Assembly (NCBI GenBank): GCA_965223415.1
Contig: OZ245002.1
Location: 3,840,001 to 3,904,000 of the forward strand
Direction: 5' to 3'
Length of the DNA stretch: 64,000 nucleotides
Origin: Myxococcota bacterium
GTDB taxonomy: Bacteria > Myxococcota_A > UBA9160 > UBA6930
The notes beneath the pieces were generated by a model. The model saw only the letters and a list, made by a program, of their open reading frames with translations, made no database searches and was not told where the DNA came from. Position numbers and translations under genes: made by a program. Shown one piece after another: positions 1 to 64,000 of this stretch. Positions within the stretch are counted from its first letter, which is position 1, and the number at the start of each line of letters is the position of its first letter.

Positions 1-147
1 TGCAACCGCTGCCCGTTCATGCGCCTGAACACCCTCGAGAAGCTCTACCTCTGCCTGCGCGACCTCGAGCCCGAGGTCACCGTCCCCGAGGACGTGCGCG
101 TCCGCGCCCTGGCGCCGATCGAGCGCATGCTGGAGCTGTCGGCCTAG
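1..147 (+). CDS. nadA: Quinolinate synthase A, C-terminal end (partial at window edge)
   Basis: Frame 1 reads [48 protein letters not shown], the typical NadA C-terminus (CxxCPxMxxNTL). Confidence 0.88.
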
Positions 148-163
148 CTTCGGCCGTCGTTCC

Positions 164-682
164 CGGGGCCTCTCGTGCGCGACACCGGGGCGAGGCCGGG
201 GCCGGCATTGCCTCTCTCCGCTCCTTCTTCGAGGCAACGCGTGGCACCTGCCCTCCGGGCAGGGACCGGGTGCTCCGAGGTCCATCGCAGCTCCGGGCCC
301 TCGCGGCGTTGAGCCCGCCGGGCACCAGGGCACCGGGGCTCGCTCGACGTCGCTGCGCACCGGCAACGCCACCCCCGGCCTCAGGACCTCGGTGGTTCGC
401 TAGGGCCCTCGGCTCCAGGGAGCCAGCCTCTTGAGCGACGCGCCGTGGTCGACGAGGCGTGTGTCAGGCCGGGGGGCGGGTGTCGATCGGAGCGGAGCCC
501 ACCCGCCCCGAACCCCGTCGTCCCTCGATGCGACAACGCCGAGTGGCCCGGAGCTGCGATCGACCCGGTGCCCCCGGTCTCTGACTCGAGGGCCTGCGCC
601 GCGCGTTGCCGAAGCGCTGGCGGAGTCGGAGAGCGACACCCGGCGCCCGGCCCCGCCCCGGTGTCGCGCACGAGAGGCCCCG
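164..682. repeat. 519-bp non-coding element bounded by 37-bp terminal inverted repeats (MITE-like or structured RNA)
   Basis: 164-200 and 646-682 are reverse complements with one mismatch (29-bp perfect core cggggcctctcgtgcgcgacaccggggcg); lies between convergent genes; no credible ORF inside. Confidence 0.7.
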
Positions 683-697
683 CAAGAGACGTCCCGA

Positions 698-922
698 TCA
701 CGACTCGTAGAGCTTGACGACCTCGACGCTGCCCTTGGGCGCGGCCTCGATGCAGAGATCGCAGAGCACGCACTCGTCCAGGTTCTCCTCGACGATCCGG
801 AGGCTCCCGTCGTCGTTCTGGGCGAAGATGTCGACGGCGCACACCTCGACGAGCTTCTTGGCCGTCTCGGCGTCCTTCGCGGCTTCGTCGGCGACCTTGA
901 CGTCGATGAAGAGTCCGGGCAT
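698..922 (-). CDS. Small 4Fe-4S ferredoxin
   Basis: 74 aa with VEVCAVDIF and ECVLCDLCIEAAP (CxxCxxC plus a distal Cys); start overlaps the stop of the upstream ligase subunit. Confidence 0.85.
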   Translation of the reverse strand: MPGLFIDVKVADEAAKDAETAKKLVEVCAVDIFAQNDDGSLRIVEENLDECVLCDLCIEAAPKGSVEVVKLYES

Positions 923-1830
923 CAGCTGGCTCCCATGCGCTTGCGCAGGAGATCCGGGATCTCCTCGATGCGCTCTGCCACCGAGATGCCGGCGGCTTCC
1001 ATGCGCTCGATCTTCTCGGCCGTGGTGTCTTCCTTGCCCTCGACGATGGTTCCGGCGTGGCCGAAGCGCATGCCCTTCATCTCGTCCATGAAGCGGCCGG
1101 CCATGAAGGCGACGATCGGGAGGCGCGAGTCGTTCTGCTTGACCCACTCGGCGAGCTCGGCCTCCATGCGGCCGCCGGGCTCTGAGTAGATGGCGATGGC
1201 CTCCGTCTCCGGATCCGCCTCGAAGTAGGCCATCAGCTCGGCGTAGGTGGTGCCGACGATCGCGTCGCCGCCGATCGAGACGCAGGTGCTCTGGCCGAGG
1301 CCGGCGGCGGTCAGCGTCGAGGCGATCTCGGTGGTCATTCCGCCCGAGCGCGACATCACGCCGATCGGTCCCTTCCTGTAGGCCTGCTTGGTGTTGGCGG
1401 CGGGGCCGCCGACGCCGCCCATCTTGGCCTCGTCCGGCGAGATGATGCCCAGGCAGTTCGGTCCGATGATGCGCGCGCCGCGCAGGTTCGCGAGCTCGAC
1501 CATCTGCGCCACCTGGCGGCGTGGGATGTTCTCGGTCACCACCACGATCAGCTGGATGCCGTTCTCGATGGCCTCGAACACGGCGTCCCGGGTGAAACGC
1601 GGCGGTACGGAGACGATCGAGCCGCCCGGGGGGCCACCCTGGGCGTCGCAGATCTCCTTCACGCAGTTGTAGACGGGCACGCCGTAGACGTCGCGCCCGG
1701 CGCGTCCGGGCGTCACCCCGCCGACGATCTTCGCGCCGTAAGCCAGGTTCTCGCGGGTCAGGTTCACGGCCTCGCGGCCGGTGATGCCCTGGATGATGAA
1801 GGTCGTGTCCCTGGAGATGAAGATCGACAT
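922..1830 (-). CDS. ADP-forming acyl-CoA ligase small/alpha subunit (SucD / citryl-CoA synthetase-like)
   Basis: IIQGITGRE, VGGVTPG, IIGPNCLGII, SRSGGMT, VSIGGD and the phospho-His motif FGHAG. Confidence 0.88.
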   Translation of the reverse strand: MSIFISRDTTFIIQGITGREAVNLTRENLAYGAKIVGGVTPGRAGRDVYGVPVYNCVKEICDAQGGPPGGSIVSVPPRFTRDAVFEAIENGIQLIVVVTENIPRRQVAQMVELANLRGARIIGPNCLGIISPDEAKMGGVGGPAANTKQAYRKGPIGVMSRSGGMTTEIASTLTAAGLGQSTCVSIGGDAIVGTTYAELMAYFEADPETEAIAIYSEPGGRMEAELAEWVKQNDSRLPIVAFMAGRFMDEMKGMRFGHAGTIVEGKEDTTAEKIERMEAAGISVAERIEEIPDLLRKRMGAS

Positions 1831-1838
1831 CGGGCCCT

Positions 1839-3035
1839 CTACAGCTTCGCCACGGCGCGGCCCGCCGCTTCGTACATGGAGACGGAGCGGTCGCAGTACT
1901 CGACCCCGTACTTCTCGAGGATCTTGAAGCCCTCCTCCTCCCACGCTCCCGGAATGCGGAAGATCGAGATCACCTCCGCCGGGTCCTTGCCGCTCTCGAG
2001 GCAGCCCTTGATCACGCCCCGGGCCACGATGTCGACGCGGGTGTTGGAGACGACGTTCATCATCACCGCGATCTTCTCGACGCCGGGCTTGCCCAGGATC
2101 AGCTTGGTCAGGTTGCACGCCTTGCCGACGCTCGGGTTGCCACCGATCTCGCAGTAGTTGGCGGGCTTGCCCCCGTGCTTGCGCACCGCGTCGAAGAGGG
2201 TGAGGGAGCCGCCGCCGGCGCCAATGATGAGGCCCAGGTTGCCGTCGAACTCCACCACGTTTCCAGCCACGCCGCGGTGGTCCACCGCGTTGAGCCGTGC
2301 GCCCTCCAGCTCGAAGGGGGTGGGCGGCCGGGCCTGGCGGGTCTCGTCCTCGCCGATGCCGAGCTCCTCGAGCAGCGCCTGGTGGTCGCCCCGCGCCTCG
2401 GCCTCCATGTCCACGTGGCCGTCGAGGACGATGAACGAGCCGTTCTCGAGCTTCGCCAGCGGGTTGATCTCGGCCAGGGTGAGGTCGTACTCGAGGAACA
2501 GCTGGATCAGCTTGTAGACGATCGGCACCAGCCGGTTGAGATCGCTCCCCGAGACGCCCACCGCCGAGATCGCCTCCTTGGCGATGCGCTCGGACAGCGG
2601 GAGGATCGTCGAGAAGTGGGTGCGGGAGAGGTGCTCCGGATGGGTCTCCGCCACCTCTTCGATGTCGATGCCGCCCATGTCGCTGAAGAGCAGCACGGGC
2701 AGCTTGCGGCGGCCGTCCCAGGTGACCGACACGAAGTACTCGTGGGCGACCGGGCTCTTGGCTTCGACCAGCACCGAGCGCGCGGTCTCGCCGTTCACCA
2801 CGATCGGCAGCACGTGCTCGTACTTCGCGGCCGCCTCCTCCGGCGTGTCGGCGAACTGGACGGCACCCGCCTTCATGCGCCCGCCCGAGAGCACCTGGCT
2901 CTTGACCACGACCGGGCCCGCGATCGCCTCGGCGGCGGCGCGGGCCTCGTCGGGGGAGCCGACCACGCGGCCTTCGCCGAGGGGCATGCCGTGGCGGCGG
3001 AAGAGCGCCTTGGACTCGTACTCGTAGAAGCGCAT
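1839..3035 (-). CDS. ADP-forming acyl-CoA ligase large/beta subunit, ATP-grasp (SucC / citryl-CoA synthetase-like)
   Basis: MRFYEYESK, VVKSQVLSGGRMKAG, GGIDIEEV, LAEINPL; C-terminal GAGGGSL and ANYCEIGGNPS. Confidence 0.88.
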   Translation of the reverse strand: MRFYEYESKALFRRHGMPLGEGRVVGSPDEARAAAEAIAGPVVVKSQVLSGGRMKAGAVQFADTPEEAAAKYEHVLPIVVNGETARSVLVEAKSPVAHEYFVSVTWDGRRKLPVLLFSDMGGIDIEEVAETHPEHLSRTHFSTILPLSERIAKEAISAVGVSGSDLNRLVPIVYKLIQLFLEYDLTLAEINPLAKLENGSFIVLDGHVDMEAEARGDHQALLEELGIGEDETRQARPPTPFELEGARLNAVDHRGVAGNVVEFDGNLGLIIGAGGGSLTLFDAVRKHGGKPANYCEIGGNPSVGKACNLTKLILGKPGVEKIAVMMNVVSNTRVDIVARGVIKGCLESGKDPAEVISIFRIPGAWEEEGFKILEKYGVEYCDRSVSMYEAAGRAVAKL

Positions 3036-3174
3036 GCAGGTCTCCAGCCGCGAGGGCCCCGGGGGAACGGCGGGGCAGCGTACCACCGGGTCCCCGCCCT
3101 TCAAGGGCCCCCGGGCGGGCTCCCGAGCCGGTGTTAACCTCCCCCTCCTTCGCGAAACGAGGAGCCGAGCGCCG

Positions 3175-4341
3175 ATGCCGACCGTCCCCGCCTACTCGAT
3201 CACCACCGAGGCCATCGCCAAGGAGCAGGAGCGCGTCGGCTCCGATCCCTCCCAGTTCGACGTCTCCAACGTCCTGCAGCTCGATGAGCTCGAGCTCTCG
3301 CCCGTCGGGCCGAACGACGTGCGGATGAAGGTCCTGGCGGTCTCGGCCGAGCACAACATCGACCACGCGACGACTGCCGACACGATCAACATCGCCGACG
3401 CCCGGGGCGGCAAGATCTACCCGGGCAACAGTGCTACGGGCGAGGTGCTCGAGGTCGGCGCCAACGTGACGAAGTTCGTCCCCGGCGACATCGTCATCAC
3501 CCACTGCAACGGAGGGGCGGACGAGTACGGCTTTCCCCTGCGGATCTATGGCTACGACGCCGAGGACTCGATCGGCTGGTACGCCAAGGAGGCGGTGGTC
3601 ACCGACTGGCAGCTGATCAAGGCGCCGCTCGACTGCGGGCTCAACCTGTGGGAGATCGCCGCGCTGCCCCTGCGCGCGCCCACCGCCTACCACCTGTGGC
3701 GCCGCGCGATCGGCATCTACCGGGTGAAGGTCCCCTACGAGCGGCGCGCCCGGATCAACGTGCTGGGCTTCGGCGGCGGCGTCTCCGAGCTCTTCCTGAT
3801 GCTCGCCAAGGCCGAGGGCCACAACGCCTTCTTCTGCTCCGGAAGCCCCGAGCGCCGCGCCGCCCTCGAGAAGCTGGGCATCGTGGGCATCGACCAGAAG
3901 GCCTTCAACCGCTTCGCCAGCCGCGACGACGTGCGCGCCTTCACCAAGGAGTGCCGCCGGCTCACCGACGGCGAGCTGATGCACGCGGTTTGCGACATGC
4001 TGCGGGGCCCGGTCTTCGCCGCCGGCCTCGCGTGCACGGCGCGGCAAGCCGTGAACGTCAGCGCCGGATGGCAGCTCTCCCAGCAGGTCGAGTACAACTC
4101 GACGCTGATGTCGGTGAAGCAGGTGACCATCGACCACACCCACTACGAGACGCCCGAGGGCTGCGAGGCGGCGACCGAGCTCTACGGCAGCGTCTTCAAG
4201 CCGACCCTCCACGACGAGATCTACCGCTGGGACGACCTCCCGCGGGCCCACCAGGAGATGCACCTCAACACCCAGACGGGCATCCCGATCGTCCGCATCG
4301 CCGACGACATGCCGGAGGCGGTGAAGGGCCTCGTTCCCTGA
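3175..4341 (+). CDS. MDR-family reductase resembling crotonyl-CoA carboxylase/reductase (divergent)
   Basis: GEVLEVGANVTKFVPGDIVITHC, RIYGYD, QLIKAP, TAYHLW, THY and KPTL...RAHQEMHLN line up by eye with Ccr motifs. Confidence 0.7.
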   Translation: MPTVPAYSITTEAIAKEQERVGSDPSQFDVSNVLQLDELELSPVGPNDVRMKVLAVSAEHNIDHATTADTINIADARGGKIYPGNSATGEVLEVGANVTKFVPGDIVITHCNGGADEYGFPLRIYGYDAEDSIGWYAKEAVVTDWQLIKAPLDCGLNLWEIAALPLRAPTAYHLWRRAIGIYRVKVPYERRARINVLGFGGGVSELFLMLAKAEGHNAFFCSGSPERRAALEKLGIVGIDQKAFNRFASRDDVRAFTKECRRLTDGELMHAVCDMLRGPVFAAGLACTARQAVNVSAGWQLSQQVEYNSTLMSVKQVTIDHTHYETPEGCEAATELYGSVFKPTLHDEIYRWDDLPRAHQEMHLNTQTGIPIVRIADDMPEAVKGLVP

Positions 4342-5222
4342 GCCGATGGATCGCCTTCGCGGTCCTCGTGCTGCTGGTGCCGCTGCTCTACCGCATCGGG
4401 CGGTACGCGCCGCTGTTCGAGGAGCGCGCGGCGCTCGCGATCGATCGGAGCGCGGAGGGCCGCTCCCGCCAGGCTGCGGCGCCCCGGCGCGTGCTGCTCG
4501 TCTCGATCGACGGGCTGGGCCCGAGCCTGCTGGCGGAGGTGCCCACCCCCTTTCTCGATCGCCTCGCAGCCGATGGCCTGCAGGCGGAGGCAGTGACCAC
4601 CGTAGTGCCACCGGTCACCCTCACCTCCCACGCGAGCATGCTCTCCGGCCTCCCGCCGGAGGAGCACGGCGTCTTCTTCAACCGGGTCGAGCCCTGGCGC
4701 GAGCTGCGTTTCGCCACGATCTACACCGATTGCGCCCGGGCCCGCCTGCGCTGCGGCCTCTTCGCCGGCAAGCGCAAGTTCGTCCACTTCGCCGAGCACG
4801 AGCCCGGCGTCGAGCGCTACCAGTACGGCGCCAACGCCGCCGAGGTGCTGTGCCACGCCCTCCGCTACGCGCACCAGCGCGATCCGGACTTCCTGTTCGT
4901 GCACCTCGCGGAGGTGGATCTTACAGGTCACACCGAGGGCTGGGGAAGCGGCCTTCAGGCGCGGGCGCTGCAGGAAATCGATACCCGGCTCGCCGCCTTC
5001 GTCGCGGTCCTGGCGGAGCTCCCGCGGCCCCTCGTCGTGTTGGTCACCAGCGAACACGGCGGCAGTGGGACGAGCCATCACGAGGATACGCCCGCGAACC
5101 GCGAGATCCCCTGGATCCTGTGGGGCGATGGCGTCACCACCGACATCTCGCCGGCTGCCAGCACGCTCGACACCTACACGGCACTTCAGGGATTTCTGCT
5201 GCGATCGGCTCCTGGCAGCTGA
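4338..5222 (+). CDS. Alkaline phosphatase superfamily / nucleotide pyrophosphatase-phosphodiesterase (start uncertain)
   Basis: N-terminal TM segment; LLVSIDGL, PPVTLTSHASMLSG, VHLAEVDLTGH, VTSEHGG. Confidence 0.8.
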   Translation: MSRWIAFAVLVLLVPLLYRIGRYAPLFEERAALAIDRSAEGRSRQAAAPRRVLLVSIDGLGPSLLAEVPTPFLDRLAADGLQAEAVTTVVPPVTLTSHASMLSGLPPEEHGVFFNRVEPWRELRFATIYTDCARARLRCGLFAGKRKFVHFAEHEPGVERYQYGANAAEVLCHALRYAHQRDPDFLFVHLAEVDLTGHTEGWGSGLQARALQEIDTRLAAFVAVLAELPRPLVVLVTSEHGGSGTSHHEDTPANREIPWILWGDGVTTDISPAASTLDTYTALQGFLLRSAPGS

Positions 5223-5223
5223 C

Positions 5224-6285
5224 TCAACGCGGCGCCACCTCCGTAAAGACGGCCAGCTGCAGCACGTATTCGCCGATGTGCAGGCGGCCGTCGTCGCCGA
5301 TGCCGCCCAGGGCCTTCTTGGCGTTCTGGCGCTCGTACTCGGAGCGCCCGATCGCATTGACGTTGTTGAAGACGTCGAGGGCGGCGGTCACGAGGCGCAG
5401 GTCGTCGCGGCCCGGGATCTCCTGCACGGCCTTCGTTGTGAGGGTGGCGGAGAGGAACTCCGGCGGCACCGGCGCAGCGGTGGTGGCGTGTTCCTCTTCC
5501 CGGACCTGCTCGGTCAGGTACACCGGCGCGATGTGCCGGGCCACGTCGAGACCGAGCAGCGCCGCGCACTGGAACTGGGCCGCGTAGTTGTAGACGCCGT
5601 AGAGCAGGGTCAGGAGCCCCCAGACGATGTAGCTCGAATCCCGGGTGTAGTGGGTCTTGGCCAGGTTCCCGAGCCCGCGGGTGATCCAGAAGATCTCGTC
5701 GGGGCGGAGCACCGAGATGCGCCCGGTCGGGAGCACTTCCCCTTCGCGGAAGTCCTCGGCGACCAGGGCGCCGGGCGTTCGCTTCACCCGGGCGCCGGCC
5801 GGCGGCAGCGCCGCGGCCGCCCCGTCGAAGGCCACCTCGATCTTCTCCCGGTCGTCGAGCGGCGTGCCGTCGTCCGGGAAGGCGTAGCTCCGGCGGCCGT
5901 TCACGATGCACTCGCGGGTCCAGGTGAGGGTGTCGCCGATGGTGCTGCGCACCTGGCAGACGCCAGTGGTGGCGCCATGCTCGCGGAACTTGCGGCCGAG
6001 GACCCGGGTCTCGGCCTCGACGTCGAGGGAGGTCGGCGCCTTGCGGAACAGCACGTTCTTGGCGCCCAGGTTGGCGGGAGAGTTCTCCGACACCGCCGTC
6101 GTCTTGCAGAACGCCGCCAGCTTGAAATAGATGGGGTCGAGGGTGCCCTCGGGCCGCCAGAAGAGCCGCCCGAAGCGCGCCTCGAAAGCCTCGGGGGAGA
6201 CCTCGAGCCCGCGACCCACGGCGCCGCCCGGCACGTCCAGCCCCGGCTTCAGATCCTCGATGAAGAGCCCGGTTTCCTCGGCCAC
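5224..6285 (-). CDS. MaoC-like double hot-dog protein, mesaconyl-CoA hydratase-like
   Basis: 353 aa with two FxEDL/EDF..G starts (GLFIEDLKPG, AEDFREGE) and an ANLG motif, as in Mch-type hydratases. Confidence 0.5.
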   Translation of the reverse strand: MAEETGLFIEDLKPGLDVPGGAVGRGLEVSPEAFEARFGRLFWRPEGTLDPIYFKLAAFCKTTAVSENSPANLGAKNVLFRKAPTSLDVEAETRVLGRKFREHGATTGVCQVRSTIGDTLTWTRECIVNGRRSYAFPDDGTPLDDREKIEVAFDGAAAALPPAGARVKRTPGALVAEDFREGEVLPTGRISVLRPDEIFWITRGLGNLAKTHYTRDSSYIVWGLLTLLYGVYNYAAQFQCAALLGLDVARHIAPVYLTEQVREEEHATTAAPVPPEFLSATLTTKAVQEIPGRDDLRLVTAALDVFNNVNAIGRSEYERQNAKKALGGIGDDGRLHIGEYVLQLAVFTEVAPR

Positions 6286-6467
6286 TGCCGCTCCTCCAGG
6301 AAAGGGGCGGATCCTACTCGTGCCCCCCCGCGGGCGCCACGAGGTCGGCCGGTGACGGACTCCGGGAAGCGTGCTGAGAGCCGGCCGGTGACGGGTCCCC
6401 GGAGGTCATCTATGCTGCCGCCCCGCCCGCGACGGGCCCCTCTCCCCAACCCCTCCCGGAGCCTCCC

Positions 6468-7604
6468 GTGATCGTCGCCGTACCCAAGGACCGTCCCGAG
6501 GAGCGTCGTGTCGCCCTCACGCCGGACGGCGCCAAGACCCTCGCTCGCCAGGAGATCGAGGTGCGCGTGCAGAGCGGCGCCGGAAGCGAGGCGGGCTTCT
6601 CCGACGCCCAGTACGAGAAGGCCGGCGCCAAGGTCGCCGGCGATGCCGTGGCCCTGTTCGGCGAGGCGGACGTGGTGCTGCGGGTGAACGCGCCCACCGG
6701 CGAGGAGCGCAGCCGGCTGCGGAGCGGCAGCGTCTGGATCTCCCTCCTGCGCCCCCTGGACGAGCCCGGGGAGGTGAAGGCCCTGGCGGAGACCGGCGTG
6801 ACGGCCTTCTCCCTCGAGATGGTGCCGCGCATCACCCGCGCCCAGTCGATGGACGTGCTCAGCTCCCAGGCCACCGTCGCCGGATACCGCGCCGTGCTGC
6901 TCGCCGCCGAGCGCCTGCCCAAGATGTTCCCGATGCTGGTGACCGCCGCGGGCACGAGCTCGCCGGCCCGGGTGTTCGTGATCGGCGCCGGCGTGGCCGG
7001 CCTGCAGGCGATCGCCACCGCCAAGCGCCTCGGCGCCGTGGTGGAGGCCTACGACACCCGCGCCGCCGCCGCCGAGCAGGTGGAGAGCGTCGGCGCCAAG
7101 TTCGTCGTGCTCGATCTCGACGCCGGCGATGCCGAGGATGCCGGCGGCTACGCCCGCGAGCAGACCGAGGAGTTCTACGCCGCCCAGCGCAAGCTGATGG
7201 CGGAGAAGGCGGCGGCCAGCGACATCGTGATCACCACCGCCCTCGTGCCCGGTCGTCCGGCGCCGCAGCTCCTCGACGAGGGTGGCGTGGCCGGCATGGC
7301 CGCCGGCTCCGTCATCGTGGATCTGGCCGCGCCGAACGGCGGCAACTGCGCGGGAACCCGTGCCGGTGAAGACGTCGTCGTGGGCGGCGTGCACGTGCTC
7401 GGTCCCCTGAACCTGGCCGGCGAGCTGCCCTTCGACGCGAGCCAGATGTTCAGCAAGAACATCGTGACCTTCCTCCAGAACCTGATCGGTGAGGAGGGGG
7501 CGCTCGCGATCGACCCGGAGGACGAGATCGTGGCGGGCTCCCTCGTCGCGAAGGACGGCGCCGTCGTACACCCGGTCGTACTCGACAAGCTTGGAGGAAG
7601 CTGA
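6468..7604 (+). CDS. pntA: NAD(P) transhydrogenase alpha subunit, part 1
   Basis: ERRVALTP, PRITRAQSMDVLSSQ, IGAGVAGLQAI, ITTALVPG, IVDLAAPNGGNC. Confidence 0.95.
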   Translation: MIVAVPKDRPEERRVALTPDGAKTLARQEIEVRVQSGAGSEAGFSDAQYEKAGAKVAGDAVALFGEADVVLRVNAPTGEERSRLRSGSVWISLLRPLDEPGEVKALAETGVTAFSLEMVPRITRAQSMDVLSSQATVAGYRAVLLAAERLPKMFPMLVTAAGTSSPARVFVIGAGVAGLQAIATAKRLGAVVEAYDTRAAAAEQVESVGAKFVVLDLDAGDAEDAGGYAREQTEEFYAAQRKLMAEKAAASDIVITTALVPGRPAPQLLDEGGVAGMAAGSVIVDLAAPNGGNCAGTRAGEDVVVGGVHVLGPLNLAGELPFDASQMFSKNIVTFLQNLIGEEGALAIDPEDEIVAGSLVAKDGAVVHPVVLDKLGGS

Positions 7605-7907
7605 ATGCTCTCCGATCCGGCCGTCGCCCTCACGGTGCTGGTCCTGTCCCTGTTCGTCGGCATCGAGGTCATCTCGAAGGTGCCGCCGCTGCTCCACACG
7701 CCCCTCATGTCCGGCTCGAATGCGATCTCCGGCATCACCATCGTGGGCGCGCTCATCGCGGTGACCTCCGACAACCCGGTCGTCTCGACCTGGTTCGGCT
7801 TCGCCGCGGTGGTGTTCGCCACGATCAACGTGGTGGGGGGCTTCCTGGTGACGAACCGCATGCTCGCCATGTTCAAGCCCAAGCAGATCGAAGGCGGAGA
7901 CAAGTGA
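7605..7907 (+). CDS. pntA: NAD(P) transhydrogenase alpha subunit, part 2
   Basis: KVPPLLHTPLMSGSNAISG, INVVGGFLVTNRMLAMF. Confidence 0.95.
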   Translation: MLSDPAVALTVLVLSLFVGIEVISKVPPLLHTPLMSGSNAISGITIVGALIAVTSDNPVVSTWFGFAAVVFATINVVGGFLVTNRMLAMFKPKQIEGGDK

Positions 7908-9292
7908 GCGTCACCGCCCTGCAGATCGCCTACCTGGCGGCGGCGGTCCTGTTCATCGTCGGCCTGAAGATGCTCTCGTCGGCGAAGACCGCCGCCCGGG
8001 GCAACGCCATCGCCGCGTTCGGCATGGGCGTGGCCATCGTCACCACCCTCGTCGGCCAGGGCGTCCTGGGCTGGGAGTTCATCGTCGGCGGCGTCCTGCT
8101 CGGCTCGGTGATCGGCGCCTTCGCCGCCCTGCGCGTGCAGATGACCGCCATGCCGGAGATGGTGGCGCTCCTGAACGGCTCCGGCGGCGCCGCCTCGGCC
8201 CTGGTCGCCGGCGCCGAGCTGCTCTCCTACGCGAACCGCAGCCAGGTGCCGGACGGTGTCGTGTCCACCGCGATCGTGCTCTCCACCCTGATCGGTGCCG
8301 TCACGGTGACCGGCAGCGTGATCGCCTTCCTGAAGCTGGCCGAGAAGATGCCGGGCCAGCCCATCACCTATCCCGGCCAGCAGTTCGTGAACGCGATCAT
8401 CGGCCTCGGGGTGGTGGCCCTGTGCGTGATGGTGGCGACGAGCCCCCTCGAGCTCGGCCCGTACTGGATCCTGGCCGGCGTGGCGCTGGTGCTCGGCATC
8501 CTGCTCGTCATCCCGATCGGCGGCGCCGACATGCCCGTCGTCATCTCGCTCTTGAACTCCTATTCGGGGCTTGCGGCCTGCGCCACGGGCTTCGTGCTGA
8601 ACAACTCGGGGCTGGTGATCAGCGGCTCCCTGGTGGGCGCGTCGGGCCTGATCCTCACCAAGATCATGTGCGACGCCATGAACCGGTCCCTCGCCAACGT
8701 GCTCTTCGGCGCCTTCGGCGCGGCGCCGGAAGGCGGTGCCGCGGCCGCGGGCGAGCAGGGCACGGTGAAGGGCTACACGGCGGACGACGCCGCGGTGATC
8801 TTCAGCAACGCCCGCTCCTGCATCGTCGTCCCCGGCTACGGCATGGCGGTGGCCCAGGCCCAGCATGCGGTGCGCGAGCTGGCGGATCTCCTCGAGGAGA
8901 AGGGCATCGAGTGCCGCTTCGCGATCCATCCGGTCGCGGGCCGCATGCCCGGGCACATGAACGTGCTGCTGGCCGAGGCGGACGTCAGCTACGAAAAGCT
9001 GATCGAGATGGACGAGATCAATCCGGAGTTCCCCCAGACCGACGTGGCCCTGGTGCTCGGCGCCAACGACGTCGTGAACCCGTCGGCCCGGGCCGACACC
9101 GGGAGCCCGATCTACGGCATGCCGATCCTGGACGTGGATCGCGCCCAGCACGTGTTCGTCATCAAGCGTTCCATGAACCCGGGCTTCGCCGGCGTCCAGA
9201 ACCCGCTCTTCTTCAACGAGAACACGATGATGATCTTCGGCGACGCCAAGGGCACCGTGCTCGCCCTGGTCGACGCCGTCCGCGAGTACTGA
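7904..9292 (+). CDS. pntB: NAD(P) transhydrogenase beta subunit
   Basis: MPEMVALLN, GGADMPVVISLLNSYSG, HPVAGRMPGHMNVLLAEA, GANDVVNP. Confidence 0.96.
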   Translation: MSVTALQIAYLAAAVLFIVGLKMLSSAKTAARGNAIAAFGMGVAIVTTLVGQGVLGWEFIVGGVLLGSVIGAFAALRVQMTAMPEMVALLNGSGGAASALVAGAELLSYANRSQVPDGVVSTAIVLSTLIGAVTVTGSVIAFLKLAEKMPGQPITYPGQQFVNAIIGLGVVALCVMVATSPLELGPYWILAGVALVLGILLVIPIGGADMPVVISLLNSYSGLAACATGFVLNNSGLVISGSLVGASGLILTKIMCDAMNRSLANVLFGAFGAAPEGGAAAAGEQGTVKGYTADDAAVIFSNARSCIVVPGYGMAVAQAQHAVRELADLLEEKGIECRFAIHPVAGRMPGHMNVLLAEADVSYEKLIEMDEINPEFPQTDVALVLGANDVVNPSARADTGSPIYGMPILDVDRAQHVFVIKRSMNPGFAGVQNPLFFNENTMMIFGDAKGTVLALVDAVREY

Positions 9293-9295
9293 GCG

Positions 9296-9997
9296 ATGCC
9301 GGGCGAGGCGCATCCGTTCGGGTTCCTCGTCCATCCGGGGGGCGGCCCCCATCCCGGCGTCGTGCTGATTCCCGACGTCTGGGGCCTCTCGGACCTGTAC
9401 GAGCGACTGGCCACGCGGCTCTCGGAGGAGGGCTTCGCCGTGCTCGTGGTCGATCCCTACCGCAAGACCGGTCGCGGCGAGTTCTCGGACCCGGCCGGCG
9501 CCATGGCCTTCATCCGGGAGCTCTCGGACCCGCTCGTGATCGAGACCGTCCAGGAGGCGGTCGACGACCTGGCGGGCCAGCCGGCGGTGGCGGGTCGCAA
9601 GGTGGGCGTGATCGGCTTCTGCATGGGAGGCATGTACGCGCTGCACGCCGCCTGCAGCTGCAGCGGGGTCTCCGCCGCCGCTCCCTTCTACGGGATGGTC
9701 CGCAACGAGCCCGGCCTCGACCCCGAGAAGAAGCCCCGTTCGCCCATCGACGCCCTGGGCGAGCTCCGCTGTCCGGTGCTCGGTCTGTACGGCGAGGAGG
9801 ATGCGATCATCCCCGTCCGGGACGTCCGCGACCTGGAGGCCGCCCTGGCCGCGGGTCCCCACGACGGTGCGGTCCACCTCTACGCCGGTGCCGGCCACGC
9901 CTTCCTGAACGACACGCGGGAGGACGCCTACCGGCCGGAGCAGGCGGCCGACGCCTGGGCGAAGCTCGTGCCGTTCCTTCGAGAGAAGCTCGGCTAG
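9296..9997 (+). CDS. Dienelactone hydrolase family protein
   Basis: GVIGFCMGG nucleophile motif, YGEEDAII, AGHAF. Confidence 0.9.
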   Translation: MPGEAHPFGFLVHPGGGPHPGVVLIPDVWGLSDLYERLATRLSEEGFAVLVVDPYRKTGRGEFSDPAGAMAFIRELSDPLVIETVQEAVDDLAGQPAVAGRKVGVIGFCMGGMYALHAACSCSGVSAAAPFYGMVRNEPGLDPEKKPRSPIDALGELRCPVLGLYGEEDAIIPVRDVRDLEAALAAGPHDGAVHLYAGAGHAFLNDTREDAYRPEQAADAWAKLVPFLREKLG

Positions 9998-10183
9998 AGG
10001 CCCGGCTCCCCCCTGATCCCTGCCCCGTCGATCCGGATTGGATTGCGGGACTCCATTCCTGGCGATTCCCTCGAGGCGCCCCCGCGACGCGGGGCCGGCC
10101 GTCCCGGGGATCCCCGTGGCACCGGGGATGGGGGCGGCCGCAGGGCCGGCGGTTGCCCCCATTCGTCCGCCCCGGTGTCGGCC

Positions 10184-10918
10184 CTAGGGCGCGGAGGCGC
10201 TCCGGGCCCGGGCCACGCACAACGCCAGGGTTCGCGTGCGCGTCGCGAAGCGCGTGATCCGCGTGTCGACCCGGACCTCCCGGCCCTCGCCGTCGCGCAG
10301 GCGCCCGGAGAAGTGGCGGGCTCCGTCGCCCTCGGCGATCGCGTCGAGCTCGGTCCACCATCCGGCCCGGTCCGGCTCGGGGACGAAGCCCATCGCGTCG
10401 GCGCCGACGAGCGCATCGCGGGTGGTGGCGAGGAGCGCACCGGCGGCCGGGTTCGCATCGGCGATGCGGCCGGATTCCGGGTCGATGGCGAGGAAGGCAT
10501 CGCCGATGCGATCGATGGCCGCCGAGACGGCCCGGCGACGGGACGGCCGAGGAGCGCCCGAGGCCCGGACCGCCGGCGCGGTCGCCCGCACCGCCTCGCG
10601 GAACCGCGCGACCAGGGGCTCCAGCCGCGCGCTCACCCGCGGAGCCTCCGGCCCCGCGACGGCGCACGCGCCCGCCAGCCACGCGTCCAGGATCGGCCCC
10701 ATGCGCCGCGCGCGAAGGCGCAGCCCCTCGAGGGAGGGCGCGGCGTCGTCGCCCTGGGCCAACGCCATCACGGCGAAGGAGCGCAGCCGGCGCAGGGCCT
10801 CCGCCTCGGTGCTCCCGGCCGCCGGCAGGCCCCGGTCGCGGAGCTCCGCTGCCATCGCCCCTTCGATGGCGCGCCGCTGGCCCAGGAGCCAGGACGCGAG
10901 CTGACGATCGCCCCCCAC
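10184..10918 (-). CDS. PAS domain-containing protein (start uncertain)
   Basis: C-terminal AIDRIGDAFLAID...IADANPAAGALL...RLRDGEGREVRV PAS pattern. Confidence 0.65.
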   Translation of the reverse strand: MGGDRQLASWLLGQRRAIEGAMAAELRDRGLPAAGSTEAEALRRLRSFAVMALAQGDDAAPSLEGLRLRARRMGPILDAWLAGACAVAGPEAPRVSARLEPLVARFREAVRATAPAVRASGAPRPSRRRAVSAAIDRIGDAFLAIDPESGRIADANPAAGALLATTRDALVGADAMGFVPEPDRAGWWTELDAIAEGDGARHFSGRLRDGEGREVRVDTRITRFATRTRTLALCVARARSASAP

Positions 10919-10972
10919 CGCTGGAGCGTAGCCGTGCTCAACCGGCGCCGCGCCCGTGCCGATACGCATTCC

Positions 10973-11641
10973 ATGGCCGCACCGACCTCCCGCGAGGATC
11001 TCCCGCCGCCGCGCCACCTCATCCTGGTGTTCGCGCGGGAGGAGGCCTTCGTGCCCATGACCCGCACGATCCTCTCCCGGCTCGGCTACGCGCTCCTCGA
11101 TCCGGAGATGTGGACGGAGTCGAGCTACTGGGCCGAGCGCGAGCCCCAGCTCCTCGTGGTGGACGAGCCCCGCATGGACGAGGTGCGGGCCCTCCGCGCC
11201 CATCGCGGGACGCCCATCCTCCTTCTCTCCGGCCGTCGCGGGGCGCCTCCGGAAGCGCCTCGGCTGCTCGGCGCCGTCCACAAGCCCGCAGGTCTCCACG
11301 AGCTCTACCGCCTGCTCCAGCAGGCCCTCGAGGAGACGCCGCGAACGGCGCCGCGGGTGGCGATCGACCTGCCAGCCCAGGTGCGCCGCGACGGCCAGGA
11401 GTGGGCCGGCGAGGTTCTCTCGCTCTCGGAGAGCGGCTGTCTGCTGCGCACCAGCCAGCCCCTGCCTCTGGGCAGTGCCATCGAGCTCTCCTTCGAGCTG
11501 CCGGGCGGCGACCGCATCGACACCCGGGCCGCCTCGACCTATCAGCTCCTGCCAGACACGGGCCTCGTCTTCGAGGCCACGCCCCCTGCCGGGCGCCGGG
11601 CCATCGCCCAGTTCGTCGAGCGCAGGCTCATCGCCGCCTGA
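10973..11641 (+). CDS. PilZ domain protein with a receiver-like N-terminus
   Basis: PRTAPRV...LSLSESGC (RxxxR and DxSxxG-like motifs); N-terminal LLVVD...PILLLSG...VHKP. Confidence 0.75.
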   Translation: MAAPTSREDLPPPRHLILVFAREEAFVPMTRTILSRLGYALLDPEMWTESSYWAEREPQLLVVDEPRMDEVRALRAHRGTPILLLSGRRGAPPEAPRLLGAVHKPAGLHELYRLLQQALEETPRTAPRVAIDLPAQVRRDGQEWAGEVLSLSESGCLLRTSQPLPLGSAIELSFELPGGDRIDTRAASTYQLLPDTGLVFEATPPAGRRAIAQFVERRLIAA

Positions 11642-11648
11642 GGCCCGG

Positions 11649-12437
11649 CTACCTCCCGGGTCCGCTCCCCACTCCCTTGAAGAGCGGCATGTTCGATTCG
11701 GTCGCCACGTAGACCACGTTCGGGTTCTCGTTCAGCGTCTGGATCCACAGATAGTGAAGGTAGGAGTTGCTGAGCGTCGAGTTGATGATCTTCTGGGCCT
11801 CGGCCGCGCCTTTGGCCCGGGCGACCTCGATCTCGGCCTCCTTCTTCGCCTGCTCCAGCTCGAACTGCTTCTGCTGCACCCGCTGCTCGGCGGTCAGCTT
11901 GGCCTCGATGCTCTCCCGGAAGCGTTGGGGCAGCTGGATGTCGCGGAGCAGCACGTCGACCACGGTCACGCCGCGGGGCTCGAGGCTCTCCTTGAGACGC
12001 GCCTGGATGCGCGTCGCGATCTGCTGGCGCCCCTCTTCCGAGTAGATGTTGCGCACCGGGTACGCGGAGACCACGTCGCGCAGGGCGCTCCGGAAGTAGG
12101 GCACGACCAGCTTGTCGATGTAGTCCCAGCCGACCGTCTTGCGGATCTGGGGCGCCGTGTCGGGCCGCACCTGGAAGAGCAGGGAGGTCTCGAGCTTGAC
12201 GATCATCCCCTCGGACGAGGGAACGGTGGTCGCCTCCTTGCGCTCCTGGAGCTTGACGTTCCAGGTCTCGATCTGGCGCGCGACCGGGATCACGAAGGTG
12301 ACGCCCTGGGAGACCGGATCGTCGGCGATCGCGCCGAAGCTCTTCTGGACTCCGACCTCGCCGTCCTCGATGACGACGCAGGCCGGGAGCACGAGCAGCA
12401 AGAGAAGCAGGGCTGTGGTCTGGACGGTGCGATGCAT
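11649..12437 (-). CDS. SPFH/prohibitin family lipoprotein
   Basis: LPAC lipobox; DVLLRDIQLP, IEAKLTAEQ, AKGAAEAQ. Confidence 0.9.
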   Translation of the reverse strand: MHRTVQTTALLLLLLVLPACVVIEDGEVGVQKSFGAIADDPVSQGVTFVIPVARQIETWNVKLQERKEATTVPSSEGMIVKLETSLLFQVRPDTAPQIRKTVGWDYIDKLVVPYFRSALRDVVSAYPVRNIYSEEGRQQIATRIQARLKESLEPRGVTVVDVLLRDIQLPQRFRESIEAKLTAEQRVQQKQFELEQAKKEAEIEVARAKGAAEAQKIINSTLSNSYLHYLWIQTLNENPNVVYVATESNMPLFKGVGSGPGR

Positions 12438-12508
12438 GGCGGTTCTCCTCAGGTGGGTGGACGGAGCCGCCCGAGGATACACTCGGCCGACCACGGCGAG
12501 GAGCCCCG

Positions 12509-13699
12509 ATGAGCGACGCATGGCGCGAGTTCGATCTCTTCCATCCGACCCCGGAGCATCGGCTCCTGGCGGATACCCTGCGTGAGTTCGTGGCTCGCGA
12601 GGTCGAGCCCCAGGCCGCCGAGCACGACCGCCGCGAGGCCTTCAACCTGGCGCTCTTCCGCCAGGCGGGCGAGCTGGGGCTGCTGGGCATCACCCTGCCC
12701 GAGGAGCTGGGCGGAGCCGGCATGGACGCGACGGCGGCGGTGCAGGTGATGGAGGCGCTCTGCACCTCCGATCCCGGCTTCGGGCTGGCCGTGCTCGCCC
12801 ACGCGATCCTGTTCGCCCAGAACGTCAACGTGAACGGCAACGAGCTGCAGCGCAAGCACGTGCTGCCGAAGGCCGCCAGCGGCGAGTGGGTGGGCGGCCT
12901 GTGCATGACCGAGCCGCAGGTCGGCACCGACGTGCTCTCGCTGCGCACGAAGGCCGTCCGGGACGGCGACGAGTACGTGCTGGACGGGGTGAAGACCTTC
13001 ATCACCAACGGCGGCATCGACGACCAGACCCTCGGCGACTGCTTCGTCGTCTACGCGGCCACCGCACCCGGCGAGATCTCGAGCTTCCTGGTCGAGAAGG
13101 GCGACCCGGGCTTCCGGCTCGGCCAGAAGTGGATCGACAAGCTCGGCATGCGGGCGTCGTTCACGGCGGAGCTGGTCTTCCAGCAGGTGCGGATTCCCCT
13201 CGCGCGCCGCATGGGAGAGGAGGGCCAGGGCACGCTCCAGATGATGCGCAACCTGGAGGTCGAGCGGCTCGCCCTTGCCGCCATGGCCCTGGGCATCGCC
13301 CAGCGCTCCCTGCAGGTGATGGTCGGCTACGCGAACGATCGCAGGGCCTTCGGCGTGCCGATCCGGGAGCACGGGCAGATCCAGCGCTACCTGGCGGAGC
13401 ACTTCGCCGCCTGGCGCTCGGCCCGCGCCTTCGTCTACGACACTGCCCGCCAGATCGACCTGGCGTCCACGGGCCAGCGCGTGCTGGCGGACGCGGCGAA
13501 GCTCGTCGCGAGCCAGATGGCCAAGGCCGCCGCCGACGCCGCCATCCAGGTGCTCGGCGGCTACGGCTACATGGGCGAGTACACCGTCGAGCGGCTGTGG
13601 CGGGACGCGAAGCTCCTCGAGATCGGCGGCGGCACGCTGGAGGCGCACCACAAGAACCTCGCGAAGGACCTGTGCCGGAACCCGGCGCTGCTGGACTGA
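12509..13699 (+). CDS. Acyl-CoA dehydrogenase (isovaleryl-CoA dehydrogenase-like)
   Basis: CMTEPQVGTD, KTFITNG, KLGMRAS, QVLGGYGY, RDAKLLEIGGGT. Confidence 0.92.
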   Translation: MSDAWREFDLFHPTPEHRLLADTLREFVAREVEPQAAEHDRREAFNLALFRQAGELGLLGITLPEELGGAGMDATAAVQVMEALCTSDPGFGLAVLAHAILFAQNVNVNGNELQRKHVLPKAASGEWVGGLCMTEPQVGTDVLSLRTKAVRDGDEYVLDGVKTFITNGGIDDQTLGDCFVVYAATAPGEISSFLVEKGDPGFRLGQKWIDKLGMRASFTAELVFQQVRIPLARRMGEEGQGTLQMMRNLEVERLALAAMALGIAQRSLQVMVGYANDRRAFGVPIREHGQIQRYLAEHFAAWRSARAFVYDTARQIDLASTGQRVLADAAKLVASQMAKAAADAAIQVLGGYGYMGEYTVERLWRDAKLLEIGGGTLEAHHKNLAKDLCRNPALLD

Positions 13700-13709
13700 G
13701 AGGGAGAGC

Positions 13710-14618
13710 ATGCCGACCGGCCTTCGCACCGAGACGCAGGGTGGCGTCGCGCACATCGTGCTCGCCCGCCCCGAGGCCTACAACACGATCACGCCGGCCC
13801 TGCGTGACGAGCTGGCCGCCGCGATCGACGCCGCCGACGCCGACCGGGACGCGCGGGTGATCCTGCTCCGGGCCGAGGGGCCGGCCTTCTGTGCCGGCTA
13901 CGGCCTCGACTGGTCCACGGACGCCCAGGCCGGGGAACGCCGGGAGGGGGAGGCCGCGGCGACCGAGCCGGGGCCCGCGCCCTGGCGCCCGGGCGGCGAG
14001 CGGAGCACAGCGAAGGTGTGGGACAGCGTCGCCGACTACCGGATGATGTCGGGCTTCGCCCTGACCTACATGAAGCTCTGGTACGCGAGCAAGCCGACCC
14101 TCGCCGCCGTGCAGGGCTGGTGCATCGGCGGCGGCACGGACATGGTGCTGTGCGCGGACCTGATCGTCGCCGGCGAGGGCGCGCGCTTCGGCTATCCGCC
14201 GAGCCGGGTGTGGGGCACGCCGACGACCGCGATGTGGGTCTACCGCATGGGTCTCGAGCAGGCGAAGCGCTACTTGCTCACCGGGGACGAGATCTCCGCC
14301 GCGGAGGCGGCGCGAATGGGGATGATCCTCGAGGTGGTGCCCGACGACGCGCTGCTGGGCCACGCCACCGCACTGGCGGAACGCATGGCCCAGGTGCCGA
14401 CCAACCAGCTCGTGATGCTGAAGCTGCTCTGCAACCAGACCGCCGAGAACATGGGCCTGGCATCGAGTCGCACCCTCGGCACCCTCTTCGACGGCATTGC
14501 CCGCCACACCCAGGAGGGCCTCGACTTCGTCGCCCGGGCCGGCGAGGTGGGCTTCCGGGAGGCGGTGCGGGAGCGCGACGGCGCGCCGTTCGGCGACTAC
14601 GGCAGCCGCAAGCGCTAG
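13710..14618 (+). CDS. Enoyl-CoA hydratase/crotonase family protein
   Basis: AFCAGYGL, VQGWCIGGG; its TAG stop lies in the CTAG target of the adjacent IS. Confidence 0.9.
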   Translation: MPTGLRTETQGGVAHIVLARPEAYNTITPALRDELAAAIDAADADRDARVILLRAEGPAFCAGYGLDWSTDAQAGERREGEAAATEPGPAPWRPGGERSTAKVWDSVADYRMMSGFALTYMKLWYASKPTLAAVQGWCIGGGTDMVLCADLIVAGEGARFGYPPSRVWGTPTTAMWVYRMGLEQAKRYLLTGDEISAAEAARMGMILEVVPDDALLGHATALAERMAQVPTNQLVMLKLLCNQTAENMGLASSRTLGTLFDGIARHTQEGLDFVARAGEVGFREAVRERDGAPFGDYGSRKR

Positions 14619-15888
14619 CAGGCTGCTGAAAAACCCTGCGTTTCCGTGTTCTCGATGGTAGAAGATGGGTCGGGGGGAGAGAGGATGCGCGGCAGCGACC
14701 GAGAGCAGGGTTCGATGTTCAGCTACGTCTCGCTGGAGACGCGGATTCCGGAGGATCATCCGCTTCGCCCCATGCGGGCGATGGTGGACGAGGCGCTGAG
14801 GGGCCTGTCTCGGCGGTTCTCGGAGCTCTACGCGTCGACGGGCCGGCCGTCGATCCCACCGGAGCGGCTGCTGCGGGCTCTGTTGCTGCAGGTGCTCTAC
14901 TCGATCCGGAGTGAGCGCCAGCTGATGGAGCAGCTCGAGTACAACCTGCTGTTCCGTTGGTTCGTAGGGCTGGGGATGGAGGATGCGGTCTGGGTCCCGA
15001 CGGTCTTCACGAAGAACCGGGACCGGCTGCTGGAAGGGGACGTGGCGGAGGCGTTCTTTGAGGCGGTGCTGGCGCAGGGAAAGGACCACGGCCTTCTGTC
15101 GTCGGAGCACTTCACGGTGGATGGCACGCTGATCGAGGCGTGGGCGAGCCAGAAGAGCTTCCGGGCGAAGGACGGCTCGGGGGACGACGGAGACGACGAT
15201 CCGGGCAACCCGACGGTGAACTTTCGGGGAGAGCGGCGGAGCAACGCGACGCACGAATCGACGACGGATCCCGAGGCGCGGCTGGCGCGCAAGAAGGGCC
15301 AGACCTCGCAGCTGGCCTACATGGGCCATCTGCTGACGGAGAACCGCAACGGCCTGATCGTCTCGGCGCTGCTGACGGAGGCCGATGGCTACGCCGAGCG
15401 GCTGGCAGCGCTGGAGATGGCGGAGGACGTGGCGGGAAGGCGCCGGATCACGCTGGGCGGGGACAAGGGCTACGACACCGAGGAGTTCGTGGCGGGCTGC
15501 CGGAAGCGCAACATCACGCCGCACGTGGCGCAGCACACGACGAATCGGGCCAGCCGGATCGACGGTCGCACGGTCCGTCACGAGGGCTACGCGATCAGCC
15601 AGCACAAACGCAAGCGGATCGAGGAGTGCTTCGGTTGGATGAAGACGGTCGGGGGAATGCGAAAGACGCGTCACCGGGGCACGGATCGGGTCGGGTGGAT
15701 GTTCGTCTTCACGGCGGCGGTCTACAACCTGGTCCGCATACGCAACCTCGTAGAGGTCACATGACGCACCTGCATCGAGACGAGGTACCCCGGATCGCTT
15801 CCGGGATCGAAGAGCGAGCCGAGCGGGCCGCGGGGACCCGCGCCCTCTGGCGTTCTGGCGCCTCTCAGCGCCGAATTTCAGCAGCCTG
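14619..15888 (+). mobile_element. IS5-family insertion sequence, copy 1 (1270 bp)
   Basis: 13-bp terminal IRs caggctgctgaaa/tttcagcagcctg; CTAG duplication at 14615-14618 and 15889-15892. Confidence 0.95.
14685..15764 (+). CDS. IS5-family DDE transposase
   Basis: GRPSIPPERLLRA, FTVDGT, GGDKGYD, RKRIEECFGW; RBS-like ggagagagg before the ATG at 14685. Confidence 0.95.
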   Translation: MRGSDREQGSMFSYVSLETRIPEDHPLRPMRAMVDEALRGLSRRFSELYASTGRPSIPPERLLRALLLQVLYSIRSERQLMEQLEYNLLFRWFVGLGMEDAVWVPTVFTKNRDRLLEGDVAEAFFEAVLAQGKDHGLLSSEHFTVDGTLIEAWASQKSFRAKDGSGDDGDDDPGNPTVNFRGERRSNATHESTTDPEARLARKKGQTSQLAYMGHLLTENRNGLIVSALLTEADGYAERLAALEMAEDVAGRRRITLGGDKGYDTEEFVAGCRKRNITPHVAQHTTNRASRIDGRTVRHEGYAISQHKRKRIEECFGWMKTVGGMRKTRHRGTDRVGWMFVFTAAVYNLVRIRNLVEVT

Positions 15889-15912
15889 CTAGGCGGGGGC
15901 GGGCCCCCTCTC

Positions 15913-16662
15913 TCACAGGACCTCGCCCTTCAGGAACGCCCGGGCTTCCTCGCTCTCGGGCCCCGCGAAGAAGCGGGCCGCCGGGGCGCGCTCGAGCAGC
16001 CGTCCCTCGTACAGGAACAGGATCTCGTCGGCCATGCGCTCGGCCTGGGCGAGATCGTGGGTGGTCATGACGATCTTCGTGCCGCCGGCGCGAACCGCGC
16101 GGATGGCCTCTTCGAGGGCGCGGGTCGCGCCCGGGTCGAGGGCGGCGGCGGGCTCGTCGAGGAACAGGACGGCCGGGTCCGTCGCCCAGGCCCGGGCCAG
16201 GGCGAGGCGCTGCTGTTCGCCGACCGAGAGCCGGCGGGCCGGGCGATCGGCGAAGGTGAGCAGCCGCGTGTCGCCCAGGACCGTCTCGATGCGCCGTGCG
16301 CGCTCCTCGGTCGAGACGCCGCGCAGGCGCAGGGCGTAGTCGACGTTCGCGGCGACCGAGCGCCGCAGCAGGACCGGGCGCTGGAAGACGAGGGCCCGTG
16401 CATCGCCGGCGCGGGCACCGTCCTCGCCCGCCCAGACGACGCGGCCCTCGCTGGGTCGGAGCAGCCCGTTGCAGACGCGCAGGGCGAGCGTCTTGCCCGC
16501 GCCGTTCGGGCCGAGGATGACGCTACAGGGGCCCGCCTCGAGGGTGAAGGAGAGCCCGTCGAGCAGCCGCAGGCCCCGGTGCTCCCACACGACGCCCTCC
16601 AGGCGAAGCGGAAGGATGCGCGGGCGGCTCGCGCCCGGCCGATCTTCGCTAGGCGGCGGCAC
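15913..16662 (-). CDS. tupC: Tungstate-type ABC transporter ATP-binding protein
   Basis: GPNGAGKT, LSVGEQQRL, LFLDEP; FQRPVLLRRSV; adjacent to a TupB-like permease. Confidence 0.8.
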   Translation of the reverse strand: MPPPSEDRPGASRPRILPLRLEGVVWEHRGLRLLDGLSFTLEAGPCSVILGPNGAGKTLALRVCNGLLRPSEGRVVWAGEDGARAGDARALVFQRPVLLRRSVAANVDYALRLRGVSTEERARRIETVLGDTRLLTFADRPARRLSVGEQQRLALARAWATDPAVLFLDEPAAALDPGATRALEEAIRAVRAGGTKIVMTTHDLAQAERMADEILFLYEGRLLERAPAARFFAGPESEEARAFLKGEVL

Positions 16663-17349
16663 GTCGCGCGGCCTCCTGCATCCACTGGGCGCATCCGTTG
16701 AACGCGATCGCGATCGCGAGCAGCACGAAGCCCAGAGCCAGGGCCAGGGGGAAGTCGCCGCGGCTCGTCTCGAGCACGATGGCCGTGGTCATCACCCGCG
16801 TCCAGTGGGCGATGTTGCCTCCGACGATGATCACGGCGCCCACCTCGGAGATCGCCCTCCCGAAGCCCGCCAGGAGCGTCGTCGCCAGGGAGAAGCGCCC
16901 CTCGTAGAGCAGCGTCGCCACTCGCTGGGCGAAGCCCGCGCCCAGGGAGCGAAGCTGCTCGTCGTACTCCTCGGAGAGATCCTCGATCGCCTGGCGGGTG
17001 AGGGCGGCCACGATGGGCGTCACCAGTAGCGTCTGCGCGATCACCATGGCGGTGGGCGTGTAGAGCAGGCCGAGGGGGCCGAGGGGCCCGGAGCGGGAGA
17101 GCAGCAGATAGGCGAGCAGGCCGATCACCACCGGCGGGAGGCCCATCGACGCGTTCAGCAGGACCACCACGGCCCGCCGTCCCCGGAAGCGGAGCACCCC
17201 GATCGCCGCACCCAGGGGCAGACCCATCAGCGAGGCCAGTAGCAGCGCCGTGCCGCTGACCCGAAGCGAGAGGGCGATGATCTCGACCAGCGCCGGATCC
17301 AGGCTCGTGATCAGGCGCAGCGCGGTCGCGAAGGCCTCCGTGATGTCGC

Positions 17350-17353
<4 letters not shown>
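16649..17353 (-). CDS. tupB: Tungstate-type ABC transporter permease
   Basis: [57 protein letters not shown]. Confidence 0.85.
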
Positions 17354-19386
<2,033 letters not shown>

Positions 19387-19430
19387 GGCGGAGGAGTCTA
19401 GCTCGCCGTGGCCGCTACCCTGGGCCGGCC

Positions 19431-20195
19431 ATGGGTGATCCGGCCATCGAGGCTTGCGTCGGGAGTGCACACGCGTACGTGCGCCGCGAGGGCGACGAGC
19501 TGGACCTGGTCTTCTTCGAGACGCTGCTGCAGGAGCGCCCGGCGGCCGAGCTACTCGGCGCGCTCGCCGAACGTCAGGACGGGCGTGGCGCCATCGGCGG
19601 CGGTCTCGTCTCGACCTTGCGGGCGCTCCGGCGGCTCGAGGCCCTGGGTCTCGCCGATCATCCGGTGCCCGAGCGCGCCTGCGTGTGGCTGTGCAGCTTG
19701 CAGGACGGGGAGGGCGCCTGGGCGCCGGGGGGAGCTGCCGACGACGAGGAACGCATCGCCTGGACCGGCTGCGTAGGCGGCCTCCTCGCCGGAACGCCGT
19801 TCGCCCGTTCCTCGGTGCTGCGCGGGGCCGAGGCCTTCCTCGCCTCGCGCTGGAGCGTCGAGCGCGTGAAGGGGCCGAGCTACGAGCCCATCCTGGCCTA
19901 CACCCATCTGCTCTCGCAGGTGCCCTCGGAGCTGGCGGACGAGGCGCTGCATCGCTGCGGCCTCGAGCTCGACGCGGGCTTCCGCATGGGCGCGTTCTCC
20001 CCCCTCGCGACCGCCCGCGTCTTCCTGCGCGCCCGCGTCCGCGCGCTCCCGGGCTCCCGGATCGCGGGCTCGGAGCTGGTCGCCTCCCTCCTCGCAGCCC
20101 AACAGCCCGACGGAAGCTGGCCGCCCACAGACCCCGACCAGGACCCGGTCGACGCCACCCTCGAAGCCGTCGAAGCCCTCCTCCGGCTGAGTTAA
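19431..20195 (+). CDS. Hypothetical protein with prenyltransferase/squalene-oxidase-like repeats
   Basis: Repeated QDGxG / QQPDGSW motifs. Confidence 0.6.
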
Positions 20196-20270
20196 GAAAC
20201 GGGGCCGGAGTTAAGAATTCAGTTCCCTATAGGGAACTGAATTCTTAACTCCGGCCCCGTTTCTTAACTC
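20189..20270. repeat. Perfect 82-bp palindrome between convergent genes
   Basis: gagttaagaaacggggccggagttaagaattcagttcccta|tagggaactgaattcttaactccggccccgtttcttaactc; contains both TAA stops. Confidence 0.95.
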
Positions 20271-20710
20271 GTCCAGCCGGCGCCGCTCTCCAGGTATTCG
20301 ACGACCTCGATGCCCTGGCCGTCCGGGTCGATCACGAAGAACATCTTCGTGCCGTGAAGGGTGACCGGGGGGCTCATCGTCGGGGCGCCGAGGGCCTTCG
20401 CCTGCTCGTAGGCCGCGTCGGCGTCGTCCACCTCGAGGGAGAGGACGCGCAGGCCCAGGCCCATGGCCGGCGGCGTCTTCGGGTTGAAGGCCATGTCCAT
20501 CAGCTCGACGCGGAAGCCGCCGATGGTGCCGCCCGCGGCGCGGCCGCCTCGCCCGCCGCTGCCGACGAGATCGCCGAGGGCGGCGCCGTCGACCTCGGTC
20601 TCGAACTCCTGGTCCCAGCCGAAGACGTCGCGATAGAAGGCCCTCGAGCGCTCGAGGTCGGTCACCTCGATGGAGACGTGGTCGACGCGGCGGATCGGGA
20701 GCGGCTTCAT
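20264..20710 (-). CDS. VOC/glyoxalase family protein
   Basis: RVDHVSIEVTDLERSRAFY...FFVIDPDGQGIEV. Confidence 0.9.
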   Translation of the reverse strand: MKPLPIRRVDHVSIEVTDLERSRAFYRDVFGWDQEFETEVDGAALGDLVGSGGRGGRAAGGTIGGFRVELMDMAFNPKTPPAMGLGLRVLSLEVDDADAAYEQAKALGAPTMSPPVTLHGTKMFFVIDPDGQGIEVVEYLESGAGWTS

Positions 20711-21519
20711 TCGGGCCACTCCGGCCAGTCCGTCGAGACCCGCGCTTTCCACTCGGGGGTGCGCTTCTGCATGAAGGCCACGGGGCCCTCGATCGCATCC
20801 GGCGCTCCCATCAGCACGTGGTGCAGCGCCGTCTCCTTGCGCTCCACCGCCTCCGGGCCGAGCTCCAGGCTCTCCCACAGCAGGCGCTTGCTGACGGCCA
20901 CGCTGAGCGGCGAGGCGTGGGCGGCGGTGTCGCGGGCCAGGGCGAGGGCGGCCGGCAGCACCTCCTCCGCGGGCAGCACGCGTGAGGCGATGCCCAGGGG
21001 CTCGATCTCCTCCCCGCGGAAGGTCCGGCCGGTGAGCAGGATCTCGGCGGCTCGCGCGATACCGACGAGCCTCGGCAGGGTCCAGTGGGCGTAGGCATCG
21101 GGCATGACGCCCCGGCGCACCTGCACCACGCCGTACTTGCCCTCCCGGGCGAAGAAGCGTACGTCCGCCTGCAGGGCCAGGGTGAGGCCGAGGCCGATGG
21201 CGTGGCCGTTCACCGCGGCGACCACGAGCTTGCGGATGCGGAAGGCCGGGAATGCCACCGCCGCGGCGCTGAAATCGGCGTTGCCGTCCTGGCTCTCGAA
21301 GGTCGCGGCGGCCTCGCTCATGTCCGCCCCGGCGCAGAAGGCCCGGCCCGCACCGCTCAGCACCACGGCGCGGACCTCGTCGTCCTCGTCGCAACGCCGG
21401 TAGGCGTGCTCGAGCTCCTCGCCCATGCGTCCGGTGAAGGTGTTGAGCTGGTCCGGCCGGTCGAGGGTGATCGTCGCTACGCCCTCTTCGACCCGCATCG
21501 CGATGTCCCGATAGTCCAT
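20707..21519 (-). CDS. Enoyl-CoA hydratase/isomerase
   Basis: ITLDRPDQLN, AFCAGADM, AVNGHAIGLG. Confidence 0.9.
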   Translation of the reverse strand: MDYRDIAMRVEEGVATITLDRPDQLNTFTGRMGEELEHAYRRCDEDDEVRAVVLSGAGRAFCAGADMSEAAATFESQDGNADFSAAAVAFPAFRIRKLVVAAVNGHAIGLGLTLALQADVRFFAREGKYGVVQVRRGVMPDAYAHWTLPRLVGIARAAEILLTGRTFRGEEIEPLGIASRVLPAEEVLPAALALARDTAAHASPLSVAVSKRLLWESLELGPEAVERKETALHHVLMGAPDAIEGPVAFMQKRTPEWKARVSTDWPEWPE

Positions 21520-21579
21520 GGAGCTTCGGAGGGTAGGGCAGTTTGACAGCGCCTTCCCCACGAAGTACCCAACCGCCCC

Positions 21580-23202
21580 ATGCTGAACCTCGCCGCGGTG
21601 CACGAAGCGATCGCCGTCGAGATCCCCGACCGGGAGTGCCTGGTCTTCCGGGATCGCCGCTTCACCTGGCGCGACGTCACGGACCGGACGCGGCGCCTGG
21701 CGGCCGTGCTGCGAGGCGCGGGCCTCGGCTGCCGGCACGAGCGCGCGGGCCTCGAGAACTGGGAGAGCGGGCAGGACCACGTCGCCCTCTACCTCTACAA
21801 CGGCAACGAGTACCTCGAGGGCATGCTCGGCGCGATGAAGGCGCGCTGCGCGCCCTTCAACGTGAACTATCGCTACGTCGAGGAGGAGCTCCTCTACCTC
21901 TTCGACAACGCGGACGCCAAGGCGGTGATCTTCCACGCCGGCTTCGCGCCGCTCCTCGAGAAGCTGCGCGACCGGCTGCCCCAGGTTCAGCTGTGGCTTC
22001 AGGTGGACGACGGCTCTGGCCAAGCGCTCGCGGGGGCGGTCGACTACGAGGAGGCCCTGGCCGGCGCGACGCCGAAGGCGCCGGAGGGGCTCACGGAAGA
22101 CGATCTCTACATTCTCTACACCGGCGGAACCACGGGCATGCCGAAGGGGGTGCTGTGGCGGCAGGAGGAGGTCATCCAGGCGGCGCTGATGCCTCCCCGC
22201 GTCGAAACCAGCCGGGCGGCACTCGTCGAGCGGGCGAGGAAGGGGAGCCAGGTGCGCTCTCTTCCCACGCCGCCCTTCATGCACGGCGCGGCCCACTGGG
22301 CGGCCTTCACCATGTGGCACGTGGGCGCCTGCGTCGTCGTCCAGTCCGAGACGCAGCACTTCGACCCGGACGACGTGTGGCGCACGGTCGAGCGCGAGAA
22401 GGTGACGGCGATGACGATCGTCGGCGACGCCTTCGCCCGCCCGCTGCTGGACGCCCTCGCGAAGGGCGACTACGACACCTCGAGGGTCCAGACCGTGAGC
22501 TCCGGCGGCGCGATCCTCACCGCCGCCGTGAAGGACGAGCTCCTGCGGGCGCTTCCCCAGGCCCGGGTCCTCGATGTGCTGGGCTCGTCGGAGAGCGGCC
22601 ACCAGGCGACCCAGATCTCGCGCTCCGGCGCCAAGGCCACGACCGGCGACTTCGAGCTGGCGCCGGGCAATGTCGTGCTCAGCGAGGACCTGACCCGGGT
22701 CGTCGCGTCCGACTCCGGGGAGACCGGCTGGCTGGCGCGCACCGGCCCCGTGCCCCTGGGCTACTACAAGGATCCGGAGAAGACCGCCAAGACCTTTCCG
22801 GTGGTGGGCGGGGTGCGCTACTCGGTGCCCGGCGATCGCTGCATCGCCGGCCGGGACGGCAGCCTGAAGCTCCTCGGCCGCGACTCGGTCACGATCAACT
22901 CCGGCGGCGAGAAGATCTTCGCCGAGGAGGTCGAGCACGCCCTCAAGCACCACCCAGCCGTCTACGACGCGGTGGTGACCGGCACGCACCACGAGCGCTT
23001 CGGCCAGCAGGTCACGGCCGTCGTCCAGCTCCGCGAAGGCCAGACCGCCAGCGAAGACGACCTCCGCGCGGCCTGCGAAGCCCACATCGCCCGTTACAAG
23101 CTCCCCCGCGTCTTCGTCTTCGTCGACGCCATCACCCGCGCCCCCAGCGGAAAAGCCGACTACCGCTGGGCCAAAGCCACCGCCGAGTCGGCGTTGCGTT
23201 AG
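21580..23202 (+). CDS. AMP-forming acyl-CoA synthetase (FadD19-like)
   Basis: YTGGTTGMPKG, LGSSESG, INSGGEKIFAEEVE, YKLPR, PSGKADY. Confidence 0.92.
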   Translation: MLNLAAVHEAIAVEIPDRECLVFRDRRFTWRDVTDRTRRLAAVLRGAGLGCRHERAGLENWESGQDHVALYLYNGNEYLEGMLGAMKARCAPFNVNYRYVEEELLYLFDNADAKAVIFHAGFAPLLEKLRDRLPQVQLWLQVDDGSGQALAGAVDYEEALAGATPKAPEGLTEDDLYILYTGGTTGMPKGVLWRQEEVIQAALMPPRVETSRAALVERARKGSQVRSLPTPPFMHGAAHWAAFTMWHVGACVVVQSETQHFDPDDVWRTVEREKVTAMTIVGDAFARPLLDALAKGDYDTSRVQTVSSGGAILTAAVKDELLRALPQARVLDVLGSSESGHQATQISRSGAKATTGDFELAPGNVVLSEDLTRVVASDSGETGWLARTGPVPLGYYKDPEKTAKTFPVVGGVRYSVPGDRCIAGRDGSLKLLGRDSVTINSGGEKIFAEEVEHALKHHPAVYDAVVTGTHHERFGQQVTAVVQLREGQTASEDDLRAACEAHIARYKLPRVFVFVDAITRAPSGKADYRWAKATAESALR

Positions 23203-23265
23203 GGGCCGGTTCCGTTTGTTGCGTTGCGAAGCAACGCAACAAACGGAACCGGCCCCTAACGCAAC
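23193..23265. repeat. 73-bp hairpin (35-bp perfect arms, GAA loop), REP-like
   Basis: gttgcgttaggggccggttccgtttgttgcgttgc-gaa-gcaacgcaacaaacggaaccggcccctaacgcaac between convergent genes. Confidence 0.95.
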
Positions 23266-23267
23266 AC

Positions 23268-23990
23268 CTAGCGGGGGTAGGCGGTGAGGAAGCGGCGGAT
23301 GCGGGCGGCGTTGGCGCCGAGGTCGCCGCGGCCGTCGCGGCTCTTGGAGCGGAGGTCGAGGACGGAGCTGTCGCCGCCCTCGGCGGGGCGGACGCGGATG
23401 ACGACGTCGTCCACGAACTGGAAGACGGCGCTGGTCTCGCGGGCGAGGACGGTGCCGGCGGCAGCGTCGACGGCGATCACCTCCCAGCCGAGCTTCTCGG
23501 CTGTCGCCTCGGCCAGCTCGAGGGCGCGGGCGGGCTCGGCGGCCGTGGCGTGGGGGGCGAGGTCCGGGTAGGCGGCGCGCACCTGCTCGCCGAAGGCCTC
23601 CGGGTAGGCCATGTCGCGGCCCCGCTCCGCCGGGTCCGAGGCGAAGGCCGGCGGGTCGGCGAGATCGGTCGTGATGTCGTTGATCGGCGGCAGGTCGCCG
23701 CTCGGCCCCGCCGAGAGCGCGAGCACGGCCACCAGCACCACGCCACACCCGACGCCGACCCACGCGAGGCCGCGCCCGGACCGTCCGCTGCCCGCCCGCG
23801 TCGCCCGCAGGGCCAGGAGCCCCAGCACCAGCGCCACCAGGCCCTCGAGCAGCCCCAGCCCGAACATCCATTGGAACCCGAACATCGGGCTCACCAGGCC
23901 CAGGTGGATCAGCACCGGGCCCATCACGACGTCGAAGGCGCCGAGCGCGCCCAGGATGCCGGCGGCGAGAGCGAGCTTGGATCGCTGCAT
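23268..23990 (-). CDS. DUF1499 family membrane protein
   Basis: PPINDITTD, FQFVDDVVIRV, DLRSKSRDGRGDLGANAARIR. Confidence 0.85.
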   Translation of the reverse strand: MQRSKLALAAGILGALGAFDVVMGPVLIHLGLVSPMFGFQWMFGLGLLEGLVALVLGLLALRATRAGSGRSGRGLAWVGVGCGVVLVAVLALSAGPSGDLPPINDITTDLADPPAFASDPAERGRDMAYPEAFGEQVRAAYPDLAPHATAAEPARALELAEATAEKLGWEVIAVDAAAGTVLARETSAVFQFVDDVVIRVRPAEGGDSSVLDLRSKSRDGRGDLGANAARIRRFLTAYPR

Positions 23991-24115
23991 CCGTTCCCTC
24001 CTGACCCAACGCGGCGCACGGGGCCCCCGCGGGAAGCGGATGCTAGCACGCGCGCCCGCGCTTGCGGGATCGGCCCGGGCCGCGATGATCTCCGCTCCCT
24101 GCGGGAGATGCGCCC

Positions 24116-24895
24116 TTGTCCGATTTCGTCCTCTCCGAGCGCCGCGGCCCGGTCGCCTGGCTCACCCTGAACCGGCCGGACGCCCTCAACGCGCTGTCCG
24201 GCGGCCTGCTCACCGCCCTGGGCGAGCGCCTCGGCGAGGTGGCGGAGGACCCGGAGGCCCGCGCCCTCGTGATCACCGGCGCCGGCCGCGCCTTCGCCGC
24301 CGGCGCCGACATCGCCGAGATGCGCAAGATGACGCCGGCCGAGGGCCGTGCCTTCTCCCAGCTCGGCCACGCTGCCTTCGGCGTGCTCGAGGCCCTGGAG
24401 ATGCCCACCATCGCTGCCGTGAACGGCTTCGCCCTCGGCGGCGGCTGCGAGCTGGCCTGCGCCTGCGACTGGATCTACGCCACCGCCAAGGCCCGCCTCG
24501 GCCAGCCCGAGGTGAACCTGGGCCTGATCCCCGGTTTCGGAGGCACCTCGCGCCTGGCCCGCAAGGTCTCGCCCGGCTGGGTGCGCGAGCTCGTCCTGAC
24601 CGGCGAGCCGATCGGCACCGAAGAGGCCCTCCGCATCGGCCTCGTCAACCGCTGCTTCGAGGACGCGGAGGCCCTCCACGCCGCCGCCCAACGGGCCGGC
24701 GAGACCGTCGCGAAGAAGGGCCCCCGGGCCGTCGCCGTGGCCAAGCGCCTGCTCGTGGAAGGCCCCGACTCGGACGCCCGGGTCGCCCACGCCATGGAGC
24801 AGGAGGCCTTCGGCGGCATCTTCGCCACCGAGGATCGTGCCGAGGGCATGGACGCCTTCCTGGCCAAGCGCGATCCCGAGTTCTCCGGACGTTAG
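24116..24895 (+). CDS. Enoyl-CoA hydratase (crotonase)
   Basis: AFAAGADI, VNGFALGGGCEL, GQPEVNLGLIPGFGG. Confidence 0.92.
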   Translation: MSDFVLSERRGPVAWLTLNRPDALNALSGGLLTALGERLGEVAEDPEARALVITGAGRAFAAGADIAEMRKMTPAEGRAFSQLGHAAFGVLEALEMPTIAAVNGFALGGGCELACACDWIYATAKARLGQPEVNLGLIPGFGGTSRLARKVSPGWVRELVLTGEPIGTEEALRIGLVNRCFEDAEALHAAAQRAGETVAKKGPRAVAVAKRLLVEGPDSDARVAHAMEQEAFGGIFATEDRAEGMDAFLAKRDPEFSGR

Positions 24896-24918
24896 TCGGA
24901 ATCGGGAGTCTGCCAGCC

Positions 24919-25896
24919 TTGGGCCACTACCTCGTCACCGGAGCGGCGGGCTTCATCGGCGCCCGCACGACGGAGCTGCTTCTCTCCCAGGGGCACACCG
25001 TCCTCGGGCTCGACAACCTGAACGACGCCTACGACGTGCGCGTCAAGCACTTCCGCCTGGGGCGTCTCCGGGAGCAGGAGGGCTTCCGCTTCGTGGAGGC
25101 GAGCGTGGCGGATCCGGCCACTCTCCGCCTTCCCATCCTCCGCGACCACCGCTACGACGGCGTCTTCAACCTGGCCGCCCGCGCTGGCGTGCGCTCCAGC
25201 GTCGAGTACCCGTGGATGTACGTCGAGACCAACATCACGGGCACGCTGAACATGCTGGAGCTGTGCCGCGAGCACGGCATCCCGAAGTTCGTGCTGGCCT
25301 CCACCTCCAGCCTCTACGGCGCCAGCAACCCGTGCCCGTATACGGAAGACCAGGACACGAGCCGGCCGCTCTCTCCCTACGCGGCCTCCAAGGGCGGCGC
25401 CGAGGCGCTGGCCCACACCTACCACGCTCTCCACGGCCTCGACGTGTCGATCCTGCGCTACTTCACCGTCTACGGTCCCGCCGGGCGCCCGGACATGAGC
25501 GTCTTCCGCTTCGTCCAGCGCATCCGCGAAGGCTTCCCGATCATCGTCTACGGGGACGGCAGCATGTCCCGGGACTTCACCTTCGTGGACGACATCGCGC
25601 GCGGCACCATCGCCGCCACCCGACCCCTGGGCTTCGAGATCCTGAACCTCGGCGGGGACCACCCCTACCAGGTGAACGAGCTGATCGGAACCATCGAACA
25701 GGCCCTCGGCCGCAAGGCGATCGTCGAGCACCAGCCCGCGCACCCGGCCGACGTTCCCGCCACCTGGGCGAGCATCGACAAGGCGGCCGCGCTCCTCGAC
25801 TGGCGGCCCGAGATCTCCCTCGCCGACGGCATCGCCGCCAGCGTCGCCTGGTACGAGGCCGAGCGCGACTGGGCCCATCGGGTCGACGCGTACTAG
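24919..25896 (+). CDS. NAD-dependent nucleotide-sugar epimerase (UDP-glucuronate 4-epimerase-like)
   Basis: VTGAAGFIG, LAARAGVR, YAASK, FTVYGPAGRPDM; TTG start inferred. Confidence 0.9.
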   Translation: MGHYLVTGAAGFIGARTTELLLSQGHTVLGLDNLNDAYDVRVKHFRLGRLREQEGFRFVEASVADPATLRLPILRDHRYDGVFNLAARAGVRSSVEYPWMYVETNITGTLNMLELCREHGIPKFVLASTSSLYGASNPCPYTEDQDTSRPLSPYAASKGGAEALAHTYHALHGLDVSILRYFTVYGPAGRPDMSVFRFVQRIREGFPIIVYGDGSMSRDFTFVDDIARGTIAATRPLGFEILNLGGDHPYQVNELIGTIEQALGRKAIVEHQPAHPADVPATWASIDKAAALLDWRPEISLADGIAASVAWYEAERDWAHRVDAY

Positions 25897-25936
25897 CGCC
25901 GGCGAGACGCCGTCGCCGGAACGGACGGAACCCGCC

Positions 25937-26635
25937 ATGGAGACCCGGACGCGCGCCATCGACGAGGTCTCCGGCTTCTCGGGGGGCGCCGTCGTCGTGG
26001 ACGTCATGCGTGCGTTCACCGTCGCCGCGCACGCTCTCGGGTCCGGAGCCTCCGAGATCGTCCTCGTTCGCGAGCTGGCCAACGCGCTCCGAATGAAGCG
26101 TGAGCTGCCGGGCTCGCTGGCCTTCCAGGACGGCGAACCGGTCTCCGGCTTCGACCTGGCGAACTCGCCGGCGATGCTCCGACGCCTGGAAGTGGCTGGC
26201 CGAACCATCTTCCAACGAACCACCCACGGGACTCGCGGCGCCATCGCGGCGTGCCACTGCGAGCCGCTGTACTGCGCGAGCTTCGCATGCGCCTCGGCGA
26301 CCGCGCGGGAGCTCCGCCTGCTTCGCGATCGCCCCGTCGCCTTCGTCATCACCGGCGACGACGGTCGCGCCGAGGAAGACCTCGCCTGCGCGGCGTTCAT
26401 CACCGCGCTGGCGGAGGACCTGGACACGAGCCCGTTTCCTTTCGCCGAGCGGGCCCGTCGGGCGCGGGCGGCAGAGGGGCTCCGGAGCGCCGTCCGGAAG
26501 GGACACACGGGAGTTCACGAGCAGGACGTGGAGCTCTGTCTCGAGGCCGATGTCGTCGACTTCGCCCTGCGGGCGGAGACCCGGTCGCGCCGGCTCACGC
26601 TTCGGACGAGCCGATCCGACCCTGGGGCCCGTTAA
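25937..26635 (+). CDS. 2-phosphosulfolactate phosphatase family protein
   Basis: VVVDVMRAFT, FDLANSP, TTHGT, EEDLACA. Confidence 0.85.
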   Translation: METRTRAIDEVSGFSGGAVVVDVMRAFTVAAHALGSGASEIVLVRELANALRMKRELPGSLAFQDGEPVSGFDLANSPAMLRRLEVAGRTIFQRTTHGTRGAIAACHCEPLYCASFACASATARELRLLRDRPVAFVITGDDGRAEEDLACAAFITALAEDLDTSPFPFAERARRARAAEGLRSAVRKGHTGVHEQDVELCLEADVVDFALRAETRSRRLTLRTSRSDPGAR

Positions 26636-28431
26636 CGCCCGCGCCCCCGGAACGGCTCGAGCGTCTCCTCCCACGGAGGGCGCGGCGCCTCCAGACAGGC
26701 GAGCAGGTCGGAGCCTTCCATCGGCTTGCCGAGCAGGTAGCCCTGCACCCGATGGCAGCCGAGGGCCACCAGCTGCTCCACGTCCACCAGCTGCTCGACG
26801 CCCTCGGCCAGAGGAGAGATGCCGAGGCCCGCCGCCATGTGGATCAGGCTGTTCACGATCACCTGGGTGGTGGGATCGGAGGCGAGGGTGGAGACGAAGG
26901 AGCGGTCGATCTTCAGGGTGTCGACCCGGAGCTTCTGGAGCAGGGTGAGGGACGAGTAGCCGGTGCCGAAGTCGTCGAGCGCGACGCGAATGCCAAGGGC
27001 GCGAAGGGCGCGGAGGTTCGTGCGCACGAGGTCGCCCTCGCTGAGGGCGGTCGACTCGGTGATCTCGATCTCGAGGGCGCCGGCGCCCACCCGGTGCTCG
27101 GCCAGGAACGCCGAGACCTCGTCGGCGAAGCCGACCCGCGAGAGCTGCTGGGCCGAGGCGTTGACGGAGATGCGCATGTGGTCGTGGCCGCGCTCCGCCC
27201 AGCGCTGCTGCTCGCGCAACGCCCGGTCCAGCACCCAGGCCCCGATCGGGCCCATCAGCCCCGCTTCCTCGGCGATGGGGATGAACTCCGCGGGAGACAC
27301 CATGCCGCGGGTCGGGTGACGCCAGCGCACCAGAGCCTCTGCACCCAACGCGTCTCCCAGCAGGACGTCGATCTGCGGCTGGTAGTGGAGCACGAGCTGG
27401 TCCTTCTCCAGCGCCTCCCGCAGGCCCCGCACCAGCTCGGCGCGCTCGGCCACCTCGTCGTTCAGGCCGGAGCGGTAGAAGAGGTAGCGGTTCCGCCCCT
27501 CGGCCTTGGCCTCGTACATGGCGATGTCGGCGCGGCGGACCAGCTCGTCCGCGTGCTCCGCGTCGCTCGGCGCCACGGCGATGCCGATGCTCGCCGTGAG
27601 CCACTGGTCGGTGCCCTCGATGCGGAAGGGCCTGGCGAGTGTCTCGAGCACCTTCTCCGCCACCCGACCCGGAACGTGGTGATCCGTGAAGTCGGTGATC
27701 ATCACGATGAATTCGTCGCCGCCCAATCGGGTGATCGCGTCGCTGCGGCGGCTCGTGTCGAGCAGGCGTTTCGCCGCCTGCTTGAGGAGCTCGTCACCGG
27801 CCCGGTGCCCCAGGGTGTCGTTCACCCTCTTGAAGCCGTCGAGGTCCAGGAAGAGCACGGCCAGCTTGGTGCCCCGGCGATGGGCGCCGGCGAGCATCCG
27901 CCCGAGGTACTCGTCGAGCCAATGGCGGTTCGGCAGGCCCGTCAACACGTCGTGGGTCGCCATGTGGTGCTCGCGGCGACGGGCTTCGAGCAGCTGGGCG
28001 CGCAGGCAGTGGCGCTCGAGGGCGTGTCGCGCGGTGCGCACGAGCTCACGGGGCTCGATCTCCTGCTTGCAGACATAGTCCTGGGCGCCGTAGCGCAGGG
28101 CCGCGAGCGCCAGCTCCTCGTGGGCGCGCTCCGCGATCACCACCACCGGCAACACCCGCAGCACCTCCTTGGTGCAGGCGAGCCCCTCTTCCCCCGTACC
28201 CTGCGAGAGGCTCAGGTCGACGAGGGCCAGGTCGAAGGCCTGGCGGCGGGCCAGGGAGAGCGCGGAGGCGGCGTCCACGACGTGGGTGATCGCGATGCCC
28301 GCGGCCTCTTCGCCGAGTGCCTGCCGCATCGCGCGCGCGGAGGCCTCGTCGTCCTCCACGAGCAGGACGCGGATCGGCAGCGCGGGGTCGAGCCGCACGT
28401 GGACGGCGTGCTGGGGAGCGTGGTCACCCAT
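26632..28431 (-). CDS. Receiver-GGDEF-EAL c-di-GMP signalling protein
   Basis: LLVEDD receiver; RLGGDEF; AEALVRW; LDDFGTGYSSL. Confidence 0.93.
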   Translation of the reverse strand: MGDHAPQHAVHVRLDPALPIRVLLVEDDEASARAMRQALGEEAAGIAITHVVDAASALSLARRQAFDLALVDLSLSQGTGEEGLACTKEVLRVLPVVVIAERAHEELALAALRYGAQDYVCKQEIEPRELVRTARHALERHCLRAQLLEARRREHHMATHDVLTGLPNRHWLDEYLGRMLAGAHRRGTKLAVLFLDLDGFKRVNDTLGHRAGDELLKQAAKRLLDTSRRSDAITRLGGDEFIVMITDFTDHHVPGRVAEKVLETLARPFRIEGTDQWLTASIGIAVAPSDAEHADELVRRADIAMYEAKAEGRNRYLFYRSGLNDEVAERAELVRGLREALEKDQLVLHYQPQIDVLLGDALGAEALVRWRHPTRGMVSPAEFIPIAEEAGLMGPIGAWVLDRALREQQRWAERGHDHMRISVNASAQQLSRVGFADEVSAFLAEHRVGAGALEIEITESTALSEGDLVRTNLRALRALGIRVALDDFGTGYSSLTLLQKLRVDTLKIDRSFVSTLASDPTTQVIVNSLIHMAAGLGISPLAEGVEQLVDVEQLVALGCHRVQGYLLGKPMEGSDLLACLEAPRPPWEETLEPFRGRGR

Positions 28432-28558
28432 ACGCCTTCGTGAGTCGGCCCCGCTCGCCTTCGAATTGAGGGCCGAGTGCCGCCCCCGGTGTCGCTTTCG
28501 GCCGATCTCCTGGATTCACCGGGGCGTCTCTGGGGCGGAGGCCCGAAGCGCCCGGGAC

Positions 28559-29161
28559 TCAGCCCGCGGAGAAGCCGGCGAGGTAGGGAAGCGCCCCGCC
28601 GGTCGTCTCGATGGCGTCGCCGGCCTCGAGAAGCACGCGGGTGGCATTCCAGCTGCCCTCGAGGAGCGCCTTGCGGGTGCCGTCGCGCACGCCGGCGGCG
28701 AGCGTGCCGCCCTTGTAGGTGACGCTGCGCGCCCGCAGGTCCACGACCAGCTCCTGGGAAGGGTCGAGCTCGACCGAGTCCATCAGCGCCGCCAGGTCCG
28801 CCTCCGCGAGGGTGACGCAAGGCAGGCCCAGGGCCGTGCAGTTGCCGGCGAAGATCTCGGCGAAGGAGGCGCCGACGAAGGCCCCGTAGCCGAAGCGCAT
28901 CAACGCCTGGGGAGCGTGCTCCCGCGAGGAGCCGCAGCCGAAGTTCTCGCCCACCACCAGGATGCGCGCGCCGGCGAAGCGCTCGTCGTCCAGGGGGTGG
29001 TCGCCCTTGGCCTGCTCGCGGTCGTCCTCGAAGGCGTGCTCGCCGAGCCCGTCGAAGGTGACGCAGCGCAGGAAGCGCGCCGGGATGATGCGATCGGTGT
29101 CGATGTCGCTGCCGCGGACGACGCAGGCGCGTCCCTCCACCCGTTCGATGGCGCTGGCCAT
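28559..29161 (-). CDS. leuD: 3-isopropylmalate dehydratase small subunit
   Basis: DIDTDRIIPARFL, NFGCGSSREHAP, SFAEIF. Confidence 0.95.
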   Translation of the reverse strand: MASAIERVEGRACVVRGSDIDTDRIIPARFLRCVTFDGLGEHAFEDDREQAKGDHPLDDERFAGARILVVGENFGCGSSREHAPQALMRFGYGAFVGASFAEIFAGNCTALGLPCVTLAEADLAALMDSVELDPSQELVVDLRARSVTYKGGTLAAGVRDGTRKALLEGSWNATRVLLEAGDAIETTGGALPYLAGFSAG

Positions 29162-29163
29162 GG

Positions 29164-30566
<1,403 letters not shown>

Positions 30567-30570
<4 letters not shown>

Positions 30571-31442
30571 GGGGCCGGGGTTTTAGCAGAATCGGGCAGC
30601 CTGGGCTCCGCGGAAGGGGCGCAGCTCGCTTCTCCACGGTCGGCGAGCGCTCGGGCGTACGCCTCGCGGAGGCGCGTGACCGGGCTCTCGCGGCGGGTCC
30701 CCGCCTCGGGCCGGATCCAATTGCGGCGGATCTCGTCCCAGACGGCACGCAGGCCCAGCGGCCGGGCTCGCGGGTGGGTCTCCATCAGTCGGAGGGCCGG
30801 CGACCCGACCGGGTCCTCCGGCCTCGACACCACCAGCAGCGCCGAGAGCGCGCCGAGGTCTTCACTGCAGCGGCGATCGCCGCCCGCGCGCAGGCCGGCC
30901 TCCAAGGCGGTCATCAGCCGATCCGCCAGCGTCGGCCGGCAGCCGTCCGGCTCCGCGCGGAAGGCGGCCAGGGCGTCCTCGACCACCGCGCTTCGCCACA
31001 ACAGGTTCCCCTGGACGGCCACGCCGCGGTCCGCCCGCGCGCCCGCCCACCCGAAGGTCCACGCGCCCGTGTGCTGGGCCGGCGCGTCCTCGAAGCCGAG
31101 GCCGACGAGACCGTACTGGCGAAGGCGCACGGTCGGCACTCCGAACGTCGAGTCGAACTCAGGCGTCGCGACCCGGGCGAGGGCCTCCGAAGGGCTCCGG
31201 CCGTCGGTCAGGAGCGCCGCCAGGCGGTCCCTTCCCTCGACGTTGGCCAGGGCCTGCGCCACGACGACGCCGGTCGCCGGCACGAGCTTCACCGCGATGT
31301 CGACGCCGCCGATGCACGACGCGATCGCCGCGCCGACCTCCCGCGTCTCCGCATCTACCGCGACGATCGACCAGGTGGCATGGGCGGGCGCTGCTGGAAC
31401 TGCGAAGAGCGAGAGAGTGAGGGCCAGGAGCCTGCGCGACAT
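30567..31442 (-). CDS. DUF1028 family secreted Ntn-hydrolase-like protein
   Basis: Signal peptide then [22 protein letters not shown]. Confidence 0.8.
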
Positions 31443-31530
31443 GTCACCTCCGCGGCGACGATAGCTCCGGAGCGGGGGCCGCCGGCTCCGCCGGCGGGCG
31501 CACGGCTCGGGAGTGCCTAGAGTGTGCGCG

Positions 31531-32196
31531 ATGGATCTCCTGTACACCGCGCACGTCCCGCCCGGCGAGGGCCCGTTCCCGACCATCCTGGCCCTGCACG
31601 GCTGGGGGGCCAACGCCCACGACCTGATCGGTCTGGCCCCGGTGCTCCACGGAGGCGGGGCCCTCGTGCTGAGCCCCCAGGGCCCGGTGGCCTTCGAGAT
31701 CGCCCAAGGCATGCTCGGCTTCGGCTGGTGGCCGATCACCGAAGACCGGGAGATCGACCCCGAGAGCTTCGAGGCCGCCAGCCAGGCCATCGAGCGCTTC
31801 CTCGACGCCGCGGCCGAGCGCTACCCGCTCGACCCGCGCAAGACGGTGCTGCTCGGCTTCAGCCAGGGTGGCGTGATGGCCTACGACCTGGTGCTGCGCC
31901 ACCCCGAGCGCTTCGCCGGGCTCGTGGCCCTCTCGAGCTGGCTGCCGGACCCGATCGAGCGGGCGGTGCCGTCCCAGCCCGCCCTCGAGAACTTCCCCGC
32001 GCTGTTGATCCACGGCACCCAGGACCCGATGATCCCGGTCGAGCGCGCCCAGGAGAGCCGGGAGAAGCTCCTGGCTCGCGGGCTCAACGTGCACTACCGC
32101 GAGTACGAGATGCAGCACGAGATCCGTCCCGAGGCCCTCCGGGAGATGGTCCTGTGGCTCGAGGAGAAGGTCTTCAACCTGATCCAGCTCGCGTGA
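31531..32196 (+). CDS. Phospholipase/carboxylesterase
   Basis: LHGWGAN, GFSQGG, HGTQD, MQHEI. Confidence 0.9.
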   Translation: MDLLYTAHVPPGEGPFPTILALHGWGANAHDLIGLAPVLHGGGALVLSPQGPVAFEIAQGMLGFGWWPITEDREIDPESFEAASQAIERFLDAAAERYPLDPRKTVLLGFSQGGVMAYDLVLRHPERFAGLVALSSWLPDPIERAVPSQPALENFPALLIHGTQDPMIPVERAQESREKLLARGLNVHYREYEMQHEIRPEALREMVLWLEEKVFNLIQLA

Positions 32197-32222
32197 TAGG
32201 CTGAGGCCTGCGGTGGAGGTAG

Positions 32223-34235
32223 GTGAGCCAGAGCATCCACGAGCAGGTGCGGCGGCAGCTTCGTTCGTCGCCCACGCTCGGGAAGGCGTCGCGGGGGGCC
32301 GCTCGCTCCGCCCTCCTCCGGGCGTCGGCGATCACGCTGGCCCTCGTCCTGCTCACGGGCCTCGCCGCCGGTCAGGTGCGGGACGGGCGCGAGCGCGAGG
32401 TCGAGCGGGAGACCCGTCTCATCGCCGACCAGGCCGCCGGCCACCTGGGGAGCTGGATCGACGGGCGCGTGGCCACCGTCCACGCCTTCGTCCAGCGCTG
32501 GCCGGATCGCTATTCGGGCCGGCCCGAGATCTTCCGGCGGGACGCCCGCGTCTTCCTCGAGAGGCTCCCCGGACTCCAGGCCCTCAACTGGGTCGACACC
32601 GACTGGGTGATCCGGACGACCGTTCCGAACGAGGGCAACGAGGCGGCTCTGGGCCGCGATCTCCACCACCACCCGTTCGCCGAAGTTCCCCGCGCCCTCG
32701 CCCAGGCCGACGCCTCGGGGCTGCCCGCTCGCACGGCCGCCGCCGTCGTCTTCTTCCAGGGAGGCCAGGGCTTCGCCACCTACTGGCCGGTGATGGGACG
32801 CGACGGAACGGAGGAGGGCTTCGTCAACGCCGTCTTCCGCACCGATCGCATGATGGAGGTCTCCCGTGTGGCCTCCCAGCTCCAAGCCGAGTACCGGATC
32901 GGGCTCGTGGAGGACGACGGGTCGGTGGCGTTCGCCTCACCAGGCGAAGACGCCGACGAAACGGCAGCCTGGCCCTTCGCCGAGAGGCGCAAGCTGCCAC
33001 TGATCGATCGCCCCATCGCGCTCGTCACTGCGCCGACCCCCGCGCGCCTGAGTGCTCTCGCGACACCCGCCGACCTGCGAAACCTGCTCGGTGTGCTCGG
33101 TGCCTGCGCCCTCGTCGGCGTGCTCGCCTACGGGGTGCTCCGCCGTCAGACCGATCTCAACCGGCTGGCGCTGGCGACCGCCCAGGCCGAGGAGGGGATC
33201 CTGGTGGTGGGCCGCGATGCCCGCATCGAGTACGCGAACGCGGCCGCGACACGGATGATGGCGCGGGACGGCCTGGGCGGCCGCGACGTGTTCTCGCTCT
33301 CGGAAGGCGAGGGGGACGACGCGCTCCTTACGGAGATCGCGGAGGCCGTGGCCCAGGGGCGCGTCTGGCAGCGCCGTTACGCCTCCGTGTGGTCGGACGG
33401 TTCCCGCCACCTGCGCGACGCGAGCGTCACGCCGGTGCGCGAGCCTTCCGGCTCCGTCAGCCGCTTCGTCGCCGTCATCCGTGACGTCACCCGCGAACAC
33501 GAGCTGCAGGAGCAGCTCCGCCACTCCCAGAAGATGGAGGCCGTCGGACGCCTGGCCGGGGGCGCCGCCCACGAGTTCAACAACCTGCTCACCGTGATCC
33601 AGGGCTACGCGGAGCAGCTCGTCGACGAGCTGGACGAGAAGGCCGAGAGCCGCCGCGCCGCCGCGACGATCCAGGACGCCGCGAGGCGGGCCGCCCGCAT
33701 CGTGGGCCAGCTGCTGGCCTTCGCCCGCCGAACGGATTCCCAGCCCGAGCGCCTGCACCTGGCGGCCGCCGTCGATCGCCTCGAGATGGTCCTGCGCGGC
33801 GCCGTGGGCGAGCAGGTCACGCTCGTGATGCATCACGCGCCCGATCTCCCCCCGGTCCTGGTCGATCCGGGCCACATCCAGCAGGTGCTCGTCAACCTGT
33901 GCATGAACGCTCGGGACGCCCTGCCCGGCGGCGGCACCGTCACCCTCGAGACCCGCGAGGAGGAGATCGGGGAAGAGCCCTCCGGCACTCTCCCCGAGCT
34001 CCCCGCCGGCCGCTATGCCGCCCTGTCCGTCGCCGACGACGGCCTCGGCATGGACGAGGCCGTCCGCGCCCGCATGTTCGAGCCCTTCTTCACCACGAAA
34101 GAGGTAGGCCGCGGCACTGGCCTCGGCCTCGCGACCGTCTACGGCATCGCCGAGCAGGCCGGCGGCGCGCTGCGGGTCGAGAGCGAGCCCGGCCGGGGGA
34201 CGGTAGTGACGCTCTACCTGCCCGTTGCGGAGTAG
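32223..34235 (+). CDS. Membrane PAS-domain sensor histidine kinase
   Basis: GRLAGGAAHEFNNLL, QVLVNLCMNARDA, FEPFFTTK, GTGLGL; two TM segments and a PAS domain. Confidence 0.92.
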   Translation: MSQSIHEQVRRQLRSSPTLGKASRGAARSALLRASAITLALVLLTGLAAGQVRDGREREVERETRLIADQAAGHLGSWIDGRVATVHAFVQRWPDRYSGRPEIFRRDARVFLERLPGLQALNWVDTDWVIRTTVPNEGNEAALGRDLHHHPFAEVPRALAQADASGLPARTAAAVVFFQGGQGFATYWPVMGRDGTEEGFVNAVFRTDRMMEVSRVASQLQAEYRIGLVEDDGSVAFASPGEDADETAAWPFAERRKLPLIDRPIALVTAPTPARLSALATPADLRNLLGVLGACALVGVLAYGVLRRQTDLNRLALATAQAEEGILVVGRDARIEYANAAATRMMARDGLGGRDVFSLSEGEGDDALLTEIAEAVAQGRVWQRRYASVWSDGSRHLRDASVTPVREPSGSVSRFVAVIRDVTREHELQEQLRHSQKMEAVGRLAGGAAHEFNNLLTVIQGYAEQLVDELDEKAESRRAAATIQDAARRAARIVGQLLAFARRTDSQPERLHLAAAVDRLEMVLRGAVGEQVTLVMHHAPDLPPVLVDPGHIQQVLVNLCMNARDALPGGGTVTLETREEEIGEEPSGTLPELPAGRYAALSVADDGLGMDEAVRARMFEPFFTTKEVGRGTGLGLATVYGIAEQAGGALRVESEPGRGTVVTLYLPVAE

Positions 34236-34274
34236 CGAGACCCGGGCCGCAGTTGGCTACCCTCTCGGGACCGT

Positions 34275-34350
34275 CGGGGTGTAGCTCAGTGGCCAGAGCC
34301 GGATCTTTGGGGGATCCGCGTCGCGGGTTCGAATCCCGCCACCCCGACCA
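34275..34350 (+). tRNA. tRNA-Pro (anticodon TGG)
   Basis: Acceptor stem CGGGGTG/CACCCCG, anticodon arm ggatc-ttTGGgg-gatcc, T-loop GTTCGAATC, encoded CCA. Confidence 0.95.
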
Positions 34351-36232
34351 AACGCCCTCGCGAGGGAGGCCTGTCAGCTCGGCAGCTTGGGCCGAGATGA
34401 TCTCGGGCGTTCGGTTGCGCTGATTGGCCCAGCAGGCCCAGCAAGAGAACGCCGGGGATGGGTGGCTACAGCATCTTCGGTTCTCTCCTGGTCTGAATGG
34501 AGAGAGCAAGAGACGTGCCAGCGGCTTCGAGGGCCTGGGGAGAGCCGTCGTGGCACTTCGCGCGACTTCAACCACGACTTTGGCGGACGCTCGACGGCCA
34601 AGCTCAGCCAAGCCAACTCAACCGCTCCAGTTCTCGAGTGCGCCGCCTCTCACTATGCGCGCCTTGAAGTTGGGGTTCAGGAAAATCTCTCCGAGGCTGC
34701 CCTTGCCTACTCGCCTTCCTCGGACGCGGGAACGAGGCGATCCTCCTCGGAGAGTTCCAGCCGGATGAACTGGCGCATCGAGTCCGGAATATCATTATCG
34801 GCAACGAGCATCTGTAGTCGGTCCCCATGCTCGCGGCACGTGTCCCCAAGGAGCCGATAGATCGCCTCTCGGCGGGCGGGATCTCTGCCCTCTTCGCCGA
34901 AATGCTCGCTCAACCCGTCAATGAAGAGGATGTTGGGCAGCGCCAGGTCGTATGCGAACGCATTCAGCTGATGCGCGACCGTGTGCGCAACGTTCACTAG
35001 CGTTCCTAGTCCTGGAGAACTCAGCTCGTCGAATCGGCGACCGTGGAAGATCGGGAGGAAAGTCCTTCGGTCTATCTTGCACTCTTCCTCCTCTCCGAAT
35101 TCGGGAGGGTGCAGTCGTGACACGAGTTCGTCGAAGACCGCTTCGAGGCCATCGATCCGTTCTTGGACGCTTCCCGACGCGTCGCCTAGTGACTCAAGCT
35201 TCGCCTGAAGCTCTTCTTTGCGACGCTCCAGATTCAGAGAATGCTCGCGATCTCGGTCCAGCTTCCCAAGAACAGCAAGGTAGTCGCTGTACTGAGAGAC
35301 TCGTGCTCGGGCAGATGCGCGGTTTTCAGCAGCCTCTGTCATCGCAGCGGCACGAGCTGATACGAACGATTCCGTTCGGAAGTCAAGCTCCCGTGCGTTC
35401 TCTCTTGCCTGCTCTTCGAGGATGACGAGCTCATTTCTTAGTTCATTGGCTCGTTGCTCACGAACCTCGAGGAGTTCGTTGGCTTCGACTAGCTGTGCAT
35501 CAACGCGCCGGCTCTCCTTTACCAAGCTCTCTCGTGAATAGTCTACGCGAGGAGGCTGCAAGCAGAGGTAGCAGTCGTCTTCACTGCTGCGGGATTGCTC
35601 CACCTCGGATCCACACCGGGGGCAGACCACGAAGTCGATATCGAGAAGGTGCTTGTTGGCTACGATCGACCGCGTAAGTTGTCTCGCGTTGGTCTCCAAC
35701 TGCGCGGCGAGCCGACTCAGCTCTTCGACGCTTCGATTCTCGGCTTCTAGTCCTTCCCTGGCTTCAGCGACCTTCGAGCTCAGTTCTAGCTGCCTGCGCC
35801 GAAGCTCCCTGATGAGGGGTTCGTCCTCAGCGCCTCGGGCAAGTTCTTTGGTCTGATCCTCCGCTGCCTGCAGTTCGCGCTTCGCTTCGGCGAGGTTTCG
35901 CTCGATCTCGGCCCGGTTCTCCATGGGCGTGTCGTCGAAGAACTTCTCGAAGAGGCTGTCGCGCGACTTGAGGTCCCTGGCCTGAGCAAGCACGTGTCGG
36001 AGTTCTTCCTGAACCTCAGCGGCTTCGACGCTGTGGATTCCGTAGAGGATCTCGAATACGTACTTGCGTTTGATGTTCTTCGCGAAGTCGCGGTGTCCGA
36101 AGACTGTGTCGCCGATCTCGTCCTGGCGCAGTGTGCAGTAGAGGAGGTAGTCGCGAATCGTGACTGGCGTCGGCTCACTCTCCGGCTGTGTTGGCCGCGA
36201 CGGCACGTCAAGGCGCGGAAGCGATAGCTGTT

Positions 36233-37360
36233 CTAGTGTCCTGTTCCAGAAGAAACCACTCGATTAGAATCGGAGTGGACGTCGAGGACGCGACCACAGT
36301 AGCGCCGCACACTCGCGAGGATCTGATCCGCGGTCTTGGTCCAGACGAAGGGTCTCGGATCGTCGTTCGTCGTCTTCAGGAAGCTCCGGATGTCGTTCTC
36401 GAGCGCCCTCGTGCTGCGATGCACGCCGCGACGGATGCAACGCTCGGTGATGAGTGCAAAGAACCGCTCGACCTGATTCAGCCATGAGCTGTACGTCGGG
36501 GTGAAGTGCACGTGGAAACGAGGGTGGCGCGCGAGCCAGCTCCGAGTTCGCTTCGTCTTGTGCGTGGTGTAGTTGTCGAGCACGAGATGGATGTCGAGTT
36601 CGGCGGGTACGTTGTCGTCGATCGTCCTGAGGAACTTCAGGAACTCCTCCGTGCGGTGCCGGCGATGGAGGGATCCGATCACTTCGCCCGTTGCGATGTT
36701 GAGTGCGGCAAAGAGTGTCGTCGTGCCATGGCGTAGGTATCCGTGTGTGCGCTGCTCCGCCCGGCCCGGTTGCATCGGCAAGACAGGCTGGTTCCGTTCC
36801 AGCGCTTGGATCTGCGATTTCTCGTCGACGCAGAGGACGACCGCGTTCGCCGGCGGAGACATGTACAGGCCGACGATATCCACCACCTTGTCCACAAAAT
36901 GGGGATCGTTGGAGAGCCGGAAGCGCTCGACTCGGTGCGGCTGGAGGCTGAATGCTCGCCAGATGCGATGAACCGTCGTCGTCGGGAGGCCTACCCGCTT
37001 CGCCATCAGGCGAACGGACCAGTGCGTCGCTCCCGTGGGCGTTTCCTCTAGCGTCAAGCGCACGACCTCATCGACCTGCTCGTCGGTCACCGTCCGGGGC
37101 GCTCCCGGCTTGGGCTCGTCGTAGAGCCCAGCGATCCGCTTTTCGACGAAGCGCTTGCGCCAGATCCCGACGGTCTCTCGTCGCTTGCCTACGCGTTCCG
37201 CGATTTCCCCATTCGTCAGCCCCTGCTCTGCGAGCAATACAATGCGCGAGCGGTAGGCCAACTGATGCGCGCTCTTCCGCCTTCTGGCGTGCGTCTGGAG
37301 CTCTTCTCGCTCCGCATCCGTCAGCACAATCGGCGTCTTGGGCCGGCCACGATTCGCCAT
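36233..37360 (-). CDS. IS630-family transposase
   Basis: [50 protein letters not shown]; stop codon uses the target TA. Confidence 0.95.
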
Positions 37361-37447
37361 ACGTCCCCCCAACGTGATGCCGGTAAGATGCCCCCTGCAC
37401 GTTGGGAGTTCGCACTATTTTGCGTACTTTTTTCCGAAACAGGACAC
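36236..37447 (-). mobile_element. IS630-family insertion sequence (1212 bp)
   Basis: IRs gtgtcctgttccaga / gtgtcctgtttcgga; TA duplication at 36234-36235 and 37448-37449 within a CTAG target. Confidence 0.93.
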
Positions 37448-37791
37448 TAGGAGCCAGTGCACATAGCTGGTGGAGCGTGCGTCGGCTCGATACGCGGGCA
37501 GGCGATAGGTGCCCGACTCCCCGGCGACTTCAACAGGAGCGTTGATTGTCGTAACCGCGGGCCGCGCGACAGTGAACGCGCTGTCGCCGAGCATCAGCTC
37601 GCCGACGACGGTGTCGACAGCGTCCCGGGCCTCTCTAGGCATGTCCTCGAACGAACCGCCAAGCAAGGACCGGCACAAGCGCATTAGTGTCGTCTTGCCG
37701 CTCGCGATGGGCCCGGTAATGATGTTGAGCCCCGGCTCGAATGCGACCGAGCGGTCGGTGCCGCGCAGCTGAAGCGAGTTCAAGCGAACTC

Positions 37792-38319
37792 TCACAGCCT
37801 CGTCCCCCACGACGCGTCGGCAATCTCGGGGAAGTGCCTATAGACGAGGCTCTTGAGCGTCTCGCCCGAGAGGTTGAGGTGCTTCTGAAGGATCTCTGCA
37901 CGTTTCATGGTTGACTGCCATTCCGGCTCCTCGCTGATCTTCCGCGCTACCTCACGGCCTGCCTCGGTGACGCGGTACCCGATCCCACTCTTGACAGAGA
38001 CGGGTTCGACGAGTCCCCTGCCGATTAGTCTCCCAAGGATCGCGAAGTACGCTGGGTCCCAGGGGCCGTAGCGGTACCTGACCATTCGCGTGTCGAGGTT
38101 CTCGCTCTCAAGTGTGTCGTCAGGGAGGTCCGCTTGCTTGTTTCGGATGCGGAGCATGTCGCGGAGATAGGTTGGGTACCGGAGGAGGAAGTCGAGTTTC
38201 GCGAGCTTCGTCCTGCCGTCGACCGACCCCGTGAGTCGGCGCTTGCCGCTAAACGCATCAATAAGTAGGAGGATCCGGGCCTCCGCGTCAAGAGTCGGAA
38301 CGAACTGGGTCCTACGCAT
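37792..38319 (-). CDS. Small middle component of the ABC-three-component/Lamassu-type operon (intact, 175 aa)
   Basis: Overlaps both neighbours; GRTKLAKLDFLLRYP, RYRYGPWD and a wHTH-like RGLVE...YRVTEAG. Confidence 0.75.
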   Translation of the reverse strand: MRRTQFVPTLDAEARILLLIDAFSGKRRLTGSVDGRTKLAKLDFLLRYPTYLRDMLRIRNKQADLPDDTLESENLDTRMVRYRYGPWDPAYFAILGRLIGRGLVEPVSVKSGIGYRVTEAGREVARKISEEPEWQSTMKRAEILQKHLNLSGETLKSLVYRHFPEIADASWGTRL

Positions 38320-38605
38320 CGTCGGACTCGGAGCCCCAATCGAAATCGCACTCGTCGCTGATCTCACACAACTCGCCGAGCAGTAGCATTCCGTCGGCTG
38401 CGAATAACTTGTGCTGATCGATTGTGTGTGCGTTCTGCATCAGGCGGGCCGAAACGTCGTTCCAGATGTGGCGAGCCGGATTGGGCTTGTCGAGGTGGAT
38501 CGATCTTGCCGCATTCGCGTGAACGATGAGTCTCTGGCGGACGTCGTCTAGTTCCTCCTCGTACCCGAACAGGTCGGCTGCTCGACGCTCCAGTTTGTGC
38601 GTTAG

Positions 38606-39875
38606 CAGGCTGCTGAAAAACCCTGCGTTTCCGTGTTCTCGATGGTAGAAGATGGGTCGGGGGGAGAGAGGATGCGCGGCAGCGACCGAGAGCAGGGTTC
38701 GATGTTCAGCTACGTCTCGCTGGAGACGCGGATTCCGGAGGATCATCCGCTTCGCCCCATGCGGGCGATGGTGGACGAGGCGCTGAGGGGCCTGTCTCGG
38801 CGGTTCTCGGAGCTCTACGCGTCGACGGGCCGGCCGTCGATCCCACCGGAGCGGCTGCTGCGGGCTCTGTTGCTGCAGGTGCTCTACTCGATCCGGAGTG
38901 AGCGCCAGCTGATGGAGCAGCTCGAGTACAACCTGCTGTTCCGTTGGTTCGTAGGGCTGGGGATGGAGGATGCGGTCTGGGTCCCGACGGTCTTCACGAA
39001 GAACCGGGACCGGCTGCTGGAAGGGGACGTGGCGGAGGCGTTCTTTGAGGCGGTGCTGGCGCAGGGAAAGGACCACGGCCTTCTGTCGTCGGAGCACTTC
39101 ACGGTGGATGGCACGCTGATCGAGGCGTGGGCGAGCCAGAAGAGCTTCCGGGCGAAGGACGGCTCGGGGGACGACGGAGACGACGATCCGGGCAACCCGA
39201 CGGTGAACTTTCGGGGAGAGCGGCGGAGCAACGCGACGCACGAATCGACGACGGATCCCGAGGCGCGGCTGGCGCGCAAGAAGGGCCAGACCTCGCAGCT
39301 GGCCTACATGGGCCATCTGCTGACGGAGAACCGCAACGGCCTGATCGTCTCGGCGCTGCTGACGGAGGCCGATGGCTACGCCGAGCGGCTGGCAGCGCTG
39401 GAGATGGCGGAGGACGTGGCGGGAAGGCGCCGGATCACGCTGGGCGGGGACAAGGGCTACGACACCGAGGAGTTCGTGGCGGGCTGCCGGAAGCGCAACA
39501 TCACGCCGCACGTGGCGCAGCACACGACGAATCGGGCCAGCCGGATCGACGGTCGCACGGTCCGTCACGAGGGCTACGCGATCAGCCAGCACAAACGCAA
39601 GCGGATCGAGGAGTGCTTCGGTTGGATGAAGACGGTCGGGGGAATGCGAAAGACGCGTCACCGGGGCACGGATCGGGTCGGGTGGATGTTCGTCTTCACG
39701 GCGGCGGTCTACAACCTGGTCCGCATACGCAACCTCGTAGAGGTCACATGACGCACCTGCATCGAGACGAGGTACCCCGGATCGCTTCCGGGATCGAAGA
39801 GCGAGCCGAGCGGGCCGCGGGGACCCGCGCCCTCTGGCGTTCTGGCGCCTCTCAGCGCCGAATTTCAGCAGCCTG
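38606..39875 (+). mobile_element. IS5-family insertion sequence, copy 2 (1270 bp)
   Basis: Same IRs, length and transposase translation as copy 1; TTAG duplication at 38602-38605 and 39876-39879. Confidence 0.95.
38672..39751 (+). CDS. IS5-family DDE transposase
   Basis: Protein identical to 14685-15764 in the ORF track. Confidence 0.95.
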   Translation: MRGSDREQGSMFSYVSLETRIPEDHPLRPMRAMVDEALRGLSRRFSELYASTGRPSIPPERLLRALLLQVLYSIRSERQLMEQLEYNLLFRWFVGLGMEDAVWVPTVFTKNRDRLLEGDVAEAFFEAVLAQGKDHGLLSSEHFTVDGTLIEAWASQKSFRAKDGSGDDGDDDPGNPTVNFRGERRSNATHESTTDPEARLARKKGQTSQLAYMGHLLTENRNGLIVSALLTEADGYAERLAALEMAEDVAGRRRITLGGDKGYDTEEFVAGCRKRNITPHVAQHTTNRASRIDGRTVRHEGYAISQHKRKRIEECFGWMKTVGGMRKTRHRGTDRVGWMFVFTAAVYNLVRIRNLVEVT

Positions 39876-41306
39876 TTAGGGCGTTCATTCTGAGGTTTCG
39901 GGCGTCCGCCTGAATCCTCGAGTCGGCGCCTGCAGCGGTCATCTTTCTCTCGACGCTCGTCAGTTGTCGCGCACCTACCTCTGTGACTCGCCTCAGGAGC
40001 GGGCGAGCAGGCGCAGTGATCGGCGCGATGAGACCGAGCAACTCTGTGCGCTCCAGCGTCTTCGCTACTAGCCGCTGCCGAGCGTCGTCCGCTGCCGACT
40101 CGGGGTCCGCAACGCATGCGGGCCAGTTTGGCCCGATCGGATCTGCCCGCATTGCTGCCTCGATCCTGGAGGCCAACCCCGCATGGATCGACTCGATCTG
40201 GGCCCGCGTAAGGTGGCCCGCATGGTCGCCGAGGAGCCTGTAGTTCATCGCCTCTATCGCGTCGCGCGTGGCATGAGGGGGGTGCATGACTACTCGTTCG
40301 AGGAAGGCACGCGCGTCCAGTTCGGGTATGCCGAAGGCTGTAGCGACCCTGGACACGAGATCAGGGTCTCCACGATTTCCCGCGCGCCGCAGATGCTTAA
40401 TGGGGCTTCGGGGACTGTGGGGCCCTTCAAGAACGAGTTCCAGCGACGCGTTCCCATCGGGCATCAGTTGATGTGTGCGATACAGGCTGCGAAGCGCGCC
40501 ACCATCTTCCTTGAGGAGATCTGATAGCACCCACGGGCCGCGTTCTTCGTCCTTGGTCTTGATTTGGAGGAATCGCCAGCGGTCGTCGCAGACAAGAGCG
40601 ACGTCTTCGTGGTGCTCCGGGACCACGCGCAGAATGTCGCCACCGAGCGCACATTCGAGGCAGAAGGGCAGTGCCACAAGCGCCTGATAGTAGTACCGCG
40701 CAAACGTTTCTGAGCCCGTGTCGTCTTCGGGTGCGATTTCTTCGGGATCTACAGGCACGGCGGCTCCGAGCGGACGGACGCGACTAGCGTGACACTGTTT
40801 GGATGCTGCTCGGGTCTCGATTACCCAGTGTGGTGCCCGTAGCCCACGCGCAGAAATGGTGGGCGCTTCGACGCGTCGCAAATGCCGAGGTTCGTGTCCC
40901 TGCACGCTGCGGCTCTCGATGGGCGGTCGATCCCCTGATTGGGGTAGGTCGGCCATCTCCCTCGGAAACCGAGGCTTCGCAACCAGACTACCGCCACAGG
41001 CAGGTCACCTTTCTGGATGCCTGATCGCGGATCGCGGGCGGCGCTGTGAACTGGTTCACAGCGGGTCTCCGGCTCCGGGTCTCAAGATGGCAGCGGACGG
41101 AGGTTCCCAACCCGCTCGCCCTCTCGAAGGACCACGCGCTTCGAGAACGACGCCATCATGTCCGCGATCCCGGCCGGGCCCACGCTCGACCCGGTGTTCT
41201 GGCAGAGAGCCAGGTCGATCGCGTCGGCGCGCTCGAGCAGCTCCAGGCCTAGTGCTCTTCTTCAAACGGAGGAGGGTTCGCCCGCCATCCACCGCACCAA
41301 CGCCGG

Positions 41307-41469
41307 TGTCGAGGGACGTCATCTCTTGCGCGCTAAGAGGACGGCTAGTTTTGCGCACCCCCCTGGGTTGATGTTCGGTTCTTCCTTCTTCTCTTCCGCT
41401 CTCCGAAGGAGAGCACGGCCGTCAGGCCGCCCTCTGGGGCCTCAACGCTGGGCGCTTTGCCCCGCGGCC
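41307..41469. mobile_element. Probable IS21-family terminal remnant
   Basis: Starts TGTC with two tandem imperfect subterminal repeats (ggacgtcatctcttgcgc / ggacggctagttttgcgc); cut off by the IS3 end. Confidence 0.4.
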
Positions 41470-41500
41470 TGGCCCTGCCCCGATCTCGTAGACACTCTGG

Positions 41501-42439
41501 TTACGCTGCTTGGGCAGGTCCTTCCTGGCCGTGCAGATTGATGCCGCCGCGGGGTGCGGGGGCGGAGTCCTCGCACCCCGCGGCGGCATGTCGGAGTTCG
41601 TACTCGATCGGGCTCGTGTAGCCGATCGACGAGTGCCTCCGAATCGGGTTGTAGAACCCGTCGATGTAGTCGACCACCATCGCCTCCGTCATGGCCGCAC
41701 CATGCAAGGGCTCGCCGAGGAAGAGCTCCGTCTTCAGCGTCCCGAAGAAGCTCTCGGCCACTGCGTTGTCCCAGCAGTTGCCGCGACGACTCATGCTCAG
41801 GACGAGCTTCGCGTGGTCGAGTGCGTGGCGGAAGTCGCTGCTCGCGTACTGGCTCCCGCGATCCGCGTGGACGAGCACCTCTCGGGCGCCTGGTCGGCTC
41901 GCGAGGGCTCGGTCCAGCGCCTGCAGCACCAATGACGTATCGATGCGATCCCCGATCGCGTAGCCGACCACGCGCCGCGAGAACATGTCGAGAATCACCG
42001 CCAGATAGAGCCACCCTTCGAGCGTCCGCAGATACGTGAGGTCCGTCGCCCAGGCCACGTCCGGGGCCGGCGCTTCGAACTCCCGCATCAGCAGGTTCGC
42101 TGCGATCGGGCTGCCGTGGTTCGAGTCCGTCGTCGTCCGGAAACGCCGCTTGTGGCTCCCCTGGAGCCCTTCGGCCGCCATCAACGAGGCCACCCGCTTG
42201 CGCGACACCCGACGTCCTTCGTCCCGAAGGTCGCGATGGATGCGCGGGCTTCCGTACGTCCCGCGACTGGCCTTGTGGGAGGCCCTGATCGCCACCCGCA
42301 GCTCGGCGTTCTCGATCGAACGCGCCGAGGGAGGACGACGCCTCCAAGCGTAGTAACCGGCCCGCGAAACCTGCAGACACCGGCAGAGGGTCACAATCGG
42401 GTAGCTCGCCCGCTCCGCGTCGATGAAACGGAACCTCAT
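41501..42439 (-). CDS. IS3-family transposase OrfB (integrase core)
   Basis: TYGSPRI, WATDLT, HADRGSQY, WDNAVAESFF. Confidence 0.95.
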   Translation of the reverse strand: MRFRFIDAERASYPIVTLCRCLQVSRAGYYAWRRRPPSARSIENAELRVAIRASHKASRGTYGSPRIHRDLRDEGRRVSRKRVASLMAAEGLQGSHKRRFRTTTDSNHGSPIAANLLMREFEAPAPDVAWATDLTYLRTLEGWLYLAVILDMFSRRVVGYAIGDRIDTSLVLQALDRALASRPGAREVLVHADRGSQYASSDFRHALDHAKLVLSMSRRGNCWDNAVAESFFGTLKTELFLGEPLHGAAMTEAMVVDYIDGFYNPIRRHSSIGYTSPIEYELRHAAAGCEDSAPAPRGGINLHGQEGPAQAA

Positions 42440-42729
42440 CGACTTTCCTTGGCGAAGGCCGTCGCTTTTTTCAGGATCTCTCGCTCCATCTCGAGCGTCT
42501 TCACCTGCTTGCGGAGCGCCTTCAGCTCTTCGCGCTCAGCACTCGAGAGCGCTCCCGTGTTCGCTGGCGTTTCCTCCGCGTCCGCCTGCTTCACCCACTC
42601 GCGCACCGCGGTCTCCGTGAGATCCAGCTCACGCGAAACCGCGCCGACGCTCTTGCCGCTCCGGCGGATCAGCTCCACCACCTCGGCCTTGTACTCCCTC
42701 GTGAACTGCCGCCTCTTTCGCTTCGCCAT
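42436..42729 (-). CDS. IS3-family transposase OrfA
   Basis: RRQFTREYKAEVV HTH, LEMEREILKKA; A6G run precedes OrfB in the -1 frame. Confidence 0.93.
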   Translation of the reverse strand: MAKRKRRQFTREYKAEVVELIRRSGKSVGAVSRELDLTETAVREWVKQADAEETPANTGALSSAEREELKALRKQVKTLEMEREILKKATAFAKESR

Positions 42730-43274
42730 GACACACTCCTAACGCACTTCCGTGCAAATTGATGTGTCTACGAAACCGGGGCAAGCTCAAGACCGAAGCG
42801 AAGGGGGCGAAACGGCACACCGTGAGCCTAGAGACTCTGCGGGCCATCTTACCCGTCCGTGCGAGAAGGACCCCGTCCCGGCCGAAGTTCCGGCGCGACG
42901 AACCGTTGGCTAGCCTGAATTCCTCTTGGCAATCCAACACATCGACGAAGGTCTCTGGGAACTCAGGAGGCACTCCCGGTTCGCCCGTCAAAGAATCCCA
43001 GCCAGAACCACACTCGTGCGACTCGCGCACGGCGGCTTCGGTCGATTGCTTCTTCGTTCGGGACATCTCGACACTCTCCTCGGGGGCCATCGCCCCCTGA
43101 AAGTGTCTCTTAGCTCAGGGGCCTTCGGAGTCCGAATCCTGCTGACGGGCTACACGAAGCGACGAACCGCTTCATGCACGATGCGGGCCTGCGATCCCGG
43201 TGCGACTCGCGCCCACCCGCTGGCCCGAGGCGAACGCGCGCGTCGGCGCCGAGGTGAGCCATCCGGCGTTGCCG

Positions 43275-43904
43275 CTAGCGTCGCCCCGAGCCCGCCATCC
43301 CCGCCAGCACGACTGCAACGCCGAGCCCGGCCAGCGAGAGGCCGAGGACGACCGTTCCGGGAAGCGCCCCGACGGCGGCTCGCGGCACGAGTTCGGCAGG
43401 GCTCTCGAGCGGGCTCGGATGGGTCGACAGCTTGACGAGCCACGCCAGCGCCTGGGTCGCGAAGAGGTAGACGTACACCCGGCGAAGTCGCCGCGCCGCG
43501 GCCCTGGTGAGGGGCATGGTCGGCGCGGTCGCGCCGAGGTGGGGCGTGAGCTCGGCCTCGAGCTCGTCCAGGGCGACCGTCGCCGAGCTCTCGGCTCCCC
43601 CGACCGCCGCCGCCCGTGCGATCAAGCCTCGCTCGAGGATCAGCGCCCGCTGCTGCCACAGGTGGTAGAAGGTCAGGCGCCGCGCCTCGAGGAGCAGGAA
43701 GATGACGGTGAGGAAGGCGGCGATGTAGACGACGTAGTGCGGAGAGGTCCGGTCGCCGAGGGCGAAGGAGGTGACCGCGGCGGTCGTGCCGATCGCCCAG
43801 TTCGTGGTGGTGTCCATCCGCATCCGCCAGATGTCGGCTCGTCCGACCATCGCGCGGTAGTAGTGGATCAGGATCGTGGCACGGGTGCCGTCCTCGATCT
43901 TCAT
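43275..43904 (-). CDS. DUF2270 family membrane protein
   Basis: HYYRA...WRMRMDTTTNWA, LEARR. Confidence 0.85.
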   Translation of the reverse strand: MKIEDGTRATILIHYYRAMVGRADIWRMRMDTTTNWAIGTTAAVTSFALGDRTSPHYVVYIAAFLTVIFLLLEARRLTFYHLWQQRALILERGLIARAAAVGGAESSATVALDELEAELTPHLGATAPTMPLTRAAARRLRRVYVYLFATQALAWLVKLSTHPSPLESPAELVPRAAVGALPGTVVLGLSLAGLGVAVVLAGMAGSGRR

Positions 43905-44011
43905 CGTCGAGTGATTTCCCCCTGGTGTTCCGGACGGTACCGAAGGAAAGGGGGACCCTGCTGCCGCGCTCAGAAGCGCCGCCCGCCGAGGCCTGGCATC
44001 CTCGCTGCCCC

Positions 44012-46249
44012 ATGAAGCGGCTCCTCCTCGCATCCCTCATCCTGCTCGTTCTCGTCGTGGGCGTGGGCATCCTCGCTGCCCTCGGCGGGTTCGGCCGCAC
44101 CCAGGACCGCGGTGTCCTCACCGCGGCCCCGAGGGATGCCTCCGTGGTGGCGGAGCGGGGCGCGCGGCAGGATCGTGCTCGGACCGCGCTGGGCGTCGCC
44201 AGAGCGAAGCAGATCCTGTTCGGCGATCTGCACGTCCACACCACCTACTCGCTCGACGCCTTCTCGGTGAGTCTTCCCATGGCCGGAGGCGAAGGCAGTC
44301 ACCCGCCCGGCGATGCCTGCGACTTCGCGCGCTTCTGCTCGGCCCTCGACTTCTGGTCCATCAACGACCACGCCGAGAGCCTCACGCCCTACCACTGGCA
44401 GGAGACCAAGGAAGCTGTGCGGCAGTGCAACGCGGTGGCCGGCGATCCCGCGAACCCGGACCTCGTGACCTTCCTGGGCTGGGAGTGGACCCAGATCGGC
44501 ACCACCGCCGAGGACCACTACGGCCACAAGAACGTGGTCCTGCTCGGCACGGCGGACGACGAGGTGCCCACCCGGCCGATCGCGTCCCGGCGCGAGCTCT
44601 TCCCGGCCATCAATCCCTTCAGTCTTCCCGTTCGCATGGCGCTCATCGCTGCTGCGCCGGGTGGGGGAGGGCGCCAGCCGTACCTCGACTTCGCCCGCTA
44701 CCTGGAGGACCGGGCGTCGGTTCCCCCGTGTCCCCCGGGCGAGGACGTGCGTACCCTTCCCGCGGATTGCGCCGAGAGCGCGGCGACGCCGAGCGAGCTC
44801 TTCGCGCGGCTCGACCAGTGGGGCTTCCCGCGGCTCGTCATTCCCCACGGCAACACCTGGGGCATCTACACGCCGCCGCGCTCGAGCTGGGACAAGCAGC
44901 TGCGTGCCCACGAGGACCCGGAGCGGGACGAGTTCCTGATCGAGGTGTTCTCGGGCCACGGGAACATCGAGGCCTATCGGAGCTGGCGTGCCCTGGACGA
45001 GGGCCCGGACGGGAGGCTCCATTGCCCGGCACCGCGGGACGACTACCTGCCCTCGTGCTGGCAGGCCGGCGAGATCATTCGCACGCGTTGTCTCGCGGCC
45101 GGCGAGGGCGAGGAGGAATGCGAGCGCCGCGCCGTCCTCGCCAGGGCCCACCACGTGGAGGGGCGGGATGCCGGCCACCAGACGGTGCCGGGGGCCACGG
45201 TCGAGGAGTGGCTCGACGCCGGCCAGTGTCGGGACTGCTATCTCCCAGCCTTCAACTACCGCCCGGCCGGCTCGGTCCAGTACGCCCTGGCCCTGCGCGA
45301 CCGGAACACGCCGGATGCGCCGAAGCGCTTCCGCTTCGGCCTGCTCGGCTCGAGCGACGTCCACAGCGCGCGCCCGGGCAACGGCTACAAGGAGTTCGCG
45401 CGGCGGCGCATGAGCGACGCCAACCTCGGGGCCGTCGGCGGCAGCGCCCTGCTGCCCGAGCAGGAGCCCGTGCCCCACTCGGTTCCGCTCCAGCCGGGCG
45501 CCACCGTGGCCCCGGAGTTCGAGCGCTTCACGTCCTTCTTCGGCCTCGGCGGGCTCGTCGCCGTGCACAGCGAAGGCCGCGACCGCCAGGCGATCTGGGA
45601 CGCCCTCGAGCGCCGCGAGGTCTACGGGACCAGCGGCGGACGGATCCTCCTCTGGTTCGATCTCGAGGGCGAGGAGCGTCCGATCCCGATGGGCTCGTCC
45701 GTCGAGGGCTCCCGGGCGCCCCGCTTCTCCGTGCGGGCCCTGGGCGCCTTCGAGCAGAAGCCGGGCTGCCCGCCCGACGTGGTGGGCTCTCTTTCCGCCG
45801 ACCGGATCGCCCGCCTGTGTGCGGGCGAGTGCTACCACCCCTCCGATCGCCGCCATCCCATCGACCGGATCGAGGTGGTGCGCATCCGCCCGCAGGTGTC
45901 TGCCGACGAGGACGTGGCCGCCCTCATCGAGGACCCGTGGAGGGTCCTCCCGTGCGCCGATGCCGGCTCCGCCGGCTGCCAGGTGTCCTTCGAGGACGCC
46001 TCTTTCCCCGGCGCGGGCCGGGACACGGTCTACTACGTGCGCGCCCACCAGGCCGCAACGCCCACCGTCAACGCCGGCAACCTGCGCTGCCGCACCGACG
46101 AGGAGGGGGCCTGCGTGGCGATCGATCCCTGTACCGTCGACGGCAAGACCCCGACTGACGACGACTGCCTCGCGCCGGCCGAGGAGCGGGCCTGGTCCTC
46201 ACCGATCTTCGTGGATTTCGCGGAGGGGGAAGGCCCCCCGGACACCTGA
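44012..46249 (+). CDS. DUF3604 family (PHP-like) protein
   Basis: FGDLHVHTTYSLDA, INDHAE, GWEWT, IPHG, GSSDVH, EVYGTSG, ERAWSSPI. Confidence 0.88.
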   Translation: MKRLLLASLILLVLVVGVGILAALGGFGRTQDRGVLTAAPRDASVVAERGARQDRARTALGVARAKQILFGDLHVHTTYSLDAFSVSLPMAGGEGSHPPGDACDFARFCSALDFWSINDHAESLTPYHWQETKEAVRQCNAVAGDPANPDLVTFLGWEWTQIGTTAEDHYGHKNVVLLGTADDEVPTRPIASRRELFPAINPFSLPVRMALIAAAPGGGGRQPYLDFARYLEDRASVPPCPPGEDVRTLPADCAESAATPSELFARLDQWGFPRLVIPHGNTWGIYTPPRSSWDKQLRAHEDPERDEFLIEVFSGHGNIEAYRSWRALDEGPDGRLHCPAPRDDYLPSCWQAGEIIRTRCLAAGEGEEECERRAVLARAHHVEGRDAGHQTVPGATVEEWLDAGQCRDCYLPAFNYRPAGSVQYALALRDRNTPDAPKRFRFGLLGSSDVHSARPGNGYKEFARRRMSDANLGAVGGSALLPEQEPVPHSVPLQPGATVAPEFERFTSFFGLGGLVAVHSEGRDRQAIWDALERREVYGTSGGRILLWFDLEGEERPIPMGSSVEGSRAPRFSVRALGAFEQKPGCPPDVVGSLSADRIARLCAGECYHPSDRRHPIDRIEVVRIRPQVSADEDVAALIEDPWRVLPCADAGSAGCQVSFEDASFPGAGRDTVYYVRAHQAATPTVNAGNLRCRTDEEGACVAIDPCTVDGKTPTDDDCLAPAEERAWSSPIFVDFAEGEGPPDT

Positions 46250-48748
46250 TCAGGGCCTAGGCCCCTGCTCCTCGCTCTCGTCCGGCAGGGCTCCGAAGCC
46301 GATCTCGCCCAGCGACGGGTCGGCTCCGATCTTGAGGCGCAGTGCCGGCGGCCAGTCGAACACGATGTCCGCGCGGACGGGACCGATCGAGAAACGGGTG
46401 TGAAGGGGGCCCGGCTCCCACGCGGGTAGCTTCACGTGTTGGATCTCCGGGGCGCGGTCCGGGTGAACCGTGACGAGGTGGACGCCGCCTTCCTCCGAAT
46501 CCGCCACGTCGTCGAGGCGAACGTCCCTGCCGTCGCCGACGGCCCGGAACTCTCGCAGCCACTTCGGCGGAGCGCTGCTGCGGAACGGCAGGAGATGCAG
46601 GAAGGGCTTCTTCGTCCACCGGAACTCGTCCGGTGTCCAGCGGCGCCCGGCCGTCTCCCAGGCGATCTGCCCCTCGTCGTTGGCCCAGTGAAGCTCTGGA
46701 TCCGTCACGTTGTTGTGCCCGAAAAAGAGCGCGTCGATGCCGCAGGCGCGGCAATCACCCGCCCGCATGTGGTGGTCGATGAGGCTCACGAGGCCTTCTG
46801 CTCCGTACCACTCACCGACGGGCTCGAAGCCCCAGGGCGTGATCGAGCGCCGCATCCACTCCTCCTGCAAGCGAATCAGCACGCTGCCGTTCACGAGCCG
46901 CGTCCCGTGGTGCATGAGCGGCGTGACGCCGGGCAGCCAGGTGTCCCACCAGGGCGATTGGAGGAGGCCGAGGTAGCCGCCGGTCCACAGGCTCCCGAGG
47001 ACGTCGATCTCGTCGTAGAGGCCGAACTGGCCGCTGCCGCGCTCCTTCGGCGTGTAGCCGCGCGGGTCGTGGTGCATGAAGAGGAACTGGTGGCCCTTCG
47101 GCTCCGAGGCCGACCGGCGGCCGAGCTGGGTGAGGGAGCGATCGAGCCAATCGAGATCCCGATGGCCCACGCCGCCGCCCCAGTTCAACGAGGCGCCACC
47201 CGTGGTGGAGCGTTCCTCCGGGCGGAGCCCGTAGGAATTCAGGCCGAAGAACCCGTGACCGCGAAACCGAAACGCGTAGGATGTGGCGCCCAGCGCGTAC
47301 TCCCACTCGACCAGTCCGTCGTAGCGTGGCTCGTTGCGGAATGGTGCCGGCGACGGAGGCCGGAAGAGGATCGGCATGTCGCCCACGACGCGATCGAGCA
47401 TGCGACGAACGCCGAGGGGGAAGGGCGCGATCGCCAGGTTGACGACGCCGCCGTAGCCCACGAACCCGTCGTGGTTGCCCGGCACCGCGACGAAGGGCCG
47501 CTCGAAGCCGCGAATCGCCCCAGCCAGGCGGGGATACTCCTCGGAGTAGACCGAAAGCGGCGGCGCCAGCCCGAGCATGTTCGTCACCATGGACATGATG
47601 GCACTGCCCGCCTCCCCATCCGCCAGATCGCCGGCGAGCAGGACGAAGGAGATCGCGTCGATTCCCGCGTTCTCGAGGGGGCGGCGGAAGGGATCCTCCT
47701 TGTTCTCGATCATCTCGAAGACCCGGCGTAGGCGCCTCGCACTCTTGCTGTCCTGGACGTCCCCAGTCACCGCGAACATGAAGGGAGCCTCGTCCACACC
47801 GTCGTCGAGCAGAACGCCTGCCGGTGACAGGTCCCGGAAGTAGAGAGCCTCGAGCGCCGCGACGACGTCCTGCTCGTCTCCGCTCGCCGCCGCGGCGACG
47901 ACGTCGCTGAGGCGGGGCCAGAAGTGCTTCATCGGGTGATTGCAGGTGTCGTAGGAGAGCCGCAGGGCCTTCCGGAGCGGCCGTCGGGCGCACTGGAACA
48001 CCCGCGACACGTCGTCGACGAGGGTGGTCCACTCGTCCGCGCCTTCGTCGAGGTATCCGCGGAGGGCTGCGAGGTCTCCCGTTCGCAGTGCGGCCTCGAA
48101 GGGGTTCGCATCCGTCCGGGGTGCGAAGCGCGGTACGGCGCGGAGCCAGTAGTAGCCGCCCGGTAGGTCCTCCGATCCGATCCGAAGCACGTAGGCCCGT
48201 AGGTCCCGGTCCGGGTGGACCACGAGCTGGCTCCGCTCGAAGACAAACTCGATGTCGGATTCGGACCACACGTCGGTTGGGGCGATCGCGATCCCCTGTC
48301 CCTCCGCCGCCGGCTCCAGCCAGAACGAAGTCAACCGCCCATCGAAACGAACGCGGGTCGGCCGTTCGGCGAATCGCTCCCGACGTCCCGTCGCGACACC
48401 GTCGTCTTCGAGGATCCAGGGGACGTACCACGCGCCGCCGCAACGCTCTGCGAACGCCGGACTCACGAGGCGCGGGAAGAGCTGGAGCGGCGGGTGCTCG
48501 GGGAGGCGGATCTGCTTCCTGCGCGGAAGCGCGAGATCCCCGAGCCCGAGCATGGCGTCGCGAAGAGCTGCGCGGGCACAGGAGGCGGCGTCCGCTGGCG
48601 GGCCGGTCGGCGTCTGGGAGGCGATCGAAGCCTCGGCACGCAGGGGGAAGGTGCCCGCAGGCGCGACCTGCCCCCACGGCTCGATCGTGGCACAGCCTGG
48701 AAGCAGTCCCGTCGTCACGAGGACTGCGACGATCTTCGCGCCTCTCAT
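46250..48748 (-). CDS. Large putative lipoprotein with a calcineurin-like metallophosphoesterase domain
   Basis: LLPGC lipobox-like; GDVQ, AGDLADG, PGNHDG, MHHDP, FGHNN. Confidence 0.7.
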   Translation of the reverse strand: MRGAKIVAVLVTTGLLPGCATIEPWGQVAPAGTFPLRAEASIASQTPTGPPADAASCARAALRDAMLGLGDLALPRRKQIRLPEHPPLQLFPRLVSPAFAERCGGAWYVPWILEDDGVATGRRERFAERPTRVRFDGRLTSFWLEPAAEGQGIAIAPTDVWSESDIEFVFERSQLVVHPDRDLRAYVLRIGSEDLPGGYYWLRAVPRFAPRTDANPFEAALRTGDLAALRGYLDEGADEWTTLVDDVSRVFQCARRPLRKALRLSYDTCNHPMKHFWPRLSDVVAAAASGDEQDVVAALEALYFRDLSPAGVLLDDGVDEAPFMFAVTGDVQDSKSARRLRRVFEMIENKEDPFRRPLENAGIDAISFVLLAGDLADGEAGSAIMSMVTNMLGLAPPLSVYSEEYPRLAGAIRGFERPFVAVPGNHDGFVGYGGVVNLAIAPFPLGVRRMLDRVVGDMPILFRPPSPAPFRNEPRYDGLVEWEYALGATSYAFRFRGHGFFGLNSYGLRPEERSTTGGASLNWGGGVGHRDLDWLDRSLTQLGRRSASEPKGHQFLFMHHDPRGYTPKERGSGQFGLYDEIDVLGSLWTGGYLGLLQSPWWDTWLPGVTPLMHHGTRLVNGSVLIRLQEEWMRRSITPWGFEPVGEWYGAEGLVSLIDHHMRAGDCRACGIDALFFGHNNVTDPELHWANDEGQIAWETAGRRWTPDEFRWTKKPFLHLLPFRSSAPPKWLREFRAVGDGRDVRLDDVADSEEGGVHLVTVHPDRAPEIQHVKLPAWEPGPLHTRFSIGPVRADIVFDWPPALRLKIGADPSLGEIGFGALPDESEEQGPRP

Positions 48749-48902
48749 CTCACGCTCTCCTTGCAGCCCGGCACGGGGATGTGCGACATCCTACGCGCTC
48801 TCCGGACCCGTGGAATCACCTAAACCGGGCGGACCTGCCGGGGCCGGGCCAGTCCCGAGCCCGCACGACTGCGTGCCGAGCCCGCGGCCCTATTCTCGAG
48901 CC

Positions 48903-49835
48903 ATGTCCCCTGGCGATCGGCGAGGACCGACGGACTCGGAGGTCGGCGAGCCCGAGGCGCGTGCCCTCGTGGCGCAGCTGGCGCCCGAGCTCGCCGACGA
49001 GAGGCTCCAACGCGCGGCGCACGGAGTCGAGAAGCAGGTGTGGCTCGTCGGCTCGCGTCACATGCTCCGCCTTCCCCGGTCTGCCCGGGCGGCGCGGCGG
49101 ATGGAGGTCGAGCGACGTGTGCTCCGGCGCATCCACGGGTGCCTGCCCCTTCCCACGCCCGAGCTTCTCGCCGTCTCCGAGGCACCCGACGCCGACCTGT
49201 GTCGCCGCGCGCCGGGGCGCCCCCTCGACTGGCGGGAGTGGGCGGCCCTCCCGATGACGACACGACGCGCCGTGCGGGCTCCGTTCGGCGAGTTCCTCGC
49301 GTCGCTCCACGCCGCGATGTCCCTCGAAGAGGCGAGAGGTCTGGGCGTGCGGGAGCTCCTCTGGCCTCCCATCGAGCAGGTGCGCGAGGTGCTCGATGGC
49401 CGCATGGGCGAGCCGGCCCGCGAGGCCCTGCTCGAGGGCGTGCTCGATGCCGCTCCGCGCTTCCAGCGGGAGCCCCGGGAGAAAGTGCTCCTGCACGGAG
49501 ATCTCTCCCACCACAACATCGCCTTCGACGCGGAGAGCCTGAGACCCACCGGCGTGTTCGACTTCGCGGACGTGTCGGTCGGCGATGCCCACCGCGACCT
49601 GCGCTACGACCCGGGCCTCGAGGAGGGGGACGACACGGCGGTGCGCGCCTACGAACGCGCGCGGGGAGGCGGTGTCTCGATCTCGCGGCCCCTGCAGCGT
49701 GCATGGCATGCCTGGTCGGCGCTCGCCAATCTCGCCTGGTCGCTCCGCAACGAGGGCGAGGAGCTGCAGCGCGCCCGCTTCGGCTGGGTGGACGCGGTCG
49801 CGGCGTGGGACCGGCGGTTCCTGGACGAGCTCTGA
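48903..49835 (+). CDS. Aminoglycoside phosphotransferase (APH) family kinase
   Basis: LHGDLSHHN, GVFDFAD. Confidence 0.85.
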   Translation: MSPGDRRGPTDSEVGEPEARALVAQLAPELADERLQRAAHGVEKQVWLVGSRHMLRLPRSARAARRMEVERRVLRRIHGCLPLPTPELLAVSEAPDADLCRRAPGRPLDWREWAALPMTTRRAVRAPFGEFLASLHAAMSLEEARGLGVRELLWPPIEQVREVLDGRMGEPAREALLEGVLDAAPRFQREPREKVLLHGDLSHHNIAFDAESLRPTGVFDFADVSVGDAHRDLRYDPGLEEGDDTAVRAYERARGGGVSISRPLQRAWHAWSALANLAWSLRNEGEELQRARFGWVDAVAAWDRRFLDEL

Positions 49836-49843
49836 GCCCTGCC

Positions 49844-50737
49844 CTAGGGAACCGGCCAGGTATCCGGTGACCAGATCTCCTGGTCCTCGCCATGGCAGCC
49901 GCCGCCCGCGCCGGACCAGCGCGTCAGGCTCATCCACGCGAACTGGCCCGGGGTCGCCTGCTTCGCGAGGCGGGAGAGGCACTCGCCCTCCACTTCGAGG
50001 CCGCGGCCGGCCTCGTCGGTCGCCTCGAGGGCGACCCGCTCCGGGTAGCCCCGCGTGCTGCGTTCGAGGACCCGACGCCGTCCGCCGACGAGGAGCTTCT
50101 TCTCTCCATCGCGCACCAGGAAGCCCGCGACGATGCGCTCCTCGCCCTCCAGCTCGAAGGCGTAGGCCAGGAACGACTCGTCCCGGCCGGTGATGCCGTA
50201 GCTGTAGGCGCCGCGGGTGCGGCGCAGGTCGTCCCGCGGGCCCCAGGAGCGGTCGCGCATCTCGAAGCCGTCGATGGCGATCTCCTCGCCGCAAAGGCTC
50301 AGGCGGCCGGTGACGTGGCAGGGCTGGTCCAGGTGGCCCTGCTCTGGCGACACTCGCGCTGCGTGGACCGGGATCAGGCCCCGGTACTCGAGGTCGAGGG
50401 CGATGCGATCGCCATCGCGGTAGGTCACCTGGTAGGCGCGGAGCGGCTCGAGCCGGCGGATCCGCAGGCCCGCGATCTCGATGTCGGTGAGCTCCGCTTC
50501 CGGCATCGGGACGTGCCAGAGCCAGCGCGCGTAGCGGGCGCGCCAAGGCTCGAAGGCGCCCGCATCCCAGACCGCCACGCCCAGGGCGCAGACCCGGAGC
50601 TGGCTGCGGAAGAGGGGGTAGAGGGTGCCGGCCAGGCCGCGCTCCGGCGCGGAGAAGGCGAACCAGGAGGTCTCCGCCCAGGTCGGATCGGGCTCCGTGG
50701 GCGGATGGAAGAGGTCGTCCTTCTCGGTGGCCGTCAT
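49844..50737 (-). CDS. Hypothetical protein (AttH/tocopherol-cyclase-like beta fold suspected)
   Basis: WAETSWF, GHLDQP, MRDRSWGPR; overlaps the upstream kinase gene. Confidence 0.6.
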   Translation of the reverse strand: MTATEKDDLFHPPTEPDPTWAETSWFAFSAPERGLAGTLYPLFRSQLRVCALGVAVWDAGAFEPWRARYARWLWHVPMPEAELTDIEIAGLRIRRLEPLRAYQVTYRDGDRIALDLEYRGLIPVHAARVSPEQGHLDQPCHVTGRLSLCGEEIAIDGFEMRDRSWGPRDDLRRTRGAYSYGITGRDESFLAYAFELEGEERIVAGFLVRDGEKKLLVGGRRRVLERSTRGYPERVALEATDEAGRGLEVEGECLSRLAKQATPGQFAWMSLTRWSGAGGGCHGEDQEIWSPDTWPVP

Positions 50738-51828
50738 CGCGGGTCTTTCCAGGGCGGGAGCCGGCCCACCATCGCCCGCAGGGTCGGATCCGTCTCCTGG
50801 CGGCGCCGGGCCTCCTCCTCGAAGGCGTCCAGTCCCGTGTTGAGGCAGCCGGCCTCGCGCAACGCGCGCGGCATGAGCACGCCGAGCAGGGGAAGCAGGA
50901 GGGCGTGGACCGTGGTGTCCATGGGCCCGGCGTCGCCCGCCGCGCTCGCGTGGGCCAGGGCGATCTCGCAGGAGATCGCCATGCGCAGCATGACGAGTGC
51001 CCGATAGAAGGCGATGCGGTCTCCGTCGAGGGGGATCCCGGTCTCCCCGGACCAGGCGGTCAAGGCGGTGCTCCACTCGCGCCCGGCCAGATGGGAGCGG
51101 ACCCGCACCCAGGCCAGGTCGTCGTGGGGATCACCGAGGTGGGCGAACTCCCAGTCGAGGAGCGCCGTGACCCGGCGGCCGTCGTGGAGGAAGTTGCCGT
51201 GGCCCGCGTCGCCGTGACAGAGCGCCGTGCGCTCCACCTGCTCCGGCGCGTTCCGGTCGAGCCAGCCCGCGGCGAAGCGCATCAGCTCCGAGGGCCGAGG
51301 GACCTTGTCCTGCTGGAAGCGGGTCCAGCGCGCGAGCTCGAGCCGCGCGTGGTCTTCCGCGGTCCGCGGCCGGGCCATGTCGCCGAGGGAGAGCCCCGCC
51401 GGCTCGACGGCGTGGAGCTCGGCCAGGGCGCGGCCGAAGTCCCGCTCGATCTCCTCGAGCTCGGCGGGGGACAGCTCCGCCAGGTTCTCCGTGCCCGCGG
51501 CTCGCTCGATGAGCAGCGAGAGCCCGTCCGCCGATTCGGCCAGCAGGCGGGGGATCCGCACCGGGCGGTCGGCGAGGGCGCGGTACACCACCGCCTCGTG
51601 GGCCAGGTCGATCTCCGTCCCCGAGAGCGGACCGTCGCCGCTGTCGTGGCGCAGCACGAGCTCCCGGCGCGAGCCGTCGTCGCACTCCACGTCGACGAGG
51701 AAGGTGAGGCGCGACGAGCCCACAGGCGCCCGGTCGAATCGCACGACCCGGCCGCCCGCCGCTTCGCCGGCGAAGCGGCGCAGGCCCCTCTCTCCGTCCG
51801 CACGGTCCGCACCGTCTGCACGCGCCAA
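50734..51828 (-). CDS. Phosphotransferase family protein (APH/ACAD10-kinase-like)
   Basis: LAELH, CHGDAGHGN, LLDWE, GDPHDDLAW. Confidence 0.85.
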   Translation of the reverse strand: MARADGADRADGERGLRRFAGEAAGGRVVRFDRAPVGSSRLTFLVDVECDDGSRRELVLRHDSGDGPLSGTEIDLAHEAVVYRALADRPVRIPRLLAESADGLSLLIERAAGTENLAELSPAELEEIERDFGRALAELHAVEPAGLSLGDMARPRTAEDHARLELARWTRFQQDKVPRPSELMRFAAGWLDRNAPEQVERTALCHGDAGHGNFLHDGRRVTALLDWEFAHLGDPHDDLAWVRVRSHLAGREWSTALTAWSGETGIPLDGDRIAFYRALVMLRMAISCEIALAHASAAGDAGPMDTTVHALLLPLLGVLMPRALREAGCLNTGLDAFEEEARRRQETDPTLRAMVGRLPPWKDPR

Positions 51829-51875
51829 CGAGCGCTCCTTCGCCGGGTGCAGACGCTAGCTCAGGGCAGGGCGGC

Positions 51876-52574
51876 CTACGCGGTCGCCCGCGACAGCTCG
51901 GCGTCGATCCCCGCGCGCATGGCCGCCAGGGCCTCCCGGCGCGCCCGGAGCTTCGTGCCCGCGTGGGCCTCCATGTCGAGGGCCGTGAGTCTCTGTGCTT
52001 CGGAGAGAGCCGCTTCCCGCAGCTCGTCCGGATCGACCACTGCGTCCAGGAAGCCGGCTCTCTCTGCCTCAGCGGGGCCGTAGAGGGCGCCGGTCGTGGT
52101 GGCGTGGTCGAACCAACGGGCGGAGAGCCGCTGGCGTGCGATCTCGACGCCGTAGATCGGCATGGTGAGACCGATCGCCACCTCGTTGAGGCCGATCTTG
52201 AAGTCGCCGGCGGCACCGACGCGCACGTCGGCGGCGAGCAGCAGGAACGCACCCTGGGCGATCGCGTGGCCAGTGCACGCGGCGACGACCGGGCGCGGGA
52301 AGCCGAGGATCCGGTGGACCAGCTCGCCGCCGGCCCGGATGGTGCGGACGATCTCGCCCCGCTCGCGACCGAACATGGCCATGTCGTAGCCCGCGGAGAA
52401 GAGTCCCGGCCGGCCCTCCAGGAGCACGACCGCGCTGTCAGCCTCGGCGCGGTCGAAGGCCGCGGCGAGGGCCGTCTGCATGGCCTCGGACATCACGTTG
52501 GCCTTGCCGTCGTCCATGCGGATCGTGGCGATCGATCCCAGCCGCTCGTAGGTCACCGGAGTCGAAGTCGTCAT
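51876..52574 (-). CDS. Crotonase/enoyl-CoA isomerase family protein
   Basis: MDDGKAN, FSAGYD, TGHAIAQG, GLNEVAIG. Confidence 0.88.
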   Translation of the reverse strand: MTTSTPVTYERLGSIATIRMDDGKANVMSEAMQTALAAAFDRAEADSAVVLLEGRPGLFSAGYDMAMFGRERGEIVRTIRAGGELVHRILGFPRPVVAACTGHAIAQGAFLLLAADVRVGAAGDFKIGLNEVAIGLTMPIYGVEIARQRLSARWFDHATTTGALYGPAEAERAGFLDAVVDPDELREAALSEAQRLTALDMEAHAGTKLRARREALAAMRAGIDAELSRATA

Positions 52575-53182
52575 CGTGCTCTCTTTCCTCTTCGGCGCGC
52601 GGGGGGGTGGCGCGACGTCCCGAGCGCCGCGAGGGCGGCGGCCTGGAACGTCGGGGTGAGTCGGGTGGGCCGGGGCCCGGCCAGTCCGCGCACCCACAGC
52701 CGGCAGTACTCCTGGGCCGGGCCGATCGCGAGGGAGTGGGCGACGGTGCGCTGCATGGGGGCCGAGAGCCCGGCCTTCGCGAGGCTCCGGTAGAAATCAT
52801 CGAGCACCGCGAAGAAGCGCGCGTTGTGGGAGGCGAGGGGGGCCGCCGCCTCGGCCATCACGTCGTCCGGCAGGGTGGCGAACAGGAAGCGCGCCAGGTC
52901 CCGGTGGGTCTCCACCCAGGCGAGGTGGACTTCGATCAGCGCGCGCAGCGCCTTCTCGGGATCGTCCTCGCCGTCGACGGCGCGTAGCGCGGTGCGTTGA
53001 TAGTCGACCATCCCGTCCACCCAGGCCGCCGCCGCGAGGGCGGCCCGGCTCGGGAAGGCGTGGAACAGGCTGCCGTTGGACACGCCCACGGCATCGCGGA
53101 CCGAGGCGAGGGTGAAGTCGGCGTAACCGCGATCGCACAGCTGGCGCGTGGCCTCGCCCAGGATGCGGGCTCGGGTGTCCAT
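52571..53182 (-). CDS. TetR family transcriptional regulator
   Basis: TRARIL...RGYADFTLASVRDAVGVSNGSLFHAF HTH. Confidence 0.9.
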   Translation of the reverse strand: MDTRARILGEATRQLCDRGYADFTLASVRDAVGVSNGSLFHAFPSRAALAAAAWVDGMVDYQRTALRAVDGEDDPEKALRALIEVHLAWVETHRDLARFLFATLPDDVMAEAAAPLASHNARFFAVLDDFYRSLAKAGLSAPMQRTVAHSLAIGPAQEYCRLWVRGLAGPRPTRLTPTFQAAALAALGTSRHPPARRRGKRAR

Positions 53183-53184
53183 GA

Positions 53185-53214
53185 CTAGAGTAGAACTCTA
53201 GAGCATAACTCCAG
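53185..53214. promoter_or_regulatory. Putative tandem TetR operator
   Basis: ctagagt-aga-actctag palindrome (53185-53201) overlapping an imperfect second site ctagagcataactccag, immediately upstream of the tetR ATG. Confidence 0.55.
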
Positions 53215-53471
53215 ATCCCGCCCAGCCTCAGGCCGGCCCGGTGTACTCGCGGGCGTGCATCGCCGTCAGGACCACCACGCCCGCGATGAAGCCGCCGAAG
53301 CGCCCGAGGGTCGGGCGACCGACAGCGGGCATGGAGCCCTCCCAAGCCAGAGGGGTGGGGCATTTCGGGGCACCTGGGACCCGTCTGCGCAGCTGGCGGC
53401 TCGCCGCGTGCGCCGGCGCCCGGGTCGGAGCTACCTTCGACTCCGTTCCCACCCGTAAGGAGGGAGCCACC

Positions 53472-53891
53472 ATGAAGACCAGCATCGACGGCTCGGTCGA
53501 GATCGAGGTGCCGGCGTCCACGGCCTACTCGTTCTGGACCCGCATCGAGCACTTCCCCCACTTCATCGCCGCCATCCAGTCGGTGGAGCGGATCGACGAG
53601 CACCGCTCTCGCTGGCGGGCGAATCTGGGCTTCCGGAAGACCCAGTGGATCGCCGAAATCACCGAGGTGATCCCCGAGAAGCGCCGCGCCTGGCGGACCG
53701 TCGAGGGGCCCTTCAACGCCGGGATGGTCAACTTCCACGCCCTCGACGACGAGCACAGCCTCATGACCCTGCACCTCGAGTACGAGCCGAAGGGCGTGCT
53801 CCAGAACCTCGGCGACGAGCTGGGCATCGTGAGCCGGGTGGTCGACCGGGCGTTGGACGAGTTCAGGGACTTCGTCGAGGGCTACAGCTGA
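53472..53891 (+). CDS. SRPBCC/polyketide cyclase family protein
   Basis: AYSFWTRIEHFPHF, WIAEITE, ALDEFRDFVE; good RBS aggaggg. Confidence 0.88.
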   Translation: MKTSIDGSVEIEVPASTAYSFWTRIEHFPHFIAAIQSVERIDEHRSRWRANLGFRKTQWIAEITEVIPEKRRAWRTVEGPFNAGMVNFHALDDEHSLMTLHLEYEPKGVLQNLGDELGIVSRVVDRALDEFRDFVEGYS

Positions 53892-53926
53892 GCCATCGTC
53901 GGGCACCGCGTTAGATTCGCTGCGGG

Positions 53927-54553
53927 ATGCGTGGTGCAGAGGACGAGCACGGGGTGCCGGCAGGGCGGGCGCCCCTGATCGAGACCGAGCGTCTCGCTCT
54001 GCGCCCGTTCCGGGAGGACGAGGCCGGAGCGCTCCGCGAGGCGGTGATCGAGAGCCTCGACCATCTCCGCCGCTGGTTGCGCTGGGCCGCCTTCGAGCCC
54101 GAGACCGTCGCGCAGAAGGGGGAGCGCATCCGCGCGAGCCGTGCCGAGTTCGAGACCGGCACCGACCTCCGCTACGGGGTGCTCGATCGGGGGACCGGGC
54201 GCGTCCTCGGCGGAAGTGGTCTCCACGACCGCGGGGAGGCGCCGGCGGTGCGCGAGATCGGCTACTGGATCCACGCCGACTTCGTGAACCGCGGCCTGGC
54301 GACGGAGCTGAGCGCCGCGCTCACCCGGGCGGGCTTCGAGCGCGAGGGTGCGCACCGCATCGAGATCCACTGCGACCCGGCGAACGGAGCCAGCGCGGCG
54401 GTGCCCCGCAAGCTCGGGTACCGGATGCGGGAGATCCGCCGGGACCATCGCGAGGGTGCCGACGGAAAGCTGCGGGACGGCATGATCTGGGAGCTCTGCG
54501 CGGAGGACTTCGGCGGGTCTTCGGCGGCCGCCTTCCCGGTGCGCTTCCCGTGA
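53927..54553 (+). CDS. GNAT (RimJ/RimL-like) N-acetyltransferase
   Basis: ETERLALRP, EIGYWI, GLATE, NGASAAVPRKLGY. Confidence 0.9.
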   Translation: MRGAEDEHGVPAGRAPLIETERLALRPFREDEAGALREAVIESLDHLRRWLRWAAFEPETVAQKGERIRASRAEFETGTDLRYGVLDRGTGRVLGGSGLHDRGEAPAVREIGYWIHADFVNRGLATELSAALTRAGFEREGAHRIEIHCDPANGASAAVPRKLGYRMREIRRDHREGADGKLRDGMIWELCAEDFGGSSAAAFPVRFP

Positions 54554-55578
54554 AGGCATGGCAGGTCGTCCGACACGGCCCGCCGCGAGAGGCCCTCGAG
54601 CTCGCGGACGTGCCCGAGCCCGTTCCCGGGCCCGGCCAGCTTCGCGTCTCCACCTGCGCCAGCGCGCTCAATTGGAACGAGATCGACGGCTGCTACGGGC
54701 GCTACCGCACCGTCGACCCGCCGCTCCCCTACACCCTCGGCATGGAGGCGGTGGGCGTCGTCGACGCGGTCGGTGACGGGTCCCTCGACGGCTGGCTCGG
54801 ACAGCGGGTCGCCCTCACCGGCATGGGGGCGACCGGGGCCCATGGGGAGCGCGTGGTCGGCGAGGCGTCGATGGCCTTCGCCTCGCCGCCGGAGCTCTCG
54901 GACGCGGAGGCCGCCGCCTTCTACTTCCCGTTTCACGTGGCCTGGCTCTCCCTCTGCGAGCGGGGCGGCCTGCGGGAGGGCGAGACGATCCTCGTCCACG
55001 CCGGCGCCGGCGGCGTGGGCTCGGCAGCGGTGCAGATCGGCCGCGCGCGGGGCGCCCGGGTGATCGCCACGGCGGGCGGCCCCCAGAAGCTCGCCACCTG
55101 CCGCGCCCTCGGGGCGGAGCTGGCGATCGACTACCGGGCCGGGCCCTTCGTCGACGCCGTCCTCGACGCCACCCAGGGCCGCGGCGTCGACCTCGTCTGC
55201 GACCTGGTCGGGGGCGAGGTGACCCGGGAGAGCCTGCGCTGCCTGGCCCGCGGCGGGCGGCTCATGCTCACCGGCTTCTCCGGGGGGATCGAGGCCGAGG
55301 ACGAGGTCGGCCTCCTGCCCCGGCCGGTCATCTTCGCGAACGGCGCGGTGGTCGGGGTCCTGCTGGCCTACGTGCCGGACGGGACGCCGGAGCGCGCCGG
55401 CCTGGGGCTGCTTCCGCGGAGCGTCGGCGAGCGGGTCCAGGCCGAGCTCGTGGCGCTCCTCGAGGCCGGCAAGATCCGGCCCCAGGTGCACCGCACGGCC
55501 CCGGCTCGGGACCTGCCCGCGGAGCTCGAGCGGATGGAGCGACGGGAGAGCACCGGCCGGAACGTGATGCTCTGGTAG
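54550..55578 (+). CDS. NADPH:quinone oxidoreductase (MDR family)
   Basis: LGMEAVG, VHAGAGGVGSAAVQ, GRGVDLV. Confidence 0.9.
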   Translation: MKAWQVVRHGPPREALELADVPEPVPGPGQLRVSTCASALNWNEIDGCYGRYRTVDPPLPYTLGMEAVGVVDAVGDGSLDGWLGQRVALTGMGATGAHGERVVGEASMAFASPPELSDAEAAAFYFPFHVAWLSLCERGGLREGETILVHAGAGGVGSAAVQIGRARGARVIATAGGPQKLATCRALGAELAIDYRAGPFVDAVLDATQGRGVDLVCDLVGGEVTRESLRCLARGGRLMLTGFSGGIEAEDEVGLLPRPVIFANGAVVGVLLAYVPDGTPERAGLGLLPRSVGERVQAELVALLEAGKIRPQVHRTAPARDLPAELERMERRESTGRNVMLW

Positions 55579-55588
55579 GCCGCCGCGC

Positions 55589-56818
55589 TCAGGCGGGCTC
55601 CGCCGGGATCCCGTAGTGCTCCATGTAGAAGCGGAACCGCTCCGCCACGTCCGCCGGGTCGATCCCGGACGCCTCGGCGCTGTAGCGGTGCACGCCGCGG
55701 GAATCCTTGGGCTTGCTCCGGGCGTAGGCATCGATCGCGCCGCGGGCGTCCTCGGTGAAGTCCCAGCTGAGACGTCGGTAGATCCCCTCGATGGTGCCCA
55801 CCGGGTCCCGCACCACGTCCGCGAAGTGGACGTCGACGAAACGCTCGTCGGGAAGGGCGCCGGAAGCGCGGTCGTCGATCTCCTGGCGGAAGAGCGTCGC
55901 GAAGTTGGCCGGGATCGCCGCCGCGGCGAGGCCGAGGTCGACCTGGCTGCAGCGCATCCACAGCAGCGTGCCCAGCAGGTCGAGCATGCTCGGGAAGCTC
56001 TTCATCGGGTCCCGGTGGGTGCGCACGATGCGCGCGTCCGGGTACACGTCGAAGAGCGCGCGGAGCTGGGACTGGTGGCTCGGCGCCTTGAGCAGCCAAC
56101 GCCGCGGGCCGGGCCGCTGCTGCAGGGTCTGCAGGAAGCGGCGGTGGTAGCGATAGGCCGGTCGGTGGTCGGCCCTGGCCAGGTGCACCTGGTAGCTCGG
56201 AACGGCGTACTGGCTGCCCCAGGCGTCTGACAGGAACGCGTGGTTGGTCATGAACAGGCATTCGTTCGGGAGGTGCCCGGAGTTCGCGTGCATCGTCTCG
56301 TACTCGGGCTGGAGCCAGTGGTGGAAGGTCTCGACCCGGTCGCTGATCTCGCTCCAGTCTTCGCCACGGACCGCGGCGGCGGGATGCTGCATTTCCCACA
56401 TGGCCGGCGAGCGGGTGGCCGGATCCGCCGCCATCAGCTCGAACAGGATCGAGGTGCCGGTGCGGGCGCCGCCGACGATGAAGACCGGCGCCGGCACCTC
56501 CTCCCTCAGGATCGCCGGCTCCCGGCTCCACAGCGCCGTCAGCTCCAGGCGGTTGCGGAGCGTCCGCAGCAGCTCGGTGCGTGCGATGATGCGTCCGACC
56601 AGGTGCAGGTCGCACTCGGTGTTCAGGGCCTGGAGGAACGCGTCGTAGTGGGTGCGCCAATCGTCGTCGCCGAAGTCGGCGAGCTTCGCGGTGGAGCGCG
56701 CCGTCTCGAGCAGCTCCTCCGGGTCGAGCGAGACGAGGCGCTCGGGGCCGCCCACCGCCTCGCCGTAGGCGTTCAGGCGCTCCACCCATTCGGGCCGCTT
56801 CGGCGGCGTCCAGGCCAT
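55589..56818 (-). CDS. Sulfotransferase family protein
   Basis: FIVGGARTGTS PAPS-binding loop, WLLKAPSH, THRDP. Confidence 0.9.
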   Translation of the reverse strand: MAWTPPKRPEWVERLNAYGEAVGGPERLVSLDPEELLETARSTAKLADFGDDDWRTHYDAFLQALNTECDLHLVGRIIARTELLRTLRNRLELTALWSREPAILREEVPAPVFIVGGARTGTSILFELMAADPATRSPAMWEMQHPAAAVRGEDWSEISDRVETFHHWLQPEYETMHANSGHLPNECLFMTNHAFLSDAWGSQYAVPSYQVHLARADHRPAYRYHRRFLQTLQQRPGPRRWLLKAPSHQSQLRALFDVYPDARIVRTHRDPMKSFPSMLDLLGTLLWMRCSQVDLGLAAAAIPANFATLFRQEIDDRASGALPDERFVDVHFADVVRDPVGTIEGIYRRLSWDFTEDARGAIDAYARSKPKDSRGVHRYSAEASGIDPADVAERFRFYMEHYGIPAEPA

Positions 56819-57990
56819 CAGGGGAACCGCAGGCAGGCGGCTTCGCGGCGGCGAGCCAGGCGTCGCCTCCGCTCGGCCGCGTCGATGCGGGGGTGGTCCG
56901 CCGGCAGGGCGGCGGGTAGCTCGGTCGACGGCAGGACCCGACTCGTCGGCACCGGGTTCGTCCGGGTCCAGACCCAGCGGTAGACGAGCAGGCCGCGTCG
57001 CCGGCCCTCGGTATCGATCCAGTTCGGGCTGCCGGGGTCCCGGTGGGCCAGCACCAGCCGGACGCGGCCGTCGCCGTCCCGGTGCACCTGGTGGCCGGAG
57101 AGGCTCGTCTGGCGCTCCCCGAAGGCGCCGGATTCGAGCCAGGGCAGGGTGTGGAGGGTGAAGCCCCAGTACTGGGCGTCGGGTACGTCGGTCTCGAGGA
57201 GCAGCGCCTCGTCATCGCCCAGCTCCCAGAAGCAGCTCCCATACAGGATGTTGTCGGCACCACCCTTGGCCGGGCCCGGTGCCGCGGCGACGTTCGGCGT
57301 CGCCCGTTCCCAGCCGGCGGCGGTGTAGGCGGGCCAGTAGGCGGCGGTCTGCTCGACCCATCCGGCGGCCCGGTCGAGGGCGGCCGCGAGCGCCGCGGGC
57401 TCCGGCGGGGGAGGGGGCTCACCCTCCGCGCCGACCCGCTCGATCAGGAAGGGAGGCTGCGCGTCCCGCTCCCAGTCGCTCAGGTAGACACGGATCGTGA
57501 AGATGCGCGCGTCCGGGTGCATCTCGATCCAGTTGCCCGGATGCTTCACCGGAGAGAGCAGGAGCTCGAGCCGTCCGTCGGCCCCCACCTCGAGGGCGTC
57601 CAGGGAGGTCTCGCCGTAGACGCCGTACTGCTGGAGCTGCATGTCGCCTTCGTGGAGGGAGAAGATCGCCTGGCGCACACCGCGGATGTCGGCGCGCACG
57701 CGGTAGGTCTCTCCCGGCTCGATGCGTGCGCGCAGGTAGAGGTTGTCCGGGTTCGGCCCGCCCCACTGGTTGTCCGGCGTCTCGTAGCGGACGAAGCGCG
57801 GGAAGGCCGGGTCGCCGGCCTCCACCTGCTCGCGCAGGGCGTGCACCACCAGGCGCGAGAGCCAGCGGTAGCCCTCCGCCCGCTCTTCCGGTGCAGCTGG
57901 CTCCAAGATGCGCTCCCCGGCCGCCTTGAGCCGGTCGCAGTAGGCCCGCCAGGCTTCTCCCGAGACCAGCGCTCGCTCGTCCCACGTCAT
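56818..57990 (-). CDS. DUF1214-like protein
   Basis: GGPNPDNLY, DGDGRVRLVLAHRDPGSPNWIDTEG. Confidence 0.75.
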   Translation of the reverse strand: MTWDERALVSGEAWRAYCDRLKAAGERILEPAAPEERAEGYRWLSRLVVHALREQVEAGDPAFPRFVRYETPDNQWGGPNPDNLYLRARIEPGETYRVRADIRGVRQAIFSLHEGDMQLQQYGVYGETSLDALEVGADGRLELLLSPVKHPGNWIEMHPDARIFTIRVYLSDWERDAQPPFLIERVGAEGEPPPPPEPAALAAALDRAAGWVEQTAAYWPAYTAAGWERATPNVAAAPGPAKGGADNILYGSCFWELGDDEALLLETDVPDAQYWGFTLHTLPWLESGAFGERQTSLSGHQVHRDGDGRVRLVLAHRDPGSPNWIDTEGRRRGLLVYRWVWTRTNPVPTSRVLPSTELPAALPADHPRIDAAERRRRLARRREAACLRFP

Positions 57991-58064
57991 CGCTCGCCTC
58001 CGTGATGGGCGTTGTACCGCAGGGAGGGCTCCCGTGCTGTACATTGCGTGGGCGAGGGGTCGCG

Positions 58065-58382
58065 ATGGGACGAGCGCTGCGCTTCGGCTCCACGCTGGCC
58101 CTCGTGCTGGCCTTCGCCGGCCCGGTCGGGGCCGGCTACGTCACCTTCGGCATGGGCTTCGGCTCGAAATGGGACGATCCGGTCCACGGCACGCCGACCA
58201 CCGTCACGTAGGGATTCATGGACCCGGGCACCGTGGTGCACGGCAGCGCGCCGATCGCGAGCGAGGTGATCGACGGCAGCAACATCGCCGCGCTGCGCTC
58301 CGAGTACGACTGCGGTCTCGGGCCGGAGCTCCTCGGGATCCTCGCCATGCTGGCGCTGCAACGGGCTCGGCGCCGAGCCTGA
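58065..58382 (+). pseudogene. Secreted mini-ORF with an in-frame TAG and a CGLG-type C-terminal membrane anchor
   Basis: Signal peptide, KWDDP...TVT*GFM, then DCGLGPELLGILAMLALQRARRRA*. Confidence 0.55.
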
Positions 58383-58415
58383 AGCGATACACTCCTCCTT
58401 CGCGAGGAGGACGTC

Positions 58416-59252
58416 ATGGCGGAAGGCAAGGAGCGGGTCGGCGAGGTCGAGCTCTGGTGGGAGGACTTCGGCGACCGCGGCGACCCTTCGGTCCTGCTGG
58501 TGATGGGCGCCAATGCCCAGGGGATCTTCTGGCCGCTGCCGCTCGTCGAGGCCCTGGCCGACGCGAGCTACCACGTGGTGCGCTTCGACAACCGCGACAT
58601 CGGCCTCTCGACCTGGGTGGACTTCGAGAAGGCCCCCTACACCGTGCCGGACATGGCCGCCGACGCGATCGGGCTGCTCGACGCCCTCGGCATCGAGCGC
58701 GCCCACTGGATCGGCGCCTCGATGGGCGGGATGATCAGCCAGCAGGCGGCCCTCGACCATCCGGAGCGGGTTCGGTCGCTCACCTCGATCATGTCGTCGC
58801 CCAGTGGCCCCCACGACACCGACCTCCCGGGGATGGAGCCGAAGGTCGAGGCGGCCGTGGCGGCGATGGCGACGGCGGAGGATCCGGTGGAGGCCACGGT
58901 GGCGATGTTCTCCACCCTCGCCGGGAGCCGCTCCGCCTTCGACGAGGAGGTGTTCCGGGCCGGGTTCCAGCTGGGGGTGGACCGCGGCGGCTTCAACCCG
59001 GCCTGCGCCCACGGCCTGGCGGTGCAGGCCTCGCCCTCCCGCCGCGAGCGGCTGCGGGGTCTCCAGGTGCCGACCCTGGTGCTCCACGGCAGCGAGGATC
59101 CGATCCTGCCCCTGGCCCACGGCGAAGCCACGGCCGAGGCGATCCCCGGGGCGCGGCTCCTCGTCGTCGAGGGTGCCGGCCACGACTTCCCGGAGCCGGC
59201 GATGCCGCAGATCCTGGAGGCGATCCTCTCCCACCTGAAGGCGAGCGGCTGA
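58416..59252 (+). CDS. Alpha/beta hydrolase
   Basis: FDNRDIGLS, GASMGG, HGSEDP, AGHD. Confidence 0.92.
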   Translation: MAEGKERVGEVELWWEDFGDRGDPSVLLVMGANAQGIFWPLPLVEALADASYHVVRFDNRDIGLSTWVDFEKAPYTVPDMAADAIGLLDALGIERAHWIGASMGGMISQQAALDHPERVRSLTSIMSSPSGPHDTDLPGMEPKVEAAVAAMATAEDPVEATVAMFSTLAGSRSAFDEEVFRAGFQLGVDRGGFNPACAHGLAVQASPSRRERLRGLQVPTLVLHGSEDPILPLAHGEATAEAIPGARLLVVEGAGHDFPEPAMPQILEAILSHLKASG

Positions 59253-59279
59253 GGCCGCGTTGGTGCCGATGGAGGTTTC

Positions 59280-59537
59280 GTGAGCAAGCAGGGGCTGGAA
59301 GAAGCGGTGCGCAAGCTCGAGCAGGAGCTCGAGACCACGAAGGATCTCGATCCCGGTCTGCGCGACCGGCTCGCCGAGGCCGGCCGCGAAATCGACGCGG
59401 CGCTGCGCGGCGAGCACGAGGGCGAGGGGCTCGGAGAGAAGCTCCAGGATCTGCTGCTCGCGCTGGAGACCCAGCATCCGACGCTCACCACAGTGGTGGA
59501 CGCGATCACGCGGCAGCTGAGCCGGCTCGGGATCTGA
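59280..59537 (+). CDS. DUF4404-like small protein
   Basis: ETQHPTL...LSRLGI C-terminus. Confidence 0.7.
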   Translation: MSKQGLEEAVRKLEQELETTKDLDPGLRDRLAEAGREIDAALRGEHEGEGLGEKLQDLLLALETQHPTLTTVVDAITRQLSRLGI

Positions 59538-59561
59538 CCGGCCGCTCGCGGGCTCGCGCCG

Positions 59562-60170
59562 TCAGCGCGTGGCGGGAGACCCCATCCGGGGCAGGAGCGA
59601 GCCCACGCGGCAACAGTAGGCCTCGAAGGGCTCGCCGAACTCGGCCGCCATCATCTGCTCCTCGCTCCGGATGTAGGCGAGGAACACGGGCAGGACCAGG
59701 CCGAAGGTCGCGAGGAGCAGGACCGCGTGCTGGTAGGCGACGGCGATTCCGAGCCACAGGAGCAGGATGCCCAGGTACATCGGATTGCGAACGAAGCCGT
59801 AGGCGCCGGTCGTGACCAGCGGGTGCTCCCGCTTGACGAAGTGTCCGCCGTCGAGCACGACCCCGCGGCGAACCGTCGTGGCGATGGCCCAGACCGAGAC
59901 CGCGACGCCCAGCATCGTCGCGGTGGCGCCCAGACCGCCGCAGAGCCAGCTCGCGGGGCTCGGCGGCGGCATCGGCGGAGGGCTCGTCCACAGCCAGCCG
60001 GTGAGCGCGAGGAAGACGAAGAGCTCGCCCAGGGCGAGCACCTCGGCGACTCCCCATCGCCGAGTCCGTGCCCGCAGGTGGACCGGGATCATCCGGATCA
60101 GACCGACGAGCAGCCAGGTCGAACGGGCCAGTGCCGAGGCTCGGACGAGGTCGAACAGGATCTCGTACAT
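59562..60170 (-). CDS. Isoprenylcysteine carboxyl methyltransferase (ICMT/PEMT) family membrane protein
   Basis: HPLVTTGAYGFVRNPMYLG, EEQMM...FGEPFEAY. Confidence 0.88.
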   Translation of the reverse strand: MYEILFDLVRASALARSTWLLVGLIRMIPVHLRARTRRWGVAEVLALGELFVFLALTGWLWTSPPPMPPPSPASWLCGGLGATATMLGVAVSVWAIATTVRRGVVLDGGHFVKREHPLVTTGAYGFVRNPMYLGILLLWLGIAVAYQHAVLLLATFGLVLPVFLAYIRSEEQMMAAEFGEPFEAYCCRVGSLLPRMGSPATR

Positions 60171-60179
60171 GGGGCCTCC

Positions 60180-60450
60180 TCAACGGGGGAGCATGCCGTC
60201 GGCGACGATCTGCATCAGCACGGGCAGCAGGTCTCCGTAGGGGTAGTCGTCCAATCCGTACAGGGTGCGCCCGGCGACGAAGAGCACGTAGGCCGCCTTC
60301 TCGGCGTCGATCTCGGCGAGCGAGCCGTCCTCGATTCCCTCGCGGATCACCTCCGCGATCCCGGATCGCCCAGGCCGCCCGGAAGCGCTTCGAGGCCTTC
60401 GGGTACCGGGGCACGGGCGTGACCCAGATCGCGCGAGACGCGGGGACCCC
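60180..60450. pseudogene. Rearranged TetR remnant (C-terminal part on the - strand, HTH part on the + strand)
   Basis: - strand 60180-60360 IAEVIREGIEDGSLAEIDAEKAA...; + strand 60362-60450 RIAQAARKRFEAFGYRGTGVTQIARDAGT. Confidence 0.65.
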
Positions 60451-60463
60451 TCCCGGGGTCCGG

Positions 60464-61234
60464 TCAGGCCAGGAGCGCCAGGAAATCGCCCTCGGTCACG
60501 ATGCCGATCACCCTCTCCCGCTCGACCACGGGAAGGCAGCCGACCTTGTGCTCCATCATCAGGGCGGCCGCGCGGGCGAGGGGCGTGTCGGGCTCGACCA
60601 CGGCCAGGTTCGTGGTCATCACCTGCTTCACGGGCAGGGCCTCGAGGGAGCGCCGGTGCGCCTCCGAGCCCTGGCCGAGGGACCAGGCGAGGGCGCCGTA
60701 GAAGAGGTCCCGTTGGCTGACGACCCCCGTCAGGCGGCCGTCCTCCTCCACCACCACGACGTGCCGGAAGCGGTGGGCCCTCATGAGGCCGTCGGCGACC
60801 GAGAGCATGTCGTTGCGGCCGACGGTCTCGACTTGGCGGGTCATCACGTCCCGGACCAGGAGGTCGCTGTGGAGGACCGCCTTCTCCGCGGCCTCGGGCC
60901 CCGCCGGGGTCTCGGACTCCGGGGCCGGAGTCTCGTCCCCCTCTCTCCAGCGCTCCTGGAGCTCGCGGGCGGCCTCGTCGAGGTCGCCCTTCAAGCGGGA
61001 GACTTCGTCCAGCAAGGCCGTCGTGCTTCGGCAGTCGGTCGTGAGGGTGGCGGCTCCGTCGCGGGTCAGGCCGGCGGTGGCCCCCACCGCGATGCGGGCG
61101 ACCTCGCTCCGCGAGGTTCCCTTGCCGGTCTCGGCGACGTCCAGGGTCAGGCTCTTGTCTGTCATGGGCGTCGAAGATGCAGGATACATGCCCGAAACCG
61201 GCTCGCGGGTCGCTGTGTCGCTTGATTCGGCCAC
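60464..61234 (-). CDS. CBS domain-pair protein with an N-terminal extension (start uncertain)
   Basis: VRDVMT...GVVSQRD, VKQVMT...KVGCLPVV...GIVTEGD. Confidence 0.85.
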   Translation of the reverse strand: MAESSDTATREPVSGMYPASSTPMTDKSLTLDVAETGKGTSRSEVARIAVGATAGLTRDGAATLTTDCRSTTALLDEVSRLKGDLDEAARELQERWREGDETPAPESETPAGPEAAEKAVLHSDLLVRDVMTRQVETVGRNDMLSVADGLMRAHRFRHVVVVEEDGRLTGVVSQRDLFYGALAWSLGQGSEAHRRSLEALPVKQVMTTNLAVVEPDTPLARAAALMMEHKVGCLPVVERERVIGIVTEGDFLALLA

Positions 61235-61275
61235 GCGGCTGGAGGACCCTTCGCCCCGAACGCCCGGAGGACGCC

Positions 61276-62091
61276 ATGAGCGAAGAGCGCTTCATCCAGT
61301 ACGAGACCGACGGCCCGGTGGCGACGGTCACCCTCGACCGCCCCAAGGCCCGCAACGCCCAGCACCCCCCGTTCCTGGAGCAGTTCGACGCGGCTCTGAA
61401 GCAGGGCGCGGCCGATCGGGACGTCCGGGTGATCGTGATAAAGGCCAACGGCCCCCACTTCTCCGCCGGCCACGACATCAGCCCCGAGTCCGCCGCCCAC
61501 TTCAAGGACGTGATGGACCCGAGCACCGGCGTCCTCTCCCACTACGCGTGGGAGCAGGAGAACTACCTCGAGATGACGAAGCGCTGGCGGGATCTCCCCA
61601 AGCCCACCCTCGCCGCCGTCCACGGCAAGTGCATCGCCGGGGGCCTCATGCTCTGTTGGCCCATGGACCTGATCGTCGCCTCCGAGGACGCGCTCTTCAG
61701 CGACCCGGTCCTGCGCATGGGCATCGGCGGCGTCGAGTACCACGCCCATCCCTGGGAGCTCGGTGCCCGCAAGGCGAAGGAGTTCCTCTTCACCGGCGAT
61801 TTCATCGACGCCCAGGAGGCTTGGCGCCTCGGCATGGTCAACCACGTCGTGCCGCGGGACGAGCTCGAGGCCAAGACCTACGAGATCGCCGGCAAGATCG
61901 CCCAGATGGACCCCTTTGCCCTGCGCATGGCCAAGCAGTCCGTCAACCGGACCCTCGACGAGATGGGCCAGTGGAACGCCATGCAGGCCGTCTTCGACAT
62001 GCACCACCTCGCCCACGCCCAGTCGCGGATCCTCAACCAGGGCAGCGCGATCCAGGGTCAGACGATCTCTTCGATGAAGGCGGCGAGCTAG
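61276..62091 (+). CDS. Enoyl-CoA hydratase family protein
   Basis: HFSAGHD, VHGKCIAGGLML, GARKAKEFLFTG. Confidence 0.9.
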   Translation: MSEERFIQYETDGPVATVTLDRPKARNAQHPPFLEQFDAALKQGAADRDVRVIVIKANGPHFSAGHDISPESAAHFKDVMDPSTGVLSHYAWEQENYLEMTKRWRDLPKPTLAAVHGKCIAGGLMLCWPMDLIVASEDALFSDPVLRMGIGGVEYHAHPWELGARKAKEFLFTGDFIDAQEAWRLGMVNHVVPRDELEAKTYEIAGKIAQMDPFALRMAKQSVNRTLDEMGQWNAMQAVFDMHHLAHAQSRILNQGSAIQGQTISSMKAAS

Positions 62092-62096
62092 CCCGA

Positions 62097-62146
62097 CAAC
62101 GCGACAAGCGGAACCGGCCCCTAACGCAACAGGCCCCTAACGCAAC
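62097..62146. repeat. Degenerate single-arm copy of the 23193-23265 repeat with a partial tandem duplication
   Basis: 62097-62130 matches 23232-23265 at 32/34 nt, followed by a second ggcccctaacgcaac. Confidence 0.85.
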
Positions 62147-62159
62147 ACCGACCGCAACG

Positions 62160-62828
62160 TCAGCTTGCGATCAGGAGGCGGAGCCGGTTCCCGACCCGCT
62201 CGGCGTAATCCGCGAGGTCGGCGATCCAGAGGATGGTCTGGTGCCAGTAGACGGTGCCGATGCCGAGCTCCTGCTCCATGCCGAAGAGGGTGCGGGCGGC
62301 GCGGTCCTGGAGGACGTCGGTTTCGGTCTCGATGCGGCCGAGCTCGCCGATCATCTCCTCGACCCGAGCGACTTCGCGTTCCCCGAAGCCCGTCTCGACC
62401 AGCTCGTCGAGCTCGTCGATGACGCGCTGGCCCTGCTCGCAAGCGGCGACGACGCGGGCGGCCAGGTCTCGGAAGGGGGCGGCGAGGGGTTCCGGGAGCT
62501 GCATGCTCCGCTGGTCGGCGAGCTCGGCGATGTCCTGGGTGACGTCGGCGATGGAGTCCTGCTGGTCCAGGATGTCGAGCATGTCGCGCCGCTCCATCGC
62601 CATCATCAGGCGGCGCGGCATCTTGCTGCGGATCTCGTTCTTGATCTCGTCGGCCTCGTGCTCGAGCCGGTCGATCTCGGCGCGGGTCCGCTGGAGGGCC
62701 TCGCGATCGCCGGACGCCATGGCCTCGACGAGGGGGATGATCTGGCGGGCGCAGCTCACGGCCGCCTGCATGTGCTGCTGCATGGGGCCGATGGGCGAGC
62801 GGCCCACGAGCTTGTCGATCCAGGACAC
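62160..62828 (-). CDS. DUF47/TIGR00153 phosphate transport accessory protein
   Basis: GRSPIGPMQQH, LEHEADEIK, QDSIAD, LADYAERVG; downstream of PiT. Confidence 0.88.
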   Translation of the reverse strand: MSWIDKLVGRSPIGPMQQHMQAAVSCARQIIPLVEAMASGDREALQRTRAEIDRLEHEADEIKNEIRSKMPRRLMMAMERRDMLDILDQQDSIADVTQDIAELADQRSMQLPEPLAAPFRDLAARVVAACEQGQRVIDELDELVETGFGEREVARVEEMIGELGRIETETDVLQDRAARTLFGMEQELGIGTVYWHQTILWIADLADYAERVGNRLRLLIAS

Positions 62829-62836
62829 GTCGCCTC

Positions 62837-64000
62837 CTACGGCCCGAGCAGGCCCTTGAAGAAGTAGAAGAAGAAGATGGCCAAGCCGGCGGCGATCGGC
62901 AGGGTGGCGACCCAGGAGGCCACGATGTTGCCTACCACGCGCAGGTCGAGGGCACCGATGCCGCGGGCCAGGCCGACGCCCAGCACCGCACCGACCAGGG
63001 TGTGAGTGGTGGAGACGGGGATGCCGAGTCGCGAGGCCAGCACGATGGTGGTGGCGGCGGCCAGCTCCGCCGCGAAGCCCCGGCTCGGCGTGAGCTCGGT
63101 GATGCGCTTGCCGACGGTCTCCATCACGCGGTAGCCCCAGGTGGCGAGGCCCAGGACGATGCCGAGGCCGCCCACCGCCAGCATCCAGGGCTGGATCGGG
63201 GCCTTCGTCGCGATCTCCCCGCCGTCCAGGGCGCTGACGATCGCCGCCAGCGGGCCGATGGCGTTGGCCACGTCGTTGGAGCCGTGGGCGAAGGCCACGG
63301 CGCAGGCGGTGAGGATCTGGAGCACGACGAAGACGCGCTCGGTCTGGCTGAAGCGGTGGCTCGGGTCCTCTTCGCCGGGCTTCACGCGCCGCAGGAAGAA
63401 GGTGCCGACGGCCATGCCCGCCAGGCCCAGGAGCACCGAGGCGCCCAGGGCCTGCGGGAGGTCGAGGTCGAGCTTCAGGTTCTTCAGGCCCTTGAACAGG
63501 GTGACGAGGCCGATGATGAAGAACACGTAGAAGAAGAAGAACGGCCCGACGCGTCGGACCTGTCGGAGCGGGTCGCTCCGGTTCAGCACGAGGGAGCGGG
63601 TGATCTGGAAGGTGAAGTACGCGAGGACGCCCGAGAGCAGGGGGGAGGTGAGCCAGCTGGCGACGATCTGGCCGACCTTGCCCCACTTCACCGCCTCCGG
63701 GCCGATGGCGACCGCGCCGAAGCCGACGATCGCGCCCACGATCGAGTGGGTCGTCGAGACCGGGAGCCCGTAGCGGGTGGCGCCGAGCAGCAGGGTCGCC
63801 GCCGACGTCAGGGCCGCGAGCATGCCGTAGAGCAGGTGCTCGGAGGAGATCAGCTCCATGTCGAGCATGCCCTTGCGCACCGTGTCGGTGACGTGGCCAC
63901 CGGCCAGGAACGCGCCGCCGAACTCCAGGACGCCCGCAACGACGATGGCGGCGCCGATGGTGAGGGCGCCAGAGCCCACGCTCGTTCCCATCGCATTGGC
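62837..64000 (-). CDS. PiT-family inorganic phosphate transporter (5' end outside window)
   Basis: ANAMGTSVGSG, PVSTTHS, HGSNDVANAIGP. Confidence 0.93.
   Translation of the reverse strand, partial: ANAMGTSVGSGALTIGAAIVVAGVLEFGGAFLAGGHVTDTVRKGMLDMELISSEHLLYGMLAALTSAATLLLGATRYGLPVSTTHSIVGAIVGFGAVAIGPEAVKWGKVGQIVASWLTSPLLSGVLAYFTFQITRSLVLNRSDPLRQVRRVGPFFFFYVFFIIGLVTLFKGLKNLKLDLDLPQALGASVLLGLAGMAVGTFFLRRVKPGEEDPSHRFSQTERVFVVLQILTACAVAFAHGSNDVANAIGPLAAIVSALDGGEIATKAPIQPWMLAVGGLGIVLGLATWGYRVMETVGKRITELTPSRGFAAELAAATTIVLASRLGIPVSTTHTLVGAVLGVGLARGIGALDLRVVGNIVASWVATLPIAAGLAIFFFYFFKGLLGP

Follow-up and report, generated by a model that had tools for sequence, protein, structure and literature searches.

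Does the gene cluster at positions 698–9292 of the window (the whole 64 000-nt stretch of contig analysed here) encode an undescribed carboxylation pathway, as a preliminary description had proposed? The genes are real and conserved, and they represent a known pathway in variant form rather than a new one: Ecm, Mcd and Mcl are encoded in the genome, giving the ethylmalonyl-CoA (EMC) pathway, and divergent enzymes stand in for known steps. The locus is probably the core of EMC acetyl-CoA assimilation without the glyoxylate shunt. Genes, folds, conserved residues, gene content and slot replacement are seen directly; from these we infer every activity.

Organization and conservation of the locus

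Every named gene is an intact ORF within the span:

698..922, minus strand: 74-aa single-cluster [4Fe-4S] ferredoxin-like protein (C28, C51, C54, C57), probable accessory subunit of the ligase
922..1830, minus strand: ligase alpha subunit, SucD-like, 302 aa, phospho-histidine H258
1839..3035, minus strand: ligase beta subunit, ATP-grasp, 398 aa, in a separate clade; proposed malate-CoA ligase
3175..4341, plus strand: divergent crotonyl-CoA carboxylase/reductase (Ccr) candidate, 388 aa
4338..5222, plus strand: alkaline-phosphatase-superfamily gene (PF01663), probably a passenger
5224..6285, minus strand: divergent mesaconyl-C1-CoA hydratase (Mch) candidate, 353 aa, double hot-dog fold
6468..9292, plus strand: pntA1 (6468–7604), pntA2 (7605–7907) and pntB (7904–9292), with Pfam domains AlaDh_PNT_N/C, PNTB_4TM and PNTB

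As described before, the ligase and reductase units are divergent; a 139-bp gap separates them. The ferredoxin start overlaps the alpha-subunit stop (TGATG at 922), therefore the reported coupling of the two genes is real. Synteny across relatives, suggested as a check, was found: among 20 relative loci fetched around the reductase, some on contigs that stop early, ligase beta is present in 15, the ferredoxin in 14, Mch (of either type) in 15 and pntA in 12. The arrangement is not due to chance. Counts over 41 genomes, used below, cover relatives of one order and, given this kinship, are not independent.

The alkaline-phosphatase-superfamily gene, absent from the preliminary description, occurs in only 4 of the 20 loci and has several paralogues within the genome; it is probably a passenger. 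PntAB, the sole copy in the genome, is an ordinary split transhydrogenase. The pntB gene is present in 39/41 relatives, including one without the pathway, and only in this order is PntAB a neighbour of the reductase (0/23 Actinomycetota loci). The role in NADPH supply assigned to it is plausible; a special tie to the pathway is not borne out. The claim that each enzyme departs from canonical sequence is right for reductase, hydratase and ligase, all outside the curated models of the canonical families.

Divergent reductase and hydratase candidates

The reductase is 20–24% identical to solved Ccr enzymes and scores 78.4 bits on TIGR01751, under the cut-off of 378.55. Searched with its structure model (pLDDT 89), Foldseek lists enoyl-CoA carboxylases/reductases (ECRs) in its first 14 rows and VIA in its top 10; ECRs score Z of 35.3–38.1, with an alcohol dehydrogenase close behind at 35.1, a small margin. 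Residues N61, Y127, D128 and H323, each found in 84/84 sequences, correspond to N81, F170, E171 and H365 of the K. setae enzyme, a mapping based on HMMER alignment with 6na3 and 4gi2 rather than on superposition. Three of the four CO2-pocket positions thus retain Asn, Tyr and His; at the remaining one Asp takes the place of Glu. The second shell has Ile/Val and Asn at the positions of Thr82 and Ser119, where mutants of Ccr are >50-fold slower. For the pocket itself, Table 1 of PMC6628652 lists 100% carboxylated product for F170Y and still 97% for E171A; E171D is absent among the variants described in the cited part of that paper.

The divergent reductase is present in 30 of the 41 genomes and canonical Ccr in 6, with both in none; in nine loci (L120, L124, L126, L128, L129, L188, L190, L191 and L192) the same divergent slot holds canonical Ccr. 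Ecm accompanies the divergent reductase in 28/30 genomes. Ecm is present and canonical Ccr missing in all five Actinomycetota carriers tested; of 23 Actinomycetota reductase loci, 15 have mce beside the reductase and 16 a thiolase. The sister position of the reductase to canonical Ccr is unsupported, with SH-aLRT of 35 in a quick tree of 27 rows. Taken together, the data make it likely that the enzyme carboxylates crotonyl-CoA to ethylmalonyl-CoA with NADPH. As predicted, CO2 is probably incorporated by the route. Among the carriers is a named isolate, Salinilacustrithrix flava (L046), whose chromosome is complete, so this part of the proposal is testable.

The 353-aa protein has no sequence match in Pfam (PF19315 included), NCBIfam or PDB. 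Alignment by hhalign with the PF19315-positive family, which occupies its slot in relatives, gave probability 96.7 and E 3.7e-10 over 289 columns. Its model (pLDDT 86.6) has as top Foldseek matches 4e3e and 8hgn (MeaC; E 1.1e-15), followed by Rv0216 (1e-11). The protein occurs in 11/41 genomes; in 10 of these 11, nothing matches PF19315. Fold, slot and distribution argue strongly that it is a mesaconyl-C1-CoA hydratase yielding beta-methylmalyl-CoA, the assignment of which we are most confident.

Ligase, ferredoxin and the proposed malyl-CoA step

The source genome is a single contig, 97% complete. Ecm is represented by a mutase of 658 aa, encoded 4.4 kb before the window, which shares 65% identity with ‘protein meaA’ records and no more than 45% with most other mutases listed; a separate Mcm scores above cut-off. 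Mcd (E 1e-128 to 8ciw) and an Mcl of Chloroflexus type (E 7e-149 to 4l7z; Asp at position 318) are encoded elsewhere. No protein passes the cut-off for a methylmalonyl/ethylmalonyl-CoA epimerase (TIGR03081; best 43.7 versus 114.95 bits); a two-domain glyoxalase between ecm and nadA, scoring 63.8 bits as protein, is a candidate. No PF01274 match to malate synthase was found in the genome; the single isocitrate lyase (ICL)-family match is partial and scores best as PrpB, so ICL was not found and the glyoxylate shunt is absent. The only CitE-family protein is the lyase, hence there is no Mcl2. Each of the three matches to the citrate-synthase family covers the whole model, and none is a short citryl-CoA lyase (Ccl). 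The suggested genome search thus recovered ecm, mcd and mcl, and not ccl. Without malate synthase or Mcl2, the EMC pathway requires a step from malyl-CoA to malate.

The ligase, with an ATP-grasp beta and a phospho-histidine alpha subunit (PF08442, PF02629, PF00549), is by sequence an acyl-CoA ligase of the succinyl-CoA synthetase/citryl-CoA synthetase (SCS/CCS) superfamily. The PPT, DHRG and GGGS blocks of the beta subunit recur in citryl-CoA synthetase 6hxq_B (E 1e-46); the best PDB match of the subunit overall is Thermus SucC (E 4e-52). The family leads given earlier (CCS-like, Ccr-like and Mch-like) all hold, and the genes stay together in relatives. Neither outcome named as refuting, scattered genes in relatives or a grouping of each with ordinary SucCD, QOR and MaoC proteins of unrelated function, was observed. 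Beta scores below curated cut-offs for SucC (237 versus 370 bits) and MtkA (NF010647; 153 versus 604), as does alpha for SucD (294 versus 336); alpha is 39% identical to the canonical SucD of the genome, and its H258 is invariant in 46/46 homologues. In the beta tree, the ligase is a clade by itself (22 rows, SH-aLRT 99). A second clade holds SucC/MtkA (34 rows, 98), with MtkA nested inside the SucC sequences, and a third the rows that have ACL/CCS-type motifs (10 rows, 100). Ligase beta is not nested in this way, and it lacks the NIFGG-type SucC loop. By model scores, loop and clade it is neither SucCD nor Mtk. The loops MNVVSNTR and FRIPG stand where CCS has GGTANNTR and VRRNG, at positions which, with the second Arg, we take to be citrate-binding. 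By the tree, these motifs and the missing second Arg of the VRRNG block, the ligase is no citryl-CoA synthetase.

The four ferredoxin cysteines are invariant in 46/46 aligned homologues, and the ferredoxin follows the alpha gene in 48/48 metagenome loci having at least 400 nt beyond alpha. It has no Pfam match; among named Atlas clusters, the nearest bear PF05187 (score 0.89), which is no more than a lead. Most likely it is a third, accessory subunit of the ligase. Since the proposed reaction has no redox step, its role would be structural or regulatory.

Neighbours of the ligase suggest its substrate. In 80 metagenome loci, mcl lies near it in 40 (26/37 among loci of at least 9 kb), Mch in 22, Mcd in 12 and PEP carboxykinase in 9; in this genome mcl is 1.28 Mb away. 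The ligase is present in 35/41 relatives. Three of the six others have an Mcl2-like orthologue, which no other genome has at >41% identity; in G007 it carries the thioesterase Glu and occupies the ligase slot. G031 has a family III CoA-transferase, passing no specific family cut-off, between reductase and mcl; G033 has malate synthase, with Ccr, Mch and Ecm not found; G025 is 68% complete. In three genomes of another family a single operon contains mcl, the ligase and a Glu-type Mcl2-like gene, and malate synthase co-occurs with the ligase in 3 of its 35 carriers, so slot replacement is not strict. The canonical SucCD, in an mdh-sucCD-kor cluster apart, might itself serve the malyl-CoA step, its SucC scoring 544 versus 604 on the MtkA model. 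On this pattern the ligase probably turns malyl-CoA into malate with gain of ATP, both activity and direction being predictions from sequence.

In the proposed pathway, the reductase would convert crotonyl-CoA to ethylmalonyl-CoA with NADPH plausibly from PntAB; Ecm and Mcd would lead to mesaconyl-C1-CoA, which the 353-aa hydratase would turn into beta-methylmalyl-CoA. Mcl would cleave this to propionyl-CoA and glyoxylate and condense glyoxylate with acetyl-CoA to malyl-CoA. Ligase and ferredoxin would then catalyse malyl-CoA + ADP + Pi → malate + CoA + ATP via phospho-histidine. In Rhodobacter the Mcl2 thioesterase handles this step; the ligase would take over its job with the thioester energy kept.

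Other readings differ mainly in the ligase. Within an EMC pathway it could activate a C5 dicarboxylate (methylsuccinate, mesaconate, citramalate or methylmalate) for the lower half, with malyl-CoA left to an unrecognised thioesterase or to the ordinary SucCD. Mch and Mcd as common neighbours, the Mcl2-like gene retained beside the ligase in three genomes and the Chloroflexus type of Mcl, described as tri-functional in the cited part of PMC3832036, fit this reading. It is unlikely, given that ligase loss coincides with gain of an Mcl2-type thioesterase (three genomes) or a CoA-transferase before mcl (one), and that presence in 35/41 relatives suits a core step more than a substrate-specific entry. 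MtkAB with Mcl is known to run forward in the serine cycle, and a forward ligase, making malyl-CoA from malate for cleavage by Mcl to acetyl-CoA and glyoxylate, would match that use, the adjoining PEP carboxykinase and the co-occurrence with Mcl2 or malate synthase. A Binatota preprint has mtkAB and mcl with pckA, genes as named in the cited part (10.1101/2020.09.14.296780). We consider this reading somewhat less likely still: the best match to serine-glyoxylate aminotransferase is only 24% identical, a thioesterase can substitute for the reverse direction only, and EMC without malate synthase or Mcl2 requires the reverse step.

Two further readings are less probable. A plain enoyl-CoA reductase forming butyryl-CoA from crotonyl-CoA, with a biotin carboxylase then giving ethylmalonyl-CoA, would agree with the Asp at Glu171, the altered second shell, the SH-aLRT of 35 and the 8 carboxyltransferase matches and IcmF of the genome; the invariant equivalents of Asn81, aromatic 170 and His365 (84/84), and exact exclusivity with canonical Ccr in a common slot, make it improbable. 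A true citryl-CoA synthetase of the reductive TCA cycle could explain the blocks common to 6hxq_B, the label ‘citryl-CoA synthetase large subunit’ or K15232 that some sources give family members, and a 2-oxoacid:ferredoxin oxidoreductase-like pair (named by inspection) adjoining sucCD. The differing loop, missing Arg, separate clade, lack of a short Ccl and the neighbours mcl, mch, mcd and ccr render it highly improbable, and a 2026 survey of known autotrophs, in its cited part, places CCS/CCL in Aquificaceae and Leptospirillum (PMC13147460), which counts against it too.

Implications and comparison with known systems

Most likely the cluster runs the known EMC route with three enzymes that escape standard annotation: a CO2-fixing reductase that is very divergent, a hydratase that is divergent too, and a CoA ligase of a new kind, which together with its small Fe-S partner probably recovers ATP at the end. 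The full proposal is tentative: a three-subunit Fe-S malate-CoA ligase of non-MtkAB origin near the CCS branch, forming ATP at the EMC end, and an unrecognised Asp-pocket enoyl-CoA carboxylase family may together constitute an energy-saving EMC variant in uncultured soil and marine bacteria, those labelled Myxococcota among them, that marker surveys miss. The EMC pathway is usually recognised by Ccr; scored by this marker, 30/41 genomes of this order would count as lacking EMC. The K15232 and citryl-CoA synthetase labels that some sources put on the ligase make it easy to call reductive-TCA autotrophy in error. ECRs are described, in the cited part of PMC6628652, as the fastest CO2-fixing enzymes; a family at ∼20% identity with a changed pocket lets the four-residue rule be tested on a natural case and adds a new scaffold. 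Acetate assimilation would gain in yield from an ATP-forming malyl-CoA step, if true, and such a step would be useful in synthetic cycles.

With the EMC pathway of Rhodobacter sphaeroides, Paracoccus and Methylorubrum the genome shares Ecm, Mcd, Mcl, Mcm, Ccr-like and Mch-like proteins, and no ICL or malate synthase was found; here, Ccr and Mch score beneath, or lie outside, all curated models, Mcl is of Chloroflexus type, Mcl2 is absent, and the ATP-grasp ligase and ferredoxin apparently take the last step. The reductase resembles Ccr (TIGR01751; 6OWE, 4GI2) in fold (TM 0.78–0.82 by query, Z 35–38), in Asn81, aromatic 170 and His365, in gene slot and in travelling with Ecm; it differs in length (388 versus ∼445 aa), Asp for Glu171, second shell and a long separate branch. 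The hydratase shares with Mch/MeaC (PF19315; 4E3E, 8HGN) the double hot-dog fold (TM 0.64–0.70), the slot, a near-exclusive distribution and an Asn-x4-His motif that lines up with the one in the PF19315-positive family, but has 16–19% identity to solved structures, lacks a Pfam match and is confined to the 31 proteins found. MtkAB (NF010647) is likewise an alpha/beta phospho-His ligase tied to mcl, with the same proposed substrate pair; the present ligase, its beta subunit 29% identical to Paracoccus MtkA, carries an extra ferredoxin and is proposed to run in reverse. CcsAB of Hydrogenobacter thermophilus (6HXQ) has the PPT, DHRG, GGGS and GGNP blocks of beta in common with it, whereas the ligase described here is set apart by its substrate loop, the lack of the second Arg, a shorter alpha subunit (302 versus 353 aa) and its EMC neighbours.

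Gene content of the locus and of the genome

The open reading frames assigned to 698..9292 in the preliminary description are present as it described them. They lie in a genome assembled as a single contig of 5.83 Mb (97% complete), whose close homologues carry the source labels Myxococcota or Deltaproteobacteria. The locus is laid out as follows.

698-922, minus strand, ferredoxin
922-1830, minus strand, ligase alpha subunit, carrying His258
1839-3035, minus strand, ligase beta subunit
3175-4341, plus strand, Ccr-like reductase
4338-5222, plus strand, phosphatase-family gene
5224-6285, minus strand, candidate hydratase (353-aa orphan)
6468-9292, pntA1, pntA2 and pntB

In profile searches the ligase subunits and the reductase scored under the SucCD, MtkA and Ccr cut-offs.

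Some 4.4 kb ahead of the window lie genes for MeaB, a cobalamin adenosyltransferase-like protein and a mutase of 658 aa. The last of these shares 65% identity with records named ‘protein meaA’, and MeaA is ethylmalonyl-CoA mutase (Ecm). Elsewhere the genome encodes Mcd (8ciw match, E 1e-128), a Chloroflexus-type Mcl (4l7z match, E 7e-149) and Mcm, as well as a canonical sucCD adjoining mdh. Searches of the genome found no malate synthase, no protein over the canonical Ccr model cut-off and no second CitE-family protein (Mcl2), Mcl being the sole member of that family; the one match to the isocitrate lyase family scores best as PrpB. Because Ecm, Mcd, Mcl and Mcm are present while canonical Ccr, malate synthase and Mcl2 were not found, the organism has a skeleton of the ethylmalonyl-CoA (EMC) pathway with three holes: Ccr, Mch and the step from malyl-CoA to malate. 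A fourth hole is the epimerase, for which no protein of the genome exceeded the cut-off. A two-domain glyoxalase-family gene just before the window (L001:16264-17142, in the fetched locus that includes this upstream DNA; 63.8 bits versus a cut-off of 114.95) recurs in the order between ecm and nadA and, judged by sequence, could encode the missing ethylmalonyl/methylmalonyl-CoA epimerase. Between ecm and this gene (L001:13716-16100) lie genes for three small exported proteins whose C-termini have VPEP-like motifs; by inspection they resemble PEP-CTERM proteins. Acyl-CoA dehydrogenase-like proteins number at least 77 in the genome, and family III CoA-transferases give 39 matches; such numbers suggest an organism that degrades lipids or aromatics and has to assimilate acetyl-CoA.

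The reductase, the hydratase and the ligase fit the three holes. The reductase would convert crotonyl-CoA, CO2 and NADPH to ethylmalonyl-CoA, which Ecm and then Mcd would convert to mesaconyl-C1-CoA; the hydratase would yield beta-methylmalyl-CoA, from which Mcl would form propionyl-CoA and, with acetyl-CoA, malyl-CoA. The ligase would then produce malate and ATP from malyl-CoA via His258.

PntAB, which the preliminary description had included in the cluster, remains a plausible NADPH source for the reductase. As a defining part of the cluster it was dropped, being widespread: pntB is present in 39 of 41 related genomes (G033, a relative lacking Ccr, among them), and the fetched DNA includes pntA in 12 of 20 loci of the order, in none of 23 Actinomycetota loci and in 6 of 80 ligase loci (the best 80 of at least 502 metagenome matches). 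The phosphatase-family gene was dropped as well, as it occurs in only 4 of 20 loci. Genes for dienelactone hydrolase (in 13 of 20 order loci), PAS, PilZ, SPFH-like and acyl-CoA dehydrogenase proteins (window 9296-13699) accompany the cluster in the order, probably as general synteny. Farther into the window, two IS5-family transposase copies (14715-15764 and 38702-39751) have an identical N-terminus. A lower-GC island (∼34300-44000; 0.62-0.67 versus 0.71) begins after a tRNA-Pro at ∼34275-34350 and contains IS630, IS5 and IS3 transposases and an ORF for a Rad50-like coiled-coil ATPase (34707-36206).

The reductase and the candidate hydratase

The model of the reductase, built from 84 homologues, has pLDDT 89. 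All 14 first-listed Foldseek rows are structures of enoyl-CoA carboxylases/reductases (ECRs), and in the VIA comparison the top 10 rows are ECRs with Z 35.3-38.1, the next being an alcohol dehydrogenase (35.1). CO2-pocket positions were mapped by counting along the alignment to Kitasatospora setae Ccr (6na3): N61, Y127, D128 and H323 of the reductase, each invariant in 84 of 84 homologues, correspond to N81, F170, E171 and H365. According to PMC6628652, the F170Y variant of K. setae Ccr forms 100% carboxylated product, and E171A forms 97% with a 17-fold lower kcat; T82D and S119A are >50-fold slower. At the Thr82 and Ser119 positions the reductase has Ile/Val and Asn. A quick tree sets it apart on a long branch of its own and gives no support to its joining with Ccr (SH-aLRT 35).

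The reductase family was detected in 30 of the 41 related genomes (two partial, one frameshifted) and canonical Ccr in six; none has both types and five have neither. Nine fetched loci have canonical Ccr in the identical slot, divergent from the ligase. Ecm is present in 28 of the 30 genomes with the reductase. At the Actinomycetota reductase loci mce adjoins in 15 of 23 and thiolase in 16 of 23, and the ligase is absent; in all five genomes tested from this group Ecm is present and canonical Ccr absent. A sample of 120 further genomes from the class to which the actinomycetotal genome G178 belongs gave no example of the reductase, so it is rare in that class.

The 353-aa hydratase had no sequence match in Pfam, NCBIfam or PDB and was placed by profile and fold comparison only. 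Its model (pLDDT 86.6) has 4e3e and MeaC 8hgn as first structural matches. Among 20 relative loci the same slot holds a PF19315-positive protein in 11 and the 353-aa type in four; profile comparison aligned the two families over 289 columns with probability 96.7. Across the related genomes, the 353-aa type occurs in 11 of 41 (10 without a PF19315 match, one with a partial match), and 27 of the other 30 have a PF19315 match.

The ligase, its ferredoxin and its proposed substrate

The beta subunit of the ligase has blocks in common with citryl-CoA synthetase (CCS), but a loop of its own. A quick tree of 79 rows, which left out seven aberrant rows and those outside 360-430 aa or without a start Met, put it in a clade comprising 22 rows (SH-aLRT 99); SucC together with MtkA (98) and the rows called ACL/CCS-type from motifs only (100) fall outside this clade. 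The family's neighbours in the tree include further unnamed clades whose loop motifs differ (protein rows P0168, P0172, P0180, P0196, P0210, P0211, P0216; P0173, P0178, P0250); judged by these sequences, there are probably several additional acid-CoA ligases still to be characterised. Sources assign distant members of the ligase family to Dehalococcoidia and Humimicrobiia and annotate several as citryl-CoA synthetase. The ligase is present in 35 of 41 related genomes and in 28 of 151 sampled from the phylum; the plasmid collection yielded no close relative (best match 33.7%).

The metagenome sample comprised the best 80 of at least 502 confirmed matches. Within it all 48 loci that extend far enough have the ferredoxin after the ligase, 40 of 80 loci contain mcl, and 33 of 37 loci of at least 9 kb contain mcl, mch, mcd or a ccr; looser clustering gave 41 loci with mcl, 22 with mch and 12 with mcd. 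In one metagenome group (L158-L181) PEP carboxykinase, mch and mcl accompany the ligase cassette; an ABC transporter and a regulator frequently separate mcl from the ligase, and a PhaC-like/acyl-CoA synthetase fusion (PRK07868) lies downstream. The four invariant cysteines of the ferredoxin are enough for one cluster; from linkage and translational coupling alone it is read as an accessory subunit of the ligase. A derivation of the ferredoxin, by splitting, from the tail of the longer small subunit of CCS found no support, 6hxq_A not being among the 60 PDB matches listed of 88.

Three ways of interconverting malyl-CoA and malate are known, by a thioesterase, a CoA-transferase or a ligase. Malyl-CoA/malate is suggested as the substrate pair mainly because a candidate for one of the other two enzymes is present in four of the six genomes that lack the ligase; the genomes are kin, and three of the replacements fall within one genus. 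A CitE-family orthologue of 285 aa occurs in G007, G017 and G024, the best match in any other genome being no higher than 41%; in G007 it adjoins Ccr in place of the ligase and has Glu where the lyase has Asp318, the mark of the malyl-CoA thioesterase group (PMC3832036). In G031 a family III CoA-transferase lies between the reductase and mcl. Two further genomes without the ligase are G033, which has malate synthase and lacks Ccr, Mch and Ecm, and G025, which is 68% complete. Several observations count against malyl-CoA/malate: three genomes of another family, which also have Ecm, carry mcl, a Glu-type Mcl2-like CitE gene, ligase beta, alpha and ferredoxin in one operon (e.g. L182:7319-11627); malate synthase occurs alongside the ligase in G012, G015 and G022; and, against the MtkA model with its cut-off of 604 bits, the canonical SucC of the genome itself scores 544.

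Relation to the known EMC pathway

A literature search, with most subscription papers outside its reach, found no publication on the ligase family or the reductase family. Published work reports a ccr recognised by KEGG in a different Myxococcota lineage (PMC10576062) and EMC, mtkAB and mcl in Binatota (PMC8262859 and its preprint). The undescribed carboxylation/C4-C5 acyl-CoA pathway proposed in the preliminary description most likely gives way, with Ecm, Mcd and Mcl encoded in the genome, to a variant of the known EMC pathway, within which the reductase, the hydratase and the ligase are three candidate new enzyme families.
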